Virus record (IMG/VR): IMGVR_UViG_3300037840_000227
Coordinates: 34,783 to 98,782 of that record
Strand: one strand, 5' to 3'
Source of the DNA: a virus
Length of the DNA stretch: 64,000 nucleotides
Part shown: one piece after another, positions 1 to 64,000 of the stretch
How the letters are laid out: every line of letters begins with the position of its first letter
Numbering within the stretch: position 1 is the first letter of the stretch
Notes under the pieces: model-generated
The model's database searches: none
Told to the model about the DNA's origin: nothing
Seen by the model: only the letters and a program-made list of their open reading frames with translations
Made by a program: the position numbers and the translations under genes

Positions 1-1
1 C

Positions 2-3000
2 GGGCTTTACGACGCCTCGCAGCAGCGGGCGCAGGACGCGCTTAGTCAGGCCAAGGCGAGGAGCGCGGCCGAGGTCAGCAATATCCAGACTCAGAATGAC
101 CTCGCCAATGAGACGGATCCAGCCAAGGCCGCTGGCTACATCCAGAAATTCCAGGGCAATGTAAACAGCGCCGCCTCCATGATCCCGGAGGGTCCGCAAC
201 GCGACAACTTCCTGACTGAACAGGCGCCGACTCTGGCGCGCTCAACCGTCGGCGTCTTCAACCATATCAATAACCTCAATAATAACCAGGACTTAGCGGA
301 CTTCACCAATAACGAGACGACGGCGATCAACGCGGCGCTCTCTACCCCGGATGACGCTCAGCGCGGCAGGGTGCTTGCGAACCTCCAGGCGCAAGGGCAG
401 GCGCTTGTCGATAAGGGCGTGATGACGCCGGAGCAGTGGGCTCTCCGGCAGCAGAATGTTGCGAAAACCTACGGCATCACCTGGACTAAGAACGAAGCGC
501 TCACCGCTGATCAAACCGGCGACACCTCGCGCATTCGCGCGATGCTGCCTAATTTCCTAACCTCGCCCGATGGGGCCGGCGGCGCAACGCCAGTGCCCAA
601 CGACTTGAATTGGGCCAAGGGCTCCGGATCATTCCAGGCCTATGGAGCGCAGAACGATCTGCCCCAGAAGGCCAATTTCCTGATGGGCGCCGCGGTATCG
701 CGGCTCGGCGCGAGCCAGACAGGCGCCGCAGCGATTGTCGGCAATGCCGTCTCAGAGAGCGGCCTTTCAACGACAGTCGGCAATTGGAAGAACGAGGATT
801 CGCACGGGCTCTTCCAATGGAATGACGCGGCAGGCGTACGGCGATGGAGTAAATTCCAGGAGTGGGCGACCTCCATCGATGCTGATCCCGGCAACCCAAT
901 GACGCAGTTGGCCTACGCCAAGGTTGAGGCAAGCCAAATGCGCGGCCCCAATGGCATGAGCGTTTGGCAGGCCGTCAATAGCGCGCCAACTGTCAAGGAA
1001 GCATCCGATATTTGGATGCGCTACTTCGAAGCGCCGAAAGATCAGGGCGCGGGCGCCAGCGCGGCAAGAGCGCGAGAGGCGATGGGCGCCTACCGCACTT
1101 ACTCGACTGGACAGCCGAATGCCTTCGTCGGACTGCCGCCGCCGGCGCAGGTCGCCTCGCCGGACAGCGCAGCGGTGACGCAAGTCGACTTCAGCCCAAC
1201 GAATCCACAGCCCATCCCGCCGCGCGCGCAATGGCCGGATGGCGCGGCCAGTGCGGCGCACACTTCCACCGGCGAGCTCGTCTATGTCGGCCATGACGGA
1301 ACGCCGCTAGGCGGCCAGACCGGCGGCGGGACGCCAGCGAATGAGGGCGGCGCGGCCCCTCTCTCACCACCGAGAAGTCAGTGGCCGGATGGTGCAAAGG
1401 CCATCGTTCACCAGGGGGATGGATCGCTCGCCTATGTCATGTCGGATGGGACGCTCGAGCCTGTGCCTGGCTCCCGCGCGACGGGCTCGCCGGGCGCGAT
1501 GGCGCCAACTAAGACAGGAACCATCCTCGATCACATACCCCCGCAAGAAAGAGCGGAACTCGGCATTTATCTCGCCAACGAGGCGACGCGGATCGAACGT
1601 CGCAATTACGAAGCCTCCAAGCAGCAGGTTACGCTAGCCAAGGAGTCAATGAAGGGAATCCAAAGCGATCTGGTGAATGGCCAGCCTGTTCCGGATCAGA
1701 CGATAAACACTATCGTCGCGCCTCTCTTGCACCACCCCAATCCAGAGGTGAAGCAGATGGCGGCGAACATCATGAACATCCGCGATAACCTCGCGCACTT
1801 CAAAGGGCAAACCCCCGCCCAGGTCGAGGATGGCATTATCAATCAGCAAGCCGAATACAACCAGGCGGTCAAGGCCAACCCTGGCGATCCACTCAATGAG
1901 ATGCGATTCCAGACCTTGCAGGCATCGAAGGCCTATCTGAAGGCATATCAGACGGACATCAGCAAGAATACGCTCGAGCGCGCGGTGCGCGAGGATGTGC
2001 TGCCGAACGGCCTCACGCCACTCAATCCGACTGATCCAAGTATCGTGCAGGAGTTCACCCAGCGCGCCGCGGAAGCGCAGAAGGTGGCTGATTTCTATCA
2101 CCTGCCGGAGCCGGTCTATCTCACCCAGCAAGATCGCGTGCAGTTCAAGCGCATGGCGGCGGCAGGCGGCCAGCCGATGGCCGAACTTGCCGCCAACGCG
2201 GTGGCGGGTCTTGGCAGCCGGGCCGGGACGATGTTCAAGCAGATCGGCGGCGACGCGCCGGCCTTTGTCAGCCTGGGCCAGCTCATGCTCCAAGGCACGT
2301 CCAAGCAGAATATCGACGACATCGCTCACTATACGGCGGCGGCGAACGATAAAGAGGCCAAGCGCGATTTGCCGCGGATCACCGATTCCGTCCTCGCCCG
2401 CTCGAAGGCGGACGATCCGCTCGGCACGACGGGGAACACCAACAATCCATTGGAGGGATTCGGGCCGGACTATCAGGGCCGCATTCGTCAGACTGCCAAC
2501 ATTCTCGGTGGCGCCTGGTCCGCGCGGGACGGCAAGGATCCCAAGATTGATCTCGATACGAATTATTACACCACGGAGTGGTTCAACCGCGCCTACACCG
2601 CCGCGCTCGGCGGTGAGATGGTGAACGGCAAGCAGTACGGCGGCGTCGCGAATTATGGCGGCGGCAATTTCTTCTCGCCATCGACATGGAATAACCACCC
2701 TATGACGCAGAAAATCCTCGTGCCGCCAAACGTGAAGGCCGAGGATATGGGCTCGCTCGTCGCCCGCATTACCGACGACGACTTGAGCAAAATGCCGCGG
2801 CCGCCTGTCGATCCCGCCGGCCATCCTATCTCCGCCGCCCAAATCAGGAATGGCTATCTTACGGCCATTCCTGATCAGGACGACGGGATATTTCATGGCC
2901 GCTATGGCGTTATTCTTGGCGATCCGCATGACGAAGGCCACCGTCCAGTGCTCAGCAAGGATGGGAAGCCCTTCGAGCTCAACCTCAGCGCAGGAACGCT

Positions 3001-3142
3001 TGCCGAGGCGCTCAAGAAGCGCTCGCCGGAATCCTATCGTGACGCGCCGCCGCCGCTCCGCGGGCCAGGCGCTCCTTTGCGGAACCTGCCGGGAATGTTA
3101 GAGGCGGGTGAGGAGCCTGCTACCGCAACTGCGACGGAGTAA
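2..3142 (+). CDS. Large internal virion/ejection protein with phage tail lysozyme domain (5' end outside window)
   Basis: Frame is open from base 2 (GLYDASQQRAQD...). Motifs GNAVSESG...SHGLFQW...QLAY...EASDIWMRYFEAP match the phage tail lysozyme family. First of three giant genes before the tail fibres. Confidence 0.8.
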   Translation, partial: GLYDASQQRAQDALSQAKARSAAEVSNIQTQNDLANETDPAKAAGYIQKFQGNVNSAASMIPEGPQRDNFLTEQAPTLARSTVGVFNHINNLNNNQDLADFTNNETTAINAALSTPDDAQRGRVLANLQAQGQALVDKGVMTPEQWALRQQNVAKTYGITWTKNEALTADQTGDTSRIRAMLPNFLTSPDGAGGATPVPNDLNWAKGSGSFQAYGAQNDLPQKANFLMGAAVSRLGASQTGAAAIVGNAVSESGLSTTVGNWKNEDSHGLFQWNDAAGVRRWSKFQEWATSIDADPGNPMTQLAYAKVEASQMRGPNGMSVWQAVNSAPTVKEASDIWMRYFEAPKDQGAGASAARAREAMGAYRTYSTGQPNAFVGLPPPAQVASPDSAAVTQVDFSPTNPQPIPPRAQWPDGAASAAHTSTGELVYVGHDGTPLGGQTGGGTPANEGGAAPLSPPRSQWPDGAKAIVHQGDGSLAYVMSDGTLEPVPGSRATGSPGAMAPTKTGTILDHIPPQERAELGIYLANEATRIERRNYEASKQQVTLAKESMKGIQSDLVNGQPVPDQTINTIVAPLLHHPNPEVKQMAANIMNIRDNLAHFKGQTPAQVEDGIINQQAEYNQAVKANPGDPLNEMRFQTLQASKAYLKAYQTDISKNTLERAVREDVLPNGLTPLNPTDPSIVQEFTQRAAEAQKVADFYHLPEPVYLTQQDRVQFKRMAAAGGQPMAELAANAVAGLGSRAGTMFKQIGGDAPAFVSLGQLMLQGTSKQNIDDIAHYTAAANDKEAKRDLPRITDSVLARSKADDPLGTTGNTNNPLEGFGPDYQGRIRQTANILGGAWSARDGKDPKIDLDTNYYTTEWFNRAYTAALGGEMVNGKQYGGVANYGGGNFFSPSTWNNHPMTQKILVPPNVKAEDMGSLVARITDDDLSKMPRPPVDPAGHPISAAQIRNGYLTAIPDQDDGIFHGRYGVILGDPHDEGHRPVLSKDGKPFELNLSAGTLAEALKKRSPESYRDAPPPLRGPGAPLRNLPGMLEAGEEPATATATE

Positions 3143-3144
3143 AA

Positions 3145-6100
3145 GTGGCCCTCGATCCAGACGCCGCTGGCGGGGATTTCTCCAACTCCCCGGCCTTCTC
3201 AAACCACTACTCGCCGGCAACCGCCGACGCCGAGGCGCCACCGTTTTCGGATCACTTCAAGAATTTCAGCGAGTCGATGGCGGACCTTGCGGGACGCATT
3301 GGCGGCGCTGGGGTAGGCCTCGCCAAGCAGATCGGCGAGACAGAAGCCGAAGCGCCCGGCGCGCCGGATCAGAAATTCTTTGGAACGCGCGATCCTGATT
3401 TGCTCGGCCGCGTCGCCTCAACTGCGGCTTCGAGCGCCCAATATAGCGGGCCTCTCGGGTTTGGCATCGCCATGGGCGACGCTGTCGAACAGCGCAACGA
3501 CGCCATTAAGGATGCGGCCGGCGTCGAGATGAAAAACCCCTTCAGCGGGGATTATCGCGATCAGGCCGAAGCGCAGATGATCAAGGAGGCGCTGCAATTG
3601 CCCCCGGATCAGAGGCCAATCTTCGGCTCGGAGGAATGGCAGCAGCGCCAGCGTGATCTTGAGTTCTCGCTCTATCAGCAGGATCTTCACAATCTTGCAG
3701 AGAAGTATTCCGGCAATTCGGATCGCGAGCGCGACATTCTCGCCGCCATCGGCGCGGATCGCGATGTTCGCCAGGATGCATCTTCGCTCGCCAACCAGCA
3801 GGCCTCGATCGCGAACCTTGCTTATGAAAAGTCCGGCGGGGGGTTCTTCCCACTGGCCGCAGCGGCGGGTGGCGAGTTTGGCGGCGGCTTCCGCGATCCA
3901 GTTACTCTCCTTTCCTTGCTTGCCTCTGGGCCGGAACGGCAGATTGCGATGCCAGCCATCAGGCGCATTGCGACAACGATGACGGAACAGGGCGCCTTTA
4001 CTGGCCTAACGACAGCTCTCTTCGAACCAGAGGTGCAGGCCTTCAACAAGCAGCGCGGCGAGGACAATGGCCTCTGGCCGGCGCTGAAGGATATCGGCGG
4101 CTCGGCGCTCTTCGGCGGCGTTGCCGGCGGACTTATCGAGGGCGTCAAGCAGATCGGCCATGCCTTCGCCGGCTCGCAGCAACAGGCGGCGATAGAGGAA
4201 TTCATTCGGCAGGCGCAATCGCATGGGCCGATGTCGCCTGGGGCTAGGAAGTTTTGGGATGACGTGCAGGCGTGGGAGAATCGCCCGCAAGCGCCGGCTG
4301 GACTCCTCGAAGCGCCGCGGCCGCCGGGCGAGCCGCCGCCCAAGCCAACGAAGGGCGCCGCCAAGCCGCCGATCGAGGTTCCGCCTGGGGCGGAGAATCT
4401 CCCCGCCACGACAGCGATCACGCCGGGCCGGATCGAAAACGCGGAGCTCGATCACCTCGCCTCGCCGCCGGCTATCCCCGGCGTTCCGCCCTCGGAAGCG
4501 CTGCGTGTCTATGAAGGCCTCGTCCAGCACGGCGAGAACCCGGATACTGTCGCCCCGCCGGCGCCGCCAATGCACGCGCCGCCCTCTGGGCCAATCATCG
4601 TCACGCCTGATCATCAGGGAATGCCGGAACGCTCCGCTGGCTACACTGGCACGATCGATGGCAAGCCAGTCACCTATCAGTCCTTCGATCCCCGGACGCT
4701 TGGAACCGACGCCCAGGCCTTTCAGTATAAGGGCGGCGCCGATCAGGCCGGCGTGACGCACAGGCTTGCGAGCGTGCAGCGCTGGGCTCCTCTCGCAGCG
4801 GGGCATGTGGTTGTCTTCGAGCGTGATAACGGCCAGCAATTCATTGTCGACGGCCACCAGCGGCTCGGGCTGGCCAGGAGGCTCGCTGGCGCCCAAACGG
4901 ACGGGCAAATGCCCATCCGTTTCGATGGCGCGCTTCTCAAGGAATCCGATGGCTGGACGCCGGCTGATGCGCGTGCGATCGCGGCGAAGAAGAATATCCA
5001 GGAAGGCTCCGGCGAGCCGCTCGACACCGCGCGGGTTTTCCGCGACCGGCCGGATATGTGGGATGACAGCCTTCCTATCACCTCAGGACGTCTCAAGCAG
5101 GCCAAGGGCCTCGCAGAACTGTCCGAGCCGGCCTGGGAGATGGCGGTCAACGGCCTCGTTCCGCACAATTACGCCTCGCTCGTTGGCCGCATGATGCCGC
5201 AGAAGGAGAATCATGCGGCGGTGATGGCGGAGCTGGCCAAATTCAGCCCGCAGAGCGAGAACGAAGCCCGGATGATGATCGCCGACGCCAATAGCGCCGG
5301 CTTCGCGCGCGATGTGCAAGAGACGCTTTTTGGAAAAGAGGAAGCCACCCGCTCGCTGATGCGGGAGCGCGCGCAGGTCTATTCCTCGGTTATTTCATTG
5401 CTCAACGAGGACAAGCATGTCTTCCAGACTCTCGACCGGGAGGCGCAGCGAATCGAGGCGGCGGGGAATGTCCTAGTCGATACTAACGCCAGCCGGGCGG
5501 AGCGCGCCGGGCAGCTCAGTCAACTGATCGGGAAGCTTGCCGTTCGGCAGGGCCCCATCTCTGCGGCATTGAACCGCGCAGCCGCGCGCGTCGCTGCAGG
5601 GGATGAAAAGCCAAAAGATGCAGCGCGTGCGTTCCTCAGTGACATCACCGACCTTGTTGGCAAAGATGGGATTCGGCTCGACAGGTTCACCCAGGACGGC
5701 TCGCAGGGCTCCGAGGTCGCCGAAACACCGCAGGAGATCAAGGCTCAGTCGGATGCGATGGAGCGCGAGCTCTTAGCCACGCTGCCGGCGCGGGCGCCTG
5801 TCGCTACGCCAGCGCCGCCGCCTGCTGCGCCATCCGGCCTCATGTCCACTCTCGGGACCGGACTCCCCGGCGTCGATCGCATCCTGGCCGATCCTTATGT
5901 GTCCGAGGCCATCGGCAACCCGATCATCAACCGGAAGAACGACGTCCCCTACGGCGCGGGCCCCAACAACAAGGACGATCGCATCACCAACGTTGACCGC
6001 CATGTGCCCAAGACGGATACCGTCAATGGCGTGGCGTACGATCCGGCTAAGCCTGTCGTCATCCACGAGCAAGTCGAGAAGCACGTTCTCAACCGCCTCA

Positions 6101-6843
6101 TTGCCGCAGGCGTGTCGGCGGAGAAGGCTTACCCGATGGCGCATTTCGGATTTGCCGAACCTGCCGAAGAGGCATGGGTGCAAACCAACCTCGGCCAGGA
6201 TGCATGGCCTGAATATCAGGCTCATTGGGCCAAGTGGCTCAAGCCGATCGATCACGAGAACCCGAAGAACCCGCCGAAGGACTTGTTCCAGAAGCCCTAT
6301 CCGCACGACGACGATCATCTCGCGCCGCAGGACAAGGGCAGCTTCGAGGCCTCTGAAAAGGCAGGCGAGCCAGAGTCAGCGCAGATGCGCGCCGAGGCGG
6401 AGCGCATTCTCGGCCTTGAGGGCATGAGCCCGGCGGAGAGTCTCGCCCGCCATGCGGTTCATGAGGCCGTCACCGCCGCCGCGCAATCGCCAAGTCCGCT
6501 CGATCGTCAGATTGGCGAGATTATCGGCAAGGAAGCCCCTGAGGTTCTCGGAGCGGCGTTCCCGTCCGAGGCTGGCCCCGAGGGGACGCAGCAGACCCTC
6601 GTGCCGGGCGTCAAGCCGGTAACGGACGCCGATCGCCTACGCGCCGCCGCTGGCCAGCCCATGCGCGGCGGCAACGCGCCACCGGCAGAGGGGGGATTGT
6701 TCGATGAGGTGGGCCGCGCGCAGCCAGACATTTTTGATATGGTAGTCGATGATAAGGGCAACCTGCGTGAGAAGGGAGACGTTCTACAAAGCGTTTCCCG
6801 TGAAACATATCTCGCCAAACTGATCGGGGAGTGTGAGGTCTAG
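3145..6843 (+). CDS. Large internal virion/polyvalent protein with ParB-like domain
   Basis: 1232 aa, GTG start, tightly coupled to neighbours. VVVFERDNGQQFIVDGHQRLGLA is a ParB/Srx-type motif; a C-terminal module contains HEQVE...AH. Confidence 0.7.
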   Translation: MALDPDAAGGDFSNSPAFSNHYSPATADAEAPPFSDHFKNFSESMADLAGRIGGAGVGLAKQIGETEAEAPGAPDQKFFGTRDPDLLGRVASTAASSAQYSGPLGFGIAMGDAVEQRNDAIKDAAGVEMKNPFSGDYRDQAEAQMIKEALQLPPDQRPIFGSEEWQQRQRDLEFSLYQQDLHNLAEKYSGNSDRERDILAAIGADRDVRQDASSLANQQASIANLAYEKSGGGFFPLAAAAGGEFGGGFRDPVTLLSLLASGPERQIAMPAIRRIATTMTEQGAFTGLTTALFEPEVQAFNKQRGEDNGLWPALKDIGGSALFGGVAGGLIEGVKQIGHAFAGSQQQAAIEEFIRQAQSHGPMSPGARKFWDDVQAWENRPQAPAGLLEAPRPPGEPPPKPTKGAAKPPIEVPPGAENLPATTAITPGRIENAELDHLASPPAIPGVPPSEALRVYEGLVQHGENPDTVAPPAPPMHAPPSGPIIVTPDHQGMPERSAGYTGTIDGKPVTYQSFDPRTLGTDAQAFQYKGGADQAGVTHRLASVQRWAPLAAGHVVVFERDNGQQFIVDGHQRLGLARRLAGAQTDGQMPIRFDGALLKESDGWTPADARAIAAKKNIQEGSGEPLDTARVFRDRPDMWDDSLPITSGRLKQAKGLAELSEPAWEMAVNGLVPHNYASLVGRMMPQKENHAAVMAELAKFSPQSENEARMMIADANSAGFARDVQETLFGKEEATRSLMRERAQVYSSVISLLNEDKHVFQTLDREAQRIEAAGNVLVDTNASRAERAGQLSQLIGKLAVRQGPISAALNRAAARVAAGDEKPKDAARAFLSDITDLVGKDGIRLDRFTQDGSQGSEVAETPQEIKAQSDAMERELLATLPARAPVATPAPPPAAPSGLMSTLGTGLPGVDRILADPYVSEAIGNPIINRKNDVPYGAGPNNKDDRITNVDRHVPKTDTVNGVAYDPAKPVVIHEQVEKHVLNRLIAAGVSAEKAYPMAHFGFAEPAEEAWVQTNLGQDAWPEYQAHWAKWLKPIDHENPKNPPKDLFQKPYPHDDDHLAPQDKGSFEASEKAGEPESAQMRAEAERILGLEGMSPAESLARHAVHEAVTAAAQSPSPLDRQIGEIIGKEAPEVLGAAFPSEAGPEGTQQTLVPGVKPVTDADRLRAAAGQPMRGGNAPPAEGGLFDEVGRAQPDIFDMVVDDKGNLREKGDVLQSVSRETYLAKLIGECEV

Positions 6844-9593
6844 TGTCTTTCGAATCTTGCATCGACGGCATGATTGCTCGCGCTGAAATCTCCCGCGACG
6901 AGGGCGAGGAGATGAAGCGTCGCTATCGTGACGCCCTGCGCAGCGGGAGGGCGCCCCCGCTTGCCCGCGACGAAGCGCAGCGGCAAATGGACATTGCCGG
7001 CGTTCGCTCGCGCTGGCGCGAGAATGCATCGATCCAAGCGCTCGATCAGATCAAGAAAGACCTCATCTCCTTCCGGGATCCGTGGGGACGCCAGAATATC
7101 GTTGAAGCCGGCTACAACCTCTTCGAAAACTTCGGCTATGCTGGCTACCCGGCGGTGAAGCAACTCGGCGAAGCCTACATCGGCCTGATGCACAGCCGCC
7201 TCACCGATTATCTCCAGGCCTATGAGCGCAAAGCCATCACCGGGCGCCGTCGCGGCGGTAGGGCGCTCGACAAGGACATCAAGCGCGCGCTCTTCGGCGA
7301 GCGCGCCCCGCCGCGCGCAACGGCCTTGGCGAAATTGCTCAATCAAGAGTTTGAGTTCGCCCGGCAGACGTTCAATCGCTTTGCCGGTCCGGGCAGCATC
7401 CCTAAGATGGAGAATTGGGGCGGTCCGCAGGGGCATGACGACGCCGCCCTCTTGCGCTTCGGCCAGAGCAAGATTCCGGCGGGCTGGGATCGCGATTACA
7501 TCAAAGGCCTCGAGAAGCAGTTCCCCAACAATCCCCAAGCCTTCTCCAAGGAGGCCTGGGTGCGCTGGACGCATCCAAAACTCAATTGGACGAAGATGTG
7601 GGACCCGCTCACCGGCGAGCATTACCCCGCCTCCATGCCGCAGGAGAAGTCCTTCGCCATTCTCCACCATGTCTGGGAGACCGTGGCGACGGACGGCAAG
7701 ATCAATATGCCCCCAAGCCGCCAGGCCGTGGGGCGCGGCTCCGTCGCCACATCTCGTTCCGATCATCGCTTTCTGATTTTCAAGGATGCCGACTCGGCGG
7801 AAGAGTACAATCGTGAATGCGGCTCTGGCTCCGGCTTCAACCAGACGATGAATCACCTGCACGGGATGTGGCGGGACATCGCTCTGATGCACCGCTTCGG
7901 GCCCAACCCGAATGGCACAGTCATGTGGCTCAAGCAGGCGATCGAGGAGCAATCGAACTTCCTGAAGACCGGCCACCCCAACATGTTGCCGACGCGGGCG
8001 AAGGGCTTTATTGGCCGCGCCCATGCGCCAATAGCCCACACGCCGCGCAACACCGCCGTCAAGACCGCCCATGCTCTGCGGACGATTGATGGCTTCTGGG
8101 AACAGCTCAATGGCTACAATGCCGCGCAGAATAACCTCGCGCTCGCCGGCACGATCATGCGTAACTGGACGCTCGGCTCATTGCTGGGCTCTTCGGTGAT
8201 CCCGCATGCCGTCGCCAACCCAGCCATTCAAATGTATGCCCATTACGAGGGCGGCCTGCCAGTCGCGCGGGTGATCCCAGACTTCCTCCGTGCGCTCTAT
8301 AACCGCTCGAGGCCAGAGGAGATGCTCCGGGCCGGCGTTGATACGGAGAATGCGCTCTTCCAGATCGGCTCGCTTGCCCGGCAGCAGTCGGCATTCGCCA
8401 AGGTCGCCAACTGGACGCGGTGGCTCCCTGACCGGACAACCCACTGGTCACAGCTCATCCCCTTCCTTGACGCCTTCAAGGCCGCTCACTTCCGCGGCTC
8501 GATGGCCTATCTTTCTGATTTGCGGAAAATGTCGTGGGACAAATTGCCATCCCGCCTCAAGGGCAAGCTGCAGGGCTACGGCATCCGCGAGCCGGATTGG
8601 AAGGTGATGCAGCTCGCGCCGGAGTATCAGCCAGTCGACATGTCAGCCAATTGGATGCGCGCGACTGACATCGCCAATATGCCGGCGGAGACGCCAGAGC
8701 AGATCAAGGCGATTCTCACCGCGGCGGGGCGGCAATCGCTCGATCCGACGAACGATCAGCCGATCGCCCGGCAGGTTGCATTCGATACGGCGGTGAAATT
8801 CGTGACTTGGATGGTGGGCGAGCGCGAGGTTGCGGTTCCGCAATCCTCCATGCGGATGCGCGCCGAGTTCCTCGGCACCGCCAAGAAGGGAAGCTACTGG
8901 GGCGAACTCGCGCGTAACGCCTTCCAGTTCAAGGGTTTCGTCGGCGCGTTCATGGTGACGCAATCCCAGGCGATCAAGCGCGAGCTGGGCGGCAGCAAGC
9001 TGGGCGGCATCGGCTTAGCTAGCACCATGTTTATCGTGCTCTCCTTGCTCGGCATGGTGAGCCTCCAACTCAAACAGGCGCGCAGCGGCAAGGATTTCTT
9101 GCCGATGAACCCCGATTCCACCTCAGGCATTGCCACATGGGCGCGCGCCATCCTGACGAGCCTATCCTTTGGCTTCGCCGGCGATTTCCTCGCCGCCGAT
9201 CACACCAGCTATGGCCAGGGTCCATTCGAGACGCTTTTGGGGCCCGCGACGGCCCTCCCGGTCAGTGCCTATGAAATGGCCAAGGGGGCAGTCGAGAACC
9301 TCGGCGGCGGCTCGCGGTCCCGCAAGCCGTTCTCCGAGACGGCGGCGGATGCAGCCATAAAGCTCCTGCGGATGCAAACACCGTTCCTGTCAACGGCGTG
9401 GCCGTTCGCCGCCGCCTACAACCGCTTGGTGCTCGACAAACTGCATTACATGATGAACCCCGAGGCGCACCGAGAGGACAGGCTTGGCGAAGAGCGCCTG
9501 CGCAAACAGACGGGAGGCCAAAGTTTCTTCTGGCGTCCCGGCGAGAGCGCGCCGAGCCGCCTGCCGCAGTTCACCACCGCGCCGCCGCGCTAG
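6843..9593 (+). CDS. Large internal virion (ejection-type) protein
   Basis: 916 aa helical protein with hydrophobic C-terminal segments, ending FFWRPGE..P.R.P. Position and size are typical of podovirus ejection genes. Confidence 0.65.
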   Translation: MSFESCIDGMIARAEISRDEGEEMKRRYRDALRSGRAPPLARDEAQRQMDIAGVRSRWRENASIQALDQIKKDLISFRDPWGRQNIVEAGYNLFENFGYAGYPAVKQLGEAYIGLMHSRLTDYLQAYERKAITGRRRGGRALDKDIKRALFGERAPPRATALAKLLNQEFEFARQTFNRFAGPGSIPKMENWGGPQGHDDAALLRFGQSKIPAGWDRDYIKGLEKQFPNNPQAFSKEAWVRWTHPKLNWTKMWDPLTGEHYPASMPQEKSFAILHHVWETVATDGKINMPPSRQAVGRGSVATSRSDHRFLIFKDADSAEEYNRECGSGSGFNQTMNHLHGMWRDIALMHRFGPNPNGTVMWLKQAIEEQSNFLKTGHPNMLPTRAKGFIGRAHAPIAHTPRNTAVKTAHALRTIDGFWEQLNGYNAAQNNLALAGTIMRNWTLGSLLGSSVIPHAVANPAIQMYAHYEGGLPVARVIPDFLRALYNRSRPEEMLRAGVDTENALFQIGSLARQQSAFAKVANWTRWLPDRTTHWSQLIPFLDAFKAAHFRGSMAYLSDLRKMSWDKLPSRLKGKLQGYGIREPDWKVMQLAPEYQPVDMSANWMRATDIANMPAETPEQIKAILTAAGRQSLDPTNDQPIARQVAFDTAVKFVTWMVGEREVAVPQSSMRMRAEFLGTAKKGSYWGELARNAFQFKGFVGAFMVTQSQAIKRELGGSKLGGIGLASTMFIVLSLLGMVSLQLKQARSGKDFLPMNPDSTSGIATWARAILTSLSFGFAGDFLAADHTSYGQGPFETLLGPATALPVSAYEMAKGAVENLGGGSRSRKPFSETAADAAIKLLRMQTPFLSTAWPFAAAYNRLVLDKLHYMMNPEAHREDRLGEERLRKQTGGQSFFWRPGESAPSRLPQFTTAPPR

Positions 9594-9655
9594 CCGACTC
9601 TCGTCTAAATGTGGTAGCTATCCCCTCAAGCGCCACAATGGGCAGGGATTAGCCG

Positions 9656-10276
9656 GTGTCGACCTCACTGGACATCATCGACGGAATTCCAGATCAAATC
9701 GCGTATAAAGCGCCATGCGCTTGCGCTACTACAGGAGATTTAACTAATTCTATGATTGGGCTGATAACCGTGGATGGTTATCAGCTACTTCCGAACGACA
9801 GAGTATTGGTTTGGCAGAATAGTGATGAACGTACCAATGGAGTCTACAACGCCTCTACTGGAGCATGGGTACGGGCGGTCGATTTCACCTCAACATCTGC
9901 TATAGGAGCGGGCACGCAGGTCTACGTCTACAACGGCGTTACTTACGCCGGCTCTGTCTTTGTTTGCCAAGCCCAAATGCCAGTCGTCGGCACATCGCCG
10001 ATCACCTTCAATCGCCTTTCCATGTCGACCGCGCCAAATGTGGCGCAGCTCCCGATTACGCCCGGCCAGGCCAAGCGGGCGCTGGCGACGCTCGGCTACA
10101 ATGTCGAGACACTCGAGATGGCCATCCCGGCAGATAGCCAAAACTCGATCAACATCGCCATGAATGACGCCTTCTGGCCGATCGGCGGCGCGGCGTGGGC
10201 TTTCGTGCAGTCAACCTACGGCATTACTGGCGCGCAGGTGACGGCGATCCAAAACACGGCGACGACAAATCGATGA
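9656..10276 (+). CDS. Tail fibre anchor/adaptor-like protein
   Basis: ATTGDL...GLITVDG...NDRVLV.Q.....NGVY...GAWVRA.DF, a motif common at the N-terminus of phage tail fibres. Confidence 0.7.
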   Translation: MSTSLDIIDGIPDQIAYKAPCACATTGDLTNSMIGLITVDGYQLLPNDRVLVWQNSDERTNGVYNASTGAWVRAVDFTSTSAIGAGTQVYVYNGVTYAGSVFVCQAQMPVVGTSPITFNRLSMSTAPNVAQLPITPGQAKRALATLGYNVETLEMAIPADSQNSINIAMNDAFWPIGGAAWAFVQSTYGITGAQVTAIQNTATTNR

Positions 10277-12012
10277 AGCGGATCCTCCTCGCCCTTCTCC
10301 TGTCTGTCGCCGCCGTGCCGGCGAGCGCGCAGGATGTCATCAATCGGCTCTTTTCGGTGACGCCCGGCCTTGGCGTCAGCACGGGCATTGATGTCGGCGG
10401 CCAGCAGCATGTCGTCACCACGCTTCCCTCCGGCCTCACCTATCCATCCCCCCTCGTCACCGGGCAGGGGCTTGATATCGATCCGACGGCGGGGACGCTC
10501 AATCAGGGCATCAACATCCTGCAGGCTCCGGCAGGAACGGCATCCGGGCCGGTTGACCTCAATGTCATCAACATCTCGCCTGATACAACCGTGGCGGGAG
10601 CGAACTTTGTCGACGGGCTGGCGATCATCCTCGGCTTTGGCGGCTCGAGCGTCACCGGCGGCCGGCAGGCGTTGCAGGTCATCACCAGCCTCAATGCGGC
10701 GACTGCGCTTGGCAACCCCAATCAGAACTATGTTGGCCTCGTGGCGGAGGCGCAGTCTCAGGTCAATGACAATGGCACCAACAGCGTCGCGCAAGGGCGT
10801 CTCTACGGGTTCAACCCCATCTGTCGCATGGCTGCGGCGGCGACGTTCTTCTATATCTGCAATTCGATGGAGGCCGACGTCCAGGTTGAGGCTGGCGCTT
10901 CCGTTCTTAATAAATACGGCTTTACCGTCGCCCAAACCGCTCTTGATGCGGTGCATGGCTCGACAAGCGAGGCGGCGATCTTCATTGGCGATCAGATCGG
11001 GGCGGCGGCGCCCTGGAACGTCGGGTTCCTCATCGGCGATGGCGTCAATCAGAACCCCATCTCGGCGACAGGCACACTGCTTCTCTTCAAGGGCGCCCCG
11101 ACGATCGCCAATGTCTTTGATCTTTCCAATGCGACGATCTCGACTTGCGCGCTGAAACTCGCGGCTGACTGCGCCGTCGGCGGCAATGGCAATCTCCTTG
11201 CGCCAACGATCACGGCGACAACCCTCATCACCACGCCGGCCCTGACGATCAGCGGCATCACCGGCTCGACGCAGTGCCTCCAGGTGAGCACGCTCGGCGT
11301 AGTCTCCGGCACTGGGACGGGATGCGGGGGCGGCGGCGGCGGTGGCGGCAACGTCTCTAACTCGGGCACGCCATCGGCGGGTCAGATTGCTCTCTGGGTT
11401 ACTTCGACGACGATCCAGGGCGTCGCCAACCTCCCGGTCGCCAATCTCAATGGCGGCACAGGCGCGTCGAACGCCACCTACTGGCGTGGGGATGGAACAT
11501 GGGCGACGCCGCCAGGCGGCACGGGCCGCGTTCTCCTCAATACGTTGACAGCTTCGAGCTCGGCGTCCCTCCAGGATACAACAAGCATTACGGGCACATA
11601 CGCCCATTATGAATTTGATTTCCAGAATGTCATTCCGGCTTCGAGCATCAACCAGTTCGAGATGCTCGTTTGCACCTCGACTTGCGGCTCGTTCCAGACA
11701 TCTGGCTATGCGGGCATTTTTGGCGATTATGGCAATGGAGGGGCTTCGAGCGGCACCTCGGGCTCGTCTCAGCCGCTCTCCAGCGCCGGCATTACAACCG
11801 CATCCAACCTTAGCGGCTTTGTCCGACTCGATTACCCAGCCACGGCCAACTCACCAATCAGCGGCCAGATCACCGGCGCGATCGTCAGCGGCAATTACTT
11901 CTCCACAGCCCCGCAGGGCTGGTGGAACGGCACAGGAATTACGGGAGTGCAGTTTAAGTTCTCGACAGGCAATATTGCGTCGGGCACAATCAAAATCTAT
12001 GGATTCAACTAA
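10273..12012 (+). CDS. Tail fibre/receptor-binding-like protein with signal-peptide-like N-terminus
   Basis: ATGA overlap at 10273. G/T/S-rich beta protein with fibre motif NLNGGTGASNATYWRGDGTWATP and C-terminal domain ending GNIASGTIKIYG. Confidence 0.65.
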   Translation: MKRILLALLLSVAAVPASAQDVINRLFSVTPGLGVSTGIDVGGQQHVVTTLPSGLTYPSPLVTGQGLDIDPTAGTLNQGINILQAPAGTASGPVDLNVINISPDTTVAGANFVDGLAIILGFGGSSVTGGRQALQVITSLNAATALGNPNQNYVGLVAEAQSQVNDNGTNSVAQGRLYGFNPICRMAAAATFFYICNSMEADVQVEAGASVLNKYGFTVAQTALDAVHGSTSEAAIFIGDQIGAAAPWNVGFLIGDGVNQNPISATGTLLLFKGAPTIANVFDLSNATISTCALKLAADCAVGGNGNLLAPTITATTLITTPALTISGITGSTQCLQVSTLGVVSGTGTGCGGGGGGGGNVSNSGTPSAGQIALWVTSTTIQGVANLPVANLNGGTGASNATYWRGDGTWATPPGGTGRVLLNTLTASSSASLQDTTSITGTYAHYEFDFQNVIPASSINQFEMLVCTSTCGSFQTSGYAGIFGDYGNGGASSGTSGSSQPLSSAGITTASNLSGFVRLDYPATANSPISGQITGAIVSGNYFSTAPQGWWNGTGITGVQFKFSTGNIASGTIKIYGFN

Positions 12013-12027
12013 CCACGGAGGCGAATC

Positions 12028-12432
12028 ATGAAGCATGTCTTGGCGCTGACCTTTTTCCTGTCGCCCGTCGCGGCGCTGGCCCAGCCGGTCGGCAAACCTA
12101 CCGAGGGGCTCCCGCCAGCGCCGATCACGCTGAGCGCCCAAGAACTCAATGACATCGTTACGACTCTTCGCCAGAGCGGCCTCTTCGTCCAGCAGGCGGA
12201 TGGTTCGATGCAGCCCTATGTCGGCAACGGCGCGGCGAAGGTGATCCAGTTGCTCGCAACGAAGGAAGCGGCAGCCGCTCATGACCTCGCCGAGGCGACG
12301 GCGGCGAAGGCCAAGGAAGAAGAGAAGAAGGCCGACGGCGAGAAGCCGCCACGGCCGCCCCATCGGCCCGACGGCGCCGAACGCACCGAGCCGCTCCGCG
12401 ACGGGGAACATCACACTGAGCCGGCTAAATGA
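12028..12432 (+). CDS. Hypothetical exported protein
   Basis: GGAGG RBS; signal-like N-terminus ending ALA-Q. Confidence 0.6.
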   Translation: MKHVLALTFFLSPVAALAQPVGKPTEGLPPAPITLSAQELNDIVTTLRQSGLFVQQADGSMQPYVGNGAAKVIQLLATKEAAAAHDLAEATAAKAKEEEKKADGEKPPRPPHRPDGAERTEPLRDGEHHTEPAK

Positions 12433-12755
12433 AGCCGGCGGGGATTGCCGCGGCTTTCCTTATCGCTTCCTACGGGTTCCTTGGCCCGGCCAGCGGGCAC
12501 GATCGTTGGGATAACGGCGATCCAGTTCCGAGTTGGGTGAAGACCCGCTGCTGCGGAAAGTCCGATGTCCACCACATTCCGAATGAGGCCATCCGTATCA
12601 TGGCGGACGGCTATCACATCGAAGGCATCAACACTGTCGTTCCGTTTTCCCAAGCGCTTCCGTCGCCAGACGCGACTTACTGGGGTTTCTGGGCGCCCCT
12701 CGGAGAACCGAACCCTGCCATTTTTTGCTTTTTTGCACCTCCTAATGGGATGTAG
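12429..12755 (+). CDS. Small exported Cys-containing phage protein
   Basis: ATGA overlap; signal-like N-terminus; HDRW...RCCGKSD...IFCFFAPP. Confidence 0.65.
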   Translation: MKPAGIAAAFLIASYGFLGPASGHDRWDNGDPVPSWVKTRCCGKSDVHHIPNEAIRIMADGYHIEGINTVVPFSQALPSPDATYWGFWAPLGEPNPAIFCFFAPPNGM

Positions 12756-12826
12756 TCGTAGGATCCTTCGATGAAATGGTTTATGCTTCTCGTCATCATT
12801 CTTAGCGACGGCCGATATCAGTCGGC

Positions 12827-13366
12827 ATGGTTCCGGCCAGCCGCGCTTTTGACGTGAAGGCTGTCGACGCATTCTTGGACGAAAAGGGAAAGCTTCTCCA
12901 AGGCGCGCCGCCGACCTGGATTCCCGGCCGCGATGGCATTGAGTTGATGGCCATTTGGAATATCGAAGACAGCTTAGGCATTGTTCGAGCGCATCTGAGA
13001 TTTAGGGTTGATCCGCAGAGCCGGAGCTACCCGAGCGTTTCGCTGATTTTTCGCAACAATCAAGTATGGCGCATTGATCTTGCGGAGCTGACCCTCTGCA
13101 AGCCAAATCCGGTATGGGCAAGGTCTGTCGGCGCGCCAAGCACGGTTTGCGGGTCCCACAGTCACGGGTGGCCCGATAATCGCGAACACATCCTAAGCCA
13201 GGAAATGTGGGAGTTGCCGTGCCGCCAACCGATAGCTCCGCAGATTAGGCGTCTTCCGCATGCCGTTCCCTGGCTGGCCGAACGGATTAACTTGACGTTG
13301 AGTCCTGATCAGCGAGACTTCGACGTGCCTCCGCAGGCGAGTTTGTTTTGGAACGACCGGTCATGA
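12827..13366 (+). CDS. Hypothetical protein (DUF6978-like), first gene of a two-gene moron
   Basis: WRIDL...KPNP...VCGSHSHGW motif; coupled to the next gene by ATGA. Confidence 0.5.
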   Translation: MVPASRAFDVKAVDAFLDEKGKLLQGAPPTWIPGRDGIELMAIWNIEDSLGIVRAHLRFRVDPQSRSYPSVSLIFRNNQVWRIDLAELTLCKPNPVWARSVGAPSTVCGSHSHGWPDNREHILSQEMWELPCRQPIAPQIRRLPHAVPWLAERINLTLSPDQRDFDVPPQASLFWNDRS

Positions 13367-13866
13367 TCTGTGAGGCTGTCCAGGGCGCGTTAAGCAACTT
13401 CGGCTCGTGTGAGGAGTCGGAGAGCGGAGCCCGCATTCCCACGCATTGCCTTTATCCGTCTTTTGAGACGGTACATGTTCATATCGTGAGGTACGGGGAT
13501 GGCTTTAAAGTTCACGATGGTTCCGGAGCCTTTCGATGTGCGTGGGATCACGGCCGTGACGCACCGATGATTACTCGCTGCCTAAGTCGGGAGGCGTCAC
13601 GCTACCACATTAGCGTTCGCGAAGGCTCCCTTGTTGCTGACGCCCCCACTATTGACTGGCTGGGGAGCGCCATCCTATCGGTGTGCAATGCGTCGGCCGC
13701 CGCCGCAAATGCGGCCGTTGCGCATTTCGCGGCCGCGGCCGAATCGGACCTTGCAGACAGAATTAATGAATCGCTCGTGCGAGAATTCACCAAGAAGCGC
13801 GTCGCGAGAGAATTTCTGTCGCGATTGTTCGGTGCGTTCAAGGCAGTGTGGGGATGGGGTTTCTAA
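13363..13866 (+). CDS. DUF1828-like protein, apparently C-terminally truncated
   Basis: RIPTHCLYPSFETVHVHI....GFKVHDG resembles DUF1828. The ORF ends abruptly after VAREF. Confidence 0.5.
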   Translation: MICEAVQGALSNFGSCEESESGARIPTHCLYPSFETVHVHIVRYGDGFKVHDGSGAFRCAWDHGRDAPMITRCLSREASRYHISVREGSLVADAPTIDWLGSAILSVCNASAAAANAAVAHFAAAAESDLADRINESLVREFTKKRVAREFLSRLFGAFKAVWGWGF

Positions 13867-13892
13867 CGACTCCTTGATTTCAGCCGCCTGGC

Positions 13893-14156
13893 ATGGGAAA
13901 TGTGGCTAAAATGCTACTGCCAAGGCCCAAAAGGCGCCCTCCAGTTGCAGAATCGTCGTATTTAGTGGAAAAGCTACGCCAGTTGGCTCGGGGACGACCG
14001 GCGATGACCCAAGGGCAGATTGCAGCGGAACTCGGTGTAGGCATCACCAGTGTTCACCGCTGGGCTAAAAAGCACCACATTCCGACATTGAGCCGGTCTG
14101 AGGGACGACTCGTCGCCATGGCGCAACGCGCTGGCCGTGTCGGGCGGGGCCCCTAA
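13893..14156 (+). CDS. Small HTH protein
   Basis: MTQGQIAAELGVGITSVHRWAK helix-turn-helix. Confidence 0.65.
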   Translation: MGNVAKMLLPRPKRRPPVAESSYLVEKLRQLARGRPAMTQGQIAAELGVGITSVHRWAKKHHIPTLSRSEGRLVAMAQRAGRVGRGP

Positions 14157-15412
14157 TGGGCGCCGCGCCTCTCACGCCGCAGCAAATGGCTGCGACGCGC
14201 GAGGCCATTTCCAAAAGTTTGCGTCCGGACGGCTCCGTTAACGCAACGGAGGCCTCCAGGCTCCTCGGAATCACGCGCTCTGCGCTGCATCTTAGAATGC
14301 AGCGTCTCGACGAATACGATGAGCGCTTGCGGAAGGCCGAGCATGGCGAGCTAGGCTTCGACGCGGTGCTGCCCGGCTACACGATCAAGTCGACATCCAG
14401 CGATGGCGAGAAGACTTGGGTTAAGCAGGTCAAGGAGCACGGCGGCCAGTTCGCCACTCCAACCGAGCATACCGTCAAGGGCGTCTCGGCATTGATCGAC
14501 GCACAGGGCCGCGTCATTCAGCAATGGGTCAAGACGCGGCAGGGGGCGGTTGACCCGGCTGAATTAGCCCGCGGCTTAGAGGCGTCATTTGCTGACTTCG
14601 AGCCTAGCGCTGCGCCCAAACCGCCGCCGGAGGGGGACCTAGCGGATCAGCTTGCAGTCTTTCCTTGGGCAGACCCGCACCTCGGGCTCCTGGTGTGGGG
14701 GGAAGAGGCGGCGATCGACTGGGACCTGAATACAGCCGTGAAGGTGATGAACGATGCTTTCTCGAAGGTGATTGCGCGGACGCCCGCGACAGCCAAGGCA
14801 ATATTGCTCGTGGGCGGCGATACGATGCATGCCGACTCAAACGAAAATCGCACGCCTCAGAGCGGACATGCCCTTCAGGTTGACGGCCGGTTCCCCAAGG
14901 TCATGCAAATCACCTGTGAGACGATCGTCCGGAATGCTGATTTGCTTCTCTCGCACCACGGCGAGGTCGAGATTATCGTTGTCCCCGGCAACCATGACGA
15001 AATGAGCGCCTATGCGATCGCCTACTTCCTCAACGCCTGGTATCGCAATGAGCCTCGCATGCGGGTGGACACCTCGCCCTCTCTCTTCCGGTTCAGGGAA
15101 TTTGGGCGTGTGATGATCGCCACTACGCATGGGCACGCCGCGAAGATAAAGAACATGCCGGCGATCATGGCGGCGCGCGAGCCAGAGATGTGGGGACGCA
15201 CCCAGCACCGCTATTGCCTCGGATTCCACATCCACCACCAGCAGAAGACAGTCTCCGAAGGCGGCGGCTGCATCACTGAGACGTTCCAGATCATCGCGCC
15301 CCAGGATGCTTGGCACTTTAACCAGGGCTACCTCTCCGGGCGCTCGCTTCAATCCATCGTCTATGACAGAGAACACGGAGAGGTCGGCCGCACCCGAGTC
15401 GCAGTCCTATAG
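14156..15412 (+). CDS. HTH plus calcineurin-like metallophosphoesterase
   Basis: DPH, GGD..H, PGNHD, THGH and FHIHH motifs; N-terminal HTH (NATEASRLLGITRSAL). Confidence 0.8.
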   Translation: MGAAPLTPQQMAATREAISKSLRPDGSVNATEASRLLGITRSALHLRMQRLDEYDERLRKAEHGELGFDAVLPGYTIKSTSSDGEKTWVKQVKEHGGQFATPTEHTVKGVSALIDAQGRVIQQWVKTRQGAVDPAELARGLEASFADFEPSAAPKPPPEGDLADQLAVFPWADPHLGLLVWGEEAAIDWDLNTAVKVMNDAFSKVIARTPATAKAILLVGGDTMHADSNENRTPQSGHALQVDGRFPKVMQITCETIVRNADLLLSHHGEVEIIVVPGNHDEMSAYAIAYFLNAWYRNEPRMRVDTSPSLFRFREFGRVMIATTHGHAAKIKNMPAIMAAREPEMWGRTQHRYCLGFHIHHQQKTVSEGGGCITETFQIIAPQDAWHFNQGYLSGRSLQSIVYDREHGEVGRTRVAVL

Positions 15413-15420
15413 GAGCAACC

Positions 15421-15951
15421 ATGGCGCGAGTTGGAGATTGGATTCAAACCTTCACAGGCAAGCAGTTTTGGCCGCTCGATCCCCGGCCGGATGAAATCTG
15501 CATTGAGGATATTGCCCACGCCTTATCAATGCAGTGTCGATATTCGGGGCACTCGAAAAAGTTCTACTCGGTGTGCGAGCACAGCGTCCACGTAAGTTTC
15601 ACCTGCGATCCGGCGGACGCCTTCTGGGGGCTCCTTCACGACGCCTCCGAGGCTTATATCGTCGACATTCCCCGGCCGATAAAGCCCTACCTGACGAATT
15701 ACGAAAAGCTTGAGGCCTTGGTGATGGCGGCCGTATGCGAGAAGTTTGATTTGCCGAAGGAAATGCCCGCTAGTGTGAAGACGGCGGACTTCGGGATGCT
15801 CACCTCGGAAATGGAGCAACTCATGGCGCCGCCGGCAGCCGACTGGCATATTGACCTCAATGCGCCGCGCGTGAGGCTATTCTGCTGGGATCCTGACACG
15901 GCTCGGCGCATGTTCTTGCACCGCTTCAATCAACTGGCCTTTGGGGGATGA
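15421..15951 (+). CDS. HD-domain 5'-deoxynucleotidase-like phosphohydrolase
   Basis: IEDIAHALS..CRY.GH...YSVCEHS...LLHDASEAY..DIPRP.K, YfbR-like. Confidence 0.85.
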   Translation: MARVGDWIQTFTGKQFWPLDPRPDEICIEDIAHALSMQCRYSGHSKKFYSVCEHSVHVSFTCDPADAFWGLLHDASEAYIVDIPRPIKPYLTNYEKLEALVMAAVCEKFDLPKEMPASVKTADFGMLTSEMEQLMAPPAADWHIDLNAPRVRLFCWDPDTARRMFLHRFNQLAFGG

Positions 15952-16256
15952 CGATGGCCAAGCGCCTCAACCGACGCGAGCTGGCCGAGCACGTCGGTCA
16001 GCTTATCGCCTCGGAGCGGAATGCGACGCATGGCGATCCGCATATCCAGTTCGCCTGCCAGCGGGCGCTTATGGAGGTTCTCGAGCGCCATCCCTCCTTC
16101 GCCGAGCTGGGCCCCACCGAGCGCCACGCAATGGAGATGATCACGACGAAGATCTCGAGGATCGCGTGCGGAGCCAATATCCAGGACACATGGGTTGATA
16201 TCAGCGGCTATGCCCTGATCGCGGCCGAAGTTGCGGAGAAGCCGCTCACCAAATGA
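15948..16256 (+). CDS. DUF6378-like small phage protein
   Basis: ERNATHGDP...KISRI....DTWVDISGYA motif. Confidence 0.7.
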   Translation: MTMAKRLNRRELAEHVGQLIASERNATHGDPHIQFACQRALMEVLERHPSFAELGPTERHAMEMITTKISRIACGANIQDTWVDISGYALIAAEVAEKPLTK

Positions 16257-16268
16257 GGGGATACGGAC

Positions 16269-16844
16269 TTGACGCATCTCAACTATGTGCGAAACACCTC
16301 CGGGTTGCCCGCAACGATTGAGCAGGCGAAATTGATGGGAACTACCCAGTATTTCACGGGTATCCCATGCGCCCGAGGGCACATAGCGCCCAGAACATTA
16401 AGTAGCCGTGGATGTGTGGAGTGTGTTCGTCTCCACCGCTTAAAATATTTGTCTGTTCCTGAGAACAGGGAGAAGCTTAGAGCCACTCGCAATAGGAAAT
16501 GCGAACGGGAGACATTCGCCAAACGGAAACGAAATCTTAAGACGTGGGCATGGACTATAATTACTAATCTGCGCTCGCGCGCGAAACAAAAGGGTCTTGA
16601 GTGCTCTATCCTTCCGAGCGACATCTTCGTTCCGACTGTGTGTCCTGTCCTTGGCATTCCTCTTATGGCGGGTGCAGAATCTCCTAAGGCCAACTGGCCT
16701 TCAGTAGACCGCGTAGATAATGCCTGCGGCTATGTGAAGGGGAATATCCGGGTGATCAGCGCACGCGCAAACCACTTAAAAAGCGACGCAACTGTCGAAG
16801 AGATAAGGAGCCTTCTTGCCTATATGGAGGGAAGGCTATTTTGA
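16269..16844 (+). CDS. HNH-type endonuclease
   Basis: YFTGIPCARGH N-terminus; CPVLG...PSVDRVDN..GY.KGN.RVIS.RAN..K. Confidence 0.8.
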   Translation: MTHLNYVRNTSGLPATIEQAKLMGTTQYFTGIPCARGHIAPRTLSSRGCVECVRLHRLKYLSVPENREKLRATRNRKCERETFAKRKRNLKTWAWTIITNLRSRAKQKGLECSILPSDIFVPTVCPVLGIPLMAGAESPKANWPSVDRVDNACGYVKGNIRVISARANHLKSDATVEEIRSLLAYMEGRLF

Positions 16845-17308
16845 CTACAATTGCCGTCAGAAAAGGAGCGCTTGCCACCGACAGCCGAGTCACGTCCGAG
16901 GACGGCCTTTCGCCTGAGACGACGAAGAAGGCCTGGATCAGCCAGAAGCATAAGGCGATCTTCGCCTGTGCGGGAGATCTGGCGAACGTCAACGCCGCCG
17001 CGAAAATGGTTGAGGCTAAAAGGAAATTGCCATGGGACGCGCCGACTGCTTGGGCGCACCGCGACATGCCGGACCTCGATGATTCGATCATCATTGTCCT
17101 GCGCAAGGATGGCCGCATGTTCGTCATAGAGGCGCAAGGCTGGTATGAGTCGGAGAGTCCGTTCTATGCCGTCGGCTCCGGCGCGATGGCGGCGCTAGCG
17201 GCGATGAAAATGGGCGCTAGCGCGCAGCGGGCGGTCAAGATCGCGATCGAGCTCGATCATATGTCGGGGCCTCCCGTGGTAGTCTTCAAAACCTCGGATA
17301 TTCGCTAA
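16841..17308 (+). CDS. HslV/proteasome-beta-like Ntn threonine protease
   Basis: MTTIA N-terminus (Thr nucleophile); ATDSRVT, AGD, AVGSG..A, D..SG. Confidence 0.8.
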   Translation: MTTIAVRKGALATDSRVTSEDGLSPETTKKAWISQKHKAIFACAGDLANVNAAAKMVEAKRKLPWDAPTAWAHRDMPDLDDSIIIVLRKDGRMFVIEAQGWYESESPFYAVGSGAMAALAAMKMGASAQRAVKIAIELDHMSGPPVVVFKTSDIR

Positions 17309-17373
17309 TCGACAATTCGCCGTGCGCAAGCCCCTGATTGGGACTATGCTGGGGGAGACAAAGCGGGGATCTC

Positions 17374-17739
17374 ATGAGAGCGCTTATCGCTTCCCTCCTT
17401 CTCTTCGCCGCCCCGACAGTGGCCGGCGCCGTCTCTTGCGAGCAGGACGCGGCGCCTATCAAGGCTGCGATTACGGACAAGGGCGGACGCTGGATCGAAC
17501 TCAATCACGATCAGCGGATGTTTGTCGCCGCCTATTATATCCTCTCGCCCGCCACACCCTCCAACGCGCCGCTGGGGGACAAGACTGTCCTTGCCAAGTT
17601 GCCGGGCGATAAGGGAGGCCTTTTAATTTGGCTGGACGGCGACAAGGCCTGCGTGGCGCTCCCGATCCCAGACGAGCTCCTTACCCTCATGGACGATGTG
17701 ACAAGCGGCGAGGTCCATCACGTAGGAAGCGGTTCGTGA
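17374..17739 (+). CDS. Hypothetical exported protein
   Basis: Signal-like MRALIASLLLFAAPTVAGA. Confidence 0.55.
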   Translation: MRALIASLLLFAAPTVAGAVSCEQDAAPIKAAITDKGGRWIELNHDQRMFVAAYYILSPATPSNAPLGDKTVLAKLPGDKGGLLIWLDGDKACVALPIPDELLTLMDDVTSGEVHHVGSGS

Positions 17740-17748
17740 GGGCTCCCG

Positions 17749-18813
17749 ATGGGCGACTGGCTCGGGTTTGATCCAACTCCCTACACACCAGATGAATGGA
17801 TCGCGCATGTCGCGTCGCTTGATCTATCGAAGATGCTATGGAAGCCGAGCAAAATTGTTCTTCACGCCACCGGGCTACCGACATTATCGCAATGGGTTGA
17901 GCTGGGGCCGGCTCATGACGCGCGGCTACGCAACCTCGAAGCGCTTTATCAAGGCATGGGCTGGAAACATGGCCCCCATGCGTTTGTTTCACGCTCGCAT
18001 ATCAACGGGTTCTCGACTCTCTATGATCGCGGTACGCACGATTCCTGCGAAAACGCCGTCGCCTTCGGGATAGAGCAGGCTGGCAACTACAATATCGGCT
18101 ACGACGCCTACCTGACCGGCGACGGCGCGCTTGTCCGCACAAACGCGATCTTGTGCGTATCGACTTTGGCGTTGAGATTCCATGTCGCAGAAGTCGATAT
18201 CATCCCCCACTCGGCTTGCCGGGCCGACGGTCATTTCAATTGTCCGGGCAATGAAAACGACATGGGCCTCTTCGTGCGTGACGTGCGCGCCAAGATGGTT
18301 GATCTGCTGAACCACCCGGCGACCGGATCCTCCTTTTCCCTGCCGCCATGGCCGGCGCCCGGCGATCCCTTCTTCGCCCTCGGCGCGCGGGTGTGGAACA
18401 AGTGGCTATCGCTTGCCTATGACGTCCCAGCGGTTGCCGCCCTGACCGGGCGCGGCGAAGGTGAATGCTCGTTGAATGTCAAACTCCGCGGCGACAGCGG
18501 AACGGCTGGAGGGCTCTATCAGTGGCATAAGCCGCGCCGCGACTTGATTCTCGCCGGTTGCGGGATCGATGTCTGGGCGGAACCGGACATAGAGAAGCAT
18601 GTCGCGGCCGCGCACTGGGAATTGCATAATAGCGAGCGTGTCGCGCTCGAAAAGATCGAGGCGGCGACAACGATTGCCGATGCGGGCGCGGCCGTCGCGG
18701 TCTTCTATTGCCGCGCCGGCGCGCCGCTGGCTGCCCAAAAGACAGGCGCCTATGCCCAGCGGTGGGCGACACTGTTTCAAAATGATCCAAGCCTTCTTCA
18801 GGTTTCGCCCTAA
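17749..18813 (+). CDS. Endolysin: N-acetylmuramoyl-L-alanine amidase plus tail-lysozyme-like domain
   Basis: IVLHAT / IIPH / NCPG Zn ligands; C-terminal GECSLN...GDSGTAGGLYQWH..R. Confidence 0.8.
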   Translation: MGDWLGFDPTPYTPDEWIAHVASLDLSKMLWKPSKIVLHATGLPTLSQWVELGPAHDARLRNLEALYQGMGWKHGPHAFVSRSHINGFSTLYDRGTHDSCENAVAFGIEQAGNYNIGYDAYLTGDGALVRTNAILCVSTLALRFHVAEVDIIPHSACRADGHFNCPGNENDMGLFVRDVRAKMVDLLNHPATGSSFSLPPWPAPGDPFFALGARVWNKWLSLAYDVPAVAALTGRGEGECSLNVKLRGDSGTAGGLYQWHKPRRDLILAGCGIDVWAEPDIEKHVAAAHWELHNSERVALEKIEAATTIADAGAAVAVFYCRAGAPLAAQKTGAYAQRWATLFQNDPSLLQVSP

Positions 18814-18930
18814 TGGACAGCGGCGACTGCGCCTTTTGGGCCGGCGTCGTTTTGTGTATAGCCGTTGGATGGATTGTCATCGGCTTAGCCTTCGAATCAG
18901 TTATGAGATGGAGAGGAAGGGAATAGGCGC

Positions 18931-19275
18931 ATGAAATTCGAGCTCGATCCGAAGACTGTCCAGTATATCTGCGCTACATTTGCCCTGATCGGGCTTCTCG
19001 CGACTGCGTCGCCCTCCATGTTTCCGTCCTATCTGCCGGCCGGTGTCGTCGCCGATGTCATCCAGACCGCCGGCTTCTTGACTTTCCTGTGGAACGGCTT
19101 CAACGCGATCACTCATGGGTTCTCGTCCTCGAGGCCTGGCCCGTGGGCGCCGCAGGATCCCCCTGTCGTCGTCGAGGCGCAGAAAGTCGCCGATCTTCCC
19201 CCGACAGCCGGCCCGGTGCTGATCGCCGACACCAAGGCCGCGGCGACACAGGCCGTCCTTAACCACCAACCCTGA
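18931..19275 (+). CDS. Holin-like membrane protein
   Basis: Two hydrophobic segments, just downstream of the endolysin. Confidence 0.5.
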   Translation: MKFELDPKTVQYICATFALIGLLATASPSMFPSYLPAGVVADVIQTAGFLTFLWNGFNAITHGFSSSRPGPWAPQDPPVVVEAQKVADLPPTAGPVLIADTKAAATQAVLNHQP

Positions 19276-19286
19276 AGGAGAAGCAA

Positions 19287-19631
19287 ATGAGAAAGATCGC
19301 CATCTTCGCCCTCGCGGCGTCGCTGTTCACCTCGGCTTGCGCGAGTTCGCAGATTTCGCAGACCGAGCAGGCCATTATCACCGATGTCCAGGCCATCACG
19401 GTTCCTCTGTGCGGGTTCCTGCCGGCCGCTGCGTCGATCGGCTCCATCTTCCTCGCCGGGGACCCGGCGCTTGCGACGGCCGAGCAGATCGCCAATGCCG
19501 TCTGCGCCGCAGTGAACGGGACAGCGCCTCCGGCGGCGGCCCGAGCAATGCGCAAGCGCGGCAATGGCCTCCCGGCGATCATCGTGAATGGGCGCCCAGT
19601 GGTGGTTAACGGCTCCTACGTCACGCACTAA
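19287..19631 (+). CDS. Lipoprotein
   Basis: GAAGGAG RBS; signal peptide with lipobox-like TSAC. Confidence 0.6.
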   Translation: MRKIAIFALAASLFTSACASSQISQTEQAIITDVQAITVPLCGFLPAAASIGSIFLAGDPALATAEQIANAVCAAVNGTAPPAAARAMRKRGNGLPAIIVNGRPVVVNGSYVTH

Positions 19632-19644
19632 GGGAGCGGCGCCC

Positions 19645-19842
19645 ATGTTCATCCTTTACTTTCTGATGGACCTGGGCGCCATCATCCTTGGCGTCATCGT
19701 GACGGTTGCTCTCTTCGGCGCCGACGTTATGTGGGCTGGCGATTCGCCGGGTACGGCGCCGTGGTGGATATGGGCCGTCACCGCCATAGGGCCGCTCATG
19801 ACGATTGCCGGTATCGTGGGACTTGTGAGGCTTTTCCTCTAG
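19645..19842 (+). CDS. Small two-TM membrane protein
   Basis: Two hydrophobic helices; GGGAG RBS. Confidence 0.55.
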   Translation: MFILYFLMDLGAIILGVIVTVALFGADVMWAGDSPGTAPWWIWAVTAIGPLMTIAGIVGLVRLFL

Positions 19843-19851
19843 GAGATTCGG

Positions 19852-20259
19852 ATGACTTCTCCTGTAACCATCGTGGCTATGTTCAATCAGGCGCTCAGTA
19901 AAGTCACGCTGAGCCAATCCGGGCCGAGCGCCGCGACTGTCCAGACGCGTGTCTGGAACCCAGGCAGTGATCCGAACGGCAATCCGGACAAGGATGTCAC
20001 CATCGCCCTGACGAATTGCGTCGCGAGCGCGGATGGCTCCCTTTTTGATTCCCTTGGCCCGCATGTCCTGTGGTTCCAGCCGAAGGTGATGATCACCTTG
20101 GCAGCCCCCAAGACAACGCCGCCGACGTGGACAGTCGAGGTGAATGTTGGGGATGCTGGGCCGGAGAGCGGTGATACCGTCGCGCGGATCAGCCAAGCCG
20201 ACTTTACCTCCGCGATCGCCTGGGTGCGCGGATGCGGATTCCCCCTTTTAGTAGACTGA
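19852..20259 (+). CDS. Hypothetical protein
   Basis: AGGAG RBS; lies within the operon. Confidence 0.55.
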   Translation: MTSPVTIVAMFNQALSKVTLSQSGPSAATVQTRVWNPGSDPNGNPDKDVTIALTNCVASADGSLFDSLGPHVLWFQPKVMITLAAPKTTPPTWTVEVNVGDAGPESGDTVARISQADFTSAIAWVRGCGFPLLVD

Positions 20260-20434
20260 GCATCGGTGTGCGGCCCTGGCGCGTTCTGGCCCTGGCTCGT
20301 CACCACGTCGTTGTGGGCATTCCTCGGCGGCGTATTCGTTAGTTACCGCTATCATCGGTTTCTCGGCGAGTTTCGCGATGAACAGCTTGAGCAAATAAAG
20401 GCCGCGTTTCTCGCGATTGGAAAGGATATTGAGG

Positions 20435-21148
20435 ATGACGCCGGAGGCGCGCAAGAAACGGAACGAAGCAGTGCGGCGATGGATAGCCAAGAATCCGGAG
20501 AAGATCGCGGCGTACCGTAGACGGTACTACGACGTCAACTATGAGAGAATAAGAGAGCGCGCCAAGGAGGCGGCCCGTAAACGACGGCAGGAGCGGCCGG
20601 AATATGATGCAGATGTCGCTCGTCGTTATCGAGAGCGCCATCCTGATAGATCTGCTGAGAGCGCTAAACGCTATCGCCAGAAACACCGCGAAGAGCGCGC
20701 CGTTCAAAATAAGGCATGGCGAGACGCTCACCCTGAATATACAAAAGAGCAAGCTAAGAAACGATTGGAGCGCAACCCGACGATACATGCTGAGAGGTAT
20801 GCGCATAACAAAGATCGCATGCAGATAGCCGCGCTCCAGTGGCGAAAAGACAATCCAGACAAAGCACGGGACATCAACAGCCGTAGTGCCCATAGGCGTC
20901 GTGCTGAGCGCAACAACTCTGACGAGCACTATACGCTTACTCAACTACGCGCGCTCAGGGAAAAATCAGGCGGTCGGTGCGCCTATTGTGATACTAAGGG
21001 ACGCATGACGATTGATCACATCGTCTCCTTGCGGCAGGGAGGCTCAAATAGCATACGCAATATCCAGTTCTTGTGTAAGCCATGTAACTCAGCCAAGCAG
21101 GACAAGAACCCGATAGTCTTTGCTCAAGAAAAAGGACTACTCCTATGA
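20435..21148 (+). CDS. HNH endonuclease
   Basis: CAYC...TIDHIV....GGSN...NIQFLCKPCNSAK. Confidence 0.85.
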   Translation: MTPEARKKRNEAVRRWIAKNPEKIAAYRRRYYDVNYERIRERAKEAARKRRQERPEYDADVARRYRERHPDRSAESAKRYRQKHREERAVQNKAWRDAHPEYTKEQAKKRLERNPTIHAERYAHNKDRMQIAALQWRKDNPDKARDINSRSAHRRRAERNNSDEHYTLTQLRALREKSGGRCAYCDTKGRMTIDHIVSLRQGGSNSIRNIQFLCKPCNSAKQDKNPIVFAQEKGLLL

Positions 21149-21918
21149 AGTTCGGCAGAAATCGTCCTATCGCTCGCGGACCTCGTTTCGCAGTCAAGAA
21201 CTATTTAATGGCGAGCCTTCCTGATCCGCCTTCGACAATCAATTACGCGCCAAAGGCGCAACCATTTCTAGCGAACCCGCTTGGTAATACAGACTTAGGG
21301 GATTGCACATGTGCCGGGATCTTCCATCTTGGGGGCCTCTGGCTCGGCAATGCCGGCGCGTCTATTCTACTTACGCAAGACCAGTGCATCGACCTTTACT
21401 GCAATGCCTGCGGTTATGTGCGGGGTAATCCGGATACGGATCAAGGCGGAGATGAGCAGACGGTGCTTAATTATGTCCAGCAGAACGGTCTCGTGCGCGG
21501 CTCCCACAAGATCACGGCATGGATGGCCGTCAATGGATTGTCGCGCAAGGAAGTCGCGACAGCTATGTGGCTCTTCGAATCACTCTATTTCGGCATTGAG
21601 TTGCCCGATGCGTGGACCGCCGACATGGCGAGCATCCAAAACGGTTTTGTGTGGGACGTAGCTGGCGATCCAGACCCGAGTCAGGGACATTGCGTCGCAG
21701 GAGTCGGGTTTAACAATAAGGGCGTCCAGATTGATTCCTGGGGTCTCATCGGAACCATTACTTGGGCGGCGATCGCCAAGTACGCGACAACTGCGGGCAG
21801 CGGAGAACTTTATACGATTCTCGGCCCTGACGCGATTGACAGGGCGACTGGAAAGTCCCCCGTCGGGTTCGATTCCAAGCAGCTCCTTGTTGACCTGGAA
21901 TCGATGGGAATTGCTTAG
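21145..21918 (+). CDS. Papain-like (C1-type) cysteine peptidase
   Basis: GDCTCAG, GHCV and DSWG catalytic motifs. Confidence 0.75.
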   Translation: MKFGRNRPIARGPRFAVKNYLMASLPDPPSTINYAPKAQPFLANPLGNTDLGDCTCAGIFHLGGLWLGNAGASILLTQDQCIDLYCNACGYVRGNPDTDQGGDEQTVLNYVQQNGLVRGSHKITAWMAVNGLSRKEVATAMWLFESLYFGIELPDAWTADMASIQNGFVWDVAGDPDPSQGHCVAGVGFNNKGVQIDSWGLIGTITWAAIAKYATTAGSGELYTILGPDAIDRATGKSPVGFDSKQLLVDLESMGIA

Positions 21919-21932
21919 GCAGCCGGTGCCGC

Positions 21933-22142
21933 ATGACAAACACCTTCACCCCTGAATACTGCATCGCGCACGCTCGCTATGCCGCTGAGCAAGAGAGAGT
22001 GGCTGCGCCCTATCGGCGCGAATGGCGCACCCTCTCGCCCTATGAACAGAACAACCTCATGAAAGAGATAAGGGCTGTCCTCGATGCGCTCGAGGCGGCC
22101 GGCTATGAGAGGCCGACTGAAAAGCGGAGGGTGTTTGCGTGA
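21933..22142 (+). CDS. Hypothetical protein
   Basis: Short ORF coupled to the next gene. Confidence 0.5.
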   Translation: MTNTFTPEYCIAHARYAAEQERVAAPYRREWRTLSPYEQNNLMKEIRAVLDALEAAGYERPTEKRRVFA

Positions 22143-22339
22143 GCTGGCTGCTGATCTGGCTACTCATCGGCTGGATCGGCGTAGGGCTGGCCTTCGTCAA
22201 GCTGTTGTGGGGAGAGGCCAATTCTAAGAACGACTATCTGTTTGCGGTGTTCTTCACGATCGTTTACGGCGGCTTGCTCGGGCCGATCGGCGCTGCGACG
22301 GCATGGTATCTCTTCGTCTGGGAGAATAGAAAAGGCTGA
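22139..22339 (+). CDS. Small membrane protein
   Basis: Hydrophobic; GTGA overlap. Confidence 0.5.
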   Translation: MSWLLIWLLIGWIGVGLAFVKLLWGEANSKNDYLFAVFFTIVYGGLLGPIGAATAWYLFVWENRKG

Positions 22340-22486
22340 TTTCATCGCGCCAGCCCGTGGGAGCTTTATTTAGCCGTCGGGTGGAGATGATCGCAGGAGC
22401 GATCATCTCCAACGCGCTGGTTGCCGCGCTCCCGACTGACACCAATATAGCAGAAAACTTGATTGTGTTCTAATTCCCTAGTCGCC

Positions 22487-23185
22487 ATGCCACCTTCCCT
22501 CGCCATTGCATGCGGGTTCCAGCTCGAAGCCAACCTGATCGGGGAGAAGCCTGGCGTCGCAGTTGTTCAGAGCGAGGGGAGCGCGGATAAGCTCGAGGCG
22601 GGGCTCGAGGCCGCCGTCGCTGCCGGCGCCAAGCGCATTCTCAGTTTCGGAACCTGCGGTGGCCTCAACCCAGGCCTCCGCGCTGGCGACTTGGTGATCG
22701 GCGTTCTGGTGGCGGTCAACTCAACAACGAAGCTCACTTTCGATCTGCGCTGGGGCGCGCATATCAAATTCCTGCTGGACACCGATATCGCCGCGGCGCG
22801 GCTGCGCTCGAGCTTCGGCGTCATGGGCGCCTCGTTTGGCACGTTGGCGACGCCTGCCCAGAAGGCGGCCCTCAGGGCCTCCATAGGGGCCGATGTGGAT
22901 GACCTGGAGTCCTATACGGCTTGCCAAGTCGCAGGCCGCCATGGGCTTCCCCTGGCCATCCTCAGGGGAATCACGGACGCGGCGGACTTCGCTTTGCCTC
23001 CCGCGGCGCTCGCCGCGCTGACCGCAAGTGGCCAGATCGACATTTGGGCGGCGCTACAATCGCTCGGCGGCGACATTGGCCAGCTCCCCGAGCTCATTGA
23101 GCTATCCAATAATGTGGATGCCTGCTTTGCGAATCTTTCTGACGCGCTTGGCATTCTCGGGGAAGATTTCGGCTACGGCGCCTGA
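22487..23185 (+). CDS. Nucleoside phosphorylase (PNP/UDP family, HpnG-like)
   Basis: ILSFGTCGGLNPGLRAGDLVI, VDDLES and LRGITD.A...LP motifs. Confidence 0.75.
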   Translation: MPPSLAIACGFQLEANLIGEKPGVAVVQSEGSADKLEAGLEAAVAAGAKRILSFGTCGGLNPGLRAGDLVIGVLVAVNSTTKLTFDLRWGAHIKFLLDTDIAAARLRSSFGVMGASFGTLATPAQKAALRASIGADVDDLESYTACQVAGRHGLPLAILRGITDAADFALPPAALAALTASGQIDIWAALQSLGGDIGQLPELIELSNNVDACFANLSDALGILGEDFGYGA

Positions 23186-23263
23186 GGCGCTAATTACATC
23201 GAACCCGTGGAATTAAAATCTGTGTTATGACACCCGGCAACGGTCCGAAGAAGGACAGCGGGG

Positions 23264-23974
23264 ATGACAGACGATAACAGCATCGAGCGGGAGCGTCGGG
23301 CTGGCCACGGCATTGATCCTGAGGGCGGGAGGGTTATTGACCCGACGAAGAACGTGTTGGATCTCGTCAAGGCGGAGAGCAAATACCAAGACGGTATGCG
23401 CGATCAGCTCAAGGAGATGCACAAGTTCGCGATAGATTCCTCCACCGTCTTTCAGAACTACGCGCGCGATACGGAATCGCGGATGCAGTCTTGGATGAGG
23501 GATTCCGAGACGAAGCGCGTCGATCAACTCACAACGCAAAGGGCGGATTACGAGAAGCGTATCGCCGACATGCTCGCCGAATCGGTGAAGTCGACGCAAG
23601 CGCTCGTGTCGACGCAGCTTCTACAGATTCAGGGCGCCTTCGGCGAGCGACTGAATAAACTTGAGGAATTCCGGCTCGTGAGCCAAGGCCGAAGCAGCGT
23701 GGCGGATCCGGCCCTGGCGACGTCACTAGCAGCGCTCAGCTCCGGCATTGGCGACATACAGAGCGCCTTTGCAAAGGCGCTCGCCGAATCGACGAAGGCC
23801 AGTTCAGCCGCAATAGCGGAAATGGCCGCTAGCATCACGGCCTTGAAGGAATCTCGCGATATGACGGCCGGCCGCTTCCGCGGAATTGGCGAGAGCTGGG
23901 GAATCCTCGTCGGGGCGGCGGGAGTCATCATTGCCATTGCCGCCCTGTTTTACCACGCCGGGGCTCACCCCTAA
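23264..23974 (+). CDS. Coiled-coil protein with C-terminal TM helix
   Basis: Long helical body with a hydrophobic tail. Confidence 0.6.
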   Translation: MTDDNSIERERRAGHGIDPEGGRVIDPTKNVLDLVKAESKYQDGMRDQLKEMHKFAIDSSTVFQNYARDTESRMQSWMRDSETKRVDQLTTQRADYEKRIADMLAESVKSTQALVSTQLLQIQGAFGERLNKLEEFRLVSQGRSSVADPALATSLAALSSGIGDIQSAFAKALAESTKASSAAIAEMAASITALKESRDMTAGRFRGIGESWGILVGAAGVIIAIAALFYHAGAHP

Positions 23975-24046
23975 CTTCCAGGTTTTTCTCCCGCTAAGAA
24001 TTGTGTATAATCCGCTGCTAGGAGCGCCGTATCTTGGGGGATACAG

Positions 24047-24250
24047 GTGAAAGAGCCGAGCGAACGTCTCCGCTAGCTTGTCAAGGCCGCCCGCAAGGCG
24101 CGGCTTGAAGTGCTCGGGCTCAATTGGAGAACCGATCTGACGGCAGAGGACATCGCACGCAAGAACCCGGATCATGAGATAGTCAAGGCGTGGCGAAAAG
24201 CCGAGGAGGAGCTTGAGGAATTCACTGCAAGGCATAGGAGACTAACGTGA
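24047..24250 (+). pseudogene. 67-codon ORF interrupted by an in-frame TAG
   Basis: GGGGGA RBS then GTG: MKEPSERLR*LVKAARKARLEV...RRLT. The TGA overlaps the next start codon. Confidence 0.55.
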
Positions 24251-24474
24251 TCGAAGCATTTTTCAGGTTCCTGATTATCCTCGTCGTCCTCGCGCTCATG
24301 TTCTTCCTGGCGCTCTGGGTGATGGGCGAGATGGGGATCGTGCTGCCGGCGATGGTTCTGGTTTGCATCAAAGTGCTGGCGGTGCTCATAATTCTGCTGA
24401 TCGCTTGGCGGATGTTCGGTGGCTATCTCGGAGGGTTCAATATCTGGGGACCGCCGCCGCCCCCGCGTCCGTGA
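24247..24474 (+). CDS. Small two-TM membrane protein
   Basis: AGGAG RBS; hydrophobic. Confidence 0.6.
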   Translation: MIEAFFRFLIILVVLALMFFLALWVMGEMGIVLPAMVLVCIKVLAVLIILLIAWRMFGGYLGGFNIWGPPPPPRP

Positions 24475-24559
24475 GAAATGGACGAGCGCGCCTTCATCGG
24501 TTTTGTGATAGCCTTCATTATCGGCTGGGTGTTCAGCGCCCTAGTCTAGGAGGTTCCTT

Positions 24560-24829
24560 ATGAGAAAGATCGCGCTTCGCTGGCTCACCCCGCTCATGCT
24601 CTTGGGCATGACGACGTCGGCCTACGCCCAGGCCGGCTGCGACATCTTCCCATGGCCATGGTGCCCGAACGCAGAGCCTTCGATTGTCTGCGAGGGGCTT
24701 GGCTGCGGCGCGGCTCTTGGCAGTTTCGTATCGCCTACACCGCCGCCGGCTCCCCCTGCGCCAGCCCCGCACAACCACTGCGATCACAACACGGCAGCGG
24801 TATCGCATGGCGCGCACGGGCATAAGTGA
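24560..24829 (+). CDS. Small exported Pro/His-rich protein
   Basis: AGGAGG RBS; signal ending AYA-Q. Confidence 0.55.
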   Translation: MRKIALRWLTPLMLLGMTTSAYAQAGCDIFPWPWCPNAEPSIVCEGLGCGAALGSFVSPTPPPAPPAPAPHNHCDHNTAAVSHGAHGHK

Positions 24830-24841
24830 GGCGGACAGGCC

Positions 24842-25030
24842 ATGAAAGATGTTGTGATGCAATATTTCATCGTCCTGATGATCCACGGCACCGGCTGTCC
24901 TAACTGCCCGGATAAACAGGCTTATCCGGTGTATATTCAAGTCCCGTCCCTGGAGATTTGCATGCAGGTCAAGGAACGCAATCCCGATATGCCCGCTGAG
25001 TGTTGGGCGAAGCCCACTGGAGAGAAGTAG
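24842..25030 (+). CDS. Small Cys-containing protein
   Basis: Short ORF with CPNC. Confidence 0.45.
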   Translation: MKDVVMQYFIVLMIHGTGCPNCPDKQAYPVYIQVPSLEICMQVKERNPDMPAECWAKPTGEK

Positions 25031-25033
25031 ATT

Positions 25034-25621
25034 TCAAATGCTCTTCCATTTTTTCCTGGCGAGAATCGCGTGGACAGTTGTTTCCGACACTCCGTAATTT
25101 CTTGCGATCTGACGATTGCTGATAGTCCGGGGCGTTGCACGTATGGCTAAAACCTGCGGCTTGGTTAGTTTAGCGCCGCCATTTCTTTCACCATAGTTGC
25201 GCGTTCCATGCGCGATCATATCTTCTCTGTTTTCGACACGGGTTGCCCAACGAAGATGCTTTGGCGTTACGCAACCAAGACGCCCCTGCCCGCAAGAATG
25301 CGCAACCTCATGTTTCAGGGTGGGTGGAGGCCCATTAATTTCCTCGCAAATAATGCGGTGCACTGATTCCATCTTACCCCCCCCTATATGGACGACTCCG
25401 TATCCAACCCTCCTCGCGTATGGCCAAAACAAGCACTCGTTGCCACCATATGACTTCACAATTTCATTCATAAATCTCAATGGCTCCCCATAAGGAGTGC
25501 CTGATTTGGGTTTAAGGGGATCACCAACGCGCTTCCATTTTGCGTAATGGAAAGCGCACCATCCGAGCGCCTTATGTTTCTTGCCGCATCCTTCAATAGA
25601 ACATATTCTTTGGCCGGCCAT
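25034..25621 (-). CDS. HNH homing endonuclease
   Basis: CSIEGC...GWC..HY; VHRIIC...HSCG...CVTPKHLRWAT..EN..D; C-terminal HTH. Confidence 0.85.
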   Translation of the reverse strand: MAGQRICSIEGCGKKHKALGWCAFHYAKWKRVGDPLKPKSGTPYGEPLRFMNEIVKSYGGNECLFWPYARRVGYGVVHIGGGKMESVHRIICEEINGPPPTLKHEVAHSCGQGRLGCVTPKHLRWATRVENREDMIAHGTRNYGERNGGAKLTKPQVLAIRATPRTISNRQIARNYGVSETTVHAILARKKWKSI

Positions 25622-25649
25622 TTGAGAGCCCCTACGCTCGCGGTGGTTA

Positions 25650-25683
25650 GAAGCCGTAAGGTGTTGACACGCCTTACGGCTTC
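25650..25683. promoter_or_regulatory. Long stem-loop upstream of the HNH gene
   Basis: GAAGCCGTAAGGTGT-TGAC-ACGCCTTACGGCTTC. Confidence 0.6.
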
Positions 25684-25726
25684 GATATTGCTACCACCTT
25701 GATACTAACTTACAAGAGCAACCACC

Positions 25727-25894
25727 ATGCTCGGACTTCTCTTAATCATCTTCCTCGTTGTGGTTCTCTTGGGTGGGATTGGCGGCGGTAGCCTTGGCGT
25801 TCCCTACGGCTACGGATTCGGACATTCCGGTATAGGGATCGTCGGTATCATCCTGATCGTTCTCGTCATTCTGTTGCTGACGGGACGCCTATAG
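25727..25894 (+). CDS. DUF3309-like small membrane protein
   Basis: MLGLLLIIFLVVVLLGG...YGYG...IVLVILLLTGRL, read manually (below the ORF-track cutoff). Confidence 0.7.
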   Translation: MLGLLLIIFLVVVLLGGIGGGSLGVPYGYGFGHSGIGIVGIILIVLVILLLTGRL

Positions 25895-25898
25895 GCGC

Positions 25899-26429
25899 TC
25901 ACGTCGCCCCTTGAGGCAGCGGCGAGCCAATCCTTAGCCACGCGAAGACATCCTTCGGCCGCCGTGGGCGATCGGCGCAAGCGTCGAAATAGAGCGTCGA
26001 CACAAAGGCGACATGCTCGAGGCAGAACGCGCCGTAGAAAATCCTCTTCAGCATTTCCGTGGAGACAATCGCTTGGTGTGCATCCACCGGCGACGCCAGG
26101 ATGGCGAACACCAGGAAAATGCTGCGCATCACCAAGAAGTGCGAGCGCTCCATCGGGAGAACCCCATGGGTTCCCTTCGGGCGCCCCCGCCACCCCCAAT
26201 ACATGCACACCCAGGCCGGCGCAGTGAAGGCGCAGAGGGTATCCATGCCGTCCCAATTCGGCGTTGTCGTCAGCCGCGCTACGAGGATAACGCCCGTTAT
26301 GGCCGCGCTAACGAAGGTCACATAGGATGCGCGCCAGTCGAACAGATCGCGCGCCAGCCCCGCCACCGGCTGGTAAACCGAATCGATCAGCCAATCGTCG
26401 ATTGCACGGAAGGCGCCCACCTGAATCAA
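25899..26429 (-). CDS. Membrane protein
   Basis: Several hydrophobic segments; overlaps the DHH gene stop. Confidence 0.55.
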   Translation of the reverse strand: MIQVGAFRAIDDWLIDSVYQPVAGLARDLFDWRASYVTFVSAAITGVILVARLTTTPNWDGMDTLCAFTAPAWVCMYWGWRGRPKGTHGVLPMERSHFLVMRSIFLVFAILASPVDAHQAIVSTEMLKRIFYGAFCLEHVAFVSTLYFDACADRPRRPKDVFAWLRIGSPLPQGAT

Positions 26430-27343
26430 TCCTCCAAGAACGGCTTGCCATGCTCCGGCAGATGCACCGGCGTCGCCGCTGAGAAGCCCGCGGCGCTCTT
26501 GTGGCCGCCGCCGCCATAGGCGCGCGCGATCGGCGTCACATCATAGTCGCCGCGCGAGCGCAGGGAATACTGGAACCGTCCTGCCTCGGCCTCGAAATAG
26601 CAGGCGCCGAAGTCGGCTCCGGGCTTCTCGCAGAGCTCACCGGCGACTTCGCTGGCGGCAAAGTAAGGCGCATTGGCGATCCAGCATGCCTCCCCATGGA
26701 TTGTCGCCGGATAGGCGGATGCTTTCAATTCCTCAACCCGGCGCCGGTAATAGCGCTGGATGTCATGGCCAGAAGCGATGAGTGATTCGACGCCCTCCAT
26801 CATGAGATTCTCCCAGACGCCAAAGTCCTGCGGATAGGAGCGCAGCGCAATGGTGAACTCATCTCCGAAGGGGCGCTTCTTGCGCCATAGATCGCGGTCT
26901 TCGATGTAGTTGATAAAGGCCGGGCGCTGCCCTCCGAGGAAGAAATCCCAGGCCAACCCGGCGCCGGAGCGCTCCATGTCGAACAACGCGGCGATGGAAT
27001 GTTCCTTGATGCCAGGATCGAAGCGGCCCGGAATATGGCCGCGCGTCGGCCTCTGCCAGAGGCGATATTCCGGCGGCTTGGGAAGATCGGCGAGATCCTC
27101 TGAGGCGCTAAAATGATGATCTAAAATAACGATCGACGCTGCTTCCTTCGCCATCTCCTCGAGGACCGGCCGCTTGTAGGAGAAGTCGACGAAAAGGACG
27201 TGGCGCCCCTTCGCCGCCGGCGGCGGCTTCTGATAGACGCCTGGATAGAACTCCCAGGTGTTGTCCGGGAACGTCGACTTGACGATAAGCGCGGCGGCGA
27301 CGCCATCGTCGCACCCTCCGTGGTATATGCAAAGCGGTTTCAT
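26426..27343 (-). CDS. DHH/DHHA1 phosphoesterase
   Basis: YH..C.DG, VDFS, LDHH, DRDLW, SLRS and GGGGH..AAGF motifs. Confidence 0.9.
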   Translation of the reverse strand: MKPLCIYHGGCDDGVAAALIVKSTFPDNTWEFYPGVYQKPPPAAKGRHVLFVDFSYKRPVLEEMAKEAASIVILDHHFSASEDLADLPKPPEYRLWQRPTRGHIPGRFDPGIKEHSIAALFDMERSGAGLAWDFFLGGQRPAFINYIEDRDLWRKKRPFGDEFTIALRSYPQDFGVWENLMMEGVESLIASGHDIQRYYRRRVEELKASAYPATIHGEACWIANAPYFAASEVAGELCEKPGADFGACYFEAEAGRFQYSLRSRGDYDVTPIARAYGGGGHKSAAGFSAATPVHLPEHGKPFLED

Positions 27344-27498
27344 ATGCCGATTTCCTCCGAGTTCTCAGGCTTAGGGGCATAGCGGACGGCTTCCATCTCG
27401 AGCTTCTCGACACGCTTGCTGAGTTCCCTAAGCCATACAATGCACCAGAACACGAGCACGATCGTTAGAATGAAGAGTCCCATATCCATAGCGTCCTC

Positions 27499-27729
27499 TT
27501 AGTGCTTGTCGAGCTCGCCCTCGAGTTCCGCGATACGCCCACCGAGGCGGTGGATTTCGCCGCGGAGTAGAACGTGCTCTTCGTGCTTCGACATATAGCG
27601 CAGCCCGACAAGGAACCCCGTCCCGATCGCCCAGCAGAACAAGCCGTGGAATGTCGGTAGCGTCCCGACGGCGAAGGCGATGACAGCGAAGATCGCCAGC
27701 CAGAATGAGATAGAGCGGGTGTGGTGCAT
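27499..27729 (-). CDS. Small membrane protein
   Basis: Two TM segments plus a short coiled coil. Confidence 0.5.
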   Translation of the reverse strand: MHHTRSISFWLAIFAVIAFAVGTLPTFHGLFCWAIGTGFLVGLRYMSKHEEHVLLRGEIHRLGGRIAELEGELDKH

Positions 27730-27730
27730 G

Positions 27731-28129
27731 TCAGACCCCTAGCTTCACTTTGTCCATTGATCGGAGAACCGCCGTACGCCACGCGGCTCTCGCCACGGCG
27801 CTCACGGCGACTATCTCACGCCCCCTGAAATTTACAGTTGTATCGCCGGTAAACATGGTGCTGCCGTCAATATTTACCGTGAACGGCCCCTTCATATGCT
27901 GGAGCCGGCACCCGGAGACGGTCCAATCGTCCGGGGCTTCTCTCAGGGATTTGAGAATGCGTTGTGTAATTTCGTCCGTGATTAGCGCGGGATCGTTGCT
28001 GAGCCACTGGAGCAATTTCTTTATGCGGTCTTCGCACCAGTACGGTCCCAACAGCAGCGTCACCATGAACGCGAGGAAGAAGACTCCAAGGACAAGGACG
28101 CCGAAGAAAAAGAGATCGACGATGCTCAT
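27731..28129 (-). CDS. Membrane-anchored hypothetical protein
   Basis: N-terminal TM; GAGG RBS. Confidence 0.55.
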   Translation of the reverse strand: MSIVDLFFFGVLVLGVFFLAFMVTLLLGPYWCEDRIKKLLQWLSNDPALITDEITQRILKSLREAPDDWTVSGCRLQHMKGPFTVNIDGSTMFTGDTTVNFRGREIVAVSAVARAAWRTAVLRSMDKVKLGV

Positions 28130-28177
28130 TTCGCCTCGTCCTCTTCAAGCCCGTATGTCGCGCCCATCGTGTGTCCT

Positions 28178-28747
28178 CTAATGGCTATCGTCGCAGCGGA
28201 GCCAAACGGCTATTACGGAGCCGCTACCGTTGTAGAGGCATAGCGTATCGTCAGCCGTCGTCCATGCCGTAAGGCCGTTGGTGATGTTGCCTAGAAGTGG
28301 CGATGACGCGCCATAGACTGTGTTTTCTTTGATATTAACGGTGGAGTCCGGCGCCCTCGCGACGTGTCCGCCGCCGCCGATTCCTCCGAAGCTAACCGGA
28401 GGGACAACAGGCTGCTCCAGCTCGCTATGTGGCGAGAGAGGCTCAAACTGGTTCATGCTATTCGGAGCGACATTCAACGTACTGCCGCTGCCCCCGTTGC
28501 CGTACCAAATCTGTGTCTGATTGACCGGCGGGGCAGGCGGTGGGAACGGTATCGTTGACGCCCAGATGAATAGCCGCAGGATGAGTCCCACCGCGACTAC
28601 AGCGAAGAACGCCATCGGCGGCGTCGCCATGCCGAGGAGCCATGACGGAATGTGGACCTCTTCGGCGAACTTTGCGAATGTCCGCGGACACGCTTCAACG
28701 GACTTGGTTTCTATCTTCGGCTTAGCTTGCTTACGTACTGCCATCAA
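28178..28747 (-). CDS. Membrane-anchored hypothetical protein
   Basis: One TM segment with a Pro/Gly-rich tail. Confidence 0.5.
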   Translation of the reverse strand: MMAVRKQAKPKIETKSVEACPRTFAKFAEEVHIPSWLLGMATPPMAFFAVVAVGLILRLFIWASTIPFPPPAPPVNQTQIWYGNGGSGSTLNVAPNSMNQFEPLSPHSELEQPVVPPVSFGGIGGGGHVARAPDSTVNIKENTVYGASSPLLGNITNGLTAWTTADDTLCLYNGSGSVIAVWLRCDDSH

Positions 28748-28753
28748 GGCCTC

Positions 28754-29026
28754 CTATTCGAATGGCTTGGCGCTCCAGTGGAGAGCCCAGTAGAGGGGCC
28801 ACACGGCGCCGGCGATGAACGGGCCAAGAACTTCCGGGCCCCACCAGCATTCTGCGAAATCGGGGCTCGAAGCCTTAGCGTTCTTCACGCAAGCATCGTG
28901 TTCCTTAACCATCGGGCCCATGATGCTGCCATAAGTGGCGAGCCCAGCGATGATGTAGGCAATGGCAAAGAAGCCGCCCCAAAACTCGCTGGTGCTGAAC
29001 GAAGCCTCGTTGCGCTTCACTCTCAT
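28754..29026 (-). CDS. Small membrane protein
   Basis: Probable start MRVKRNE; two TM segments. Confidence 0.45.
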   Translation of the reverse strand: MRVKRNEASFSTSEFWGGFFAIAYIIAGLATYGSIMGPMVKEHDACVKNAKASSPDFAECWWGPEVLGPFIAGAVWPLYWALHWSAKPFE

Positions 29027-29408
29027 TGTCCACTCCCATGGCCATTCTCCTGAAAAGCCGCTGATGATCGCGAGAACCCCAATGAGCGCCATGGCCGTGC
29101 GCCCTATCACCGTAGGGATGACGAGGTATGCTGGTTGCGGCCCCTGCGCGGCGGGCGGCGGCGATGAATTCGAGCAGCGAGAGGATGACAAGCAGAGCTC
29201 CGACGAAGCCGCAAAGTCCGCTGCGGTGGGGCGGTCAGGGCTGGCGGCGCGGCCGTTTTTCCGGATCCCCCAGCGTCTCAATGGCGCCGATGCGCTTACG
29301 TAAGTGTGCGAGTTCACTTTGAATGTCGACGATCTTTATGTTCAAGATTCTGTTTTGAGCGTAGGCTGCTGTATCCTTTTGTTTCGTCATGGCAGTCCCC
29401 TTTGAAAG

Positions 29409-29433
29409 AGCGCCCCGGTGTCGTCGGGGCGCT
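29409..29433 (-). terminator. Probable intrinsic terminator
   Basis: AGCGCCCC...GGGGCGCT hairpin after the 29440-29904 gene. Confidence 0.5.
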
Positions 29434-29439
29434 GTTCTG

Positions 29440-29904
29440 TCAGATGTCGCCGTGAAGCGCTTGGCGAGCGCGCTCCGCTCGTACGGCGAAGTCATGGGCG
29501 GAATGCTGCGCCTGTTCGTACTTCGAGCCGGTCCAGCTCACGACCGTATCGGCCATGCCGAACACAACCGCGCCGACACCGCCGGCAATCGCCAATGACG
29601 CCATGAAGCCCGACACTCCGTCGCGCCAATAGTCCAGCGCCCGGTAGGCGAACACGGCGAGGCAGAGTACGGGCACGACGGCCAGCACCTTGTCGAACCC
29701 GTTGACGAGCCGGTTGTTGACGCCGACGGCGCTCGCCAGCTTGACGAACAGAGCCAGCGCAATGACGGCAGCGGCGATGTTGATTGGGATGGAGCCGAAC
29801 GCGCCCTGATACGTCGCGTTGGTGTAGGCGATTTCAAGCAGTGCGAGGAAGAGCACGAAGCTCGTTACAGCCGATACGCCGCGGCTGTTTACGTCGTTGG
29901 GCAT
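29440..29904 (-). CDS. Four-TM membrane protein
   Basis: AGGAGG RBS, four hydrophobic segments, and its own upstream intergenic region. Confidence 0.65.
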   Translation of the reverse strand: MPNDVNSRGVSAVTSFVLFLALLEIAYTNATYQGAFGSIPINIAAAVIALALFVKLASAVGVNNRLVNGFDKVLAVVPVLCLAVFAYRALDYWRDGVSGFMASLAIAGGVGAVVFGMADTVVSWTGSKYEQAQHSAHDFAVRAERARQALHGDI

Positions 29905-30015
29905 TTGACACCTCCTAGTTGAACGGCTGGCCTGTTGTCAGTCTCGTTCGTGCATCTAAATATAGAAACCGTTGGGCCGCCGCAAGAGGGCGTCAAGGCT
30001 TCAGAACAAAATTTT

Positions 30016-31545
30016 TCACCTCACGGATTTCCATTTCGGCGTCATCCCGAAAAGCGATGTAAACCCCTCCGTCTCCGGATCGTAGTTGAAGGTCACGTCG
30101 CCCTTGGCTCCTGACCAGTTAAATCGCGATTTCTTAACCCAGATTACCGTTTCGTTACCGTGGGGGTCCGGCACGTCAATGACGATGCCATGATCCGGTT
30201 TATTAAACCACGCCGCGCTCCCGGCAATATCGTAGAGGGTCGGCACCCTAGCGTGACCGTCCTTGCCGGCGACGTCCTTCGTGGGGTGGGCGACAACGAT
30301 AACCGCCACGCGATAGCGGCTTGCGAACCGGCGAATCATCCGGAGAGCGCGGTTGTGGTACTCAGTCTCGGTCTCATGTCGTGGCTTGGCGTGCTCGACC
30401 TCGTTCCATGGATCGATCACGAGGACACTGATGCCGTCCCTAAGGACCGCATCCGCGGCGCGCTCAAGGAGCCACTCCAGCGTCATATCCTCGTCACCGT
30501 CACCGCCGGGCTCGTCGTCGATGAAAACGAAGTGGCGCCCGATTTGACGGTCGGCGCGCGCGGCGTCGAAACCATCCCACGCCGTCGGCGGTTTGCCAAG
30601 CACCGCAAGCCGCAGCTTATGACGAAGCGTCGGTACGGTTGGTATCTCGAACGATGCAAGCGCGATAGTCCAATCGTTGCATTTGGCAAGGTTGACGCAG
30701 AGATTGATTACCCAGGTGGACTTACCGAATCCGGGGATGCCAGTCACGACGATCAGCTCTCCTAGCCATAGCCGGAAGTACGGATCAAGGTCAGGAAAGC
30801 CAGTGGAGAACGTTTCTGGTTCCGGTAGATCTGGATAGTCCCCCAGCCGATAGAGCCCGCGCACTGGGTACGGTCTAGCGCCATTCAGTATCCTTGTAAC
30901 GCCTTCCGAGCCCTCGGCCCTCCGCACATCATTTAGGTCTTTGCAGCCATCAGGATAATCCAGGAACAAGCAGCGGGCGGCGGAGAGGCGGCGCAAGAGT
31001 TCAGCTTCAAGGCGTTTCCCCGGCGCATCGTTGTCGACCGCGAGAATGAATTTCTTGATGCGCCTGAGACGATCCCGGTTGTTCCAAAGGTACGCAAACT
31101 TGCCGACGTTCTCGTGGGACGGATCGATCGGCCTTAGGTCAGTTGGGTTCTCCCCCTCACGCACGGCAGGCGCCCCATCGGGCACGGAGACTGCGAATGG
31201 GAATCCGCAGTCGATGGCGGTTAACGCATCAATCTCACCCTCAGTGATGATCAGCGGCGCAACTCCGGTCTCCAGCGCCGGATCATCAAGTACATCCGCA
31301 TTCCAGAACGTACGTTTTCCTCCCTTGCGCTGCCAGAACCGTTTGCCAGAGGCGCGGTATTTTTCAGCGACGACATGGCCGCGTTCGATAAACGGGAAGG
31401 CCACGACGTTTCCGTTTCGGTCAGGAACGACCGAGCCGTCATCGGCGATACGGCCCGTATAGATGCTGAACCGAACCGCTGTGTCCTCGGATATTCCCCT
31501 CGCCTCGAGAGCCTTGACTCCGAGTTGACCGAGCGTCGAACTCAT
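30016..31545 (-). CDS. Primase (TOPRIM)-helicase, T7 gp4/Twinkle-like, lacking the Zn finger
   Basis: ITEGEIDAL, SVPDGA, DND..G, KDLND; Walker A TGIPGFGKS; VIDPWN, VAHPTK, DIAGS. GGAGG RBS before ATG 31545. Confidence 0.9.
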   Translation of the reverse strand: MSSTLGQLGVKALEARGISEDTAVRFSIYTGRIADDGSVVPDRNGNVVAFPFIERGHVVAEKYRASGKRFWQRKGGKRTFWNADVLDDPALETGVAPLIITEGEIDALTAIDCGFPFAVSVPDGAPAVREGENPTDLRPIDPSHENVGKFAYLWNNRDRLRRIKKFILAVDNDAPGKRLEAELLRRLSAARCLFLDYPDGCKDLNDVRRAEGSEGVTRILNGARPYPVRGLYRLGDYPDLPEPETFSTGFPDLDPYFRLWLGELIVVTGIPGFGKSTWVINLCVNLAKCNDWTIALASFEIPTVPTLRHKLRLAVLGKPPTAWDGFDAARADRQIGRHFVFIDDEPGGDGDEDMTLEWLLERAADAVLRDGISVLVIDPWNEVEHAKPRHETETEYHNRALRMIRRFASRYRVAVIVVAHPTKDVAGKDGHARVPTLYDIAGSAAWFNKPDHGIVIDVPDPHGNETVIWVKKSRFNWSGAKGDVTFNYDPETEGFTSLFGMTPKWKSVR

Positions 31546-31738
31546 AGCGGTGTCCTCCCGAGAGCCCGCAGTGATGGCAAAAAAAACAGTATCCATCCGT
31601 GTCGGATTTCACAGATAGACACCGGATGTTTTTCTTTTTCCGGAGGTGGCTGCACTCCGGACACCGGAATAGCCGAGTGCCGACAAAATCGCGCGGGCGG
31701 CAACCCACCCGCGACAGGATCCTCTCGAAGTCGGTCAT
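31439..31738 (-). CDS. Stand-alone primase zinc-binding domain
   Basis: CPECSH.RKKK..RCLSV......FCHHCG.SG. Confidence 0.75.
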   Translation of the reverse strand: MTDFERILSRVGCRPRDFVGTRLFRCPECSHLRKKKNIRCLSVKSDTDGYCFFCHHCGLSGGHRYEFDARSTRSQGSRGEGNIRGHSGSVQHLYGPYRR

Positions 31739-31741
31739 GGC

Positions 31742-32587
31742 TCATAGCGCCCTCAGAAGCGGTGGTGTTGAAGGCCTGGCGTCCGGCAAGTCCTCGCTGT
31801 CGTAACCGCCTGCGTTCAACCACGCCGATGGAGCCTTGATGAACTGCTTGTCCGTGCCGGCAGAACGATGCGCCTCGGCGTAGCGCTTGGCCGCGGCGAT
31901 GATGCGATCAGGATTGGCCCCCGCCTTGACGATTTTTATGAACGTCTTGGCAGCGAGCGCAGGATCGACATGCTTGGGAAACGATCGATAAAATTCCTCG
32001 GCCTTCGCTTCGATGGTAAGGCCGCCAAAGAGGGGAGGGGGAGTACTCTTTCTTTCTTTCTTCTCTGTCTCTTCTCTAGCGTTACATTGCGTTACATTGC
32101 GTTGCATGCTGGTATCTAGTTGTGATTCCTCACCTATCTGTGCTGTCACGGAGTGCCCTCCGGCACCGTTAAATTGCTCGCCAACACGCGCACTTTGTTT
32201 CATTGCGTTTCGTGCGTTTCCATGCGTTACATTGCGTTTCATGCCCTTGCTCTCCCTCCAGGCCCTTACCCGCTCAGTTGATGGGTCTTCTCGCTTAGGT
32301 TGCCTTTTCGCCCAATTGGCGAGGCAAAGATTTTCACCGATTATGCCTCTTCCCTTCATTGCTGTTACCACCCGGCCAACCGAACCGTCCTCCAAGCCTC
32401 CCCAGGCTTCGTAAGCCTCGCCGTCGAAGGTCGAGATGCTGCCGCGGGGAGTGGACTGCGAGGCGTGATCGAAGAGCGCCCACGCGACCGCCGATACCGC
32501 CGCTGGCGTGACGCTGGCGAGCTTGGCGATCAGAATCCACTTTGGGTCCGTGGGAGCTCCATGCCAGGAGCGGAACCAGTCAGTCAT
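31742..32587 (-). CDS. Replication initiator-like protein
   Basis: WFR.WH N-terminus; C-terminal FY..FPK....A......FIKAPSAWLN domain; internal iterons. Confidence 0.7.
   Translation of the reverse strand: MTDWFRSWHGAPTDPKWILIAKLASVTPAAVSAVAWALFDHASQSTPRGSISTFDGEAYEAWGGLEDGSVGRVVTAMKGRGIIGENLCLANWAKRQPKREDPSTERVRAWRESKGMKRNVTHGNARNAMKQSARVGEQFNGAGGHSVTAQIGEESQLDTSMQRNVTQCNAREETEKKERKSTPPPLFGGLTIEAKAEEFYRSFPKHVDPALAAKTFIKIVKAGANPDRIIAAAKRYAEAHRSAGTDKQFIKAPSAWLNAGGYDSEDLPDARPSTPPLLRAL
32079..32244. repeat. Iteron-like repeats (TGCGTTACA/TGCGTTTC), putative origin
   Basis: GCGTTACATTGCGTTACATTGCGTTGCA and TGCGTTTCGTGCGTTTCCATGCGTTACATTGCGTTTCA inside the initiator gene. Confidence 0.65.
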
Positions 32588-33030
32588 TGCCGCCATCCCT
32601 TTGCTGCCGATTCGATTCGCGCAGTCTGAAAATCCATAATCATGTCCATAACCTCGCCCGCGCATCCCCTGGCGTCGCGATTAAGCTCGGAGCCTGTAAA
32701 TCGCATGATGCGGTAGCCGAGGCTGGTTAGGGAGCGATCACGCCGCTTATCCCTCGCCGCTTGGAATTGCGTTCGCTCATGGAAGGCATGGCCATCGCAC
32801 TCGACAACGATGTTGACCTCGCCGCCAAAGAACCGGAATGACACTACGAAATCAACGCGGTATCGCCCGACATGCCGCTGGGGGCGAACAGCGATCACAT
32901 CGTTGGCGCTTGGCGTCTTTTGTATGCGATAACCGGCGGCGGCTGCACCCTCGCAGAGAGCCAAGAGAAAGGCATCTTCGATAGGGCTTTCGGTCGCGCC
33001 GAGGAGTAATTTCCACTTCGTGATACTCAA
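32584..33030 (-). CDS. DUF559/Vsr-like endonuclease
   Basis: ESPIE, YRVDF, VECDG..FH, RD..RDR.L...G....RFTGSE. Confidence 0.8.
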   Translation of the reverse strand: MSITKWKLLLGATESPIEDAFLLALCEGAAAAGYRIQKTPSANDVIAVRPQRHVGRYRVDFVVSFRFFGGEVNIVVECDGHAFHERTQFQAARDKRRDRSLTSLGYRIMRFTGSELNRDARGCAGEVMDMIMDFQTARIESAAKGWRQ

Positions 33031-33152
33031 GGGAAGCTATCTCCGGCGTGGCGCGTTCTTTGGGCGCCCAAGCAACGGAGACTTGCGCTCAAGAATAAAA
33101 TATGCTGAAAAACCGAAGGAGGCCACGGTCCCGTCCTGGACTGATGGTTCAA

Positions 33153-33187
33153 GAATCAGGCAGCCGTTCGTCGCGGCTGCCTGATTC
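33153..33187. promoter_or_regulatory. 14-bp perfect stem-loop
   Basis: GAATCAGGCAGCCG-TTCGTCG-CGGCTGCCTGATTC. Confidence 0.55.
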
Positions 33188-33197
33188 GCTTTGAAGG

Positions 33198-33437
33198 CTA
33201 TGCCGGGCTCGGCATCCCGTCAACGCGCGCTTCGGAAGCGCCTGGCTTGTCTGCCCTTTCCACCGGCCACCGGGCGAGCTTCATCTCGCCGTCGATGATT
33301 CGCAGCGGCTCGCCCGAGGTGATCCGCCAGAAGCGAGCCTTGGCATGGTAGGCGTAGTAGTCGGGGTGGGAGAATCGGTTGGCGGTCGCGAGCGAGCGAT
33401 AGTAGTCCGCCATGTGGAACGCATGCTGGGTGCTCAT
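33198..33437 (-). CDS. Hypothetical protein
   Basis: ORF within the leftward operon. Confidence 0.5.
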   Translation of the reverse strand: MSTQHAFHMADYYRSLATANRFSHPDYYAYHAKARFWRITSGEPLRIIDGEMKLARWPVERADKPGASEARVDGMPSPA

Positions 33438-33575
33438 GGTGCGAGCCGGCCCCCCAAGCTAAGGCTTACTGCCGCGCTCACTGCCGCAACGCAGTAGAAC
33501 ACTGCGACTAGTCCCACACTCGCTATGACGATTTCGATAAACTCCGTCAGTTTGCCCATGATCCGTCCTCCCTAC

Positions 33576-33932
33576 TTACACAGCCTCGCGGGTTTTTATC
33601 CCATTCGCCGCAAGGAATTCGCGAACATCGTTAATGCTGCGGCAGACAGCCCATGGCCAGTGATTCGCGAGGCACAAGTCCCGGAAGTCTTTCTGACTTT
33701 TAGAAAGGACGCCGACGGCGGTTTTGATTTCCAGAAACAAGGCGCGTCCGCGCTCGTCCACGACGATAAGATCGGGGACGCCGGCCATGCCGCCCATCCA
33801 TTTGATCTTGGCAGCCTCAGCCTTTGTGCGAAGACCGCCCATGGGCACATGGAGACAAAGGCACCGGGGCGCCACGGTCCTTATGTATTGAACGACACTG
33901 GCCTGTAGGGACGCTTCGTCGTTGCGGCTCAC
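33576..33932 (-). CDS. VRR-NUC nuclease
   Basis: E..LQ, HVP.GG, GVPDL, FLEIK...G.LS..Q. Confidence 0.85.
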   Translation of the reverse strand: MSRNDEASLQASVVQYIRTVAPRCLCLHVPMGGLRTKAEAAKIKWMGGMAGVPDLIVVDERGRALFLEIKTAVGVLSKSQKDFRDLCLANHWPWAVCRSINDVREFLAANGIKTREAV

Positions 33933-34456
33933 CCAAACCTCGCGAATTCTCCGAAATGCTCGGTCGCGAGACGTTTATAGGCTTCGTGCGCCGCCTCTGG
34001 TGTCTTAAAGCCAGATCGCTCTATGCGCCGATTGTTAATCTGAAGCCGTGCGATCCACCACCCTTTCCGGCGCCTGAAGAGGACGCCTTTGAATGGTGAT
34101 GCGCTATTAGAATTCTTCTTTCTGTTGGCCATATTCTTTGAGTTGTCGGCTTCCCGTAGGTTGGCGATGCGATCATCGCCTTTGTCGCCATTTTTATGAT
34201 CAATCAAACTAGCGGGGAGCGCTCCATAGAAGTATAGCCACGCCATGCGCGAAGCCTTATACGAGCGCCGGTCGACCCTGATATAACGATACCCCTTGAC
34301 ACTTACCCAGCCCGCGCGGATCTTGGCGCGGTGACGCCCGCGGCGCTCAATTATCCACTTGAACCACCCTGTCTCTGGATCGTAGAAATAGTGATCAAGC
34401 AGTCGCGCGCGGAGTGTCGCAATCTCGTCAGAGTTGAAATCAGATGCGCGCGCCAT
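33929..34456 (-). CDS. HNH-AP2 homing endonuclease
   Basis: YDPETG, IDHKNG...DDRIANLREA, AP2 tail. Confidence 0.85.
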   Translation of the reverse strand: MARASDFNSDEIATLRARLLDHYFYDPETGWFKWIIERRGRHRAKIRAGWVSVKGYRYIRVDRRSYKASRMAWLYFYGALPASLIDHKNGDKGDDRIANLREADNSKNMANRKKNSNSASPFKGVLFRRRKGWWIARLQINNRRIERSGFKTPEAAHEAYKRLATEHFGEFARFG

Positions 34457-34703
34457 CTCTCTGCCGCGGCTTAGGTATATAGCGAAAGTCCCGCTCGGTG
34501 AGCTCGATGCCGCGCTTTGCGGCGATGCGCTTGAGTATCTCATCATAGCGCTTGGGGACCCGCCCGTAGCGCCGCCACATCGCCATCGCCGGCAGAGTCA
34601 GCAAGACGCCGGTTTCCTCGTGAATCAAGCGCCTTATAGTCGCCTGTCCGTCGACTGCGAACTTGTCAAAGAGTGGGAAGCGGCCTTCGGCTTTTCTTGT
34701 CAT
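34440..34703 (-). CDS. Cro-like small DNA-binding protein
   Basis: First gene of the leftward operon; AMAMWRRYGRVP resembles a Cro-type HTH. Confidence 0.5.
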   Translation of the reverse strand: MTRKAEGRFPLFDKFAVDGQATIRRLIHEETGVLLTLPAMAMWRRYGRVPKRYDEILKRIAAKRGIELTERDFRYIPKPRQRDGARI

Positions 34704-34711
34704 CGGACACA

Positions 34712-34740
34712 GAAATATTCTCAGAAGGCCCTTGCGTCAA
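34712..34740 (-). promoter_or_regulatory. Putative sigma70 promoter at a divergence point
   Basis: TTGACG-N17-TATTTC on the minus strand. Confidence 0.45.
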
Positions 34741-34776
34741 GTCACAGGCTATGCCTACCTATATTGAGACGCGAGA

Positions 34777-35331
34777 ATGCTCACAGGGGAAACAGGCATG
34801 CGGGACGGTATACCGAGGAATACCTCGCTTACGCAGGCGAGATTGCAGGAGCTTCTCGCATACGATGCGGCCACCGGAGTTCTGACCTGGATTGGCGGCA
34901 GTCGGCTCAACCGCGGCCGCGGGCGTCCACGACGTATTGGCACACGAGCGGGATTCCTGACACCTCACGGTTATAGAAATATTGCCGTTGACGGGATTAT
35001 TTATCGCGAGCACCGGATTATTTGGCTGCTCGTGACTGGTAAATGGCCGTCGCAATTTATGGATCACCGAAACCGCCGACGCGATGACAACCGGTGGAGA
35101 AATCTGCGTGAGGCGACGAGAGTCCAGAATGGACAAAACAGGGGTCTCAACAAAGACAATACAACCGGTGTCCAAGGCGTTTTCCCGAGCGGAACTAGGT
35201 TTATCGCACAGATTACAGTTGATGGTGAGCAAATCTATCTCGGTGCTTTTGGTACGGTCGAACAAGCTGCCGTTGCTCGGCGCTCCGCGAAGGAGCAGCG
35301 CCATCAGTTCCAGCCGGACGGTGGCCTATGA
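34777..35331 (+). CDS. HNH-AP2 homing endonuclease
   Basis: YDAATG, HRIIW, MDHRN..RDDNRW.NLREAT, AP2 tail. Confidence 0.85.
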   Translation: MLTGETGMRDGIPRNTSLTQARLQELLAYDAATGVLTWIGGSRLNRGRGRPRRIGTRAGFLTPHGYRNIAVDGIIYREHRIIWLLVTGKWPSQFMDHRNRRRDDNRWRNLREATRVQNGQNRGLNKDNTTGVQGVFPSGTRFIAQITVDGEQIYLGAFGTVEQAAVARRSAKEQRHQFQPDGGL

Positions 35332-36290
35332 GCGCGACACTTCCTGTCGTCAAATGGGACGGGAATAAGATTAGTCGTGCAGGTATTTATGAAAATGTGC
35401 CCATCGCGACATATCACAGTGGACATTTGTGTGTGGGGCCGTCGATATCTTCAACCGGCCTGCGAACGATTTTCGAAGATTCCGAGGAGGATTACTTCGA
35501 TAAGTCTCCATACAATCCAGATCGCGCCGAGGACGAGGAAAGGGACGAATTCACATTTGGCCGCGCACTTCATCACGCTATTCTTGGTGAACGAGATTTC
35601 GTGAAGCGCTTTGTTGTGCGCCCTGATACCTATGTCGACAAGAAGGGTGAAGCCAAACCCTGGAGCGGTAATGCCTTAAAATGTAAAGAATGGCTCAAGG
35701 AAGCCGCCGCCGCCGACCTGACTGTTTTGACACCGGCGATGCTTGAGCAAATCAAGGGCATGGCGATAAAGCTAGGCATGCTTCCTCTTGTCCGGGCTGG
35801 AGTCCTTAACGGGCTCGTTGAATGCTCGATGGTTTGGCAAGATGCCGAGACAGGCGTGTGGCTTTTGGCGCGGCCGGACGTCATCCCCACTGATAGTGGA
35901 AACTACGTCGACATTAAGAGCACGACGAGAACTAACTGGACCCCGCTCGTGCGAACGCTAGGTGAGTACAACTACCACCAACAGGCGGCCCTTGTTGCGG
36001 AAGGACATCGCATCCTGACTGGAAGGGAGATCGAGGATTTCTCTTTTTATTTCGTGAGAAAAACGAGACCTTATTCCGCTCGGATGGTTACGCTAAAGCC
36101 GGATGACTTAGCTTTGGGTGAGAGGCAGAATCACTTCGCTCTGCGGCGCTTCGTCAAGGCGTTCAATAGCGGGAAGTGGCCGGGTCCTGGGGGACTCCAG
36201 GAGGAAGTACAGTACATTGAGCTTAGCGACCGCCGCCGCCAAGAGATCGAAAATCGCCTAAAGAATGAAGGGGAGCTTACCTATGAGTGA
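35328..36290 (+). CDS. RecE/exonuclease VIII-like PD-(D/E)XK nuclease
   Basis: ISSTGL, FGRALH, ARPD, VDIKST, YHQQAA. Confidence 0.85.
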   Translation: MSATLPVVKWDGNKISRAGIYENVPIATYHSGHLCVGPSISSTGLRTIFEDSEEDYFDKSPYNPDRAEDEERDEFTFGRALHHAILGERDFVKRFVVRPDTYVDKKGEAKPWSGNALKCKEWLKEAAAADLTVLTPAMLEQIKGMAIKLGMLPLVRAGVLNGLVECSMVWQDAETGVWLLARPDVIPTDSGNYVDIKSTTRTNWTPLVRTLGEYNYHQQAALVAEGHRILTGREIEDFSFYFVRKTRPYSARMVTLKPDDLALGERQNHFALRRFVKAFNSGKWPGPGGLQEEVQYIELSDRRRQEIENRLKNEGELTYE

Positions 36291-37425
36291 CAACCGAGTG
36301 GCAATAATCGAGGGCAGGATTGATCAAGAAAGGGCGGCCTTGATCAAGATGGACGATCGAGTCGGCGGCGTCAGTTTTCAGGACGTTGCGCAGATGATGG
36401 AATTCGCGAAAATAATGTCCATTTCAGACAAGGCCGTACCAGCCTTCATGCGGGGCAATGTAGGCTTGTGCCTATCTATCATCGAGCAAGCAGATGGCTG
36501 GGGCTTCCGGCCGTACAGTCTCGCGCGGATGGCGTTTGTTGTGAATGATCAGGTCGCGTACATGTCACAGGTGATCCACGCAGTCATCGAGAAATGGGCG
36601 CCTCTCAAGCAGAGATTGCGTGCGGAGTACCTCGGTGAGGGGCCGGAACGCCAATGTAAGATTATCGGCCATATCAAGGGCGAGGTTGACCCTCTCGAAT
36701 ATCTTTCTCCAAAGTTGAAGGACATCAGCCCCAAAAATTCCCCCCTATGGAAGACTGATCCGGATCAGCAGCTTTTTTATTCGGCCTCCAGGGCATGGGC
36801 GAAGAGGTATTGTCCAGACATCCTTATGGGCGCCTTCTCTAAGGACGAGCTAGAGGATTCGCCATTGCATATCGGCGCCGATCGCGCCAAGGACGTCACC
36901 CCCAAGGCCAACATTGTTGGCCGCTTGAACGCCGACGCCGTTGCGCGCGCCGGGTTCAATGCCGAGGCTATCCAGGAAACGCTGGAGCAGACCGCCGCTC
37001 CGGCTCAAGATGCGGGTAGCGCGCCGCCATCAACGGCCGCTGCACCGCCGGCGGTCGCAGAGGAACCACCACTCGGGCCGTCCCCTCCCGTGTCCTCTGC
37101 GGCCGCCGAACCCTCGCCGCCTGCGGACCCCGCGCAATCATTGCCGGAGGCGGATCGGACGGAGATGCCGGAAACTAAGGAGGCCATGCCGGCGTCTCCG
37201 CCTGCGGTTATGCCGCCGCCGCCGAAGCTCGGGCAGAACTACGTCGCCTATGTGAGGCTGATGCTGCCGCACATGCGCTCAGTCGATGAGCTACAGAAGT
37301 GGTGGATGTCGGCGGAGCAAAAGAAAGTCCGCAACAAGCTCCCCAACTTTGGCCAGGAGCAATTCAAAGAGAGCGTGGCGATCATCACGGAACGGTGCAA
37401 TGAACTGGCGGCGAAGGAATTGTGA
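36283..37425 (+). CDS. recT: RecT-like ssDNA annealing protein
   Basis: VPAFMRG..G.C, SPLWKTDPDQQL.Y...RAWA..YCPD.LMG; adjacent to the RecE-like gene. Confidence 0.75.
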   Translation: MSDNRVAIIEGRIDQERAALIKMDDRVGGVSFQDVAQMMEFAKIMSISDKAVPAFMRGNVGLCLSIIEQADGWGFRPYSLARMAFVVNDQVAYMSQVIHAVIEKWAPLKQRLRAEYLGEGPERQCKIIGHIKGEVDPLEYLSPKLKDISPKNSPLWKTDPDQQLFYSASRAWAKRYCPDILMGAFSKDELEDSPLHIGADRAKDVTPKANIVGRLNADAVARAGFNAEAIQETLEQTAAPAQDAGSAPPSTAAAPPAVAEEPPLGPSPPVSSAAAEPSPPADPAQSLPEADRTEMPETKEAMPASPPAVMPPPPKLGQNYVAYVRLMLPHMRSVDELQKWWMSAEQKKVRNKLPNFGQEQFKESVAIITERCNELAAKEL

Positions 37426-37426
37426 C

Positions 37427-37825
37427 ATGCAACCGCCAGCGCGCAAGCACATCCCACTGAGCGTCAAGCTAGCCGCATGTCTTGACATGCTTGGCTTGAC
37501 CGGGAAGGCGCTCGATTGGAGCCATGAACCTGCGCTCCAGCTCCGCGCCTATGACGAGCACGATTACGATCCGCCGCAGCACGATCCTCGATTTATCCGG
37601 CCGCGCACGAAGGAAGCTCATGCCGTCTTGACAAACGGGACGGCTGTGCCGCTCTCTGGCGATAAAAGCCAGATCGCGAAGGTAAGGCGCGTGCGTGAGG
37701 GTCAAGCCGCATTCCGCGCCCGGCTGCTGGCGAAGGAGGCTGGCGAGGAGTCGCCGCGGTCGCGCTGGCCAAGCAGACCGTTCGGCGCTCAAACCAAGTG
37801 CTGGCCAAAGAGGCGCGCGCGGTGA
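37427..37825 (+). CDS. Hypothetical protein (degenerate HNH-like)
   Basis: DWSHEPAL.LR...HDP.FI......H...T. Confidence 0.5.
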   Translation: MQPPARKHIPLSVKLAACLDMLGLTGKALDWSHEPALQLRAYDEHDYDPPQHDPRFIRPRTKEAHAVLTNGTAVPLSGDKSQIAKVRRVREGQAAFRARLLAKEAGEESPRSRWPSRPFGAQTKCWPKRRAR

Positions 37826-38490
37826 GGTATAGCGAACTGAACATCTCGCGTTTGGACCTTGGGGAGCATCCGTTCCCAACGCTACCCGGCGGGTTCCGCG
37901 TAATCGCCGCAGATCCTCCGTGGCATTTCCGCGCAAGGACAGCGCTCCAATGTAGCAATTGGACATCGCGCCGTGATGCTGAGAAGCACTATGGCGTCAT
38001 GGGGATAGAGGACATCAAGGCGATGCCAGTACAGGCATTGGCTTCGCCAGAGGGGTGCCATTTGTTCCTTTGGGCGACGGGGCCATGCCTTCCTTTGGCT
38101 TTTGACGTGATTGAGGCATGGGGCTTCCGGTATTCATCCGTGGCCTTCACATGGGTCAAGCTGAAGCGCTCCTATCAATTGCAGCAACTTAGTACGTTGC
38201 CGCTCGTCGAGCGCGATCTACATGTCGGATTAGGCTTGACTACGCGCAAAAATGTCGAATTCTGCTTACTGGCTCGGCGGGGCAATGCGCGGCGGGAAGC
38301 TAGAGATGTGCGCGAAGTGATCCTCTCGCCGGTGCGAGAGCACTCTCGTAAGCCAGACGAGTTTTTTGAGCGCGTCGAGCGCTATGCTATTGGCCCGTAC
38401 GTCGAGCTATTCAGCCGTCAGGAGCGATCTGGATGGTGTTCCTGGGGCAATGAGCAAGGCAAATTTCTTCCGCATGTCGCGGAGGGGTAA
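37822..38490 (+). CDS. MT-A70 family N6-adenine methyltransferase
   Basis: ADPPW, LFLWAT, AWGF.Y....F.WVK, EHSRKP, ELFSR. Confidence 0.9.
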   Translation: MRYSELNISRLDLGEHPFPTLPGGFRVIAADPPWHFRARTALQCSNWTSRRDAEKHYGVMGIEDIKAMPVQALASPEGCHLFLWATGPCLPLAFDVIEAWGFRYSSVAFTWVKLKRSYQLQQLSTLPLVERDLHVGLGLTTRKNVEFCLLARRGNARREARDVREVILSPVREHSRKPDEFFERVERYAIGPYVELFSRQERSGWCSWGNEQGKFLPHVAEG

Positions 38491-38505
38491 CAAGGAGGAC
38501 GACTG

Positions 38506-39387
38506 ATGTTGACGACTGAAACAAGGACTATGCCGCTAGCCCCGCGCCGAGGGGTTGACCTGACGGAGCGCAACCTCTCGTGGTTCGCCGAGCGTGTCGA
38601 GCGCGGTAAGAGAGAAATCTTCGTCGAGATTGTGACGATCACGCCGGAAATCGCCAAGCGGTTGCTGGAGCAGAACGAGTGCAACCGCCCTGTGAGCGAG
38701 TCCTTGGTGGCGCAGATCACGAAGGACATCAGTTGCGGGTATTGGGTTTTGAACGGCGAGACGATCATTGTCTCGGCGGAAGGCTTCCTCAACGACGGCC
38801 AGCACCGGCTGTTAGCCGTGGTGCGCGCTGATGCTCCGATTCAAACCGCGATGATGTTTGGCGTCTCGCGCGGGAGCCGAACGACGGTGGATCAGGGGCG
38901 TTCGCGGTCAACCGCGAATTTCATGTCGATGACGAATGTCCCCAATGCCCATCGGGCGTCGGCGGTCGCAAACCTGTGGCTGGCGTACACGAAGGGCATT
39001 CTACGCCCAGAGAACACGCGGCAGGATGTACTTGCCTTCTATCGCCAGCACAAGCGCGAGATTGACGGCGCTGTGCATCGCCTGGGGGTCAATCCATACG
39101 CCGTATCGGTAGGCTACGCACCCTTGGTGGCTTCTTTCTTGATCCTGAAGGAAGTCAATCCGACAGATACCGAATGGTTCTTCGACAAGTTTCTCTCCGG
39201 CGCTGACCTGTCGCAGGAAAGCCCCATCCTTTGGCTACGCCAGAAGATGTCGCTTATCCACGGTGACGCCGTCCGCAACTGGCTCAAGCTGGAGTTGATC
39301 CTGCGTCATTGGAACGCCTGGCGGGCGAAGAAGCAGATGACGAGGCATATCGCCTTCACCGGGCAGTATCCCGATGTGCTGCCGTGA
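38506..39387 (+). CDS. ParB-like N-terminal domain protein
   Basis: ITPE.A..LL..N..NRP, NGETI, LNDGQHRL, DQGR.R. Confidence 0.75.
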   Translation: MLTTETRTMPLAPRRGVDLTERNLSWFAERVERGKREIFVEIVTITPEIAKRLLEQNECNRPVSESLVAQITKDISCGYWVLNGETIIVSAEGFLNDGQHRLLAVVRADAPIQTAMMFGVSRGSRTTVDQGRSRSTANFMSMTNVPNAHRASAVANLWLAYTKGILRPENTRQDVLAFYRQHKREIDGAVHRLGVNPYAVSVGYAPLVASFLILKEVNPTDTEWFFDKFLSGADLSQESPILWLRQKMSLIHGDAVRNWLKLELILRHWNAWRAKKQMTRHIAFTGQYPDVLP

Positions 39388-39608
39388 TGGCGGACAAGGC
39401 AGCCAGCATAATCGCCGCGGCAATGCTCCAGGCAGCGGAACGCGCCTTGATAAGCGCCGCGCTTTCAGCCGCCCGGCGCGCACAAGAGGGAGTCACCGTA
39501 ACTGAGCGGGGCATCGTCGTCTGGACGCCCGAGGCTCGGCTGGCGGAGTTCGAGATGAGGCTCTGGGAGGAATGCGCTGATGCAGTCTCAGATCTCCACG
39601 GGGAATGA
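39387..39608 (+). CDS. Hypothetical protein
   Basis: Coupled ORF. Confidence 0.45.
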   Translation: MADKAASIIAAAMLQAAERALISAALSAARRAQEGVTVTERGIVVWTPEARLAEFEMRLWEECADAVSDLHGE

Positions 39609-39957
39609 CGCGAATCACACTATCGTCTTGGCCATGCCCGGTCGGAGGATAGCCCCGCAAGTTTCGATCCATGCCATCCGCCGCTATCTCGAGCGCCGGA
39701 AGGGCTTCGCCATCAATGGCAAGGTTGACGGCCTAGCGGTGCGGGCCTTCGCCCAGGCGAACGGCATTGATGTGCAAGCGGTTCAACAATCAATCCAGGA
39801 GATTGTCGCTCGGGGCGTCGCCGCCGGCGCTCCGGCTGTGCTTTATAGGGGCTACCGCTTTTATCTTTCAGGGGAAACCGTCATCACTATGACTCGGGTG
39901 AGCAAGCCTCGCCGGCGCAAGCGGGCGCGCGTTGAAGCCGACAACGAGTTCGGGTAG
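39580..39957 (+). CDS. Hypothetical protein
   Basis: VSIHAIRRYLER motif; GGAGG RBS. Confidence 0.55.
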   Translation: MQSQISTGNDANHTIVLAMPGRRIAPQVSIHAIRRYLERRKGFAINGKVDGLAVRAFAQANGIDVQAVQQSIQEIVARGVAAGAPAVLYRGYRFYLSGETVITMTRVSKPRRRKRARVEADNEFG

Positions 39958-39985
39958 GGTGCGCGCACTTCATGAGGGCGCCTCA

Positions 39986-41293
39986 ATGACGTTGCAAACC
40001 CAGATCCAGCCGATCATTGCCGCGCTGCAGGCGCAAGTGGCGGCGCTCACCGCCAACGCGGCGGCTTTGAATGCCGATGCGGCAAGCCTCACCTCTGACG
40101 CGGCTGGCCTGACCTCAGACGCCGCATCCGTGTCAGCGCAGGCGGCTGAGATTACGGCGACGGTTGCGATATTGAACAGCCAAATCGCAGCGTTGAACGC
40201 CATCATTGTGGTTAGTCCACCGCCGCCCCCGCCGACTGTCTCGCCTCCTGGCACGACGCTCACAGCGCCGGGCGGGACGATCACGGACAAGAAGCTGAAC
40301 GCCTGGATGATGGGTGTAACCGTTTCGGGCGGCGGCTATCAGGTGATGAAGAATGGCGTTCAGGCTTACGGCGGGACCGCCAGCAAGATCGAAATCGACG
40401 TTACCGGCTTGGTGTGGATCCAAAATCCTCAGTCGGGGACCTGGTATTACGATGTTGAGCCGGCCGGGGCGACGCCTGGCTATTGGCAACAGGCGGCTAC
40501 GGGGCCTGTGACGACGATTGTAACGCCGCCGCCAGGCGGGATGGCGATCCCCTCAGGGTGGAAGGCAGTTGTTGACGATCTGTTCGCCGGCACGAGCCTA
40601 AACCCAGCTCTATGGGGAACCGTGATGGGCGACACGCCATATCCGGATTGGAGCGATTCAGGTGGATTGCCGCCGCCAGACTCCGAGATCGGTGTTCCCA
40701 GCCAATTCGATGCGGAGTTCATGACGCCGGGCGCCGTTACGGTCAACAACGGGCTGACAATCACGGCGTCGCCAAGCACGAAATACGCGAGCCTTGGCTA
40801 TACGTGGCAGGCAGGCCTCATCAACTCGTTGGGCAAGTGGCTGACGCCGAACGGTCCATTCCGGCTCCGCGTCAAGGCGCAAGTCCCGAGCTGCATGAAC
40901 GGCGAATGGCCTGGCATTTGGATGCTTGGGACAGACGGCGCAGAGCTTGATATCTACGAGGGCGGCTATACGGCGCTGGGGCTTCCGAATCAAACCGTCG
41001 CCACCAACTTGCATACCGGCAGCAACCAGCAGCAATTCGAAAATGCTGGCGTCGATCTGTCGTTGGCGCCGCACATCTATGAGGTCGACGTGTCGCCGGG
41101 CGTGTCTGTTACCTGGTTCCGCGACGGCGTGCAGATTGCATCGACAACGAATGCTGTGCCAAACGAACAGTTCTCAGTGATCATCGACTTGCAGATGGCG
41201 ACGGGGAACGCGTCGGGATGGCATACCGTGACGAGCGGATCAACACCACAGAAGATGATCGTCAACGAAGTGCAGCTACTCGTTCCAGCTTGA
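39986..41293 (+). CDS. Coiled-coil plus GH16 glycoside hydrolase
   Basis: DDLF.G.SL...W, WPGIWML...ELDIYE (ExDxxE), HIY.VD, W..DG. Confidence 0.8.
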   Translation: MTLQTQIQPIIAALQAQVAALTANAAALNADAASLTSDAAGLTSDAASVSAQAAEITATVAILNSQIAALNAIIVVSPPPPPPTVSPPGTTLTAPGGTITDKKLNAWMMGVTVSGGGYQVMKNGVQAYGGTASKIEIDVTGLVWIQNPQSGTWYYDVEPAGATPGYWQQAATGPVTTIVTPPPGGMAIPSGWKAVVDDLFAGTSLNPALWGTVMGDTPYPDWSDSGGLPPPDSEIGVPSQFDAEFMTPGAVTVNNGLTITASPSTKYASLGYTWQAGLINSLGKWLTPNGPFRLRVKAQVPSCMNGEWPGIWMLGTDGAELDIYEGGYTALGLPNQTVATNLHTGSNQQQFENAGVDLSLAPHIYEVDVSPGVSVTWFRDGVQIASTTNAVPNEQFSVIIDLQMATGNASGWHTVTSGSTPQKMIVNEVQLLVPA

Positions 41294-41301
41294 GGCGAAC
41301 C

Positions 41302-41523
41302 ATGGCGAACATTGCTCCAGAAATCTCGTACGTCCCCAACGGGACATCCGCCGCCGGGCCAGGCCCCAAGGTCACTCGCCGGCCGCCGAAGCCTTCGACG
41401 ATGGCCGGGCTTGCGATGACTGCGCCCAAGGCGCCCTCGGTCAAGGATAAGGCTATGGCGTTGCGGCAGCTTCTCGCCCGACTGGCCGTCCAGGGGGCGG
41501 CGATGAAAGGCGGGGCGCAATAA
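41302..41523 (+). CDS. Hypothetical protein
   Basis: GAGG RBS; coupled. Confidence 0.5.
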   Translation: MANIAPEISYVPNGTSAAGPGPKVTRRPPKPSTMAGLAMTAPKAPSVKDKAMALRQLLARLAVQGAAMKGGAQ

Positions 41524-42131
41524 TGGCCCGCGTTCTCGCCGCTACGCCACCGCGCTCCAAGCCAGGCGCGAATCTTAGCAAGAGGCCAGAGGCGGAGAGG
41601 AAAGAGCCGCCGGTTATTGCTGAGCCGAAACTGGATAGGTCGGTGTTCTTGTTTATGTCCCCGCGGGATGGGCTTGACGGGAAGGGCCGGTTCGCTCAGT
41701 GCTCGGCATGTTCAAATTTCGTCGGGGAAGCGGCGATGGAGGGCAAGGTTCGCGGTGATAGATGCGCCATTTTTGGGAGCAATTTCCCAATTAGCGACGA
41801 CAGTTCATGTAATCTTTTTACGCCTTGGGCTATGGGGTCGCCTTGCAGAGAGTGTGTGGAGCATAATGCCGCTGAACTGGCTCGCGGACTGCGCGGGGCG
41901 GTTTCTCCTTATGAAGTCGGCTTTGTCCGAGATACCGAGGTGCGGTGCGGTCAATGTCGCATGTTCGACCCTGGGCGCCCCGGCGAGGAAGAGTCGCATT
42001 GTGACTTTTTCAGGCAGCTTACTGAAAAAATGCCAGAGATCTTCGATCTTGATAAGAGAGTTGACGCGAGCGATTGTTGTAACGCATGGAATGCGTTCCC
42101 AGTATTGGGAGAGCCAAATGGCAGCCGCTAG
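41523..42131 (+). CDS. Cys-rich protein with two HiPIP-like repeats
   Basis: CSACSNF...RCAIFG..I....SCNLF and CGQCRMF...HCDFF...V....CCNAW. Confidence 0.55.
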   Translation: MARVLAATPPRSKPGANLSKRPEAERKEPPVIAEPKLDRSVFLFMSPRDGLDGKGRFAQCSACSNFVGEAAMEGKVRGDRCAIFGSNFPISDDSSCNLFTPWAMGSPCRECVEHNAAELARGLRGAVSPYEVGFVRDTEVRCGQCRMFDPGRPGEEESHCDFFRQLTEKMPEIFDLDKRVDASDCCNAWNAFPVLGEPNGSR

Positions 42132-42660
42132 GGATCCTGTAGAATGCCCGTCACCTGAAGAGTTTCGCGAATTTTTGTCCTATGACCCAGAAATTGGGGT
42201 CCTCACGTGGGCTAAGGCACCGGGCTATAACAAGGATCACCTCGTAGGTAAAGAAGCGGGAGCTCTGACGGCAACTGGGTACAGACGCCTAAGGTTTAAC
42301 GGCAAATACTGGTTAACACACCGCGTGGTGTGGATGCTGGAGACAGGACAATATCCCGCGACTGAGATTGATCACAAAGACCGTAACCGCGCCAATAATA
42401 GATTTGCTAATTTACGCTTGGCGACACCATGCCAGAACCAGTTCAATGTTGAACGCCGCAAGAGCAATACGACCGGCTTCACAGGAGTCTTCTTGCAGAA
42501 ATCTACAAATCGATATTTTGCTTCTCACAAGTCTGGGGGCAAGCGAGAACATCTCGGTTATTGGGCTACTCCAGAAGAGGCGGCGGCGGCCTATCAGGCG
42601 GCGATCGCCAAGGTCCGCGGCGAATTCCTCGTCAGAGAGGTTGTGGAGATGCGGCCATGA
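42118..42660 (+). CDS. HNH-AP2 homing endonuclease
   Basis: YDPEIG, HRVVW, IDHKDRNRANNRFANLRLAT. Confidence 0.85.
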   Translation: MAAARDPVECPSPEEFREFLSYDPEIGVLTWAKAPGYNKDHLVGKEAGALTATGYRRLRFNGKYWLTHRVVWMLETGQYPATEIDHKDRNRANNRFANLRLATPCQNQFNVERRKSNTTGFTGVFLQKSTNRYFASHKSGGKREHLGYWATPEEAAAAYQAAIAKVRGEFLVREVVEMRP

Positions 42661-42866
42661 CCGATGCAGTTGCTACACTCGTCACTGGCAAGACTGACAA
42701 GGAATACGCCAAGGAGCTGCGCGAGCGCGTTGAGACGGCGATAAAGCCTATCCTGGCGATCTTCGATGAGGCCAAGGACGCCGGGATCACCATCAACTTC
42801 GCGGTGGGGCCGGACTATCGCGGCAAGAATGCGATCACAGCGCTGAACATTTCGAGGCTACTCTGA
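42657..42866 (+). CDS. Hypothetical protein
   Basis: ATGA overlap. Confidence 0.5.
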   Translation: MTDAVATLVTGKTDKEYAKELRERVETAIKPILAIFDEAKDAGITINFAVGPDYRGKNAITALNISRLL

Positions 42867-43114
42867 TGAGCAATGTCCAGGCCCTTAAGACGAGCAAGGC
42901 TCGGGTTGACGAGTCTGTCGTTCGCCTTCTGGAAATGGCGCTTGAGGACGCCAAGAGGGGCGATATCAAAAGCGTTGCGGTCTCGGTTCTGCTGGCGAAG
43001 GGAGGGGCTCGCTCAATGCTCTCTCAGTCCAACAACCGCTTGGCCCAGATCGGCGCTATAGTCGAGTTGCTGATGACGCTGATTCTCGATGGGAGAGGGG
43101 AGCAAGATGGCTGA
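42866..43114 (+). CDS. Hypothetical protein
   Basis: LE.ALEDAKRG.I..VAV motif. Confidence 0.55.
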   Translation: MSNVQALKTSKARVDESVVRLLEMALEDAKRGDIKSVAVSVLLAKGGARSMLSQSNNRLAQIGAIVELLMTLILDGRGEQDG

Positions 43115-43286
43115 GAAATGGATGAGCCACCTGAAAATTTCAGAGGGTGGGCTGCATCGATCTTTGCACATCCCGGCATCGAAAAAGATTCCGGCGGCTC
43201 GAATCGCCGAGGCTAAGCGCTCGAAGAATCCACGTATCCGCAAGCAAGCAACCTTGGCGCAGACTTTCGCCAAGGCGCGAGGGTGA
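43107..43286 (+). CDS. Small basic phage protein
   Basis: MAEKW...GGLHRSLHIP..KKIP...A.LA.T. Confidence 0.6.
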   Translation: MAEKWMSHLKISEGGLHRSLHIPASKKIPAARIAEAKRSKNPRIRKQATLAQTFAKARG

Positions 43287-43307
43287 GCATCCCGAAGGAG
43301 AACTCAC

Positions 43308-43553
43308 ATGATCAAGATGCTTTTAGCTAGCCTTGTCATCTCTCTAGCTCCGGCGGCAGCCGTAGCAGAGGAACACCACGGCGGCGGCGGCCATCATGGC
43401 GGCGGTGAGATGCACCGCGGCGGCGGCGATCGCCACGGCGGCGGTGAGATGCACAGAGGTCATCACCACGGCGGATTCGGGGGATGGGTAACGCCTTGCT
43501 ATGATGCATATGGTAACGTGGTTCCCTGTATCTTTGACGGCGAAGACGACTGA
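43308..43553 (+). CDS. Exported His/Gly-rich protein
   Basis: Signal peptide followed by HHGGGG/GGGEMHRG repeats. Confidence 0.6.
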   Translation: MIKMLLASLVISLAPAAAVAEEHHGGGGHHGGGEMHRGGGDRHGGGEMHRGHHHGGFGGWVTPCYDAYGNVVPCIFDGEDD

Positions 43554-43556
43554 CTT

Positions 43557-43766
43557 ATGCCAAGCGTGAGCGGTCCGCAGCATCGGCTGATGGAGCTAGT
43601 CGCCCACAACGCCGGCGCAGCCAAGCGCTTGGGCATCAAGCAAAGTGTCGGCAAGGATTTCGTCCAGGCTGATATCGGGAAGCACTTCCCTAGCAAGACC
43701 GCTTCGGCCCGCACCGCCGCCGCCTCTCGCCGGGTGAAGAGCAAGACTCTTGCCCACAGGGCATAG
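43557..43766 (+). CDS. Small basic phage protein
   Basis: MPSVS..Q.RLM..VAH.......GI.QSVGKDF..AD. Confidence 0.6.
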   Translation: MPSVSGPQHRLMELVAHNAGAAKRLGIKQSVGKDFVQADIGKHFPSKTASARTAAASRRVKSKTLAHRA

Positions 43767-43813
43767 GTATTTCCCGTCATTGAGTCGTCGCGAATCGGAT
43801 GCTATAAGCCGCC

Positions 43814-44347
43814 ATGCCGAAGCCTGATCAGTCAGACATCCTCCAAGAGATTAGGGGCGAGCAGAGGACTGCGCTGCAGCTCCTCAACTCGGTGCTGGAA
43901 ACTGAGACTGCGATCCTGAGGCATCTTGGGCGGGGAACGCGTGCAACGAAGATCGTCCTCTCTCTGCCGATCATCCATCGAAAGGGTAAACTAATGGCTA
44001 ATTTCGAGCTCCCAAATGACGAAGTGGTTTCCATCCCGATCAGCACGGCCGATGCGGCCGGCACGATCGAACCGTCGCCTCCGAATGACACGTTCTCCGC
44101 TGTTTCCTCTAACCCAGCGTCGCTCGGCGCTTCTGTGAGCGTCGTTGCCGGCAACCCGATGCTTGTCCTCACCCCGTTGGTGCAGGTCTCGCCGGGCATT
44201 ACCGTCACGGTGAGCGACAGCGCTGGCCTCGCGCAGGCGGCGCTTGTGGTTGACATCGTTGCGGACACAACCGACACCACGATCGTCCTCAATACGGCGG
44301 CCGCAACCGAAGTGAGCCAGCCGGTTCCTACCGCTCCTGGCCCGTAA
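43814..44347 (+). CDS. Hypothetical protein with Ig-like beta C-terminus
   Basis: V/T/S-rich C-terminal half; alternative start at 43993. Confidence 0.5.
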   Translation: MPKPDQSDILQEIRGEQRTALQLLNSVLETETAILRHLGRGTRATKIVLSLPIIHRKGKLMANFELPNDEVVSIPISTADAAGTIEPSPPNDTFSAVSSNPASLGASVSVVAGNPMLVLTPLVQVSPGITVTVSDSAGLAQAALVVDIVADTTDTTIVLNTAAATEVSQPVPTAPGP

Positions 44348-44369
44348 GGCGCCACGTAGCGATCGACTT

Positions 44370-44399
44370 AACCCCGCCGGATCCTTTCGGCGGGGTTTT
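44370..44399 (+). terminator. Intrinsic terminator
   Basis: AACCCCGCCG...CGGCGGGGTTTT. Confidence 0.7.
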
Positions 44400-44413
44400 C
44401 ACAGGGAGAAGTC

Positions 44414-44719
44414 ATGAGCCATCCCCATCACACATCCCAAGTCGCAGTTCCACCTCCGAATGCCAATCCCGACTCCCTCGCCGGGATCCTGCAATTCCTC
44501 AGCATCATTGCCGACAAGGCCGATTCTCTCGCAACGCGCCAGAAGGATTTCGCCACGCGGCTGCTCGGCGGGGAGCCAGAGGCGACTGGAGAGGGGCCCC
44601 TGAATGCCGTGCCCAGTTCGATGATTGAAGAGTTCCGATCGCTCACCTCGCGGATCGACAATGCGCTAGGCGCTTGCGACTATCAATCGGAACGCATTAC
44701 GCGCGCGCTGGGCGGCTAA
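44414..44719 (+). CDS. Hypothetical protein
   Basis: GGGAG RBS; helical. Confidence 0.55.
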   Translation: MSHPHHTSQVAVPPPNANPDSLAGILQFLSIIADKADSLATRQKDFATRLLGGEPEATGEGPLNAVPSSMIEEFRSLTSRIDNALGACDYQSERITRALGG

Positions 44720-44746
44720 GTCTCGGAAGTAGAGTTTGTGGAGTAG

Positions 44747-44771
44747 AAGGGCCGCGCGAGGCGGCCCTTTT
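44747..44771. terminator. Terminator between convergent operons
   Basis: AAGGGCCGC-GCGAG-GCGGCCCTTTT. Confidence 0.7.
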
Positions 44772-44776
44772 CACAT

Positions 44777-45118
44777 CTAAGTCTCAAGCTTGCCGTTGAC
44801 TACGGCATCATAGAAATGGCGTAAGGCGATCTCGCGGGGGTGCTGATTTACGCTGCGCCACAATTCCTCGTTGAGGTTGTGTATGCCCGCGGCGATAATC
44901 TTGCTCGCCTCATCGAGTGTAAGTCCGGTGATCGTCGGCAGGATGACAATCCTGGCGAGCGCGCCGGCGACGGTGATGCTGGTGCTTGCCTCTAGGAAGT
45001 CTTTATCAAGCGGCTTGTTCCAGGGATGGCCCGACGATGTCGGCTTCGCTATCGGCTGGACAAAGTCGCCAAGCCTCTCGCAGATCGCATCCACGGCGGC
45101 GGTATGGGTATCCGACAT
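44777..45118 (-). CDS. N-tag array protein A11
   Basis: Begins MSDTHTAAVDAICERLGDF. Confidence 0.75.
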   Translation of the reverse strand: MSDTHTAAVDAICERLGDFVQPIAKPTSSGHPWNKPLDKDFLEASTSITVAGALARIVILPTITGLTLDEASKIIAAGIHNLNEELWRSVNQHPREIALRHFYDAVVNGKLET

Positions 45119-45436
45119 TCACATCTCCTCAATCGCACCGCCGCGCGTCATGAAACCATCAAGGATGGCGAGACGATCCGAATGGTGCGCATAGCGCCAG
45201 ATAAGAGGGCCAATATCCCTAACGCCATTGGCTAACAGCGCGGCAAATTGCGACTGGGATAGTGGGGCGCCACTGAGAAGCAAAGAAAGGGCAACCGTTA
45301 CGGAATCAAGATCGGCGGCCATATCGAGCAGCCCATCGCTCGGCTGCCAGAAAGCAAGGGGGTGCCGCGTTGGCGCGATGTAATCCTCAAGGCGCTCCGT
45401 GATCGCATCCACGGCGGCGGCGTGATTATTGGCCAT
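45119..45436 (-). CDS. N-tag array protein A10
   Basis: Begins MANNHAAAVDAITERLEDY. Confidence 0.75.
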   Translation of the reverse strand: MANNHAAAVDAITERLEDYIAPTRHPLAFWQPSDGLLDMAADLDSVTVALSLLLSGAPLSQSQFAALLANGVRDIGPLIWRYAHHSDRLAILDGFMTRGGAIEEM

Positions 45437-45692
45437 GGACAATCCCCATAAACGCCGCATCCTTGACCCGATACCCGGTCCGTACACTCGTCTTTCCGTC
45501 CATCAGCAGCCAGGTAATGGACATCCTATCGCCATCGAGACGAATCGACTCCACCGTGCCGACTCCCGGCACATAATCGCCTAAGCGCAGATCGCCCATG
45601 CAGGGGTGGTGCGCAACTGCGGCGGCCGGCGCGATGTAATCCCCGAGGTGCGCGGTAATTGCCTCAACGGCCTTGGCGTGATTGGTGCTCAA
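45426..45692 (-). CDS. N-tag array protein A9
   Basis: TTG start; STNHAKAVEAITAHLGDY; DLRLGD. Confidence 0.75.
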   Translation of the reverse strand: MSTNHAKAVEAITAHLGDYIAPAAAVAHHPCMGDLRLGDYVPGVGTVESIRLDGDRMSITWLLMDGKTSVRTGYRVKDAAFMGIVHGQ

Positions 45693-45970
45693 AACGGAAT
45701 CTCGTCGGTTTTGACTATTGCTTCGCGAGGCACGACAATGCCGTATGTGCGATTGACGCCTATCGAGAGGTGAATGCAATCGTCAATCAGCACAACTCGG
45801 TATACATCGAGCCACTTTCCGCCCCACCATAGCTTATCGCCATTCCGCAACTGCCAGGCATGGATTTCGGTATACATCCCCGTCGGTTTAGCATTCGTCA
45901 CGCGCTCATAATCCGCAATCGCTTCGCATATTTCCGCTACGGCGCGGGCGTGGGCCTCATTCATCGCCAA
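45689..45970 (-). CDS. N-tag array protein A8
   Basis: NEAHARAVAEICEAIADY; QLRNGD. Confidence 0.75.
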   Translation of the reverse strand: MAMNEAHARAVAEICEAIADYERVTNAKPTGMYTEIHAWQLRNGDKLWWGGKWLDVYRVVLIDDCIHLSIGVNRTYGIVVPREAIVKTDEIPF

Positions 45971-46245
45971 ACCTCGAGCGAGGCGCTGTTTTTGTAGAAA
46001 TCGCCGATAATCTCCGTGGTGCCCTCAAAGAATATTTCCCGAAAGGACGAAGGCGGCGCGTCCCTTATTTTCGTAATTGCGACAAGGCAGTCGCCAATCC
46101 CGGGCGGCGAACAGCGAACCTTATCGCCGACGCGCAGGTCAGCCACGAACACTCGGCCAAGACACCGCGGTCCCCTCTTCTCCTCGAATCCGTAATCCGC
46201 GAGGTGTGCGACAATCTCTTCGACGGCGGCGCTATGATCAGCCAC
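45961..46245 (-). CDS. N-tag array protein A7
   Basis: MADHSAAVEEIVAHLADY; DLRVGD. Confidence 0.75.
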   Translation of the reverse strand: MADHSAAVEEIVAHLADYGFEEKRGPRCLGRVFVADLRVGDKVRCSPPGIGDCLVAITKIRDAPPSSFREIFFEGTTEIIGDFYKNSASLEVWR

Positions 46246-46480
46246 GGATCACCTCGACTGGAGTATGGCGGTCTAAAAAAGAACACCAGTTATGTATCCC
46301 TGGACCGTCCAACCAAAAGAGCGTGACAGTCTTCTTGCGGTGCTGGACGCGAGTGACAACGCCATAGCCAGGAACGATATCGCCGGCACGGACCGCCGCC
46401 GCACGGATCGTTCGGGGCCTTGGCTCGAGTTCCGAGATACGCTCCAAGATCGCCTCAACGGCTTGAGCGTGATCGTTCAC
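46238..46480 (-). CDS. N-tag array protein A6
   Basis: MNDHAQAVEAILERISEL; AVRAGD. Confidence 0.75.
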   Translation of the reverse strand: MNDHAQAVEAILERISELEPRPRTIRAAAVRAGDIVPGYGVVTRVQHRKKTVTLFWLDGPGIHNWCSFLDRHTPVEVIRG

Positions 46481-46704
46481 TACTCGAACTCCCAATCCTG
46501 TAGATCATGCGCCACGGCGGCGCAGGCGAGCCTATAGCGGCGCATCACGGCGTCGCTGATGGGGTGAGGCTTGGTGCGATAAACGCCGTCCTCGATGTTC
46601 TGGATCGCAGCAACCGAGTATCCAATGAGCCTAGATAGCTGCGGGCGATTATAGCGATTGCGCAAGCGCCACGTCTTTGCTTGCTCGCCGGTTGCTTGTG
46701 TCAC
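46480..46704 (-). CDS. XRE-family HTH protein (untagged, inside the array)
   Basis: AKTWRLRNRYNRPQLSRLIGYSVAAIQNIEDG...RLACAAV. Confidence 0.75.
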   Translation of the reverse strand: MTQATGEQAKTWRLRNRYNRPQLSRLIGYSVAAIQNIEDGVYRTKPHPISDAVMRRYRLACAAVAHDLQDWEFE

Positions 46705-46913
46705 GATGGCGTATCCTTTCCTGAGTCTATGTCATAGCCACACATGGCGGCGTAATCCTTGAGGAACGCATCCCAGTCGAAGCTGGTGAGGCGGCTGCGT
46801 AAATTTAGTTGCGCCTCCACCCATGAATAGGCGTTGAATTTTGGCGCAGCGGGAGGCTGATACGGCTCCATCCGCTCTAGGATTGCGGCGACTTTCTGTG
46901 CGTGATCCGTCAT
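46701..46913 (-). CDS. N-tag array protein A5
   Basis: MTDHAQKVAAILERMEPY. Confidence 0.75.
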   Translation of the reverse strand: MTDHAQKVAAILERMEPYQPPAAPKFNAYSWVEAQLNLRSRLTSFDWDAFLKDYAAMCGYDIDSGKDTPS

Positions 46914-47281
46914 AGGATTCCCCCCAGAACTCCACCAAACCAAGAACGAAGATGCTGCGGCTTCTCGGCGTCAAGCAGCGTAAGCGCCACCTTGCGCCGA
47001 TATGCTATCTCTTCAGCAGGCCTGCCGAGAAGTGTCGACACCTCATGCGCGACGAAAACATTGAGAAGGTGTATGCTAGGCCTATCTATTCCTTGACGGG
47101 CCAAATCCAGCTTTTTCTGAGCGACGATCGCTTGCATCTGAGCGAGTGAGAGTCCCGACTGCGCCCAGGGTGGCGCGCTCGCGCCCGCATCACTGCCCGG
47201 CGCGACAGCTACCGGCGGCGGCGCATATTCCTCCGCCTTGTGCAGGATTGCCTCGACTTCGGCGGCGTGCTTCTGGTTCAT
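46910..47281 (-). CDS. N-tag array protein A4
   Basis: MNQKHAAEVEAILHKAEEY. Confidence 0.75.
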   Translation of the reverse strand: MNQKHAAEVEAILHKAEEYAPPPVAVAPGSDAGASAPPWAQSGLSLAQMQAIVAQKKLDLARQGIDRPSIHLLNVFVAHEVSTLLGRPAEEIAYRRKVALTLLDAEKPQHLRSWFGGVLGGIL

Positions 47282-47550
47282 TTCTCTTCTCTGCGTCTTA
47301 TGAGGAGCATGGCTTCACAGGGCCAGTAACGCTGAGGCATAAAGCGCGCATTGGTGAGAAATATCATCTGGTTGTTAAAGAACTTAACTCCCAGCACTTC
47401 AAGCTCTCCTCCGCTATGCTCGTCAAGAAGCACGGTATCGCCGACTAAGACACAATCGGCGCGGGTAAGATGGCCGCGACTGGCGCGGGGTGCGCGATAG
47501 GCGTCCATCTTCTCCAGAATGTTCTCAACGGCTTGCTGATGATCGTTCAT
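47278..47550 (-). CDS. N-tag array protein A3
   Basis: MNDHQQAVENILEKMDAY; VLVGD. Confidence 0.75.
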   Translation of the reverse strand: MNDHQQAVENILEKMDAYRAPRASRGHLTRADCVLVGDTVLLDEHSGGELEVLGVKFFNNQMIFLTNARFMPQRYWPCEAMLLIRRREEK

Positions 47551-47825
47551 AGCAATCCCCGCTCTTTGCATTCGTTATAGGAGGGCGGGACAATTAGAAT
47601 CAGCATGCAGTGCTCCCAATCAATGTCTTTGCCGCCTTCGGTATGCGCATTAATCCACTCTCCCTCGCGCCCTATCTTCAAAATCCGTTCCTGACAAAAG
47701 GCAAGGATGTCGCCTACGCGTAAGTCCCGAGCGAGCACCGGGATACTTTCTTGCGGCGGCTGGTAATAAGGCCCCATCGCATCGAAAATCTCATCGACTG
47801 CCTTGGCGTGCGAGATGCGACTCAC
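47547..47825 (-). CDS. N-tag array protein A2
   Basis: MSRISHAKAVDEIFDAMGPY; DLRVGD. Confidence 0.75.
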   Translation of the reverse strand: MSRISHAKAVDEIFDAMGPYYQPPQESIPVLARDLRVGDILAFCQERILKIGREGEWINAHTEGGKDIDWEHCMLILIVPPSYNECKERGLL

Positions 47826-48118
47826 GATTCAATCGCTCCGATCTTGTACAGCCAGTTGTAGATGGCCGTCGTGCGCAGGCTGTGGCTGGCCTGTTGCCAG
47901 TCGAAATTGACGCATCCGCTCATAGTGGGGCCTTCCGCGGACTGGAGAGTACGTGGAAGTTGTTGGGCGAGCCACATTACAGCGCGTCCGTAGTCGTCAT
48001 ACCTCGCAGCCTTGAAGGCGAGAGCGCGGGCCACGGGATTGGGGAGCCGAGACGTTGCGGGCGCGCTGTAATCCTGCATACGCTCTAGGATGTCCTGGAC
48101 AGCTTGGGCGTGGGTCAA
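47822..48118 (-). CDS. N-tag array protein A1
   Basis: GAAGGAG RBS; MTHAQAVQDILERMQDY. Confidence 0.75.
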   Translation of the reverse strand: MTHAQAVQDILERMQDYSAPATSRLPNPVARALAFKAARYDDYGRAVMWLAQQLPRTLQSAEGPTMSGCVNFDWQQASHSLRTTAIYNWLYKIGAIES

Positions 48119-48179
48119 AATAGCTCCTTCTGGAGATGTGAGTCACCAAAGAGCGAGGTGTGAGGCAAGTCCCGCTGCG

Positions 48180-48431
48180 TCACTGGCGCGCGCATAGGCT
48201 TCGCCGCTCACGGGCGCTCGCCGCCGCCCGCGCCAGCCCTTTCCTCATATACGCCCGGGCGGTAAACCGTCCGGCGTAAATCTCCACGTAGATTTCGCGT
48301 CCGTCGAACAGCTTGAGCGAAACACCGTTCCCGCTCGGCGTTAGCTCGGCGGTATGGCTCTTCTCAGTCTCTTCGTCGTAGAGAACGATTTGCATGATCA
48401 TGGCTAGCCCTTCCCCATTGCTACCGGACAC
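48180..48431 (-). CDS. Hypothetical protein
   Basis: ORF in the leftward operon; the start may be at MIMQIV. Confidence 0.5.
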   Translation of the reverse strand: MSGSNGEGLAMIMQIVLYDEETEKSHTAELTPSGNGVSLKLFDGREIYVEIYAGRFTARAYMRKGLARAAASARERRSLCARQ

Positions 48432-48478
48432 CTAATCGCCCGTATATGGCGCACCTCGCGTGCGCCATAGGCTTGCGG

Positions 48479-48940
48479 TCAGGCTCGCGCATTCGCCTTT
48501 GCGTTCCAGACTGCTTCCACCATATTCTCTGCGTCGGGCGGCCCTGCCTCGTTCGGTGTCCAGGTGCGCCAATCGTCGCCGGAATATTTGCCGTCTAGCT
48601 CCTTCTCCAAGACGGCGCACACTTCATCGGAAATATCCAGCCACGCGGCCTGGTAGATTTCCGCGCCGGTCATTTCGCCTTGCGAGGTGCGATACTTAGA
48701 ATCGTTGTCGTAATCGCCAACCATCGCGATACGATCACCGCGCCACGCGCCGATAATGGCCGGTCCAGTAAGATCGCCACCGCCTGCGCCGTTCGAGGCG
48801 GACGCCAGTAAAACAATCAACGCGGCGCCGGTTCCGGGATGATTCGCCAATTGCTCCCAGAGCTTCAAGCCGCACCCGAGTCGGTGCGGGTCTATTTGCT
48901 GGCATTTATCGAGGTTAACAACCCTGTGATACTGTCCCAT
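48479..48940 (-). CDS. Conserved-looking phage hypothetical protein with C-tag-like tail
   Basis: MGQY...VNLDK...GLKLWE...GAWRGDRI..VGDY; ends PPDAENMVEAVWNAKANARA. Confidence 0.7.
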   Translation of the reverse strand: MGQYHRVVNLDKCQQIDPHRLGCGLKLWEQLANHPGTGAALIVLLASASNGAGGGDLTGPAIIGAWRGDRIAMVGDYDNDSKYRTSQGEMTGAEIYQAAWLDISDEVCAVLEKELDGKYSGDDWRTWTPNEAGPPDAENMVEAVWNAKANARA

Positions 48941-49012
48941 TGGATTCCCCTTTCAGGTTCGGACTCAATCGCCCGCCGTCGCCCCGCCTTTCGACGGGGC
49001 GCTAGCTGGCGG

Positions 49013-49915
49013 TCAGCCGAGAAAGTCACTCGCCAACTCTAGGATACGTTGCGCTGCGTCTGCCGTCGTCGCCCGTAGGGTTTCATCCTCGCGAAGCTCT
49101 TGAGCGTCATGCCCGCACAGATCGGCGCGCATGGCCTCTACAAGAGCGTCTAGGCGCGAGTCGTTGGTGAGATTGAGCGCCGGCAGGATGTCCACAAGCT
49201 CGCGGACATTATCGACAAGCGATGCCTTGAATGTACCGCTTGCTCGCTGGCCGTCGTCGCCCGGCTGATAGGCGCGGAGCCGTTCAATCATGTGGCTTAC
49301 AGCATCCATGATCCTGGTTTGCGTGTCCTTCATCGCGCCGTCTAGCGCCTGCCGATTAGCTGCCTCGATATCGCGGCGAATATCGCCGGCTTGATCCGCG
49401 TCAAGCTCGACTCGGAAATCAGCGGCGTCTGGGATGGGCAGGATACGGACGTCGAACGCAAAGGCGTCCTCAAGGTCGCTCGCGGGCGGATAATCGGCCT
49501 CGTCAAAAAGGTCGCCAAGCGAGCGCCGCGCGGCTTGAACATGCGCGGTATAGGCGCCCTGAAAATCGCGTACTGCATCCTCGAATGCGGTCTTTGCCTT
49601 GTGAACGGCCTTGCAATACGTGTCGTATGCCTTGGCCGGCAGGATACGGGCGCCGTTGTCGAGCCAAGGAAGCGTATGCTTGTAGTGCGCGGCGCGCGCG
49701 TCGCCAGCGGCAGCGGCGATTGACTTCACGGCTGTCTTGTCCACGAGCGCTTTGGTGAAACGTCCCGAGTCGCTGTTGGCGTGGTTTGTCTCCAGCGTTT
49801 CGGCCGTCGCGCGTTTGTCGAGCTTGCGCGCCTGCCACTGGCGGATGGTGAGGCTCGAAAGCATCGCGCGGGATGCGAGCAAGCCGTTTGTCTGTACTGT
49901 GGTTTGCATGTTCAT
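49013..49915 (-). CDS. DUF3150-like protein
   Basis: AML.SL.I..W.ARKLDK...K.L....TLPW.D.GARILP....F...Y......LGDLF...DYP. Confidence 0.7.
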   Translation of the reverse strand: MNMQTTVQTNGLLASRAMLSSLTIRQWQARKLDKRATAETLETNHANSDSGRFTKALVDKTAVKSIAAAAGDARAAHYKHTLPWLDNGARILPAKAYDTYCKAVHKAKTAFEDAVRDFQGAYTAHVQAARRSLGDLFDEADYPPASDLEDAFAFDVRILPIPDAADFRVELDADQAGDIRRDIEAANRQALDGAMKDTQTRIMDAVSHMIERLRAYQPGDDGQRASGTFKASLVDNVRELVDILPALNLTNDSRLDALVEAMRADLCGHDAQELREDETLRATTADAAQRILELASDFLG

Positions 49916-49932
49916 TGTCGATCCCCAGAGTT

Positions 49933-50007
49933 AGAGGCTAATCGCCTCGGACCGCGCCGCCCCGAGTGGAGCGGCGCGCGCCGAGTAGATCAGAGGCTAA
50001 TCGCCTC
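49933..50007. repeat. Direct repeat AGAGGCTAATCGCCTC x2 flanking a GC hairpin
   Basis: Copies at 49933-49948 and 49992-50007, each itself a GAGGC/GCCTC hairpin. Confidence 0.75.
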
Positions 50008-50172
50008 AAGATATGTCAGCCCCGCCGCCGCCAGCGCGAGGCTAACGACGACGATCCAGCCGATGGCGTCGACGCGCGCGGCTAGCTGCGAGCGGCGGCG
50101 GGCGCGGGTGTAGGCAATCCAGCTATCGAGGCTATTGAAGTGGTGTCTATCGATCATGAGACTCCCCTGTGG

Positions 50173-50382
50173 TTATGCCGATAAGGTTGCGAGCTTCGCC
50201 CGCAGTTTCACCAATCGCGCGGCGCTCATTGCGTCATGCGGATGATGTTTAAGGTGGCCCTCTATCGCCGCGATCACGCGGGCGACTGTTGCGCGTTGCT
50301 TCGGCGCGCAGACGTTCTGCTTGACGCGATCGCCAGTGAGTCCGCCGCGCCATGCCCTCGGGTGAATGCTGAGACTGTCCAT
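50173..50382 (-). CDS. Hypothetical protein
   Basis: GGAGGAG RBS; IEGHLKHHPHD. Confidence 0.6.
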   Translation of the reverse strand: MDSLSIHPRAWRGGLTGDRVKQNVCAPKQRATVARVIAAIEGHLKHHPHDAMSAARLVKLRAKLATLSA

Positions 50383-50390
50383 TTCTCCTC

Positions 50391-50588
50391 CTAGATTGCG
50401 ATGTTGAACGGCGCGATTGAGTAGACGTCGCAGTTATCGACGCGCCGGCCGCGCCATAGCCGGATGGTTAAGCCGCGCCCCGCGATTGGAGCGACGGCGA
50501 AGCGAGCGAAAGCTAGGGCGGCGGCGCCGTCCGTGAAAGTGACGGGCCGATAACCTGGGATCGAAAGGCGATAGACGGGCATTGACAA
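50391..50588 (-). CDS. Hypothetical protein, first gene of the leftward arm
   Basis: AAAGGA RBS. Confidence 0.5.
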   Translation of the reverse strand: MSMPVYRLSIPGYRPVTFTDGAAALAFARFAVAPIAGRGLTIRLWRGRRVDNCDVYSIAPFNIAI

Positions 50589-50605
50589 TCCTTTGTCCGC
50601 TAGTT

Positions 50606-50738
50606 AGGCGCAATTCGCCCGGCGCTATCTAAGGCATATAAATACGCTGCTTGCAATGATTAAATGCTGTTGACAGGTGAAAAATAACTGGACTGTCCTA
50701 ACAATCGGGTGTAGGGAAATGGCGGGCGAATTGCGCCT
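50606..50738. promoter_or_regulatory. Divergent promoter region bounded by 16-bp perfect inverted repeats
   Basis: AGGCGCAATTCGCCCG (50606-50621) and CGGGCGAATTGCGCCT (50723-50738) around an AT-rich core containing TTGACA and TTGCAA. Confidence 0.7.
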
Positions 50739-50762
50739 TTTGCACTAATCACGGGGACTCTC

Positions 50763-51836
50763 ATGCACATAATCCAAGCGAAACAATGCCTTAAGGCCTA
50801 TATACAGGCCGGCATTCCGACATTTTTGGAAGGACCGCCCGGTGTCGGCAAGTCGGATATTACCTATCAGGTGTCCGACGAGCTAAGCGCCTATCTTGTC
50901 GAGGAGCGGGCGTCGACTCTTGAGTCTATCGACATGCGCGGGCTTCCGTTCGTTTACAACATCGGGAATCTCGCGAGCGCCCTCGCTGGCGCGCATGCGG
51001 ATAAGGTGCAATCGATCCTCGATCAGATGGAAGTCTATGCCGGCCCAACTGTCCAATGGGCTAAGCCGCATTGGCTGGACGAATTGGAGCGCGCGCCGGC
51101 TGAACAGCTTAAAATTCTCTTCCTCGATGAGCTAGTGCAAGCAAGTCTCGCTGTTCAAGTCGCCTGTTTTCAGTTGGTATGGAATGGCCGAATCGGCCCT
51201 CACAAGCTCCCGCCTCATACCATCGTCGTTGCGGCTGGCAATCGCCAGGCTGACCGCGCCGGCGCCAATCGCATGCCAACGGCCCTCGCCAACCGATTCG
51301 GGCATATCGATGTCGAGGTGGATTCCGACACGTGGCAAAAATGGGCCAACGTCAACGGGATCGAGCCGCTGTTGTGTGCGTTTTTGAAGTTCAGGCCGGC
51401 CTCGCTTCATCGCATGCCGGAAGGCAATGTCAAAGCATTCCCCTCACCGCGCTCCTGGGTGCAAGTGGCGAAGATTCTCCATGCGGCGGATGACATCAGG
51501 CCGAAGCTAATCGAAGGGCTTGTCGGCGAAGGCGATGCAGCCGAGTTGGAGAAGTTCATTCAAATGTACAAACATCTCCCCTCCTTCGCCGAGATTATCG
51601 CTAGGCCTCAGACGGTTGCAGTCCCGACTCAACCGGACATTCAACACGCTGTGGCGTCGATGCTCTCGCGCAAGGCGGATCGGACGAATTTTGATGCAAT
51701 CTGTGTCTATGCCGGCAGATTGCCGAAGGAATTCGAAGTGAGTCTCGTGAGCGAGGCGGTTCAACGCGACGCGGGCTTGAAAACGACGAAGGGCTTTATC
51801 GCTTGGGCATCCCGCAATTCCGACATTACAATCTAA
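50763..51836 (+). CDS. MoxR-type AAA+ ATPase
   Basis: Walker A GPPGVGKS, Walker B ILFLDE, AAGN, ALANRF, PSPRSW. Confidence 0.9.
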   Translation: MHIIQAKQCLKAYIQAGIPTFLEGPPGVGKSDITYQVSDELSAYLVEERASTLESIDMRGLPFVYNIGNLASALAGAHADKVQSILDQMEVYAGPTVQWAKPHWLDELERAPAEQLKILFLDELVQASLAVQVACFQLVWNGRIGPHKLPPHTIVVAAGNRQADRAGANRMPTALANRFGHIDVEVDSDTWQKWANVNGIEPLLCAFLKFRPASLHRMPEGNVKAFPSPRSWVQVAKILHAADDIRPKLIEGLVGEGDAAELEKFIQMYKHLPSFAEIIARPQTVAVPTQPDIQHAVASMLSRKADRTNFDAICVYAGRLPKEFEVSLVSEAVQRDAGLKTTKGFIAWASRNSDITI

Positions 51837-51848
51837 GGAGGGGACGAA

Positions 51849-53006
51849 ATGACGCCCCTACAGGCTAAAGCCGCTGAGCGCATACGGATCGCCCGTATGC
51901 GCGTCATGCTCAAAAATGGATTCTTCGGCGCGCCTCTTATGCAGATGGGCATGCGCGCCGAGGACTCGATTCCAACGATGGGAGTCGACGGCCGACATCT
52001 CTACTACAACGCCAAATGGGTGCTCGATCTCAAGGGCGATGAACTGCAGGGCGTTCTCGTACATGAGGTGCTGCATATCTGCTATCTGCACCATACGCGC
52101 CGAGGGGACCGCGATCCAGAGCTATGGAATGTCAGCGGGGATGCGGTCATTAACCTGGATGTTAAAGCCGCCGGCTTCCAGCTACCTCCCGGCGTTAACA
52201 CCCCAGGCGGGATGATCCAAATACCGGATGCAGCCGGCAAGTCTTGTGAGCAAGTATACAACATGCTCAAGAAGCAAGGCTTCAAACCGGCGCCCGGTCC
52301 TGATCCTGGCGGATGCGGCGGCGTCATGGATGCAGCCAAGCCCCATCAGGTGGTAGCGCTCGGCGAAGCGGAGCGACAGGCGCAACAAATGATCCGGGGC
52401 GCGATGGCTGTTGCGCGCGGGCGCAACGCGGGCAATATTCCATCGGCGCTCGTGCGGATGATGGCCGAACTGGATAAGCCTAAAACGAGTTGGGGCGATA
52501 CGTTCCGAGCTTGGGCGGATGAGGGCCGCAGCTATGATACCGATTGGTGTCGGCCATCGCGGCGCGATCTCGGGAATGGATTTATCCTGCCGTCAACCGT
52601 CTCGATTGCGCCGGCTCATATCGTGGCCTGGGTTGATACGTCTGGCTCCATGTCGCAAGAGGCTCTGAGCGCGATCATGGCGGAGCTTCAGGGGATGCTT
52701 GACGAGCACGTGTGCGACAAGCTCACCATTGGTTATTGCGACACGCGCGTTCAGGGTACGGAGGAGTGTGAGCCGGGCGACATTATCAAATCGGTTCCGC
52801 GCCCTGGCGGCGGTACCGATTTCGCGCCAGCAATGGAGTGGACTCGCCAGAACGTGGAGCGGCCATCGGGTGTCGTGTACCTCACCGATCTGGAATGCCA
52901 CTCGTTCGGCTTTTCGCCTGGGTGTCCCGTTTTGTGGGTGCGGTATGGCTCCTATGGCAATAATCCGCCGTACGGCCGTGTTCTCGAAATCGATCCAAGC
53001 GCATGA
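51849..53006 (+). CDS. HExxH metallopeptidase-like plus VWA domain protein (DUF2201-like)
   Basis: VLVHEVLH...H..RR...WN...D..IN; MIDAS VDTSGSMS, GGGTDF, YLTD. Confidence 0.9.
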   Translation: MTPLQAKAAERIRIARMRVMLKNGFFGAPLMQMGMRAEDSIPTMGVDGRHLYYNAKWVLDLKGDELQGVLVHEVLHICYLHHTRRGDRDPELWNVSGDAVINLDVKAAGFQLPPGVNTPGGMIQIPDAAGKSCEQVYNMLKKQGFKPAPGPDPGGCGGVMDAAKPHQVVALGEAERQAQQMIRGAMAVARGRNAGNIPSALVRMMAELDKPKTSWGDTFRAWADEGRSYDTDWCRPSRRDLGNGFILPSTVSIAPAHIVAWVDTSGSMSQEALSAIMAELQGMLDEHVCDKLTIGYCDTRVQGTEECEPGDIIKSVPRPGGGTDFAPAMEWTRQNVERPSGVVYLTDLECHSFGFSPGCPVLWVRYGSYGNNPPYGRVLEIDPSA

Positions 53007-53254
53007 GCGAGAAAGTCACTCTTACGCCAGAACAAGCGGCAGGATTGCCGACCGGTGTCCAGTGGGAACTCGTGCGCCTCGTGACTGGCAGCGTTGGCGC
53101 GCTGGACGCAGTGAACTTTGGCGCCGGTCGCGCGTTCCCGCTGTATTGGAGCCTTGTACGCAAGTGCTGGTGCTCGGTAGAACCGGACTTGCCACCGTCA
53201 ATGGCAGTCTGGGATGCCATAGATGAGCTACGGGCGACTGAGGCACGCCGATGA
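53003..53254 (+). CDS. C-tag array protein B1
   Basis: Ends VWDAIDELRATEARR. Confidence 0.75.
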   Translation: MSEKVTLTPEQAAGLPTGVQWELVRLVTGSVGALDAVNFGAGRAFPLYWSLVRKCWCSVEPDLPPSMAVWDAIDELRATEARR

Positions 53255-53598
53255 GCAAAGCGCCCAAGCCTCGCAAGCGGCGGTTCGAGCACGTCAAGGC
53301 AGGGGATGTGCTGGTTACCGCGCCGTCTGAGCGATACGGTGTCAGGGGTACGTATTTCGTTGTCGTACTGCTGCGCCAAGTCGATGCGGTATACTGTCAG
53401 ACATGCGATGAGGACGGCAGCCATGCGCGCGGCCCGAAATGGGGTAGTTCCGTTTTGAGATTGGCTCAACAAGGATTCCAGTACGTTTCCGTCTGGCGGG
53501 CTCTCGCGCACCAGGAGCAAGTCGCATCTGTCACGCATGACGCGGATGCGCTGTATGAGGCTATCGAGGCTCTTCGCGAGCGGGAGGCGCGCCGATGA
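53251..53598 (+). CDS. C-tag array protein B2
   Basis: Ends LYEAIEALREREARR; contains HVKAGD. Confidence 0.75.
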   Translation: MSKAPKPRKRRFEHVKAGDVLVTAPSERYGVRGTYFVVVLLRQVDAVYCQTCDEDGSHARGPKWGSSVLRLAQQGFQYVSVWRALAHQEQVASVTHDADALYEAIEALREREARR

Positions 53599-53858
53599 AG
53601 GAGGCGTATGTGATTCTGAACGGGGAGCAATTGCTGAAGTTGCCGGGGGGCACTGGCGCGTATCACCACGCGTGGCTAGACCCGAACGGCTATATCGTTG
53701 CCGAGTCGCTCATGGGCGGTCCTAAACTATTCTGGGCGCCGATATCGCGGGAATGGTGGGAGTACCGCGAAGCGCAGCCGCCCGACGTCTGCGATATGAT
53801 CGAGGCGATTGAGGAATTAAGAGCTTCGGAGGCAGGACGATGGGGCAAGGGCCAATAG
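53595..53858 (+). CDS. C-tag array protein B3
   Basis: Ends MIEAIEELRASEAGRWGKGQ. Confidence 0.75.
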   Translation: MKEAYVILNGEQLLKLPGGTGAYHHAWLDPNGYIVAESLMGGPKLFWAPISREWWEYREAQPPDVCDMIEAIEELRASEAGRWGKGQ

Positions 53859-54178
53859 ACGCGGGCGATCTGCATCGGCGCGCCCTGCGGGTTCTTGCGG
53901 GCGAGAAGATCGATTACTGGGCTCCGCAGCGCGAACTTCCTAGGGATACTCCTTTTGAACTCGCCAATTGGCAGAGGGTGCAATTCACTGGCGCGCTCGT
54001 GGCGATAGACGCAACTGGCTATTACGCGCCTGTCGTGAAGATTAAGAGCCAATGGCATAGGCTATATACCTTTGGCGAGGATTGGGGCAATCGATTGGAA
54101 AATGCACCATCGGCGCCCGATAGCATTGCAATGTGGGATGCTATCGACGCGCTCCGAGCCTCGGAGGCCGGGCGATGA
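53840..54178 (+). CDS. C-tag array protein B4
   Basis: Ends MWDAIDALRASEAGR. Confidence 0.75.
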   Translation: MGQGPIDAGDLHRRALRVLAGEKIDYWAPQRELPRDTPFELANWQRVQFTGALVAIDATGYYAPVVKIKSQWHRLYTFGEDWGNRLENAPSAPDSIAMWDAIDALRASEAGR

Positions 54179-54417
54179 AAGTTCCGAGCGAATTGACGAT
54201 AGAGAGAACCGCCGCGGGCTTGCCTTCTGGCATATGGGAGTACCATCGCGAGAGTTTTGGACTCGTCGCGGAAGATCATTCCGGCGTTCATGCGCCGTAC
54301 TGTTGGAATGTCTACGATGGAGAATGGCGCGTCTTGCTAGGCCGCGCGCACGAGCGTCACGGGCCGCACATTGAAGATGCAATCGAGGAATTGCGCGCCA
54401 GCGAGGCAAGGCGATGA
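54175..54417 (+). CDS. C-tag array protein B5
   Basis: Ends IEDAIEELRASEARR. Confidence 0.75.
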   Translation: MKVPSELTIERTAAGLPSGIWEYHRESFGLVAEDHSGVHAPYCWNVYDGEWRVLLGRAHERHGPHIEDAIEELRASEARR

Positions 54418-54659
54418 AGTTCAACGATCTGACGAGCGATCAGCGCTATTTGCTGTTGCGGGTGAGCAGCGGGCCATGGGAGTTTCATCTCGACGTCAAT
54501 GGCTATCTCGTGGCGACTCATCGCTTCTTGAAGTGGTGTCGATACTGGAGTCCGCTGCGATCAATGTGGCTACCGCTATCGTTAGTGCCGCTCGAAGCGG
54601 CAGCGATCTGGGATGCGATCGAAGAGCTTCGCGCCTCAGAGCGGCGGAACACGAGCTAG
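54414..54659 (+). CDS. C-tag array protein B6
   Basis: Ends IWDAIEELRASERRNTS. Confidence 0.75.
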   Translation: MKFNDLTSDQRYLLLRVSSGPWEFHLDVNGYLVATHRFLKWCRYWSPLRSMWLPLSLVPLEAAAIWDAIEELRASERRNTS

Positions 54660-54913
54660 TGATTTGATTTAATTGATGTTTCAGTCTCTAATGCTGCGTC
54701 GCGCTCTTCATCCATCGTTGATGTCGCCAGCCAGCGGTCATTGGCAAGTCTCGCGACAATCCAATGCGCCAGGCGAGCAACCGACGTCGGCGCTCTCACC
54801 GCGTCGAACATGTCGGTTATCGGAGCGTGCTCGCCACTTGCCAGCACCACGACTCGCCGGATCAGATCGACGCTCGAAACCTCGTCTCGTCGTGCTCTAA
54901 TCTGCCGGTCCAT
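54656..54913 (-). CDS. Hypothetical protein
   Basis: Convergent ORF that bounds the array. Confidence 0.5.
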   Translation of the reverse strand: MDRQIRARRDEVSSVDLIRRVVVLASGEHAPITDMFDAVRAPTSVARLAHWIVARLANDRWLATSTMDEERDAALETETSIKSNH

Positions 54914-55149
54914 ATATGACGCCTGACGGGTCCGCCCGAAACGGTCCAGATGGTTGCGGCGGCGCCGGCCATTGCGGAGGCAACGGATAACCGCCTGCTG
55001 GCATGTGATCGCTCGGCGTCAAGAACTCGACGCGCTTGACAGTCATGCCGTCCTCGAAAAACTCAATTGCGCGCACGAGAGGGCAACGGCCCTGATGCGG
55101 GAGATTGCCGCACCCGGCAATGAGGCGGTTCAACTGCGGATGAAGTCAT
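54897..55149 (-). pseudogene. Small Cys/His protein, apparently frameshifted near its 5' end
   Basis: ATG 55149 gives MTSSAVEPPHCR; the continuation CGNLPHQGRCPLVRAIEF is in another frame. Confidence 0.35.
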
Positions 55150-55679
55150 CTAAGTACCTGTTTCTCTTAGGTATTGGAACCTTGAGAGTGCTGGAGCCAA
55201 GGCATAGCACGACATCCCAGGCCGAAGCCTAGTTGTCGCTATGCCTTGGCGATCGATTTGGCTGGAACCCCGAGCCGCGCCGTCGCTTTCGGCCCATCGA
55301 TGCGAAACCGCCGCTTGATGGTTGCTGGCTACTTGCGGAGCGCTGTTGCTCCGGCGGCCCGCCCTTCCAGCTTTCGCACTAGGCGTTGACTTTGGCCGCA
55401 TCCCGCAATAGTCACTCGATATATCGGAACGTTGCTGTTTGCCCGTTCATTCCGATCGAGCGCCCGGTTGAGACGAATCAACGCGGGCGCACTCTTTTAC
55501 AGCAAGCGGTTAGAGGCTTCAAAGTCACGCTTCCGCCGCCGGTTTAAGCCCTCTCCAGCGCTATCAATTCCACCCTATCCCTAGCCATCTCGCCTAACTG
55601 CAATTGACGCCAGCGGCCACGGCATTGAAGATAGCGGGCCATCTAGCGCGAACTCGACCTTGCCTAGACATTCCCCTGC

Positions 55680-56441
55680 TTGGCGCGCCGGAACCAACAA
55701 CCTACAATCATCCCCATGCAAGGAAAGAAAAAAAAGCCAGGTGCTTTCGAGCCGCTGACCCCGCAAGAAACGGCCTTCGCCTTGGCTGTCTGCGACGGCG
55801 CAAAGCTTGGCCAAGCTGCAAAACTCGCCGGATACTCCTCCGAGCGTAATCAGGCTTGGCAGCGTCGACACAAGCCGCATATCGCTGCGTTCATCGAAAA
55901 GACGCTGCAGGAACGTGTACAGGCTAGCACGCGCACTTTCGCGAAACGGCTGGCAGCGAAGGGCGATCTACAGGCTCGCACCCTCAAAGAGCTTGAATTA
56001 CTGGCGTTTTCAGACGTGCGCCAGTTTGTGCATTGGAAACGCGAGCCAGCGGTGAATGCGCATGGCGAAGTCACAGGCATCGAAACAGACGTGCAATTGC
56101 GCGACTCTGCGGAGATACCGCCCGAGGCCGCTCGGGTCATCAAGCGCGTGACGAGGCGTGACGGCCTCATGCAAGTCGAGATGCACGACAAGCAGTCGGC
56201 GCTATTCATCCTCGCTAAGACCTTGGGAATGTTGAGCGAAGCATCTGCGCCGCCTGAGACGCCGCGACTCGTTGCAGCGGATCAGAATGCGATGGAAGCC
56301 GCCCGGCGAGTCGCCTTCATGCTGGCGATGGCGAAGCACAACTTACCGCCGCTGATCGAAGGCAAGGCGATCGAAGAGCGGGTTGAAAGCAGGGTTGATG
56401 ATTCGCTCGACAGTAAGACGATAGACGAAACAAAGCCTTAG
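55680..56441 (+). CDS. terS: Terminase small subunit
   Basis: LTPQETAFA.......QAAKLAGYS HTH, P.I.A.I, ELELLAFSD, EMHDK.SAL..LAK.LGM. Likely ATG at 55716. Confidence 0.85.
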   Translation: MARRNQQPTIIPMQGKKKKPGAFEPLTPQETAFALAVCDGAKLGQAAKLAGYSSERNQAWQRRHKPHIAAFIEKTLQERVQASTRTFAKRLAAKGDLQARTLKELELLAFSDVRQFVHWKREPAVNAHGEVTGIETDVQLRDSAEIPPEAARVIKRVTRRDGLMQVEMHDKQSALFILAKTLGMLSEASAPPETPRLVAADQNAMEAARRVAFMLAMAKHNLPPLIEGKAIEERVESRVDDSLDSKTIDETKP

Positions 56442-56650
56442 CAGGTAAGTCCGAGGGAGCGACCCTCCCCCTCCGCCGCCGGCCACGGAGATGATCGCGG
56501 CCCCCCACCCCTCGCGAGCCTACCCCCATCGCGCGCGACCCCCGGGGCCGCGTGAGAGCGATCGCGAATCCCGCCGCCGAGCCGCCATCCACACTTTTCC
56601 CATATTTTTCAAATGCCTATAGATTTCTGCGCATTATATGAATTTCACCC

Positions 56651-56678
56651 TTGACAACAGTTCACACCTCTTTATGTT
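56651..56678 (+). promoter_or_regulatory. Putative sigma70 promoter
   Basis: TTGACA-N16-TATGTT. Confidence 0.5.
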
Positions 56679-56739
56679 CAATTTCATGACGACAGAACAT
56701 TCGCCCTCGTTTTCTCCGGCGCCTGAGGAAGAGGTTGGG

Positions 56740-56895
56740 ATGGAGCGTGTGACACTTGTTCTGTCTGTGGAAGTAGTTAGGAAGATTGATGAATTCTGGC
56801 ACACCCGGCGGTTGCGGAGTCGTTCGGCGGCGGTGCGGGAGCTGCTGGCGTTGGGGTTTGAGCGGCTGGCGGGGGATTTTGGGGAGAAGCTGTGA
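56740..56895 (+). CDS. Ribbon-helix-helix (CopG-like) regulator
   Basis: MERVTLVLS.E....IDEF......SRSAAVRELL. Confidence 0.75.
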   Translation: MERVTLVLSVEVVRKIDEFWHTRRLRSRSAAVRELLALGFERLAGDFGEKL

Positions 56896-57320
56896 TGGGA
56901 AAGATTAGCGGGGAGGGGCCCGGCGCCCTGACGCCTGAGGAGAGGGCGGAGAATGCAAGGCGATATCAGGAGGTTATGAGAAAAGAGCAGGCCAAGGCGC
57001 TCTTGGCGAATCGCACGGCTCTGGTGGCGGCTCACCGGGCGCATCCAGGCTCCTGGCCGGATGGGATTGATTCGAAATATGACCGCTGGTTTGTGCCGGA
57101 GCATTGGAATGAGAAGGGGGAGTTTGCCGGTCCCAAGGGATGGTTCGACACGAGCCATCCGGATCCGGGCATCGAAGATGTCACGAAAAATGCCGATGTC
57201 ACGGAAAGTCCGGCGGCCGATGTCACGGAAAGTAGGAAGGGGCGGCCAAAGAGCGAATCGGCCCTGACCGCCACCGAGCGCAAGCGCCGCCAGCGCGAGC
57301 GCGGGAAGGAGCCGAAATGA
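56892..57320 (+). CDS. Hypothetical protein with basic C-terminal DNA-binding-like motif
   Basis: GRPKSESALTATERKRRQRER. Confidence 0.6.
   Translation: MMGKISGEGPGALTPEERAENARRYQEVMRKEQAKALLANRTALVAAHRAHPGSWPDGIDSKYDRWFVPEHWNEKGEFAGPKGWFDTSHPDPGIEDVTKNADVTESPAADVTESRKGRPKSESALTATERKRRQRERGKEPK
57177..57233 (+). repeat. Three GATGTCACG(G/A)AAA repeats
   Basis: GCCGATGTCACGGAAAGT exact at 57192 and 57216, with a partial copy at 57177. Confidence 0.75.
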
Positions 57321-57538
57321 GAATGATCGCCCAGGATGTCAGGCGCATGCTCGCCGAGGCGGCGGAGGAGATTAGACGTCTGCGCCATACCGCCGAGCTG
57401 CAGGGGGCCAAGATCGAGGGGTTCGAGATGGCCTTCGCGCTCGTTCAAGCGCAGCCCTTGCGTCCCGGCGGAACGACGGTGGGCGTCGATATCGCCTGGG
57501 AAATCGATCGGATGCTCCAGGCGGCGGAGGGGAAATGA
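57317..57538 (+). CDS. Hypothetical protein
   Basis: ATGA overlap; LAEAAEEIRRLR. Confidence 0.55.
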   Translation: MRMIAQDVRRMLAEAAEEIRRLRHTAELQGAKIEGFEMAFALVQAQPLRPGGTTVGVDIAWEIDRMLQAAEGK

Positions 57539-57563
57539 GCGATATGATCGACGAGATCCTGAA

Positions 57564-57932
57564 ATGAACCGCAAACGTATCCAACAACTCCGCGATCATA
57601 TCGCCTCACTCCCGCCCAAGAGGATCGATCTGGCGGGATTTCTTAATGGGCTTCATCCAGACGACAGCCTCGGCGCCGCCGCTGAGGAATGCGGATCCGT
57701 CGCTTGCGTCGGCGGCTGGGCCTGCATCCTGTTCAGGCCTAATCGTAAACGGCGCGGCTTCGATTTTGCACACGAAGGCGCAAGAGCGCTCGGCCTACTG
57801 CATCCAAATTTTATATCCATAACCGCCTTGCGCCTGTTCGCCGGCGGCCCACGCGGAAGAGCGGGTAAGAAGGAGGCCCTCCGCCGCCTCGATGAACTCC
57901 TGGAGACAGGAATGATAGAGAGGTTCGAATGA
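57564..57932 (+). CDS. Hypothetical protein
   Basis: MNRKRI..L....CGSVACVGGWA motif. Confidence 0.6.
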   Translation: MNRKRIQQLRDHIASLPPKRIDLAGFLNGLHPDDSLGAAAEECGSVACVGGWACILFRPNRKRRGFDFAHEGARALGLLHPNFISITALRLFAGGPRGRAGKKEALRRLDELLETGMIERFE

Positions 57933-58135
57933 ACATCCGCGACTTCGAGGCTCAGTGGCTTACCGACGACACCAGATTATGGCTCCGGTTCTCGGTGGCC
58001 TTCGATGGCCAGACGGAGTGGGGCGTCTATTCCGAGGCGCTGGCGATGGATGGGGTGATCAAGCAAGACGCCTTCTTCGCCATGCTCGACGACTTGAAGC
58101 GCCGGATCCTGGAAGCGGAGGAAGAAGGGAAATGA
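57929..58135 (+). CDS. Hypothetical protein
   Basis: ATGA overlaps at both ends. Confidence 0.55.
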   Translation: MNIRDFEAQWLTDDTRLWLRFSVAFDGQTEWGVYSEALAMDGVIKQDAFFAMLDDLKRRILEAEEEGK

Positions 58136-58338
58136 GCCGATCCTCCCTCGAAGTCGGCGCCTCCTCGATCTTTGCGGCGCTCCTGCTGTTTGTCTCCGGC
58201 TGCGTCATCGCCGGCTCCACGACGGATGGCCAAGGGGCCCTCGCCTTTATGGATTTCGTCGCGATGCTCTGGCTGGGCGCCTGGGGGATCGCCGCGGTGA
58301 TCCAACAAATCTTCGGCAACGTGCGGGATGCACCATGA
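58132..58338 (+). CDS. Small membrane protein
   Basis: Two TM segments. Confidence 0.5.
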   Translation: MSRSSLEVGASSIFAALLLFVSGCVIAGSTTDGQGALAFMDFVAMLWLGAWGIAAVIQQIFGNVRDAP

Positions 58339-58547
58339 AATTCTTCACCGTCCGCTGCGCCAAATGCGACGATACCCTCAAGATCGAGGGCCCTCTCGGC
58401 GCCAAGGCGATCGTCGTCTTCGATACCCGCGAGGAAGCGGAACACTTTCTCAAGGTCAGCATCTCAGCGCAGGATCATCCGCTCATGGTTTCGCAAGTCG
58501 ATATCGAAGAGCCAGCAGGAATACCAGCCGGGGAGACCGCGCAATGA
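58335..58547 (+). CDS. Hypothetical protein
   Basis: Coupled ORF; FDTREEAE. Confidence 0.5.
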   Translation: MKFFTVRCAKCDDTLKIEGPLGAKAIVVFDTREEAEHFLKVSISAQDHPLMVSQVDIEEPAGIPAGETAQ

Positions 58548-59098
58548 TCGTAGGTTACGCCCGCGTCAGCAGCGATAGCCAGCATCTCGAACTCCAGCGC
58601 GAGCGCCTCGCCGCCGCCGGTTGCGAGAAAATCTTCGAGGAAAAGGCCGATCGCGCCCAGCTCGAAGCCTGCCTGACGGCGCTGAAAGTCGGCGATACCC
58701 TCGTTATCACCAAACTCGATCGCCTCGGACGATCCGCGATTGATCTTTTACGCACCGTTCATTCGCTCGCCCAGCGCGGCGTCCATTTCAAATCCCTTGG
58801 CGATGCCTGGCTCGATACGTCAACGCCGATCGGGCGATACCTCCTCATCGCCTTCGCCGGCCTCGCCGAGCTCGATCGCGAGTGGATTCTCGAGCGCGCC
58901 GCCGCCGGTCGCGAGAGCGCCCAGAAGATGGGCGTCAAATTCGGGCGCTCCCACGTCCTCACCCTGCATCAATGCGCCGAGGCCAACGCCAGATTGAAGG
59001 AGGGCGAGACCGTCAAGGCCGTCGCCAGGTCCTATAATGTCGATCCCGCCACCATCCGCCGGGCTCGCGGCATGGCTCTGCATGGAGCGATCCGATGA
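58544..59098 (+). CDS. Small serine recombinase (resolvase/invertase family)
   Basis: GYARVSS..Q, GDTLVITKLDRLGRS, DTSTP.G, ER...G, GVKFGR, C-terminal HTH. Confidence 0.9.
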   Translation: MIVGYARVSSDSQHLELQRERLAAAGCEKIFEEKADRAQLEACLTALKVGDTLVITKLDRLGRSAIDLLRTVHSLAQRGVHFKSLGDAWLDTSTPIGRYLLIAFAGLAELDREWILERAAAGRESAQKMGVKFGRSHVLTLHQCAEANARLKEGETVKAVARSYNVDPATIRRARGMALHGAIR

Positions 59099-59553
59099 CT
59101 GATGTCGAAGCCCTGATTGGCGAGATCGAACGTTACGCAAATAGCGACGCGGCTCGGCTCCTCGCAATTGACAGCAGCGTCGCGCGTGCGCTCATCGCCG
59201 CCCTGCGCGAGAGGGAAGCGGAGTGCAAGCGTCTCCGCGCGCGCTTGGAGGACGATCATGTCTTTGTTCTCAAGGACGGACAGATGATTCGCGAGGAAGT
59301 CGAACCAGGATCGGTCCCAGATGGGATTGAATGCCGCGATTGCACGATCAAGCTTCAAGACGAGCGGATTAAGAAACTTGAGTCCGAACTCGCCACCCTC
59401 CGCGCCCTGCTCGCCGGGGAGCCGAGCGAGGCGGAGGTCAAGGCTGCGCATGCAGAATTAAACCGATATACTAATCACAATTCGTATCATATTTCTAGAG
59501 AAGCTACTCACGCGGCCCTCATCGCCGCGCGGAAGGTAGGAGCAGGGGCATGA
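59095..59553 (+). CDS. Coiled-coil hypothetical protein
   Basis: ATGA overlap; heptad pattern. Confidence 0.55.
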   Translation: MTDVEALIGEIERYANSDAARLLAIDSSVARALIAALREREAECKRLRARLEDDHVFVLKDGQMIREEVEPGSVPDGIECRDCTIKLQDERIKKLESELATLRALLAGEPSEAEVKAAHAELNRYTNHNSYHISREATHAALIAARKVGAGA

Positions 59554-59954
59554 CTTATCCGAGATTCGGCAACGGAACTGAAATGACGCCCGACGCCGTG
59601 CTGGAGCAGTTGAGCATTCACAGCGATCATCGCTCGCACATGGCGTGCTGTATGGCGAGCTACGCCAAGGAATGCGAGGCCACCATCGCGCGATTGCGGG
59701 AAGCGCTGGAGCTTGTCCAAGACTATTGTGTAGACGGCTCTCTTTTCGAAACCAAGATACTCGGCATTGTGAACGCCGCTCTCGCCGCGCAACCCACAGG
59801 CGAGGCGCGAGGGGACATTGAGCTTCGCCGCATAGACGACGCGCTCGAAACTATTATCACGCTTGAGAACTATGAAACTAGAGTGGACGCTGTAGAGGCT
59901 GTTGTAGCTATAGCCCGCGCCGCCCGCCCGCAGCCCGACGACACGGAGGAGTGA
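59550..59954 (+). CDS. Hypothetical protein
   Basis: IARLREALE motif; coupled. Confidence 0.55.
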   Translation: MTYPRFGNGTEMTPDAVLEQLSIHSDHRSHMACCMASYAKECEATIARLREALELVQDYCVDGSLFETKILGIVNAALAAQPTGEARGDIELRRIDDALETIITLENYETRVDAVEAVVAIARAARPQPDDTEE

Positions 59955-59958
59955 GATA

Positions 59959-60165
59959 ATGCGGCTCATGATGATAGCTGTTTCCTACCTCTTCATTGGA
60001 GCAGTAATGGTTGGGCTTGGGCTAGGCCTTCACAACCGCCGTTGTCCGAACGATCGCGAGTCGCTTATTGAGAATCGAATTGAGCTTGCGACTTGGCCAA
60101 TCGAACTTGTCATGGGGGTCGCCTATTTCTCCGCAGGGGGCCAGCTTCCGGCTTGTGAAAAATGA
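59959..60165 (+). CDS. Small membrane protein
   Basis: Hydrophobic N-terminus. Confidence 0.5.
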   Translation: MRLMMIAVSYLFIGAVMVGLGLGLHNRRCPNDRESLIENRIELATWPIELVMGVAYFSAGGQLPACEK

Positions 60166-60389
60166 GCACCGTTATGCCTAACCCCCTCCTCATCCTCGCA
60201 TCGCTTCTGATCGCCGGGCAGGCATGGGGGCAGGATTTCCCGATATATCCAGACTTGTGCGAACGAGACGGCTATATCGCACCGTGCAGCGTCGTACTAG
60301 CGAACTTACAAGAGGGTGACACGCTTTTGTTTAGGTCTTACGAAATAGCTTGGATTAACCCGATTCCATTGTTTGGAGCACCGCTATGA
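60162..60389 (+). CDS. Small exported protein
   Basis: LLILASLLIAGQAWG signal. Confidence 0.5.
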   Translation: MSTVMPNPLLILASLLIAGQAWGQDFPIYPDLCERDGYIAPCSVVLANLQEGDTLLFRSYEIAWINPIPLFGAPL

Positions 60390-60808
60390 TCCGCTCTCTT
60401 CTGATCGCGGCCGCGATGTTGGTTGCTGGCGAGGCGTGGGCGACGACTTGTGAAACGTCGGAATCCATAAAAGAACGCGCGATCGCCAATGCCTATGCGC
60501 AATCCGCAAGAGAAAGTATGCCGTTCTACGGATGCAATGAGGGGTGCTCAATGGCGTCATCGGTAGCAGACTCTATGCGCATGACTGCTGAACGCTTCTT
60601 AGCCGAATCACATGCGCATCGACACATTGCCGAGCAATTGGAAGTAATCCAGTGCTCAAGCAACGTGACCCACGATATCGGCGCCAACAGTACAATGTGC
60701 ATTGGCGCTCTGACTGGTTCTTGCATCGCTTGTCCTGACGGACTTGAGCCCGTCACCCGCGCCAATGGCTCGCCGGGGTGCGCGAGAGCTGTGGAGGAAC
60801 CGAGATGA
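60386..60808 (+). CDS. Exported Cys-rich protein
   Basis: Signal; ends CPDGLEPVTRANGSPGCARAVEEPR. Confidence 0.6.
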   Translation: MIRSLLIAAAMLVAGEAWATTCETSESIKERAIANAYAQSARESMPFYGCNEGCSMASSVADSMRMTAERFLAESHAHRHIAEQLEVIQCSSNVTHDIGANSTMCIGALTGSCIACPDGLEPVTRANGSPGCARAVEEPR

Positions 60809-60860
60809 CACCGCAATTTGAGTATAGTAATCCACCTGCCGTTTTCCAGGAGCCCTCACA

Positions 60861-61130
60861 ATGAACCGCTTACTCCTCATCACCGCCGCCGGGTTGATCG
60901 CAAGCCAAGCCGCCGCGCAGCAACTACCCCCGTGCAAATTCCAGAAGGGAATGAACTACTGTTCCAGGGACGGCGTCCACTGGCGTCAGTCGGTGTATCG
61001 CGACTGTACGGACAACGGTCCGAATACGTGCGAAACGTCACCAAATCCTTCATGTCCGGCGAATACTGAGCTCGTCACGCGCTCCAGCGGCGCTCCGGGA
61101 TGCGCGCGGGATGTGACGGACCCGCAATGA
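60861..61130 (+). CDS. Exported Cys-rich protein (paralogous C-terminus)
   Basis: AGGAG RBS; signal; ends CPANTELVTRSSGAPGCARDVTDPQ. Confidence 0.6.
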   Translation: MNRLLLITAAGLIASQAAAQQLPPCKFQKGMNYCSRDGVHWRQSVYRDCTDNGPNTCETSPNPSCPANTELVTRSSGAPGCARDVTDPQ

Positions 61131-61269
61131 AGTACATTCGTCAGTATCCTCGCTATTGCTGCCCATATTGCGGGGCGCCCGTAGGCTATCTCGGCCGACT
61201 CTTCGCGTGGCTGTTCGGCGTTGGGTTCCACGGCTGCGACTTTAGCAATGTGCGGCAGGGGCGGTTCAA

Positions 61270-61677
61270 GTGAAAATCTCCTATTCCCGGCCGCCCAACT
61301 ATGACGAGATTCTCGCCGCCTTCCCGACGGCGGCGAAAGTCGGGGTTGTCTTCACGTTTGGCACTATCGTTTACAACCCGAGCCGCTCTGCGCTCAGCCC
61401 GCACATTATCGCGCACGAGCAACTCCACAGCGTCCAGCAGATCAGCGGAGCGGACGCATGGTGGCGGCGCTATATCGACGATCGCGATTTCCGCCTCCAC
61501 GAGGAAATCCTCGCCTACCGCGTCCAGTGGCAATCCTTTCTCGCCTCCAAGCACAATCGGCATATGAAGAGAGGCCACTTCAAGCATATCGTGGACGTTC
61601 TCTCCGGGCCGCTCTACAATTTCGACATCTCGAGCGCGAAGGCCGAGAAACTGATTCTGGCGGAGACATTCCCGTGA
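61270..61677 (+). CDS. Small zincin-like HExxH protein
   Basis: IIAHEQLHSVQQ...EILAY. Confidence 0.65.
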   Translation: MKISYSRPPNYDEILAAFPTAAKVGVVFTFGTIVYNPSRSALSPHIIAHEQLHSVQQISGADAWWRRYIDDRDFRLHEEILAYRVQWQSFLASKHNRHMKRGHFKHIVDVLSGPLYNFDISSAKAEKLILAETFP

Positions 61678-61952
61678 TCATAGATTTTCGCACCGCCGAT
61701 TCAGAGAGCGAGGTGCTCTCTTCCGACGCCAGCCTCACCACGAGGCTACTTGAGGAATGCGCACGGGTTGTCGCCAAGCGAATGCGGTGGCGGCGGCTGG
61801 CGGTAGAGGTCGGCCCGAGGCGAAACTTCATTGGCGCCATCGACGCCATGTCCAAGGAGCTCAAGACAGCCGAGGATGCGCTAGTGTCCGGCGATCGTCT
61901 CCATCTTATCGCAGCGCTCGAGAGCCTGCGATCATTTCATGAAGAAGATTAA
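61674..61952 (+). CDS. Hypothetical protein
   Basis: GTGA overlap. Confidence 0.5.
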   Translation: MIIDFRTADSESEVLSSDASLTTRLLEECARVVAKRMRWRRLAVEVGPRRNFIGAIDAMSKELKTAEDALVSGDRLHLIAALESLRSFHEED

Positions 61953-62268
61953 GGGGCTGACGATGGGTGATAGGAATGATCCTTGGACGTTCCCCCTTCA
62001 ATTTGACCCCCTCGGCGAGAAGGCGCTACGCCACGCCGAGGAGGATGGCGTAGCGAAAGCGCGTAATCAGATCGAACGCGAAGGTCGCATGGCCGAGTCT
62101 GAGGCGCTCCGTTATTTGGCGGAGGTGGAGTGCCCGAACGATCTCATCGAGTGGGGTCGCAACCACAAAATCGAAAATTTTGCGGAGTTGACGTGGATCA
62201 ACGGCTTTATGGCCGGGTGGCGAGCAATGACAGAGCGTCGCGAGCGCTTATTAAGGAAAAGCAAATGA
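61939..62268 (+). CDS. Hypothetical protein
   Basis: ORF in operon. Confidence 0.5.
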   Translation: MKKIKGLTMGDRNDPWTFPLQFDPLGEKALRHAEEDGVAKARNQIEREGRMAESEALRYLAEVECPNDLIEWGRNHKIENFAELTWINGFMAGWRAMTERRERLLRKSK

Positions 62269-62513
62269 TCGGAACCGAAGAAGAAGCCAAGACGAAGGCG
62301 TGCCCAATGGCGAGCGGGTTCTACGCAAGCAATCAACAAGGGGCGCCGCATTGCATCGCCTCGGCGTGCGCCGCATGGCGCTGGCTGGATGCCGAATACC
62401 CCTATTACAATCATGAAGGAGGCCTTATGCCAGCAAGGACGGGCAAGATGGGCCAGATCCTCGCTCCGAAGCTCAAGGCCGACGTCGGCTATTGCGGGCT
62501 CTTCCACAAGTGA
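62265..62513 (+). CDS. Small Cys-containing phage protein
   Basis: TEEEAKTK.CP...CIAS.C.AWRW...GYCGL. Confidence 0.65.
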   Translation: MIGTEEEAKTKACPMASGFYASNQQGAPHCIASACAAWRWLDAEYPYYNHEGGLMPARTGKMGQILAPKLKADVGYCGLFHK

Positions 62514-62809
62514 GCCAGGATCTTCCCGAGGCCCACCGCCATTATCTTCAGGCGCATGTCGCCCAGATCGCCAAGCTGTTCCGCGCGCCCGTCATAACGC
62601 TTATCGTGCGCTCGCCGGACGGCGGCAACGTCAAGGGCGATCTCGTCATCACCAACGATGATCCGCTCCTTGTCAGAAAGGCGCTGGACGAGTTAATTCA
62701 AGGCAAGGCGCGGAGGCTCACCCTGGACGGGCTCGGGGACGGTGGGCAAAACGACGAATCACAGACTGCGGCGCGCGCGCCAATGGGCTCGCGAGCTCCA
62801 GGAAAGTAA
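62510..62809 (+). CDS. Hypothetical protein
   Basis: GTGA overlap. Confidence 0.5.
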   Translation: MSQDLPEAHRHYLQAHVAQIAKLFRAPVITLIVRSPDGGNVKGDLVITNDDPLLVRKALDELIQGKARRLTLDGLGDGGQNDESQTAARAPMGSRAPGK

Positions 62810-63221
62810 GGATCGAAAGAAAATGCGCAGCCACACCGCCGCCGGGGCCAATGGCGAGCCAAGGGCGGTCGAGCCGAGTTTCGACATGCCGGATGATGAA
62901 GGCGCGCCGCCGCCGGTTCCGTCCAACCCAGATAGGCAGGCGATCATGCGCGCTCAATCCCTCGCGGCCGTCGCCGCGGAGCGGGCGGCCAACCCAACTG
63001 ATCTCCCAGAGAACCTCGATGCCGATCAGCGCGACGCGCTCCTCGCCGCGCAGCGAATGAAGCCAAAGTCGCCGGCGATGCGTAAGGCCTCAGGGCTGCC
63101 GGTTTCAGAAATGCGGATGCGGATGCTCGAGATGGCCTCCAGAGTGGCCGATCCGAAGGCGGGCCCCGCCGGGCTGATCGAAGCGGCCAAGCAGCTCCTC
63201 GATTTCGTCAGTGAGGGCTGA
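62742..63221 (+). CDS. Hypothetical protein
   Basis: C-terminal RMR.LEMA...LIEAAK.L.DFV; start uncertain. Confidence 0.5.
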   Translation: MGKTTNHRLRRARQWARELQESKDRKKMRSHTAAGANGEPRAVEPSFDMPDDEGAPPPVPSNPDRQAIMRAQSLAAVAAERAANPTDLPENLDADQRDALLAAQRMKPKSPAMRKASGLPVSEMRMRMLEMASRVADPKAGPAGLIEAAKQLLDFVSEG

Positions 63222-63646
63222 TGAGCGCCACGGCTCTCACCTACGCTCCCCCGCCGCCGCCCGTGACGATTGTCGGCCCTGTCCCGGGCGGCGGCGGGGC
63301 AGGAAACCGCGGGATCATGGTTCCGCGAGGCAAGCCGGATCCGGAGGGCGGCGCCGACTATCCACCTCTCGAAATCCAATTTGGCGATGACGACGCCTTC
63401 GAAAACCCGGATCACGCCGCCAAGGTCCGCCGGATTTGTGAAGACATGGACGGCGCCATTTCCCCTGTGCTGCCGGGCCGCATTCGATTCGAGTGTGCGG
63501 CTGCGGACCCGCCATTCTCGGGCTCCCCAACACTCCGAGGCGCGCCCCTCGCCGAGCGAATCTTCATCTATAGCGCTCTCTTTATTATTATAGGGCTGAT
63601 GACGATGGGCCTGTGGACGATCGTCAGGCTGCTGGGATTTCTCTGA
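63221..63646 (+). CDS. Hypothetical protein with C-terminal TM
   Basis: TGATG coupling. Confidence 0.5.
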   Translation: MSATALTYAPPPPPVTIVGPVPGGGGAGNRGIMVPRGKPDPEGGADYPPLEIQFGDDDAFENPDHAAKVRRICEDMDGAISPVLPGRIRFECAAADPPFSGSPTLRGAPLAERIFIYSALFIIIGLMTMGLWTIVRLLGFL

Positions 63647-64000
63647 TGGGCAGGCGGGTAGAGGGCACGACGCTAGGCGGTTTTGGCTGTGACTATCTCG
63701 GCTGCCCCGAGAACGGGGCCTGGGCCGCTTGCGCCTGCATCCCCTTCAAAGGCTTCACCGAGAAGGCGATGCCGCCCTTCCACTTCCTCTTCGACACCCA
63801 AGTCTGCCTCGAGCACCGGAAGGACGTGCGAATCGATAAGCTCCTCCAGCCGCGTGTTGTCGAGGCGATCAAGGAAATGGCGTTCATCAGGGGCGGCGAG
63901 GCGGCGATGGATCGCATTCGGCTCCAGTTCATGCCGTCGAACAGCGGGAAATATTTGGAATTTCAGCAAAACTGCGGGCTTGTGCCCAAGGACGACGCCA
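63646..64000 (+). CDS. Hypothetical protein (runs off the window end)
   Basis: Open from ATG 63646 to the window edge; CDY.GC...C..H. Confidence 0.45.
   Translation, partial: MGRRVEGTTLGGFGCDYLGCPENGAWAACACIPFKGFTEKAMPPFHFLFDTQVCLEHRKDVRIDKLLQPRVVEAIKEMAFIRGGEAAMDRIRLQFMPSNSGKYLEFQQNCGLVPKDDA

Follow-up and report, generated by a model that had tools for sequence, protein, structure and literature searches.

Two operon-coupled families of helix-tagged small proteins at a MoxR/peptidase-VWA/DUF3150 locus of a soil phage

A 99-kb soil phage (98.8-kb genome) carries a divergent locus, at positions 44777-54659 of the 64,000-nucleotide stretch analysed here (the window), that is best explained as a lineage-specific elaboration of a widespread gene trio by two operon-coupled families of small modular proteins. 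The trio encodes a MoxR-type AAA+ ATPase, a peptidase-VWA protein and a DUF3150-family protein; to our knowledge, it has no known function. One small-protein family carries a constant helix at its N terminus (N-tag) and the other at its C terminus (C-tag). Our best reading is that the tags are docking elements for the adjacent machine, which we hold tentatively and with somewhat less than even confidence; the reading of the arrays as independent accessory-gene families ranks close behind.

The right arm, on the + strand, runs from the AAA+ gene through a DUF2201 gene, which combines an HExxH peptidase with a VWA domain, to six translationally coupled small genes. The left arm, on the - strand, has three small ORFs upstream of the DUF3150-family gene, then that gene, two untagged genes and 11 coupled N-tagged genes broken by one HTH gene. 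An earlier note on this DNA had described the divergent locus, its gene content and its shared helices, all of which we confirm with corrections; its left arm of a DUF3150-like gene and 11 tagged ORFs stands, but it omitted the three upstream, two untagged and one HTH ORF. The three genes heading the left operon (49990..50588, - strand; 65, 69 and 55 aa) have good Shine-Dalgarno sequences and coding-like GC3, and the 55-aa protein has a hydrophobic helix at its C terminus. The untagged genes, encoding 153 aa (48479-48940, - strand) and 83 aa (48180-48431, - strand), fill the interval between the DUF3150 gene and the N-tag array (48180..48940). Pfam, PHROG and NCBIfam scans assigned neither product to a family and neither has a homologue among 80 trio loci; the 153-aa protein resembles viral hypothetical clusters. 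The HTH gene (46480-46704, - strand), also untagged, lies inside the N-tag array, and an NCBIfam scan of it returned nothing. All the small ORFs show a coding-like GC1>GC2<GC3 pattern.

The two arms diverge from a control region (50589..50762) that contains a perfect 14-bp inverted repeat pair (50607-50620 and 50724-50737). On the left the locus is bounded by a GC-rich, 9-bp hairpin between convergent genes (44749-44771; -18 to -24 kcal/mol), which is terminator-like with a U-tract on the + strand, and on the right by a convergent ORF (54656-54913), in agreement with the terminator and convergent gene proposed before. A consensus promoter/terminator scan found no site at the locus boundaries, yielded fewer sites overall than in shuffles, and missed the hairpin. 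The locus lies between replication and small-terminase genes, outside the structural module. Its sequence was found in two soil DNA runs and is identical in both, so there is no microdiversity to read; a megablast comparison of the phage with known phages gave no match.

The ATPase (50763..51836, + strand; 357 aa) matches Pfam AAA at 23.8 bits (cut-off 21.2) and phrog_1297 with an E-value of 7e-82, AAA_5 falling just below its cut-off (21.6 against 22 bits). Its Walker A/B, sensor and Arg residues (G27, K30, D122, E123, N160 and R178) do not vary among 24 homologues, and by fold it comes closest to the MoxR ATPases NorQ and CbbQ (Foldseek E 2e-9; TM 0.63-0.67 by target). With an AAA+ core, a helix-2 beta-hairpin insert and a neighbouring VWA gene, it is a MoxR-class AAA+ protein. 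That VWA gene begins 12 nt downstream (51849..53006, + strand; 385 aa; phrog_1314), and its product matches both the putative metallopeptidase family DUF2201_N and the DUF2201 VWA family (PF13203 and PF09967) well above the gathering cut-offs (122.7 against 23.2 and 88.2 against 26.4 bits). The HExxH motif is HEVLH at residues 72-76, with H72 and H76 nearly invariant among homologues, and the MIDAS is intact, D263, S265, S267, T323 and D347 being invariant among 21 homologues. On these grounds we assign the protein to the peptidase-VWA family, with peptidase catalysis putative. An NCBIfam scan returned nothing for it or for the ATPase. Pfam matches, fold and residue conservation thus bear out the MoxR AAA+ and HExxH-peptidase/VWA(MIDAS) genes of the earlier note.

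The third core protein (49013..49915, - strand; 300 aa) is predicted to comprise an N-terminal alpha/beta part and a C-terminal helical bundle (AF2 pLDDT 90.8). It matched nothing in Pfam, NCBIfam or the PDB by sequence, and the Pfam DUF3150 model (PF11348) was silent even at E 10. It has 162 homologues, however, several with PF11348; full-length homologues bearing that domain are 37-48% identical (E 1e-54 to 1e-74), a cyanophage MinM2 homologue is named DUF3150 by NCBI, and Atlas clusters with PF11348 match it with a score of 0.97-0.98 and a TM of about 0.9 (0.89). The label of DUF3150-like given to it previously is therefore supported through its homologues and the Atlas match, although not by the Pfam model directly, and we class it on this homology as a divergent DUF3150 member. 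The model found no Foldseek match among solved folds, and VIA-align returned only generic helical bundles (Z about 10). A likeness by eye between the N-tag and the DUF3150 C-terminal helix was rejected (hhalign P 0.02, probability 2%; shuffle p 0.12), and the shuffle p of 0.013 for the N-tag against residues 191-226 is not taken as evidence.

The core is a genuine, widespread MoxR/peptidase-VWA/DUF3150 unit of mobile elements. The trio was found in 76 of the 80 viral loci fetched, with the AAA-VWA pairing likewise kept in 76/80, and on conjugative plasmids, where it adjoins type IV secretion and PRTRC genes. Among the uncharacterised gene pairs of N4-like and jumbo phages, MoxR/peptidase-VWA is one of the commonest; joined by DUF3150, it makes up the trio of many uncultivated phages and of conjugative plasmids. 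In eight of the 80 loci an unrelated small paralogue family (2-5 copies each) is embedded inside the trio, mostly between AAA and VWA; the trio of cyanophage MinM2 likewise encloses three paralogues. Comparison by hhalign of both tag families with the small-protein family of other trio loci revealed no relation. In several loci there are paralogue arrays at a distance from the trio as well, which makes adjacency by itself weak evidence.

The left-arm array (44777..48118, - strand) comprises 11 coupled genes of 70-123 aa, starting, as high coordinates, at 48118, 47825, 47550, 47281, 46913, 46480, 46245, 45964, 45692, 45436 and 45118, and overlapping by 1-11 nt, mostly 4. Each product has the tag helix, a Pro-rich linker and a variable body; after start correction the helix, with the consensus H-A-x-A-V-E-A-I-x-E-R-L-x-D-Y-x-x-P, stands at the very N terminus. 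The bodies had been called otherwise different, and they do fall into at least three classes, but not all of them differ. The right-arm array (53003..54659, + strand) comprises six coupled genes of 80-115 aa, starting at 53003, 53251, 53595, 53840, 54175 and 54414, whose products have the reverse order of body, Pro-containing linker and C-terminal tag helix; the helix is WDAIEELRASEARR-like in all six. These genes are joined by 4-nt ATGA overlaps, the first overlapping the VWA stop codon, and the final C-tag codons double as Shine-Dalgarno sequence and ATGA overlap for the next gene. The right-arm bodies are weakly related to one another along their length. The C family has a seventh, weak relative well away from the locus (21933-22142).

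Both tags are far beyond chance: with tag HMMs, members score 25-41 bits and other six-frame ORFs of the 98.8-kb genome at most about 10 bits, or up to about 12 bits when non-members are scanned in 36-residue windows. An origin of the tags in DNA repeats or gene conversion was rejected, mean nucleotide identity within tags being only 0.54-0.63 and synonymous sites being saturated. At identical residues, N-tag codons differ at 0.54, against 0.57 for random draws from codon usage, and C-tag codons at 0.71 against 0.59. Saturation in both tags indicates selection at the protein level, and this supports the view that the helices behave as modular tags under such selection.

Neither tag was found in the 80 related trio loci or elsewhere in the phage genome; the trio, therefore, does not need tags. 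For the C family, an exhaustive HMMER search of 1.84 billion protein clusters yielded nothing that we deem genuine beyond its own six proteins; three long repeat proteins matched in the body region only and are judged spurious. When both tag-family alignments were used for word-based homologue searches, nothing but the phage's own proteins came back; degenerate DNA patterns for the two tags had no match in IMG/VR, and the C-tag pattern had none in JGI metagenomes. The N-tag pattern gave 19 single matches there, which equals chance expectation, all low-scoring and inside larger proteins. The small proteins drew no match in Pfam or PHROG either. The earlier note had proposed to look for co-occurrence of tags with AAA/DUF2201-VWA/DUF3150 loci; as the tags are seen in this phage alone (0/80 trio loci), that comparison cannot support docking.

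A possible link between tags and core came from the ATPase itself. Residues 64-89 form a 26-aa insertion, absent from 70 homologues, that is the only sizeable lineage-specific insertion across the three core proteins. In the AF2 model, helices 67-74 and 79-92 lie between strands 62-64 and 97-99, so that the insertion is predicted to be a helical hairpin capping the H2-insert beta-hairpin. In NorQ-NorD, H2 inserts bind the VWA finger (PMC13036017). AAA residues 77-95 resemble the N-tag, and outside the family no sequence in the genome fits the N-tag profile better than the insertion does: 19 of the 21 profile positions are covered, the core V, I, M and Y align in register, and the score was reached by 1/5000 shuffles. 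The chance of the top genomic hit landing in these ~32 of 151,114 residues is ~2e-4 (about 2 in 10,000). Nevertheless, the match is short, with a genome-wide HMMER E-value of 0.067, and an ORF at 63221-63646 has a partial match of similar strength. Peptide patterns found no close relatives of the ATPase in IMG/VR, and no C-tag-like segment was found in the core proteins.

We favour docking because the tags are constant while the bodies differ, with Pro-rich linkers and saturated synonymous sites; because close coupling ties the arrays to core genes, through the ATGA on the VWA stop and the DUF3150 operon; because an N-tag-like helix sits in the AAA partner-binding hairpin; because effector-associated domains provide a precedent for the logic; and because other trio loci embed small paralogue families of their own. 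The constant amphipathic helices, joined via a Pro-rich linker to bodies that vary, would recruit diverse small proteins to a common partner, most likely the neighbouring machine, of whose ATPase/VWA-peptidase they would be interchangeable adaptors or clients. The N-tag might contact a crown of six tag-like helices on the AAA helix-2-insert hairpins, which hold the VWA finger in solved MoxR-VWA complexes, either by helix-to-helix pairing or by mimicking the AAA insertion and binding its partner. We infer any binding, the status of the small proteins as adaptors or clients, and their biological targets. The docking reading is weakened because the linkage rests on one genome, with the tags absent from 80 related trio loci; because the AAA-tag likeness is short and a partial match in ORF 63221-63646 is of similar strength; because the core proteins are without a C-tag-like segment; and because the ribosome-binding site of the next gene puts a constraint of its own on the final C-tag codons. 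A four-chain complex prediction (AAA 1-215, DUF3150, the VWA protein and the N-tagged protein 47822-48118) scored 0.00 and counts neither way. Modular tags, a genuine core and a tag-like AAA helix partly support the docking tags that were originally proposed, although co-occurrence is no help. The most specific form, in which 17 small adaptors retarget a MoxR/peptidase-VWA/DUF3150 machine through two helix tags, the N-tag being copied into the ATPase partner-binding hairpin and recruitment occurring by homotypic pairing or mimicry, we consider unlikely as a whole.

The absence of tags from all other trio loci is as expected if the arrays are independent accessory-gene families, that is lineage-specific expansions for host takeover or counter-defence, whose helix self-associates or binds a host hub and whose adjacency to the trio is incidental. 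Small paralogue arrays at other places in phage loci and within the window, the far-off seventh C-family relative, and right-arm bodies distantly related lengthwise, as plain paralogues would be, point the same way. We regard this as possible but doubtful, since it leaves unexplained the tag-like insertion in the AAA partner-binding hairpin, one N-terminal helix on bodies of at least three types, and the abutment of both arrays on module operons (the C-array on the VWA stop and the N-array downstream in the DUF3150 operon).

The fusion of an HExxH peptidase to the VWA domain, and tags that are terminal and set off by linkers, would also suit small proteins that are clients, with tags acting as degrons or propeptides by which the ATPase/peptidase would remodel, cleave or clear them on a timetable; in T4 an N-terminal targeting peptide is removed by a phage protease (PMC9026906). 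We think this improbable, as no cleavage motif is definable and on other elements the trio occurs without clients of this kind. In T4, internal proteins whose bodies otherwise differ have in common an N-terminal targeting peptide of 10-19 residues (PMC9026906), and a virion-assembly role has been proposed for the phage MoxR/peptidase-vWA pair (Iyer et al.; PMC7824862), so that the tags might instead load diverse small proteins into the capsid for co-injection, with the MoxR/VWA-peptidase as assembly chaperone, in line with the proposal for jumbo phages. The position of the locus outside the structural module argues against this, as does the failure to find a prohead protease among the large ORFs in a non-exhaustive scan, and the same trio resides on conjugative plasmids beside type IV secretion and PRTRC genes. 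Plasmids do not make virions; the assembly role thus fits poorly, and we rate virion targeting as more improbable still. Least probable of all is pairing of the N-tag and C-tag helices with each other to give combinatorial heterodimers of 11 left-arm and 6 right-arm proteins, as might be imagined from two complementary libraries on divergent operons with one control region and from tags that are both short amphipathic helices, but for which no charge complementarity is evident.

This phage may expose the logic of the trio, through candidate partners marked by short, portable tags and a corresponding helix on the ATPase at the point where MoxR proteins hold the VWA partner. Binding, if confirmed, would offer a first handle on what the trio acts on and a tag of 20 residues by which proteins of choice could be directed to a MoxR machine; otherwise, the arrays would stand as a clear case of small proteins diversifying by modules in a phage.

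Among known systems, the MoxR AAA+/VWA pairs NorQ-NorD, CbbQ-CbbO and RavA-ViaA are alike in AAA fold (NorQ/CbbQ), adjacent MIDAS-intact VWA and H2-insert hairpin. The phage module differs in that its VWA is fused to an HExxH peptidase domain (DUF2201_N), DUF3150 is a third conserved partner, the H2-insert tip bears a 26-residue helical insertion, and the module is found on phages and plasmids with no adjoining metalloenzyme client. The MoxR/metallopeptidase-vWA pair of N4-like and jumbo phages (Iyer et al., 2021; PMC7824862) belongs to the same families, phrog_1297 and phrog_1314, which span >500 phage records; tagged arrays are not reported there, and a tblastn search with the phage DUF3150 protein matched only four phage records, none N4-like or jumbo. 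T4 capsid-targeting sequences likewise place a constant short N-terminal peptide on diverse small proteins from a variable array, whereas the system here belongs to a different type of phage and has a second library tagged at the C terminus, any packaging or cleavage being hypothetical. The MoxR-vWA ternary conflict systems (Kaur et al., 2020; PMC7159879) also have three conserved components around MoxR and vWA, and in these bacterial systems an effector-associated domain is found once on a core protein and again at either terminus, N or C, of effectors encoded next to it. The adaptor logic, a small module on the core and on the termini of variable neighbours, may be alike, but the AAA/N-tag match is short and no core copy of the C-tag was found; in the phage, which is not a multicellular bacterium, the third component is DUF3150 and probably not VMAP or iSTAND, and the module is a 20-residue helix rather than a folded domain, its candidate core copy being an insertion within the AAA protein. 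Retargeting by 17 adaptors would then be a minimal, peptide-sized viral version of the effector-associated-domain principle.

The tagged locus (44777-54659) lies between the replication and recombination genes and the small terminase gene (55680) of a phage represented by a 98,782-bp IMG/VR viral contig, of which the window forms the final 64 kb. The contig carries a 127-bp terminal repeat and is rated complete; it comes from soil metagenomes, where the identical sequence was found in two runs, and DNA-level comparison with known phages returned none that was close. Judged from its genes, the phage is podovirus-like: it encodes a large terminase, a portal-type adaptor, a tail tubular protein and three internal virion proteins of ~1000 aa each, together with a primase-helicase, a RecT-like protein and an exonuclease. 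Three neighbouring small ORFs at 60162-61130 (+) are detectably paralogous to one another and form another small-gene expansion in this phage, and the divergent ORFs at 33929-34546 (-) and 34777-35331 (+), ~185-205 aa in length, are also mutual paralogues.

Two operons diverge from a 174-bp control region (50589-50762). The rightward operon (+) encodes an AAA+ ATPase, a DUF2201_N/DUF2201 protein and six small proteins whose genes are joined through ATGA overlaps; the leftward operon (-) comprises three small genes, a 300-aa DUF3150-family gene, two untagged genes and 11 small genes, the last tightly coupled in a series broken by a single HTH gene. The left end is closed by a GC-rich hairpin and the right end by a convergent gene. 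A perfect 14-bp inverted-repeat pair (50607-50620 and 50724-50737) brackets the divergent promoter region and is a candidate operator pair; the presence of the HTH gene within the left array may be noted beside it. Just upstream of the DUF3150 gene, a 15-bp hairpin-forming sequence occurs in two exact copies 59 bp apart (49934-49948 and 49993-50007; 0.17 matches expected by chance), and a 55-aa ORF directly upstream of the same gene (49990-50157, -), with a hydrophobic helix at its C-terminal end, probably encodes a small membrane protein.

The earlier note had described this core as flanked by two arrays of small proteins carrying constant terminal tags, an unusual arrangement that our analysis confirms. 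After correction of start codons, all 11 left-arm proteins open with the N-tag, a helix of ~20 residues with invariant H, V and I and a nearly invariant Y in a/d-like spacing, followed by a Pro/Ala-rich linker. All six right-arm proteins end in a common helix, the C-tag, preceded by a Pro-containing linker. The last four or five C-tag codons double as the Shine-Dalgarno sequence and ATGA of the next gene, and the final right-arm gene, which has no downstream partner, retains the helix and its Glu. Identical residues of either tag are encoded by different codons as frequently as chance sampling of the genome's codon usage would give; the tags' conservation is therefore old and exerted on the protein, rather than that of a DNA repeat. 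The bodies differ: those of the left arm divide into one beta-rich class marked by an L-R-x-G-D motif, one helical class and two that stand alone; right-arm bodies, one or two excepted, are weakly alike. A tag-profile search of the whole genome found no additional tag copy. Far from the locus, a small ORF at 21933-22142 (+) shows a weak match to the right-arm family (E 0.001 across the genome) that extends to a degenerate C-terminal helix, and from this likeness may be a diverged seventh member.

The first gene of the rightward operon encodes a MoxR-type AAA+ ATPase, with a Pfam AAA match, a match to phrog_1297 at E 7e-82, conserved catalytic residues and an AF2 model (pLDDT 88) whose nearest structures are NorQ and CbbQ. 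The DUF2201_N/DUF2201 gene begins 12 nt downstream, and its product, which has the VWA domain, contains HEVLH and a MIDAS site that is both intact and invariant. The 300-aa protein is not matched by the Pfam DUF3150 model; 162 homologues were detected, many of them full-length and PF11348 carriers among them. Its predicted structure is confident, yet no informative solved fold resembles it. A likeness seen by eye between its C-terminal helix and the N-tag failed on testing and was rejected.

As the best reading of these arrays, we tentatively favour docking: the tag helices would attach their proteins to one common partner, and this partner would be the adjacent machine. The top match of the N-tag profile outside its own family, genome-wide, is to residues 77-95 of the ATPase; the alignment spans 19 of 21 profile positions and keeps the hydrophobic core in register. 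These residues belong to a 26-residue insertion that is unique to this phage in an alignment with 70 homologues, is also missing from the plasmid homologue, and is the only sizeable lineage-specific insertion among the three core proteins. In the AF2 model the insertion folds into a pair of helices, 67-74 and 79-92 (pLDDT about 60), which sit on the tip of the hairpin of strands 62-64 and 97-99; this hairpin is the helix-2 insert. In the NorQ-NorD cryo-EM structures, the six H2 inserts encircle the pore entrance and hold the VWA 'finger', a contact that the authors regard as the general mode of MoxR-VWA docking (PMC13036017). The N-tag would then pair with, or mimic, a tag-like crown on the H2 inserts. 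Only 1 of 5000 shuffles of the ATPase segment attains the observed score, and by chance the top genomic match would land in these ~32 of 151,114 residues with a probability of about 2e-4; the match is nevertheless short, with a genome-wide HMMER E-value of 0.067, and the second-best non-family match, a partial one of similar strength, is an internal 13-residue segment of an unrelated 141-aa ORF (63221-63646, +) that resembles the first half of the N-tag.

The trio of AAA, VWA and DUF3150 genes is complete in 76 of the 80 viral loci fetched via DUF3150 homologues, without exception on a single strand; the order is AAA-DUF3150-VWA in 47 loci, DUF3150-AAA-VWA in 27 and AAA-VWA-DUF3150 in 2. Among the fetched trio loci, DUF3150 is divergent only in this phage. 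The DUF3150 protein also matched 60 plasmid records, and the trio occurs on conjugative plasmids of Burkholderiales. In both plasmid records inspected (Paraburkholderia plasmid pl2WSM5005, L087, and a Simplicispira plasmid, L086) the AAA and VWA genes adjoin DUF3150, with PRTRC and type IV secretion genes around the trio in one record and methyltransferase and addiction genes in the other. A virion-assembly role was proposed earlier for the jumbo-phage AAA/peptidase-vWA pair (PMC7824862); a purely virion-assembly role is disfavoured here because the trio also resides on conjugative plasmids.

Both tag families are absent from the 80 viral loci. Word-based searches of 5.8 billion proteins found neither outside this phage, exhaustive HMMER searches of 1.84 billion cluster representatives found no relatives of the right-arm family, and degenerate DNA patterns for the tags gave at most single matches at chance level in IMG/VR and JGI metagenomes. 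The co-occurrence of tags and trio across genomes that the earlier note proposed as a test therefore cannot be demonstrated; equally, it is not contradicted, as no tag array was found without the trio.

The main rival, which we rank as only a little less likely, is that the arrays represent ordinary expansions of accessory genes, with the helix used for self-association or for binding a host target. Other trio loci also carry small-protein families. Eight of the 80 contain 2-5 paralogues of a separate small-protein family, mostly between AAA and VWA (inside or beside this pair at L054:11975-14034, L020:11885-14357, L034:13503-15610, L011:12482-13206, L064:12283-12967 and L047:7440-9389); these proteins, of about 110-130 aa, pair a beta-rich body with a conserved helix at the C terminus, marked by the motif L-S-P-E-D-I-A, and belong to no Pfam family. 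The cultured cyanophage Synechococcus phage MinM2 carries yet another family, three tandem paralogues (36-56% identity) between DUF3150 and VWA (L002:9914-10940). Neither is related to the families of the window. Such repeated acquisition of multi-copy small partners by the trio raises the prior for functional coupling, with modest weight because paralogue arrays occur elsewhere in phage loci too. That the tags are degrons or propeptides, that they target the capsid as in T4 (PMC9026906), or that N-tags and C-tags pair with each other, are minor alternatives.

The docking interpretation in the earlier note is partly supported, as a hypothesis on a single uncultivated genome. We rate its interest as moderate to high, since the trio is a very common, uncharacterised module of mobile elements on which this locus makes concrete, cheap binding experiments possible. 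We would class the locus as a variant of the MoxR-VWA partner systems. Effector-associated domains of bacterial MoxR-vWA ternary systems occur as one copy on the core and more on variable neighbours (PMC7159879); we propose that this phage may follow the same logic, with the domain shrunk to a single helix.

Follow-up and report, generated by a model that had tools for sequence, protein, structure and literature searches.

Layout of the tagged-gene array and its neighbourhood

The analyzed window of 64 kb is part of a complete phage genome of 98.8 kb, which has terminal repeats. It contains an array of 11 translationally coupled minus-strand genes (44777-48118), which encode small proteins with a common N-terminal helix, the tag, followed by a variable body (Table 1). 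The sequence-only reading had described eleven tandem genes, and all 11 tag strings that it quoted were found on the minus strand, but an untagged HTH gene breaks the contiguity of the array. Several starts overlap the preceding stop (GTGA, ATGA, TTGA), and a purine run resembling a Shine-Dalgarno sequence is present 5-10 nt 5' of each array start codon. A promoter and terminator scan yielded nothing informative. The array adjoins recombination genes and AAA and VWA genes, and not the head module; its genes and the neighbouring AAA and VWA genes have a similar GC content by codon position.

Table 1. Features of the array and of the adjoining AAA/VWA genes.
Feature	Position	Strand	Remarks
A1, 98 aa	47822..48118	-	tag M-T-HAQAVQDILERMQDY; helical-class body; weak relatives A10 and B1 (related phage)
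A2, 92 aa	47547..47825	-	tag HAKAVDEIFDAMGPY; LRVGD motif in body; ortholog B4 in related phage, 30% body identity
A3, 90 aa	47278..47550	-	tag HQQAVENILEKMDAY; body without detectable relative
A4, 123 aa	46910..47281	-	tag HAAEVEAILHKAEEY; tag orthologous to B3 tag
A5, 70 aa	46701..46913	-	tag HAQKVAAILERMEPY; among array tags nearest to the AAA insertion (10/18 aa)
XRE-type HTH gene, 74 aa	46480..46704	-	untagged; between A5 and A6; 65% identical to counterpart at same relative position in related phage
A6, 80 aa	46238..46480	-	tag HAQAVEAILERISEL; body related to A9 (z 7.6)
A7, 94 aa	45961..46245	-	tag HSAAVEEIVAHLADY; LRVGD motif in body; related to A9 (z 5.6)
A8, 91 aa	45689..45964	-	tag HARAVAEICEAIADY
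A9, 88 aa	45426..45692	-	tag HAKAVEAITAHLGDY
A10, 105 aa	45119..45436	-	tag HAAAVDAITERLEDY
A11, 113 aa	44777..45118	-	tag HTAAVDAICERLGDF
MoxR-class AAA+ ATPase (NorQ/CbbQ/midasin-like)	50763..51836	+	divergent from array
Lineage-specific insertion in ATPase, 28 residues (65-92)	50955..51047	+	YNIGNLASALAGAHADKVQSILDQMEVY, plus following AGP; tag copy HADKVQSILDQMEVY-AGP inside
DUF2201_N metallopeptidase-like (HEVLH) + VWA-like domain (DTSGS, DxSxS MIDAS-type)	51849..53006	+	motifs read from translation
Second library, six coupled small genes	53003..54659	+	shared C-terminal helix [WYI][DE]AI[DE]xLRAxEARR

Only one relative was found, an 87-kb phage (G001/L008) with core proteins of about 57% identity. 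It has a syntenic array, in which six tags surround the same HTH gene and which lies between the same flanking blocks. The VWA gene of this phage is followed by three genes that are similar to the C-terminally tagged genes of the second library. In both phages, this library is coupled to the VWA gene. A comparison with GenBank phages revealed no DNA similarity. Among the loci examined, the tags were confined to these two genomes. No tag was found at about 180 other loci, and no tag array was present at four loci around DUF3150-like relatives or at 15 loci around HTH homologs. Apart from the related phage, none was seen at the AAA-gene loci (80 viral, 80 genomic and two metagenome loci) or in a scan of viral contigs with a degenerate tag pattern. 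A generic search of all loci for small ORFs with a common terminal motif recovered the positive controls, and its output was dominated by spurious GC-rich ORFs.

Conservation of the tag and diversity of the bodies

The consensus of the array tags is M-x(1-4)-H-x3-V-x2-I-x3-[MLIAV]-x2-[YFL], with a Pro linker after it in most cases. A fuller description comprises an N-cap (D/N/T/S), H-A-x-A-V-x-x-I-x-x-x-[MLIV]-x-x-[YFW], and an x-x-Pro cap. The proposed invariance of H, V and I held across 16 aligned tags from the two phages, and the six-tag array of the relative retained these residues ahead of divergent bodies. The final Tyr of the proposed motif did not hold, as it is replaced by L in A6 and by F in A11. 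The positions H0, V4, I7, M11 and Y14 are spaced 4-3-4-3 and therefore lie on one face of a helix. On this face, His, Val, Ile, Met/Leu and Tyr make up a narrow stripe with small Ala residues on either side, and the opposite face is acidic. All array tags are net acidic.

The mean identity of the tags is 48% over 15 residues. In a comparison of a 22-position tag HMM with all six-frame ORFs of the complete genome (98.8 kb), the 11 genes scored 31-41 bits and the next match 10.8 bits; the strength of the motif is far beyond chance. Selection acts on the tag at the protein level, as had been suggested: the third codon positions of the array tags are only about 39% identical, the invariant Val is encoded by GTC, GTT, GTA or GTG and the invariant Ile by ATC, ATT or ATA, and conservation follows the helical periodicity. 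In all 11 genes the start codon is situated 1-4 codons ahead of the His, and therefore the tag is the extreme N-terminus and the true starts do not lie downstream of the motif. In an AlphaFold2 model of A7, a helix was predicted at residues 2-17, followed by a low-confidence linker and a beta-rich body, which also had a low confidence (model pLDDT 56).

The bodies behave very differently from the tags. After removal of the tags, 116 of 120 pairs had a z below 4 and four a z above 4, with a median of 0.15. The pI of the bodies spans 4.5-10.8. Weakly related groups are A6/A7/A9 and A1/A10/A11. The bodies are thus mostly unrelated, in contrast to the tags, and the uniform divergence that is typical of whole-gene paralogs was not observed. 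The proteins are modular, and the description of the array as a constant-plus-variable library stood with regard to the constant tag and most of the bodies, but not for those bodies that are paralogous; with this caveat, "library" is a fair description. The bodies are of several different types and are rapidly evolving or replaced. This was also seen in the comparison of the two phages, the core proteins of which are 55-87% identical, whereas the identity between array bodies does not exceed 30% or is undetectable. The tags of A4 and B3 share 12 of 15 amino acids and 35 of 45 nucleotides, but no alignment of their bodies is possible, which suggests that a body was swapped behind a retained tag.

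The tagged proteins did not match any family in Pfam, PHROG, NCBIfam or PADLOC. An exhaustive HMMER search of 1.84 billion representative proteins returned the phage's own proteins and a single foreign match, P0013, which turned out to be false. It has 1175 aa with about 25 repeats of ..HSDAIQTILKDLDGY.., and its score is a sum over these repeats; it was rejected as a relative, as the tag-only model gave at most 0 bits per repeat and its Pfam and PHROG matches were likewise inflated by the repeats. No match of at least 0.9 was present in the protein atlas, and a word-based protein search revealed no further tag arrays.

A tag copy in the neighbouring ATPase

The ATPase contains Walker A and B motifs (GPPGVGKS and LFLDEL, read from the sequence) and matches Pfam AAA and AAA_5. 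The best fold matches of its model were NorQ and CbbQ2 (Foldseek E 1e-10), and the HMM matches agree in class. It has an AAA+ core, a beta-hairpin insert in helix 2 and an adjoining VWA partner with a MIDAS motif (VWA-like domain match, E 5.9e-25), and it thus belongs to the MoxR class. In the AlphaFold2 model the hairpin is formed by strands 62-65 and 96-99 and lies between helices 55-59 and 103-110.

The loop segment with the insertion comprises 49 residues, compared to 21-23 residues in 69 homologs, from all of which the insertion is absent. The insertion matched a model built from 16 tags with a genome-wide E of 8.5e-4, and none of 2000 composition-matched shuffles reached its local score; the match, which is strong considering the 20-residue length of the motif, comes from a single genome only. 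The insertion is predicted to be helical and to be located at the tip of the hairpin. At third codon positions, its similarity to the array tags does not exceed chance expectation, and therefore it is not a recent copy of a tag. All key tag residues have nevertheless been kept, which we take to mean that the insertion has been maintained by selection. In NorQ, the hairpins of the helix-2 inserts form a pore crown that grips the VWA partner at its alpha-helical finger (PMC13036017).

The AAA protein had been one of the suggested partners of the tag, and the tag copy inside the ATPase has lent real support to this suggestion. The ATPase of the related phage lacks the insertion, although the array is present, and thus the insertion cannot be a universal tag receptor. 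Another suggested partner, the DUF3150-like protein, gained no such support: its gene is missing from the locus of the relative, and the likeness of its C-terminal helix to the tag is not supported (-3.6 bits with the tag model).

Possible roles of the tag

The helix appears to be a common docking tag, of a kind that has not previously been described. Our preferred interpretation, which we rate at slightly below an even chance, is that this portable helix serves for docking and directs diversifying small proteins to a single shared site, probably on the adjacent AAA+/VWA-peptidase machine. For the binding of the tag, its target and the roles of the bodies we infer the following. The constant helix would carry each body, connected via the Pro-rich flexible linker, to the common binding site, and the variable bodies would supply different specificities or activities, e.g., the binding of different host proteins. 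The common site would most likely be the NorQ-like MoxR AAA+ ring together with its metallopeptidase-VWA partner. The ATPase of this phage displays its own tag copy on the crown of helix-2 inserts, the equivalent surface of which binds the VWA finger in NorQ. Array tags might pair with the ring copy by homotypic helix packing, or both might compete for one receptor, in which case the ring copy would be a pseudo-ligand or an auto-regulator. The adjacency of the array and the AAA gene could be an accident of one lineage, because about 165 other AAA-gene loci are devoid of such tags.

Provided that the helix acts as an address tag, it would target proteins to a phage AAA+/VWA machine and, as a targeting peptide, would be natural, transferable and, at 15 residues, minimal; it would offer a direct experimental handle on the role of phage MoxR-VWA pairs. 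It would also be a second, independent case of a constant address plus diversifying cargo, which in phages is, to our knowledge, otherwise known only from the internal proteins of T-even phages. The rapid turnover of the bodies points to a cargo shaped by an arms race, e.g., candidate anti-defence or host-takeover proteins without known relatives. The grafting of a client-like tag into the partner-binding loop of an ATPase would be an unusual evolutionary event, and it leads to a concrete prediction of the place where the tag binds.

A wider proposal, which we regard as rather doubtful, is a hub-and-adaptor machine of a new kind, in which the NorQ-like ring and the peptidase-VWA protein are served by both small-protein libraries, one with an N-terminal helix (11 genes here and six in the relative) and one with a C-terminal helix (six and three genes, respectively). 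Each body would capture a different host target, e.g., a defence protein, and for remodelling or proteolysis the tags would dock the bodies on opposite faces of the ring. Built-in competitors or anchoring points would be provided by the tag copy of the crown and possibly by the tag-like helix of a tail-anchored membrane protein. The phage ATPase shares its fold with NorQ, CbbQ and midasin, it is followed by a VWA gene with a DxSxS motif as in the NorQ-NorD and CbbQ-CbbO systems, and the crown of NorQ binds a helical element of the partner. In contrast to these systems, the phage VWA protein has an additional HExxH peptidase-like domain (DUF2201_N), and the helix-2 insert is enlarged by the tag-copy helix. 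We know of no tagged small-protein array for any MoxR system.

Three other explanations are less probable. First, the tag might be a virion-targeting signal that loads small anti-defence proteins into the head or an ejection apparatus for delivery into the cell together with the DNA; we consider this unlikely. The logic is that of the T4 internal proteins (IPI, IPII, IPIII, Alt), which form a clustered set of diverse, fast-evolving small proteins with nothing in common but a short conserved N-terminal address (PMC3012670). The bodies of the array also share only a short N-terminal signal, and their fast evolution is what an arms race would give. A phage tail lysozyme domain occurs in very large proteins of the phage, taken to be of the ejection type, and I-x-E, present in seven of the 11 tags, resembles the T4 protease site. 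However, the tagged proteins have no sequence similarity to the T4 proteins, and the complete genome contains no match to Peptidase_S78 or CLP_protease (ClpP-type); a search with Peptidase_S77 (T4 gp21) gave no match in the phage, and the control genomes were silent as well. Furthermore, the array has its own HTH regulator and is located outside of the head module, and the occurrence of this 15-residue amphipathic helix also in a loop of a hexameric ATPase is hard to reconcile with a packaging signal.

Second, the tag might be a short coiled-coil-like helix by which its bearers, including the ATPase loop and possibly a membrane protein, form homo- or hetero-oligomers without a separate receptor. 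The 4-3-4-3 spacing fits a heptad pattern, and several proteins of one phage, the ATPase among them, bear the same helix. In both phages, a tag-like helix is found in a membrane protein with a C-terminal anchor, but the matches are below the threshold (9.1 and 5.4 bits). A canonical coiled coil has at least 3-4 heptads with hydrophobic residues at a and d, whereas about two heptads fit between the N-cap and the Pro, too few for a stable isolated coiled coil. The net acidic charge of all tags also disfavours self-pairing, and this explanation is improbable.

Third, the genes might be an ordinary paralog family, in which the helix is the active part, e.g., as an inhibitor plugging one conserved host target, the bodies are fast-drifting scaffolds, and the adjacency to the AAA/VWA genes is incidental. 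A functional site is often the most conserved part of a protein, several bodies are indeed paralogous, the DUF3150-like neighbour is not conserved in the related phage, and other loci with the same AAA gene are tagless. Nevertheless, this explanation also has a low probability: 11 copies of one warhead on bodies that differ in predicted class and charge would be uneconomical, A4 and B3 combine the same tag with wholly different bodies, and the tag copy in the ATPase loop would be left unexplained. Conservation of the 5' ends as a nucleic-acid signal for translation coupling, RNA structure or recombination would agree with the coupling of the array genes and with the similarity of the A4 and B3 tags also in DNA, but it is highly improbable in view of the divergent third positions, the three to four different codons at invariant residues and the helical periodicity.

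The docking-helix interpretation has parallels in two further systems. Kaur, Burroughs, Iyer and Aravind reportedly described in 2020 effector-associated adaptor domains in NTPase/vWA-MoxR conflict systems, in which a small helical module is said to occur on the core NTPase and on effector termini of one neighbourhood, implying recruitment by matching modules. The logic is alike and no homology is claimed; the adaptors are reportedly folded multi-helix domains of 60-100 residues from cellular defence systems, whereas the phage has a single 15-residue helix. Prochlorosin-type precursor libraries consist of tandem genes with a constant N-terminal leader, a variable core and an adjacent processing enzyme, and the phage array likewise combines a constant N-terminal part with a variable remainder in tandem. 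In contrast to these libraries, no RiPP enzymes are encoded near the array, and the phage bodies have 50-105 residues and the composition of folded proteins instead of short Cys/Ser/Thr-rich cores.

The N-terminally tagged genes

The array is filled by twelve closely packed minus-strand ORFs, eleven of which (A1-A11) carry the motif H-x3-V-x2-I-x3-[MLIA]-x2-Y. The sequence-only reading had described eleven tandem genes. The tight packing was indeed found, but the series is interrupted by one ORF without the motif, which has a weak profile match to XRE-type HTH proteins. When the six-frame ORFs of the whole genome were scored with an HMM of the eleven tags, the array tags received 31-41 bits and the best other match 10.8 bits, and thus the claim of a common N-terminal motif was borne out. 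In all eleven cases an ATG, GTG or TTG stands 1-4 codons ahead of the His, and therefore the helix is located at the extreme N-terminus and the true starts lie upstream of the motif. A purine-rich Shine-Dalgarno-like run is present upstream of each of these starts, several of which overlap the stop codon of the previous gene, and the GC contents at the three codon positions match those in the neighbouring genes. The His is usually preceded by D, N, T or S, i.e., by the classic helix N-caps.

The tag comparisons rest on the two phage genomes that bear tags, and in the 16 tags aligned H, V and I never vary. Counted from the His (position 0), the conserved positions 0, 4, 7, 11 and 14 lie on one helical face, as had been proposed for H, V and I; positions 1 and 3 are mainly Ala, and the remaining positions are acidic or polar. 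Selection at the protein level was likewise verified, as the third codon positions of the tags have an identity of only 39%, and four codons are used for the invariant Val and three for the invariant Ile. The same codon analysis speaks against the alternative that the conserved segment has a role at the RNA or DNA level. The net charge is negative in all tags, and the pI of the bodies, i.e., the remainders of the proteins, ranges from 4.5 to 10.8. In an AlphaFold2 model of A7 (six-sequence alignment) residues 2-17 are helical, with a pLDDT of about 79 for the first ten residues, and are followed by a linker with a pLDDT below 50 and a beta-rich, poorly defined body. No family match of the array proteins was found in Pfam, PHROG or PADLOC.

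Sister phage, variable bodies and distribution

The virus record is complete (98,782 bp, direct terminal repeats; the window covers 34783-98782), and the neighbouring genes identify a tailed phage. It looks lytic, apart from a DNA invertase gene in the right arm. DNA similarity to GenBank phages was sought, and none was found. The nearest cellular homologs of the ATPase are encoded by Hyphomicrobiales prophages, which suggests that the host probably belongs to this order. The closest homolog of the ATPase led to the sister phage, IMG/VR UViG_3300043788_000049 (complete, 87,271 bp). The two phages are syntenic, with core proteins of 55-87% identity. At the equivalent place, on the strand opposite its ATPase gene, the sister phage has six tagged genes in the order B1 to B5, HTH, B6, and the two HTH proteins are 65% identical. 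In B2 the tag is found at residue 84, behind an HNH-like fragment (HHIDGNPNNHDLANL); this frame may contain a homing-endonuclease remnant inserted in the array, or its start may be miscalled. In both phages the array region is flanked by homing-endonuclease-like genes of the HNH_3-AP2 type, which could play a part in the turnover of genes there.

Features of the window and of the sister phage (sequences G001 and L008)
Feature	Position	Strand	Remarks
HNH_3-AP2 gene	41617-42660	+	flanks array
N-tag array, A1-A11	44777-48118	-	
Weak XRE-type HTH	46480-46704	-	untagged; profile match
DUF3150-like gene (300 aa), ORFs of 153 and 83 aa	48180-49915	-	between array and ATPase
AAA+ ATPase, MoxR class	50763-51836	+	
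Peptidase-VWA gene	51849-53006	+	after ATPase; DUF2201_N metallopeptidase-like domain (HEVLH) fused to VWA-like domain (DTSGS motif)
Second, C-terminally tagged library	53003-54659	+	six coupled small genes directly after VWA gene
DNA invertase, serine-recombinase type	58328-59098	+	phrog_125, E 4e-52
Anchored ORF (141 aa)	63221-63646	+	
Tail-lysozyme proteins			neighbouring genes; Pfam/PHROG scans
DnaB-primase			neighbouring genes; Pfam/PHROG scans
PDDEXK/RecT pair			neighbouring genes; Pfam/PHROG scans
HNH-AP2 endonuclease			neighbouring genes; Pfam/PHROG scans
Small terminase subunit			neighbouring genes; Pfam/PHROG scans
Sister, HNH_3-AP2 genes	L008 15-536, 6228-6704		flank array region
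Sister, B2	L008 8412-8957	-	open frame of 181 aa
Sister, genes after VWA gene	L008 12488-15311		three genes
Sister, ortholog of anchored ORF	G001 24519-25439	-	

After removal of the tags, the bodies were compared in 120 pairs using z-scores of local alignments versus shuffles, and BLAST was also run. A z above 4 was reached by four pairs (A2-B4, A6-A9, A7-A9 and A1-B1). The median body z of 0.15, versus a mean pairwise tag identity of 48% across 15 residues, confirmed the proposed constant-plus-variable organization and not a uniform divergence. Between the two phages the bodies have diverged far beyond the rest of the genome: those of A2 and B4 are 30% identical, those of A1 and B1 are weakly similar, and for the other A and B bodies similarity was undetectable. 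Although the tags of A4 and B3 agree at 12 of 15 residues (35 of 45 nucleotides), no alignment of the two bodies is possible, which points to a body swap during which the tag stayed.

Among 5.8 billion proteins searched through a word index, the phage's own proteins were the only matches. When 1.84 billion representatives were searched exhaustively with HMMER, these were returned together with one repeat protein, which was rejected because its score was an artefact of summed repeats. Tags were absent from about 165 other loci with this AAA gene (viral, metagenomic and GTDB genome collections), from 4 loci around DUF3150-like relatives and from 15 loci around HTH homologs, and thus the tag family appears to be restricted to a single narrow lineage.

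The conserved locus and the tag copy in the ATPase

Common to both phages is an N-tag array, followed divergently by the AAA gene, the peptidase-VWA gene and a C-tag array. In the window, the helix [WYI][DE]AI[DE]xLRAxEARR ends all six genes of the latter; the corresponding genes of the sister phage end with ..IEELRA... The DUF3150-like gene and the two ORFs next to it fall outside the conserved core, because the sister locus has no match to them. Relatives of the DUF3150-like protein with 32% identity are present in the cyanophages MinM2 and Pag-Yong1. A resemblance of its C-terminus to the tag was unsupported by comparison with the tag model.

Scanning the genome with a simple pattern revealed HADKVQSILDQMEVY-AGP inside the AAA+ ATPase. 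With the 16-tag model this copy has an E of 8.5e-4 per genome, and it is the sole match outside the arrays in both phages. It lies in an insertion, 2000 shuffles of which all stayed below its local score of 12.6 bits. This unique insertion of 28 residues contains the copy wholly: the segment between the conserved motifs RGLP and W-x-x-P comprises 49 residues in the window ATPase versus 21-23 residues in every homolog (12, then 69 aligned), including the sister-phage ATPase (57-63% identical). Up to 10 of 18 residues are alike between the insertion and array tags, but an excess of third-position identity is absent, and thus the insertion is not a recent copy of an array tag.

In the AlphaFold2 model of the ATPase (70 sequences, pLDDT 92.6) the insertion forms a helix (67-88) at the tip of a beta-hairpin of strands 62-65 and 96-99. 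As this hairpin, which lies between the strands of Walker A and Walker B, breaks helix 2, it is predicted to be the helix-2 insert of AAA+ clade 7. NorQ and CbbQ2 are the best structural matches of the ATPase, and its sequence matches include midasin. In the NorQ-NorD structures (2026), the H2 inserts build the pore crown at the N-terminal face and bind the VWA partner by its alpha-helical finger; remodelling depends on this contact (PMC13036017).

Possible roles of the tag

The results fit a portable docking helix that would direct small proteins of diverse kinds to one shared site. The leading candidate for this site is the MoxR/VWA-peptidase machine next door, because the ring has come to carry a tag copy on the surface by which it binds its partner; the helix would address the diverse bodies to one site on this machine. 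The ATPase tag copy itself cannot be the universal receptor, because the sister ATPase lacks it, and it may be a competitor, an auto-regulator or an extra anchoring point.

Alternatively, the tag could be a helix for self-association, or a conserved 'warhead' carried on drifting scaffolds. The tag could also be a virion-targeting signal like that of T4; against this alternative, an S78 or ClpP-type prohead protease was not found in the complete genome, the array lies outside of the head module, and a tag copy is present in the ATPase. A search for Peptidase_S77 gave no match either, but neither did its control genomes.

The anchored ORF is rich in Pro and Gly in its N-terminal part and has a hydrophobic anchor at its C-terminus; inside it lies the tag-like segment NPDHAAKVRRICEDMDGAISP (9.1 bits). 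Judged from its sequence, it may represent a third class of tag-bearing protein, with a match that is below significance when taken alone. The sister ortholog has NPDHAAKVREYCETLKDYAP (5.4 bits) and also a hydrophobic segment at its end, and between the two proteins conservation is highest in the tag-like segment.

Follow-up and report, generated by a model that had tools for sequence, protein, structure and literature searches.

The six small genes B1 to B6 of an uncultured phage are genuine genes and form a lineage-specific, fast-evolving family of small proteins that end in one shared helix. This C-terminal tail may well act as a portable docking handle, and its most likely partner would be the AAA+/peptidase-VWA machine encoded in the same operon; we hold this reading tentatively. 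The tail family appears to be new, as judged by comparison with curated families: none of B1 to B6 gave a match in Pfam, PHROGs, NCBIfam or PADLOC at E ≤ 0.01, and the best profile matches, phrog_12304 (E 0.024) and the CLIP1 zinc knuckle (0.043), were both far short of this threshold. Small orphan genes are abundant in phage genomes, and their organisation is largely obscure. The locus described here is compact and tractable, with six members, a clear division into constant and variable parts, direct evidence of independent recombination of bodies and tails, and a candidate handling machine in the same operon. Once found, the partner of the tail would open six orphan proteins to study together and might also reveal the role of the DUF2201/MoxR pair, for which we know of none.

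The source is a complete virus record of 98,782 bp (98.8 kb), of which we analysed a window of 64,000 nucleotides; positions refer to this window unless stated otherwise. B1 to B6 occupy 53003-54659 on the plus strand, 3' of the genes for a MoxR-like AAA+ ATPase and a DUF2201 protein, and all eight genes from the AAA+ gene to B6 are on this single strand:

50763..51836, plus strand: MoxR-like AAA+ ATPase, first gene of the operon (PF00004, E 6.8e-5; phrog_1297, E 7e-82)
51849..53006, plus strand: zincin-like metallopeptidase (HExxH) fused to a VWA domain, DUF2201_N plus DUF2201 (PF13203, E 2.8e-35; PF09967, E 5.9e-25)
53003..53254, plus strand: B1, 83 aa, beta-meander body, tail WDAIDELRATEARR (codons at 53210-53254); ATGA overlap with the VWA gene
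53251..53598, plus strand: B2, 115 aa, tail YEAIEALREREARR (53554-53598); body unrelated to all other members
53595..53858, plus strand: B3, 87 aa, tail IEAIEELRASEAGR followed by 5 further residues (53799-53858); body z 7-8 to B6
53840..54178, plus strand: B4, 112 aa, tail WDAIDALRASEAGR (54134-54178); body weakly similar to the main type and carrying insertions
54175..54417, plus strand: B5, 80 aa from the ATG at 54175, tail EDAIEELRASEARR (54373-54417); GGAGG upstream, ATGA overlap
54414..54659, plus strand: B6, 81 aa, final gene of the array, tail WDAIEELRASERRNTS (54609-54659); core kept, no following gene on the same strand

An earlier note on this DNA had listed the six tail sequences, which proved exact, and had described the B genes as translationally coupled to the VWA gene. 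Indeed, 4-nt overlaps run from the VWA gene onward: ATGA joins the VWA gene to B1 and then each subsequent pair, so that the VWA gene and B1 to B6 are translationally coupled. The only exception is the B3/B4 junction, which reads ATGG; because this junction loses the stop, B3 extends 5 residues further. A longer GTG frame for B5, starting at 54133, is unneeded, since the ATG with its upstream GGAGG and ATGA overlap suffices. Neither an intrinsic terminator nor a sigma-70-type promoter was found inside the B1 to B6 array. The AAA+ ATPase, the peptidase-VWA and B1 to B6 are made from one operon and co-transcribed.

All six B tails end in PHI-[DE]-A-I-[DE]-[EA]-L-R, a form of the family-wide pattern PHI-PHI-[DE]-PHI-[IL]-[DE]-[EA]-L-R of a C-terminal amphipathic helix. 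When the complete 98,782-bp genome was translated in six frames, AI[DE][EA]LR occurred 6 times (0.08 expected from composition; mean of 0.03 in 100 shuffles), and every occurrence was at the C-terminus of one of B1 to B6, 6-11 residues before the stop. A chance origin of the six tails is excluded. A relaxed 7-residue motif recovered every tail gene that we fetched, with 5 other matches (4 distinct) in six frames of about 1.07 Mb of loci; the true matches all lay within 12 residues of the stop.

The earlier note had named, as the observation that would speak against its proposal, conservation limited to the nucleotides that form the ribosome-binding site (RBS) and start of the next gene, with no codon-level constraint on the AIxxL core. 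More broadly, the tail could be a DNA-level feature only, namely an RBS, an overlapping start or a recombination joint, an idea favoured by the last five codons, which hold the GGAGG and ATGA of the next gene, and by the tail junctions of two relatives (L001 and L086, described below), which are 92-96% identical at the DNA level compared with 82-86% in the flanks. The core behaves differently. Across its nine codons, identity is 83% at codon positions 1 and 2 and 26%, that is, random, at position 3, and 64 of the 94 pairs of codons for the same residue use different codons. Leu is written with 5 codons, Ala and Arg with 4 each and Ile with 3, so that invariant residues have up to five synonymous codons, and the longest identical run between any two tails does not exceed 10 bases. 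B6 retains the core without a downstream gene. These comparisons show that the core is kept by protein-level selection, and a purely DNA-level origin, which they refute for the core, is scarcely credible for the tail as a whole. It stands only for the last 4-5 residues in the window, whose conservation is confounded with DNA-level constraint: the stretch after L-R, A-S/T-E-A-R/G-R, carries the GGAGG and ATGA of the next gene and is not conserved in the relative phage, where it reads RARR, K, AHEH or AKRA. The longer motif given in the earlier note needs this correction for the residues beyond L-R.

We then compared the bodies with the tails removed. Those of B1, B3, B5 and B6 are mutually related (Smith-Waterman z 5-8), in agreement with the distant relationship noticed before. 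B2 and B4 had been singled out as different, which is correct for B2 (z ≤ 0.8 against every other body, and z < 0 against the other bodies in the window) and not for B4, whose body is a weak member of the main type (z 2.4-3.0 to B1 and B5). Through the B5 body, the genes of the window are linked to C2, C3 and C4 of the relative (z 3.2-4.3). Usually, a body consists of a helix and a four-stranded, Trp-rich beta-meander, and the tail helix follows after a Pro-containing linker. An AlphaFold2 model of B6 (pLDDT 79) places helices at residues 8-17 and 60-79 and four strands within 22-54; the last helix is confident, with a pLDDT of about 92 over residues 71-80. Searches with this model gave no fold match (best VIA-align Z 4.1, best BFVD E 0.08, ESM Atlas TM ≤ 0.51).

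The weak best matches of the body were single blades of Kelch, NHL and Reg_prop proteins (Z 3.1-3.6 over 36-40 residues, TM 0.45-0.5), values that are at noise level for a unit this small; Pfam repeat matches of the propeller-blade type were absent from the B bodies. Together with the count of six members, neither more nor fewer, in both of the complete genomes, these blade matches bring up self-assembly, in which six single-blade proteins would form a ring or pseudo-propeller through a helix bundle, with a membrane member as anchor. The fold scores are no better than noise, one of the six proteins in each genome has no blade body, and a strongly acidic helix with a single Arg is poorly suited to self-pairing; we regard such an assembly as very improbable.

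The closest relative is an 87-kb phage (L001) whose complete genome also contains exactly six tail genes and whose VWA protein is 57% identical. Further members are the proteins P0132 and P0133 and a genome fragment (L086). A profile built from six members was searched against 5.8 billion proteins and 1.84 billion representatives and returned only itself and a spurious repeat protein (P0007); a 12-member profile gained P0132 and P0133 only, and scans of IMG/VR and JGI with the tail pattern found L001/L085 and L086 only. As far as these searches reach, the family seems to be limited to a small phage clade, so far only three or four genomes; beside this phage and L001 with its six tail genes, it is represented by two metagenome fragments.

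Tail and body are separable in this clade. Body similarity links 12 of the 14 members; the bodies of B2 and of C1 (11158-11397 in L001) are unrelated, and the C1 body is a hydrophobic membrane anchor that carries the tail after a PPPPGP linker. The proposal of the earlier note that the shared acidic C-terminal helix is a protein-level module found on more than one kind of body is borne out by these two proteins. Between L001 and L086, the first gene after a methyltransferase gene has a body of the C5 type (z 18.7) joined to a tail of the C4 type (92% nucleotide identity), and the next gene has a C5-type tail (95.6% nucleotide identity) on another body. The body DNA itself is unalignable. Bodies and tails have thus been reassorted between the two phages; the tail is portable, and the bodies are hypervariable and fast-evolving.

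These observations bear on the plainest explanation, that B1 to B6 are ordinary tandem paralogs and the tail is the best-conserved helix of an alpha-beta4-alpha fold, packed on the sheet and without any docking role. With one body type common to most members, ordinary paralogy could account for much of the pattern, and the B6 model is one compact set of elements in which the last helix may simply pack on its own sheet, with conserved strand Trp residues that could contact its I/L face. The same tail on the unrelated B2 and the membrane-anchored C1, the reassortment between L001 and L086 and the Pro-rich linker ahead of the helix argue against it. So does the pattern of conservation: L and R are invariant in 14 of 14 members, and the two acidic positions hold either D or E throughout. 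No positions are better conserved than these charged and presumably exposed ones, which vary as little as the hydrophobic ones; this fits an intermolecular contact better than packing inside a protein. We consider plain paralogy unlikely, although it is the strongest of the alternatives.

According to the docking reading, each B protein would consist of a variable body and a constant C-terminal amphipathic helix past a Pro-containing linker. A single partner shared by all six proteins would recognise, in trans, the hydrophobic face and an acidic stripe (D/E, D/E and E, plus the invariant Arg); the bodies would meanwhile diversify, presumably against targets in the host. The partner would most likely, if by a small margin, be the co-transcribed AAA+/peptidase-VWA machine, which we infer because its genes are adjacent to the tail genes. 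The small proteins would then serve this machine as adaptors or be its substrates; their tail would sit in the MIDAS or in the peptidase site and might be cut off there.

Alternatively, the common partner could be a host hub protein that reads short C-terminal peptides, such as a factor in replication, division or transcription, and the tail would dock six bodies with different activities to it. A portable tail with a conserved acidic face would suit this, hypervariable bodies are what an arms race predicts, and half of the tail genes of the relatives are away from the VWA gene: in L001 and in the L086 fragment, a TylF-type methyltransferase gene is what three of the six tail genes follow and are coupled to, a placement that also counts against the peptidase-VWA as the partner. 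The tail form of the relative, NLFD[IVL][IL]DEL, presumably resembles the C-terminal clamp-binding peptides of T4/RB69 proteins. The form found in the window, WDAIEELR, is less like these peptides, and no clamp gene was found in this phage. Docking to a host hub is rather improbable, more so than plain paralogy.

Of the candidate machine, the AAA+ protein scored just under the cut-off for PF07728 and has its Walker A motif at residue 24 and its Walker B motif at residue 119. The VWA domain has a complete MIDAS motif (D263-x-S265-x-S267, T323, D347), which is invariant across 20 relatives, as are H72 and H76 of the peptidase HEVLH motif and also H81. The peptidase gave a weak profile match to the M48 peptidase 3c37 (E 0.0048). 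In an AlphaFold2 model of the peptidase-VWA (pLDDT 81), the VWA domain resembles integrin and vWF A domains (Z 13.4), Rea1-MIDAS (Z 10.6) and NorD (10.5), and superposes on 6qta, 8ql1 and 9qh8 (Z 10.5-10.6). A co-fold of the peptidase-VWA (20-row alignment) with B6 (13-row alignment), Mg and Zn scored 0.00, which is uninformative either way.

MoxR/dynein-class AAA+ proteins with a MIDAS VWA partner grip an acidic residue of their clients, as in Rea1/Mdn1 with the UBL domains of Rsa4, Ytm1 and NLE1, CbbQO with rubisco and NorQD with NOR. The locus shares the MoxR-class AAA+ and the MIDAS VWA with these systems. Their clients are large complexes or UBL domains, whereas here a helix tag is the candidate ligand. 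The tail offers three conserved acidic positions, and an acidic side chain of the ligand is what completes metal coordination at a MIDAS of the integrin or Rea1 type.

Another parallel is provided by the vWA-MoxR systems linked to a zincin peptidase and small, fast-diverging proteins from which a conserved C-terminal peptide is cut off; MIDAS sites bind peptides via an acidic residue (PMC7159879). The same set is present here, with a MoxR-clade AAA+ and a MIDAS vWA in one operon, a zincin-like metallopeptidase and small diverging proteins with a conserved C-terminus. The described modules are bacterial, have VMAP, FtsH, radical-SAM or AP-ATPase partners and contain one precursor gene (PMC7159879), whereas ours is from a phage, has the peptidase fused to the vWA (DUF2201) and includes six tandem genes. 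Our scan of the neighbouring genes turned up no partner of the VMAP, FtsH, radical-SAM or AP-ATPase kind. Four types of precursor have been described, namely FxSxx, RxD, an acidic run of at least 4 and FtsH-associated (Kaur et al. 2020, PMC7159879), and the tail PHI-[DE]-PHI-[IL]-[DE]-[EA]-L-R matches none of them.

The DUF2201/MoxR pair is present in 562 phage records, many of them N4-like or jumbo phages. This phage itself has N4-like traits (phrog_10691 and phrog_684), and N4-like phages inject proteins. Moreover, the small terminase gene follows about 1 kb downstream of the array. The tail might thus be an address for packaging and ejection, by which variable anti-defence proteins enter the virion and are injected with the DNA. 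The T4 internal proteins IPI, IPII, IPIII and Alt follow such a logic, since a short constant terminal peptide (CTS) is found on diverse, fast-evolving, tandem-encoded small proteins of a plastic locus, all thought to be handled by one phage machine (PMC3012670). The CTS, however, is N-terminal and removed by the prohead protease within the scaffold, whereas our tag, which has an unrelated sequence, is found at the C-terminus, and in a phage that is not T4-like. A T4-type N-terminal leader of about 10 residues with a prohead-protease site was not found; the constant element ends 1-12 residues before the stop. The membrane-protein member of the relative would also be hard to package. A packaging signal is accordingly improbable, a little less so than self-assembly and more so than host docking.

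The earlier note had suggested a search for the tail downstream of other DUF2201 genes. At 83 loci with more distant DUF2201 genes (≤ 39% identity), no tail-gene array was present: none had more than one motif-ending ORF on the strand of the gene, and 79 had none at all. The DUF2201 protein therefore clearly works without such tails in most phages, which counts against the peptidase-VWA as their partner.

A lineage-specific stretch of about 28 residues is inserted in the AAA+ protein; it has no counterpart in the 63%-identical L001 protein and contains the N-tag motif known from the left-arm array (residues 78-95). Two address labels, the C-terminal helix of the right-arm genes and the N-terminal helix of the eleven left-arm genes, might mark rapidly reshuffled small adaptors or effectors for handling by a phage MoxR AAA+/zincin-VWA machine, and the copy of the N-label between Walker A and Walker B would be a trace of this link. 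Such a two-label scheme is doubtful, about on a par with host docking or slightly below it; if true, it would amount to a programmable viral system for remodelling or proteolysis.

Two candidate connections between the arms were rejected. The left-arm gene at 48479-48940 was considered as a carrier of a variant C-tag, and the motif excludes it as a member: its end, MVEAVWNAKANARA, has neither the invariant L-R nor more than one of the three acidic positions. The B2 body was considered as a copy of the left-arm "SH3-like payload", and a seven-body profile scored it no better than shuffles; a short local match of the B2 body to left-arm A6 had z 4.1.

The window covers bases 34783-98782 of the virus record. 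That record is complete (98,782 bp, with direct terminal repeats), and Megablast against 50,697 phage records found no near relative. Replication and recombination functions in the window are represented by a primase/helicase, a RecT-like protein and an exonuclease. Other genes encode a phrog_684 virion protein, a small terminase (55680-56441), a serine recombinase (58328-59098) and a protein of 1232 aa that matches phrog_10691, a family of roughly 3900 positions which we take to be of the virion-RNA-polymerase type. The operon that holds the six small tandem genes, B1-B6, starts from a divergent intergenic region at about 50600-50760. In it the small proteins are co-transcribed with an AAA+/peptidase-VWA pair, in this order:

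50763-51836, plus strand, AAA+ ATPase (PF00004; PF07728 just under the cut-off; phrog_1297, E 7e-82)
51849-53006, plus strand, DUF2201_N/DUF2201 protein (PF13203, E 2.8e-35; PF09967, E 5.9e-25)
53003-54659, plus strand, six small genes B1-B6

The DUF2201 protein contains an HExxH motif, with H72, H76 and H81 invariant in 20 relatives, and a complete MIDAS (D263-x-S265-x-S267, T323, D347). Its AlphaFold2 model (pLDDT 81) has a VWA fold, with Z 13.4 to integrin and vWF A domains and about 10.5 to the MIDAS domains of Rea1, MDN1 and NorD. Relatives were found in 562 phage records, many of them N4-like or jumbo phages, all below 60% identity and at approximately 28-31% among the best matches listed.

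The six open reading frames and their shared C-terminal helix (the tail) are exactly as the earlier note had described them. The proposed coupling to the VWA gene was likewise observed: 4-nt ATGA overlaps place the start of each gene on the preceding stop. The B3/B4 junction reads ATGG instead, so that B3 is five residues longer, and for B5 the ATG at 54175 is preferable to the GTG at 54133. In a six-frame translation of the whole genome, AI[DE][EA]LR occurs six times (0.08 expected), and every occurrence lies at the C-terminus of one of B1-B6.

The alternative raised by the earlier note, that conservation is limited to the nucleotides forming the next gene's ribosome-binding site and start, fails for the tail core. 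Across nine core codons, identity is 83% at positions 1 and 2 and 26% at position 3, and 64 of the 94 codon pairs encoding the same residue differ. Leu is encoded by five different codons, Ala and Arg by four each, and no two tails share a stretch longer than 10 bases. The stretch following LR, ASEA[RG]R, doubles as the site of the following gene's GGAGG and ATGA, and relatives do not conserve it; this part is confounded with DNA-level constraint.

No match to the B1-B6 family was found in Pfam, PHROGs, NCBIfam or PADLOC, and a profile built from the six returned nothing beyond its own members from sets of 5.8 billion proteins and 1.84 billion representatives. The closest relative of the DUF2201 protein (57% identity) lies on L001, a complete IMG/VR genome of 87,271 bp with terminal repeats. 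L001 has exactly six tail genes (C1 onward; tail [ND]-[LI]-[FIV]-D-[VLI]-[IL]-[DE]-E-L-R), three immediately after the VWA gene and three approximately 1.4 kb downstream, after a gene that splits the array and is absent from the window:

L001 12550-13332, plus strand, TylF-type O-methyltransferase gene

L086, a 1922-bp fragment from a JGI scan, also has this methyltransferase, together with three tail genes, and its left edge holds the end of a C3-type tail; a 12-member profile added two further proteins, P0132 and P0133. Every one of the 14 members keeps the L and the R of the tail, has D or E at each of the two acidic positions and carries a Pro-containing linker before the helix. The search for tails downstream of other DUF2201 genes, suggested in the earlier note, gave no such array at any of 83 loci whose DUF2201 genes are more distant (39% identity or less). 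Judged by these searches, the tail family is new and its homologues are confined to a small phage clade.

When the tails were removed, the remaining bodies of B1, B3, B5 and B6 proved related (z 5-8) and that of B2 unrelated, as had been claimed; B4, which had been called different, in fact belongs to that type too, though weakly (z 2.4-3.0). A network of body similarity joins 12 of the 14 members and leaves out B2 and C1, whose bodies resemble no other member. C1, the gene directly downstream of the VWA gene in L001, encodes a hydrophobic membrane segment of about 30 residues followed by PPPPGP.

L001 and L086 share 82-86% DNA identity in their flanks and 81% protein identity in the methyltransferase. 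In the comparison of L001 13329-14123 with L086 1298-1922, no blastn alignment was obtained between the bodies of the first two tail genes. The segments that span tail and junction are 92% identical over 49 nt in one case and 95.6% over 91 nt in the other. The first L086 tail gene combines a C5-type body (z 18.7, compared to 2.6 to C4) with a C4-type tail (GPNLFDILDELRK, then stop), and the second carries a C5-type tail on a different body; one body type has shifted position relative to the tails. These mismatches indicate separate histories for bodies and tails. The junctions are constant, with bodies either swapped or diverging very fast, a pattern that suggests cassette exchange at constant junctions. 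The analysis shows that the tail is a portable module, selected at the protein level and carried by small phage proteins that evolve fast.

For B6, the AlphaFold2 model (13-row alignment, pLDDT 79) has two helices, at residues 8-17 and 60-79, separated by four strands in the span 22-54; mean pLDDT is approximately 92 for residues 71-80. No convincing fold match was found among solved or predicted viral structures (best values: VIA-align Z 4.1, BFVD E 0.08, ESM Atlas TM at most 0.51), the weak matches being single propeller blades. On a helical wheel, core positions 1, 3, 4 and 7 form a hydrophobic face and positions 2, 5 and 6 an acidic stripe edged by the invariant Arg, as can be read directly from the sequence; both faces are conserved. 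Self-assembly and plain paralogy are two rival readings of this helix. The conservation of exposed charges, the linker with its Pro, the presence of the tail on foreign bodies and the reassortment lead us to favour a docking handle recognised in trans by one partner over a purely internal structural helix. T4 internal proteins already show the principle seen in B1-B6, variable bodies that share one constant tag at a terminus, and a packaging address like the T4 CTS is a further rival (PMC3012670). The value of the present locus lies in its small size, demonstrable body/tail reassortment and a candidate machine nearby.

For a docking handle, a candidate partner is the AAA+/peptidase-VWA pair, to which the tail genes are adjacent and coupled. 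Published vWA-MoxR systems are linked to a zincin peptidase and to small proteins that diverge but keep their C-terminal peptide (PMC7159879), and MoxR/VWA machines are known to grip clients (PMC13036017). However, half of the relatives' tail genes follow the methyltransferase gene, and DUF2201 occurs widely where there are no tails; a host hub is a rival partner.

A second shared helix occurs in the left arm, where eleven tandem minus-strand genes (44777-48118) carry an N-terminal tag (H-x3-V-x2-I...Y-x-x-P) on dissimilar bodies, interrupted at 46480-46704 by an untagged 74-aa gene. L001 retains this array (5645-7815, minus strand) with five to six members and the same interloper. The motif (H-x3-V-x2-I-x3-M-x2-Y-x2-P) also lies in frame inside the AAA+ gene (50994-51047, residues 78-95, HADKVQSILDQMEVYAGP). 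It falls in an insertion of about 28 residues, located between Walker A and Walker B, which is absent from the 63%-identical AAA+ of L001. Ten of the 18 residues of this copy agree with the tag of gene 46701-46943, the DNA itself showing no similarity, and the pattern gave only two spurious matches in approximately 1 Mb of other loci. It is possibly a physical link between tag and AAA+. Two further left-arm genes have no Pfam or NCBIfam match:

49013-49915, minus strand, 'DUF3150-like' gene, 300 aa
48479-48940, minus strand, 153-aa gene

The L001 ORF list shows no counterpart of either in the stretch from the N-tag array to the AAA+ gene, so neither belongs to the conserved portion of the locus.

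An 85-aa gene without a family match (54656-54913, minus strand) converges on the end of B6 with a 4-nt overlap and has clear homologues at the corresponding position in L001 (11906-12187) and L086 (65-265). In L001, a PNKP-type HAD phosphatase gene (9525-10001, plus strand), absent from the window, separates the AAA+ gene from the VWA gene. Both phages also encode small secreted-looking proteins consisting mostly of His/Gly or His/Asp/Arg repeats (window 43308-43553 and L001 2766-3068, both plus strand; HHGGG..., HHHHDRDRDHHHH), which may bind metal.
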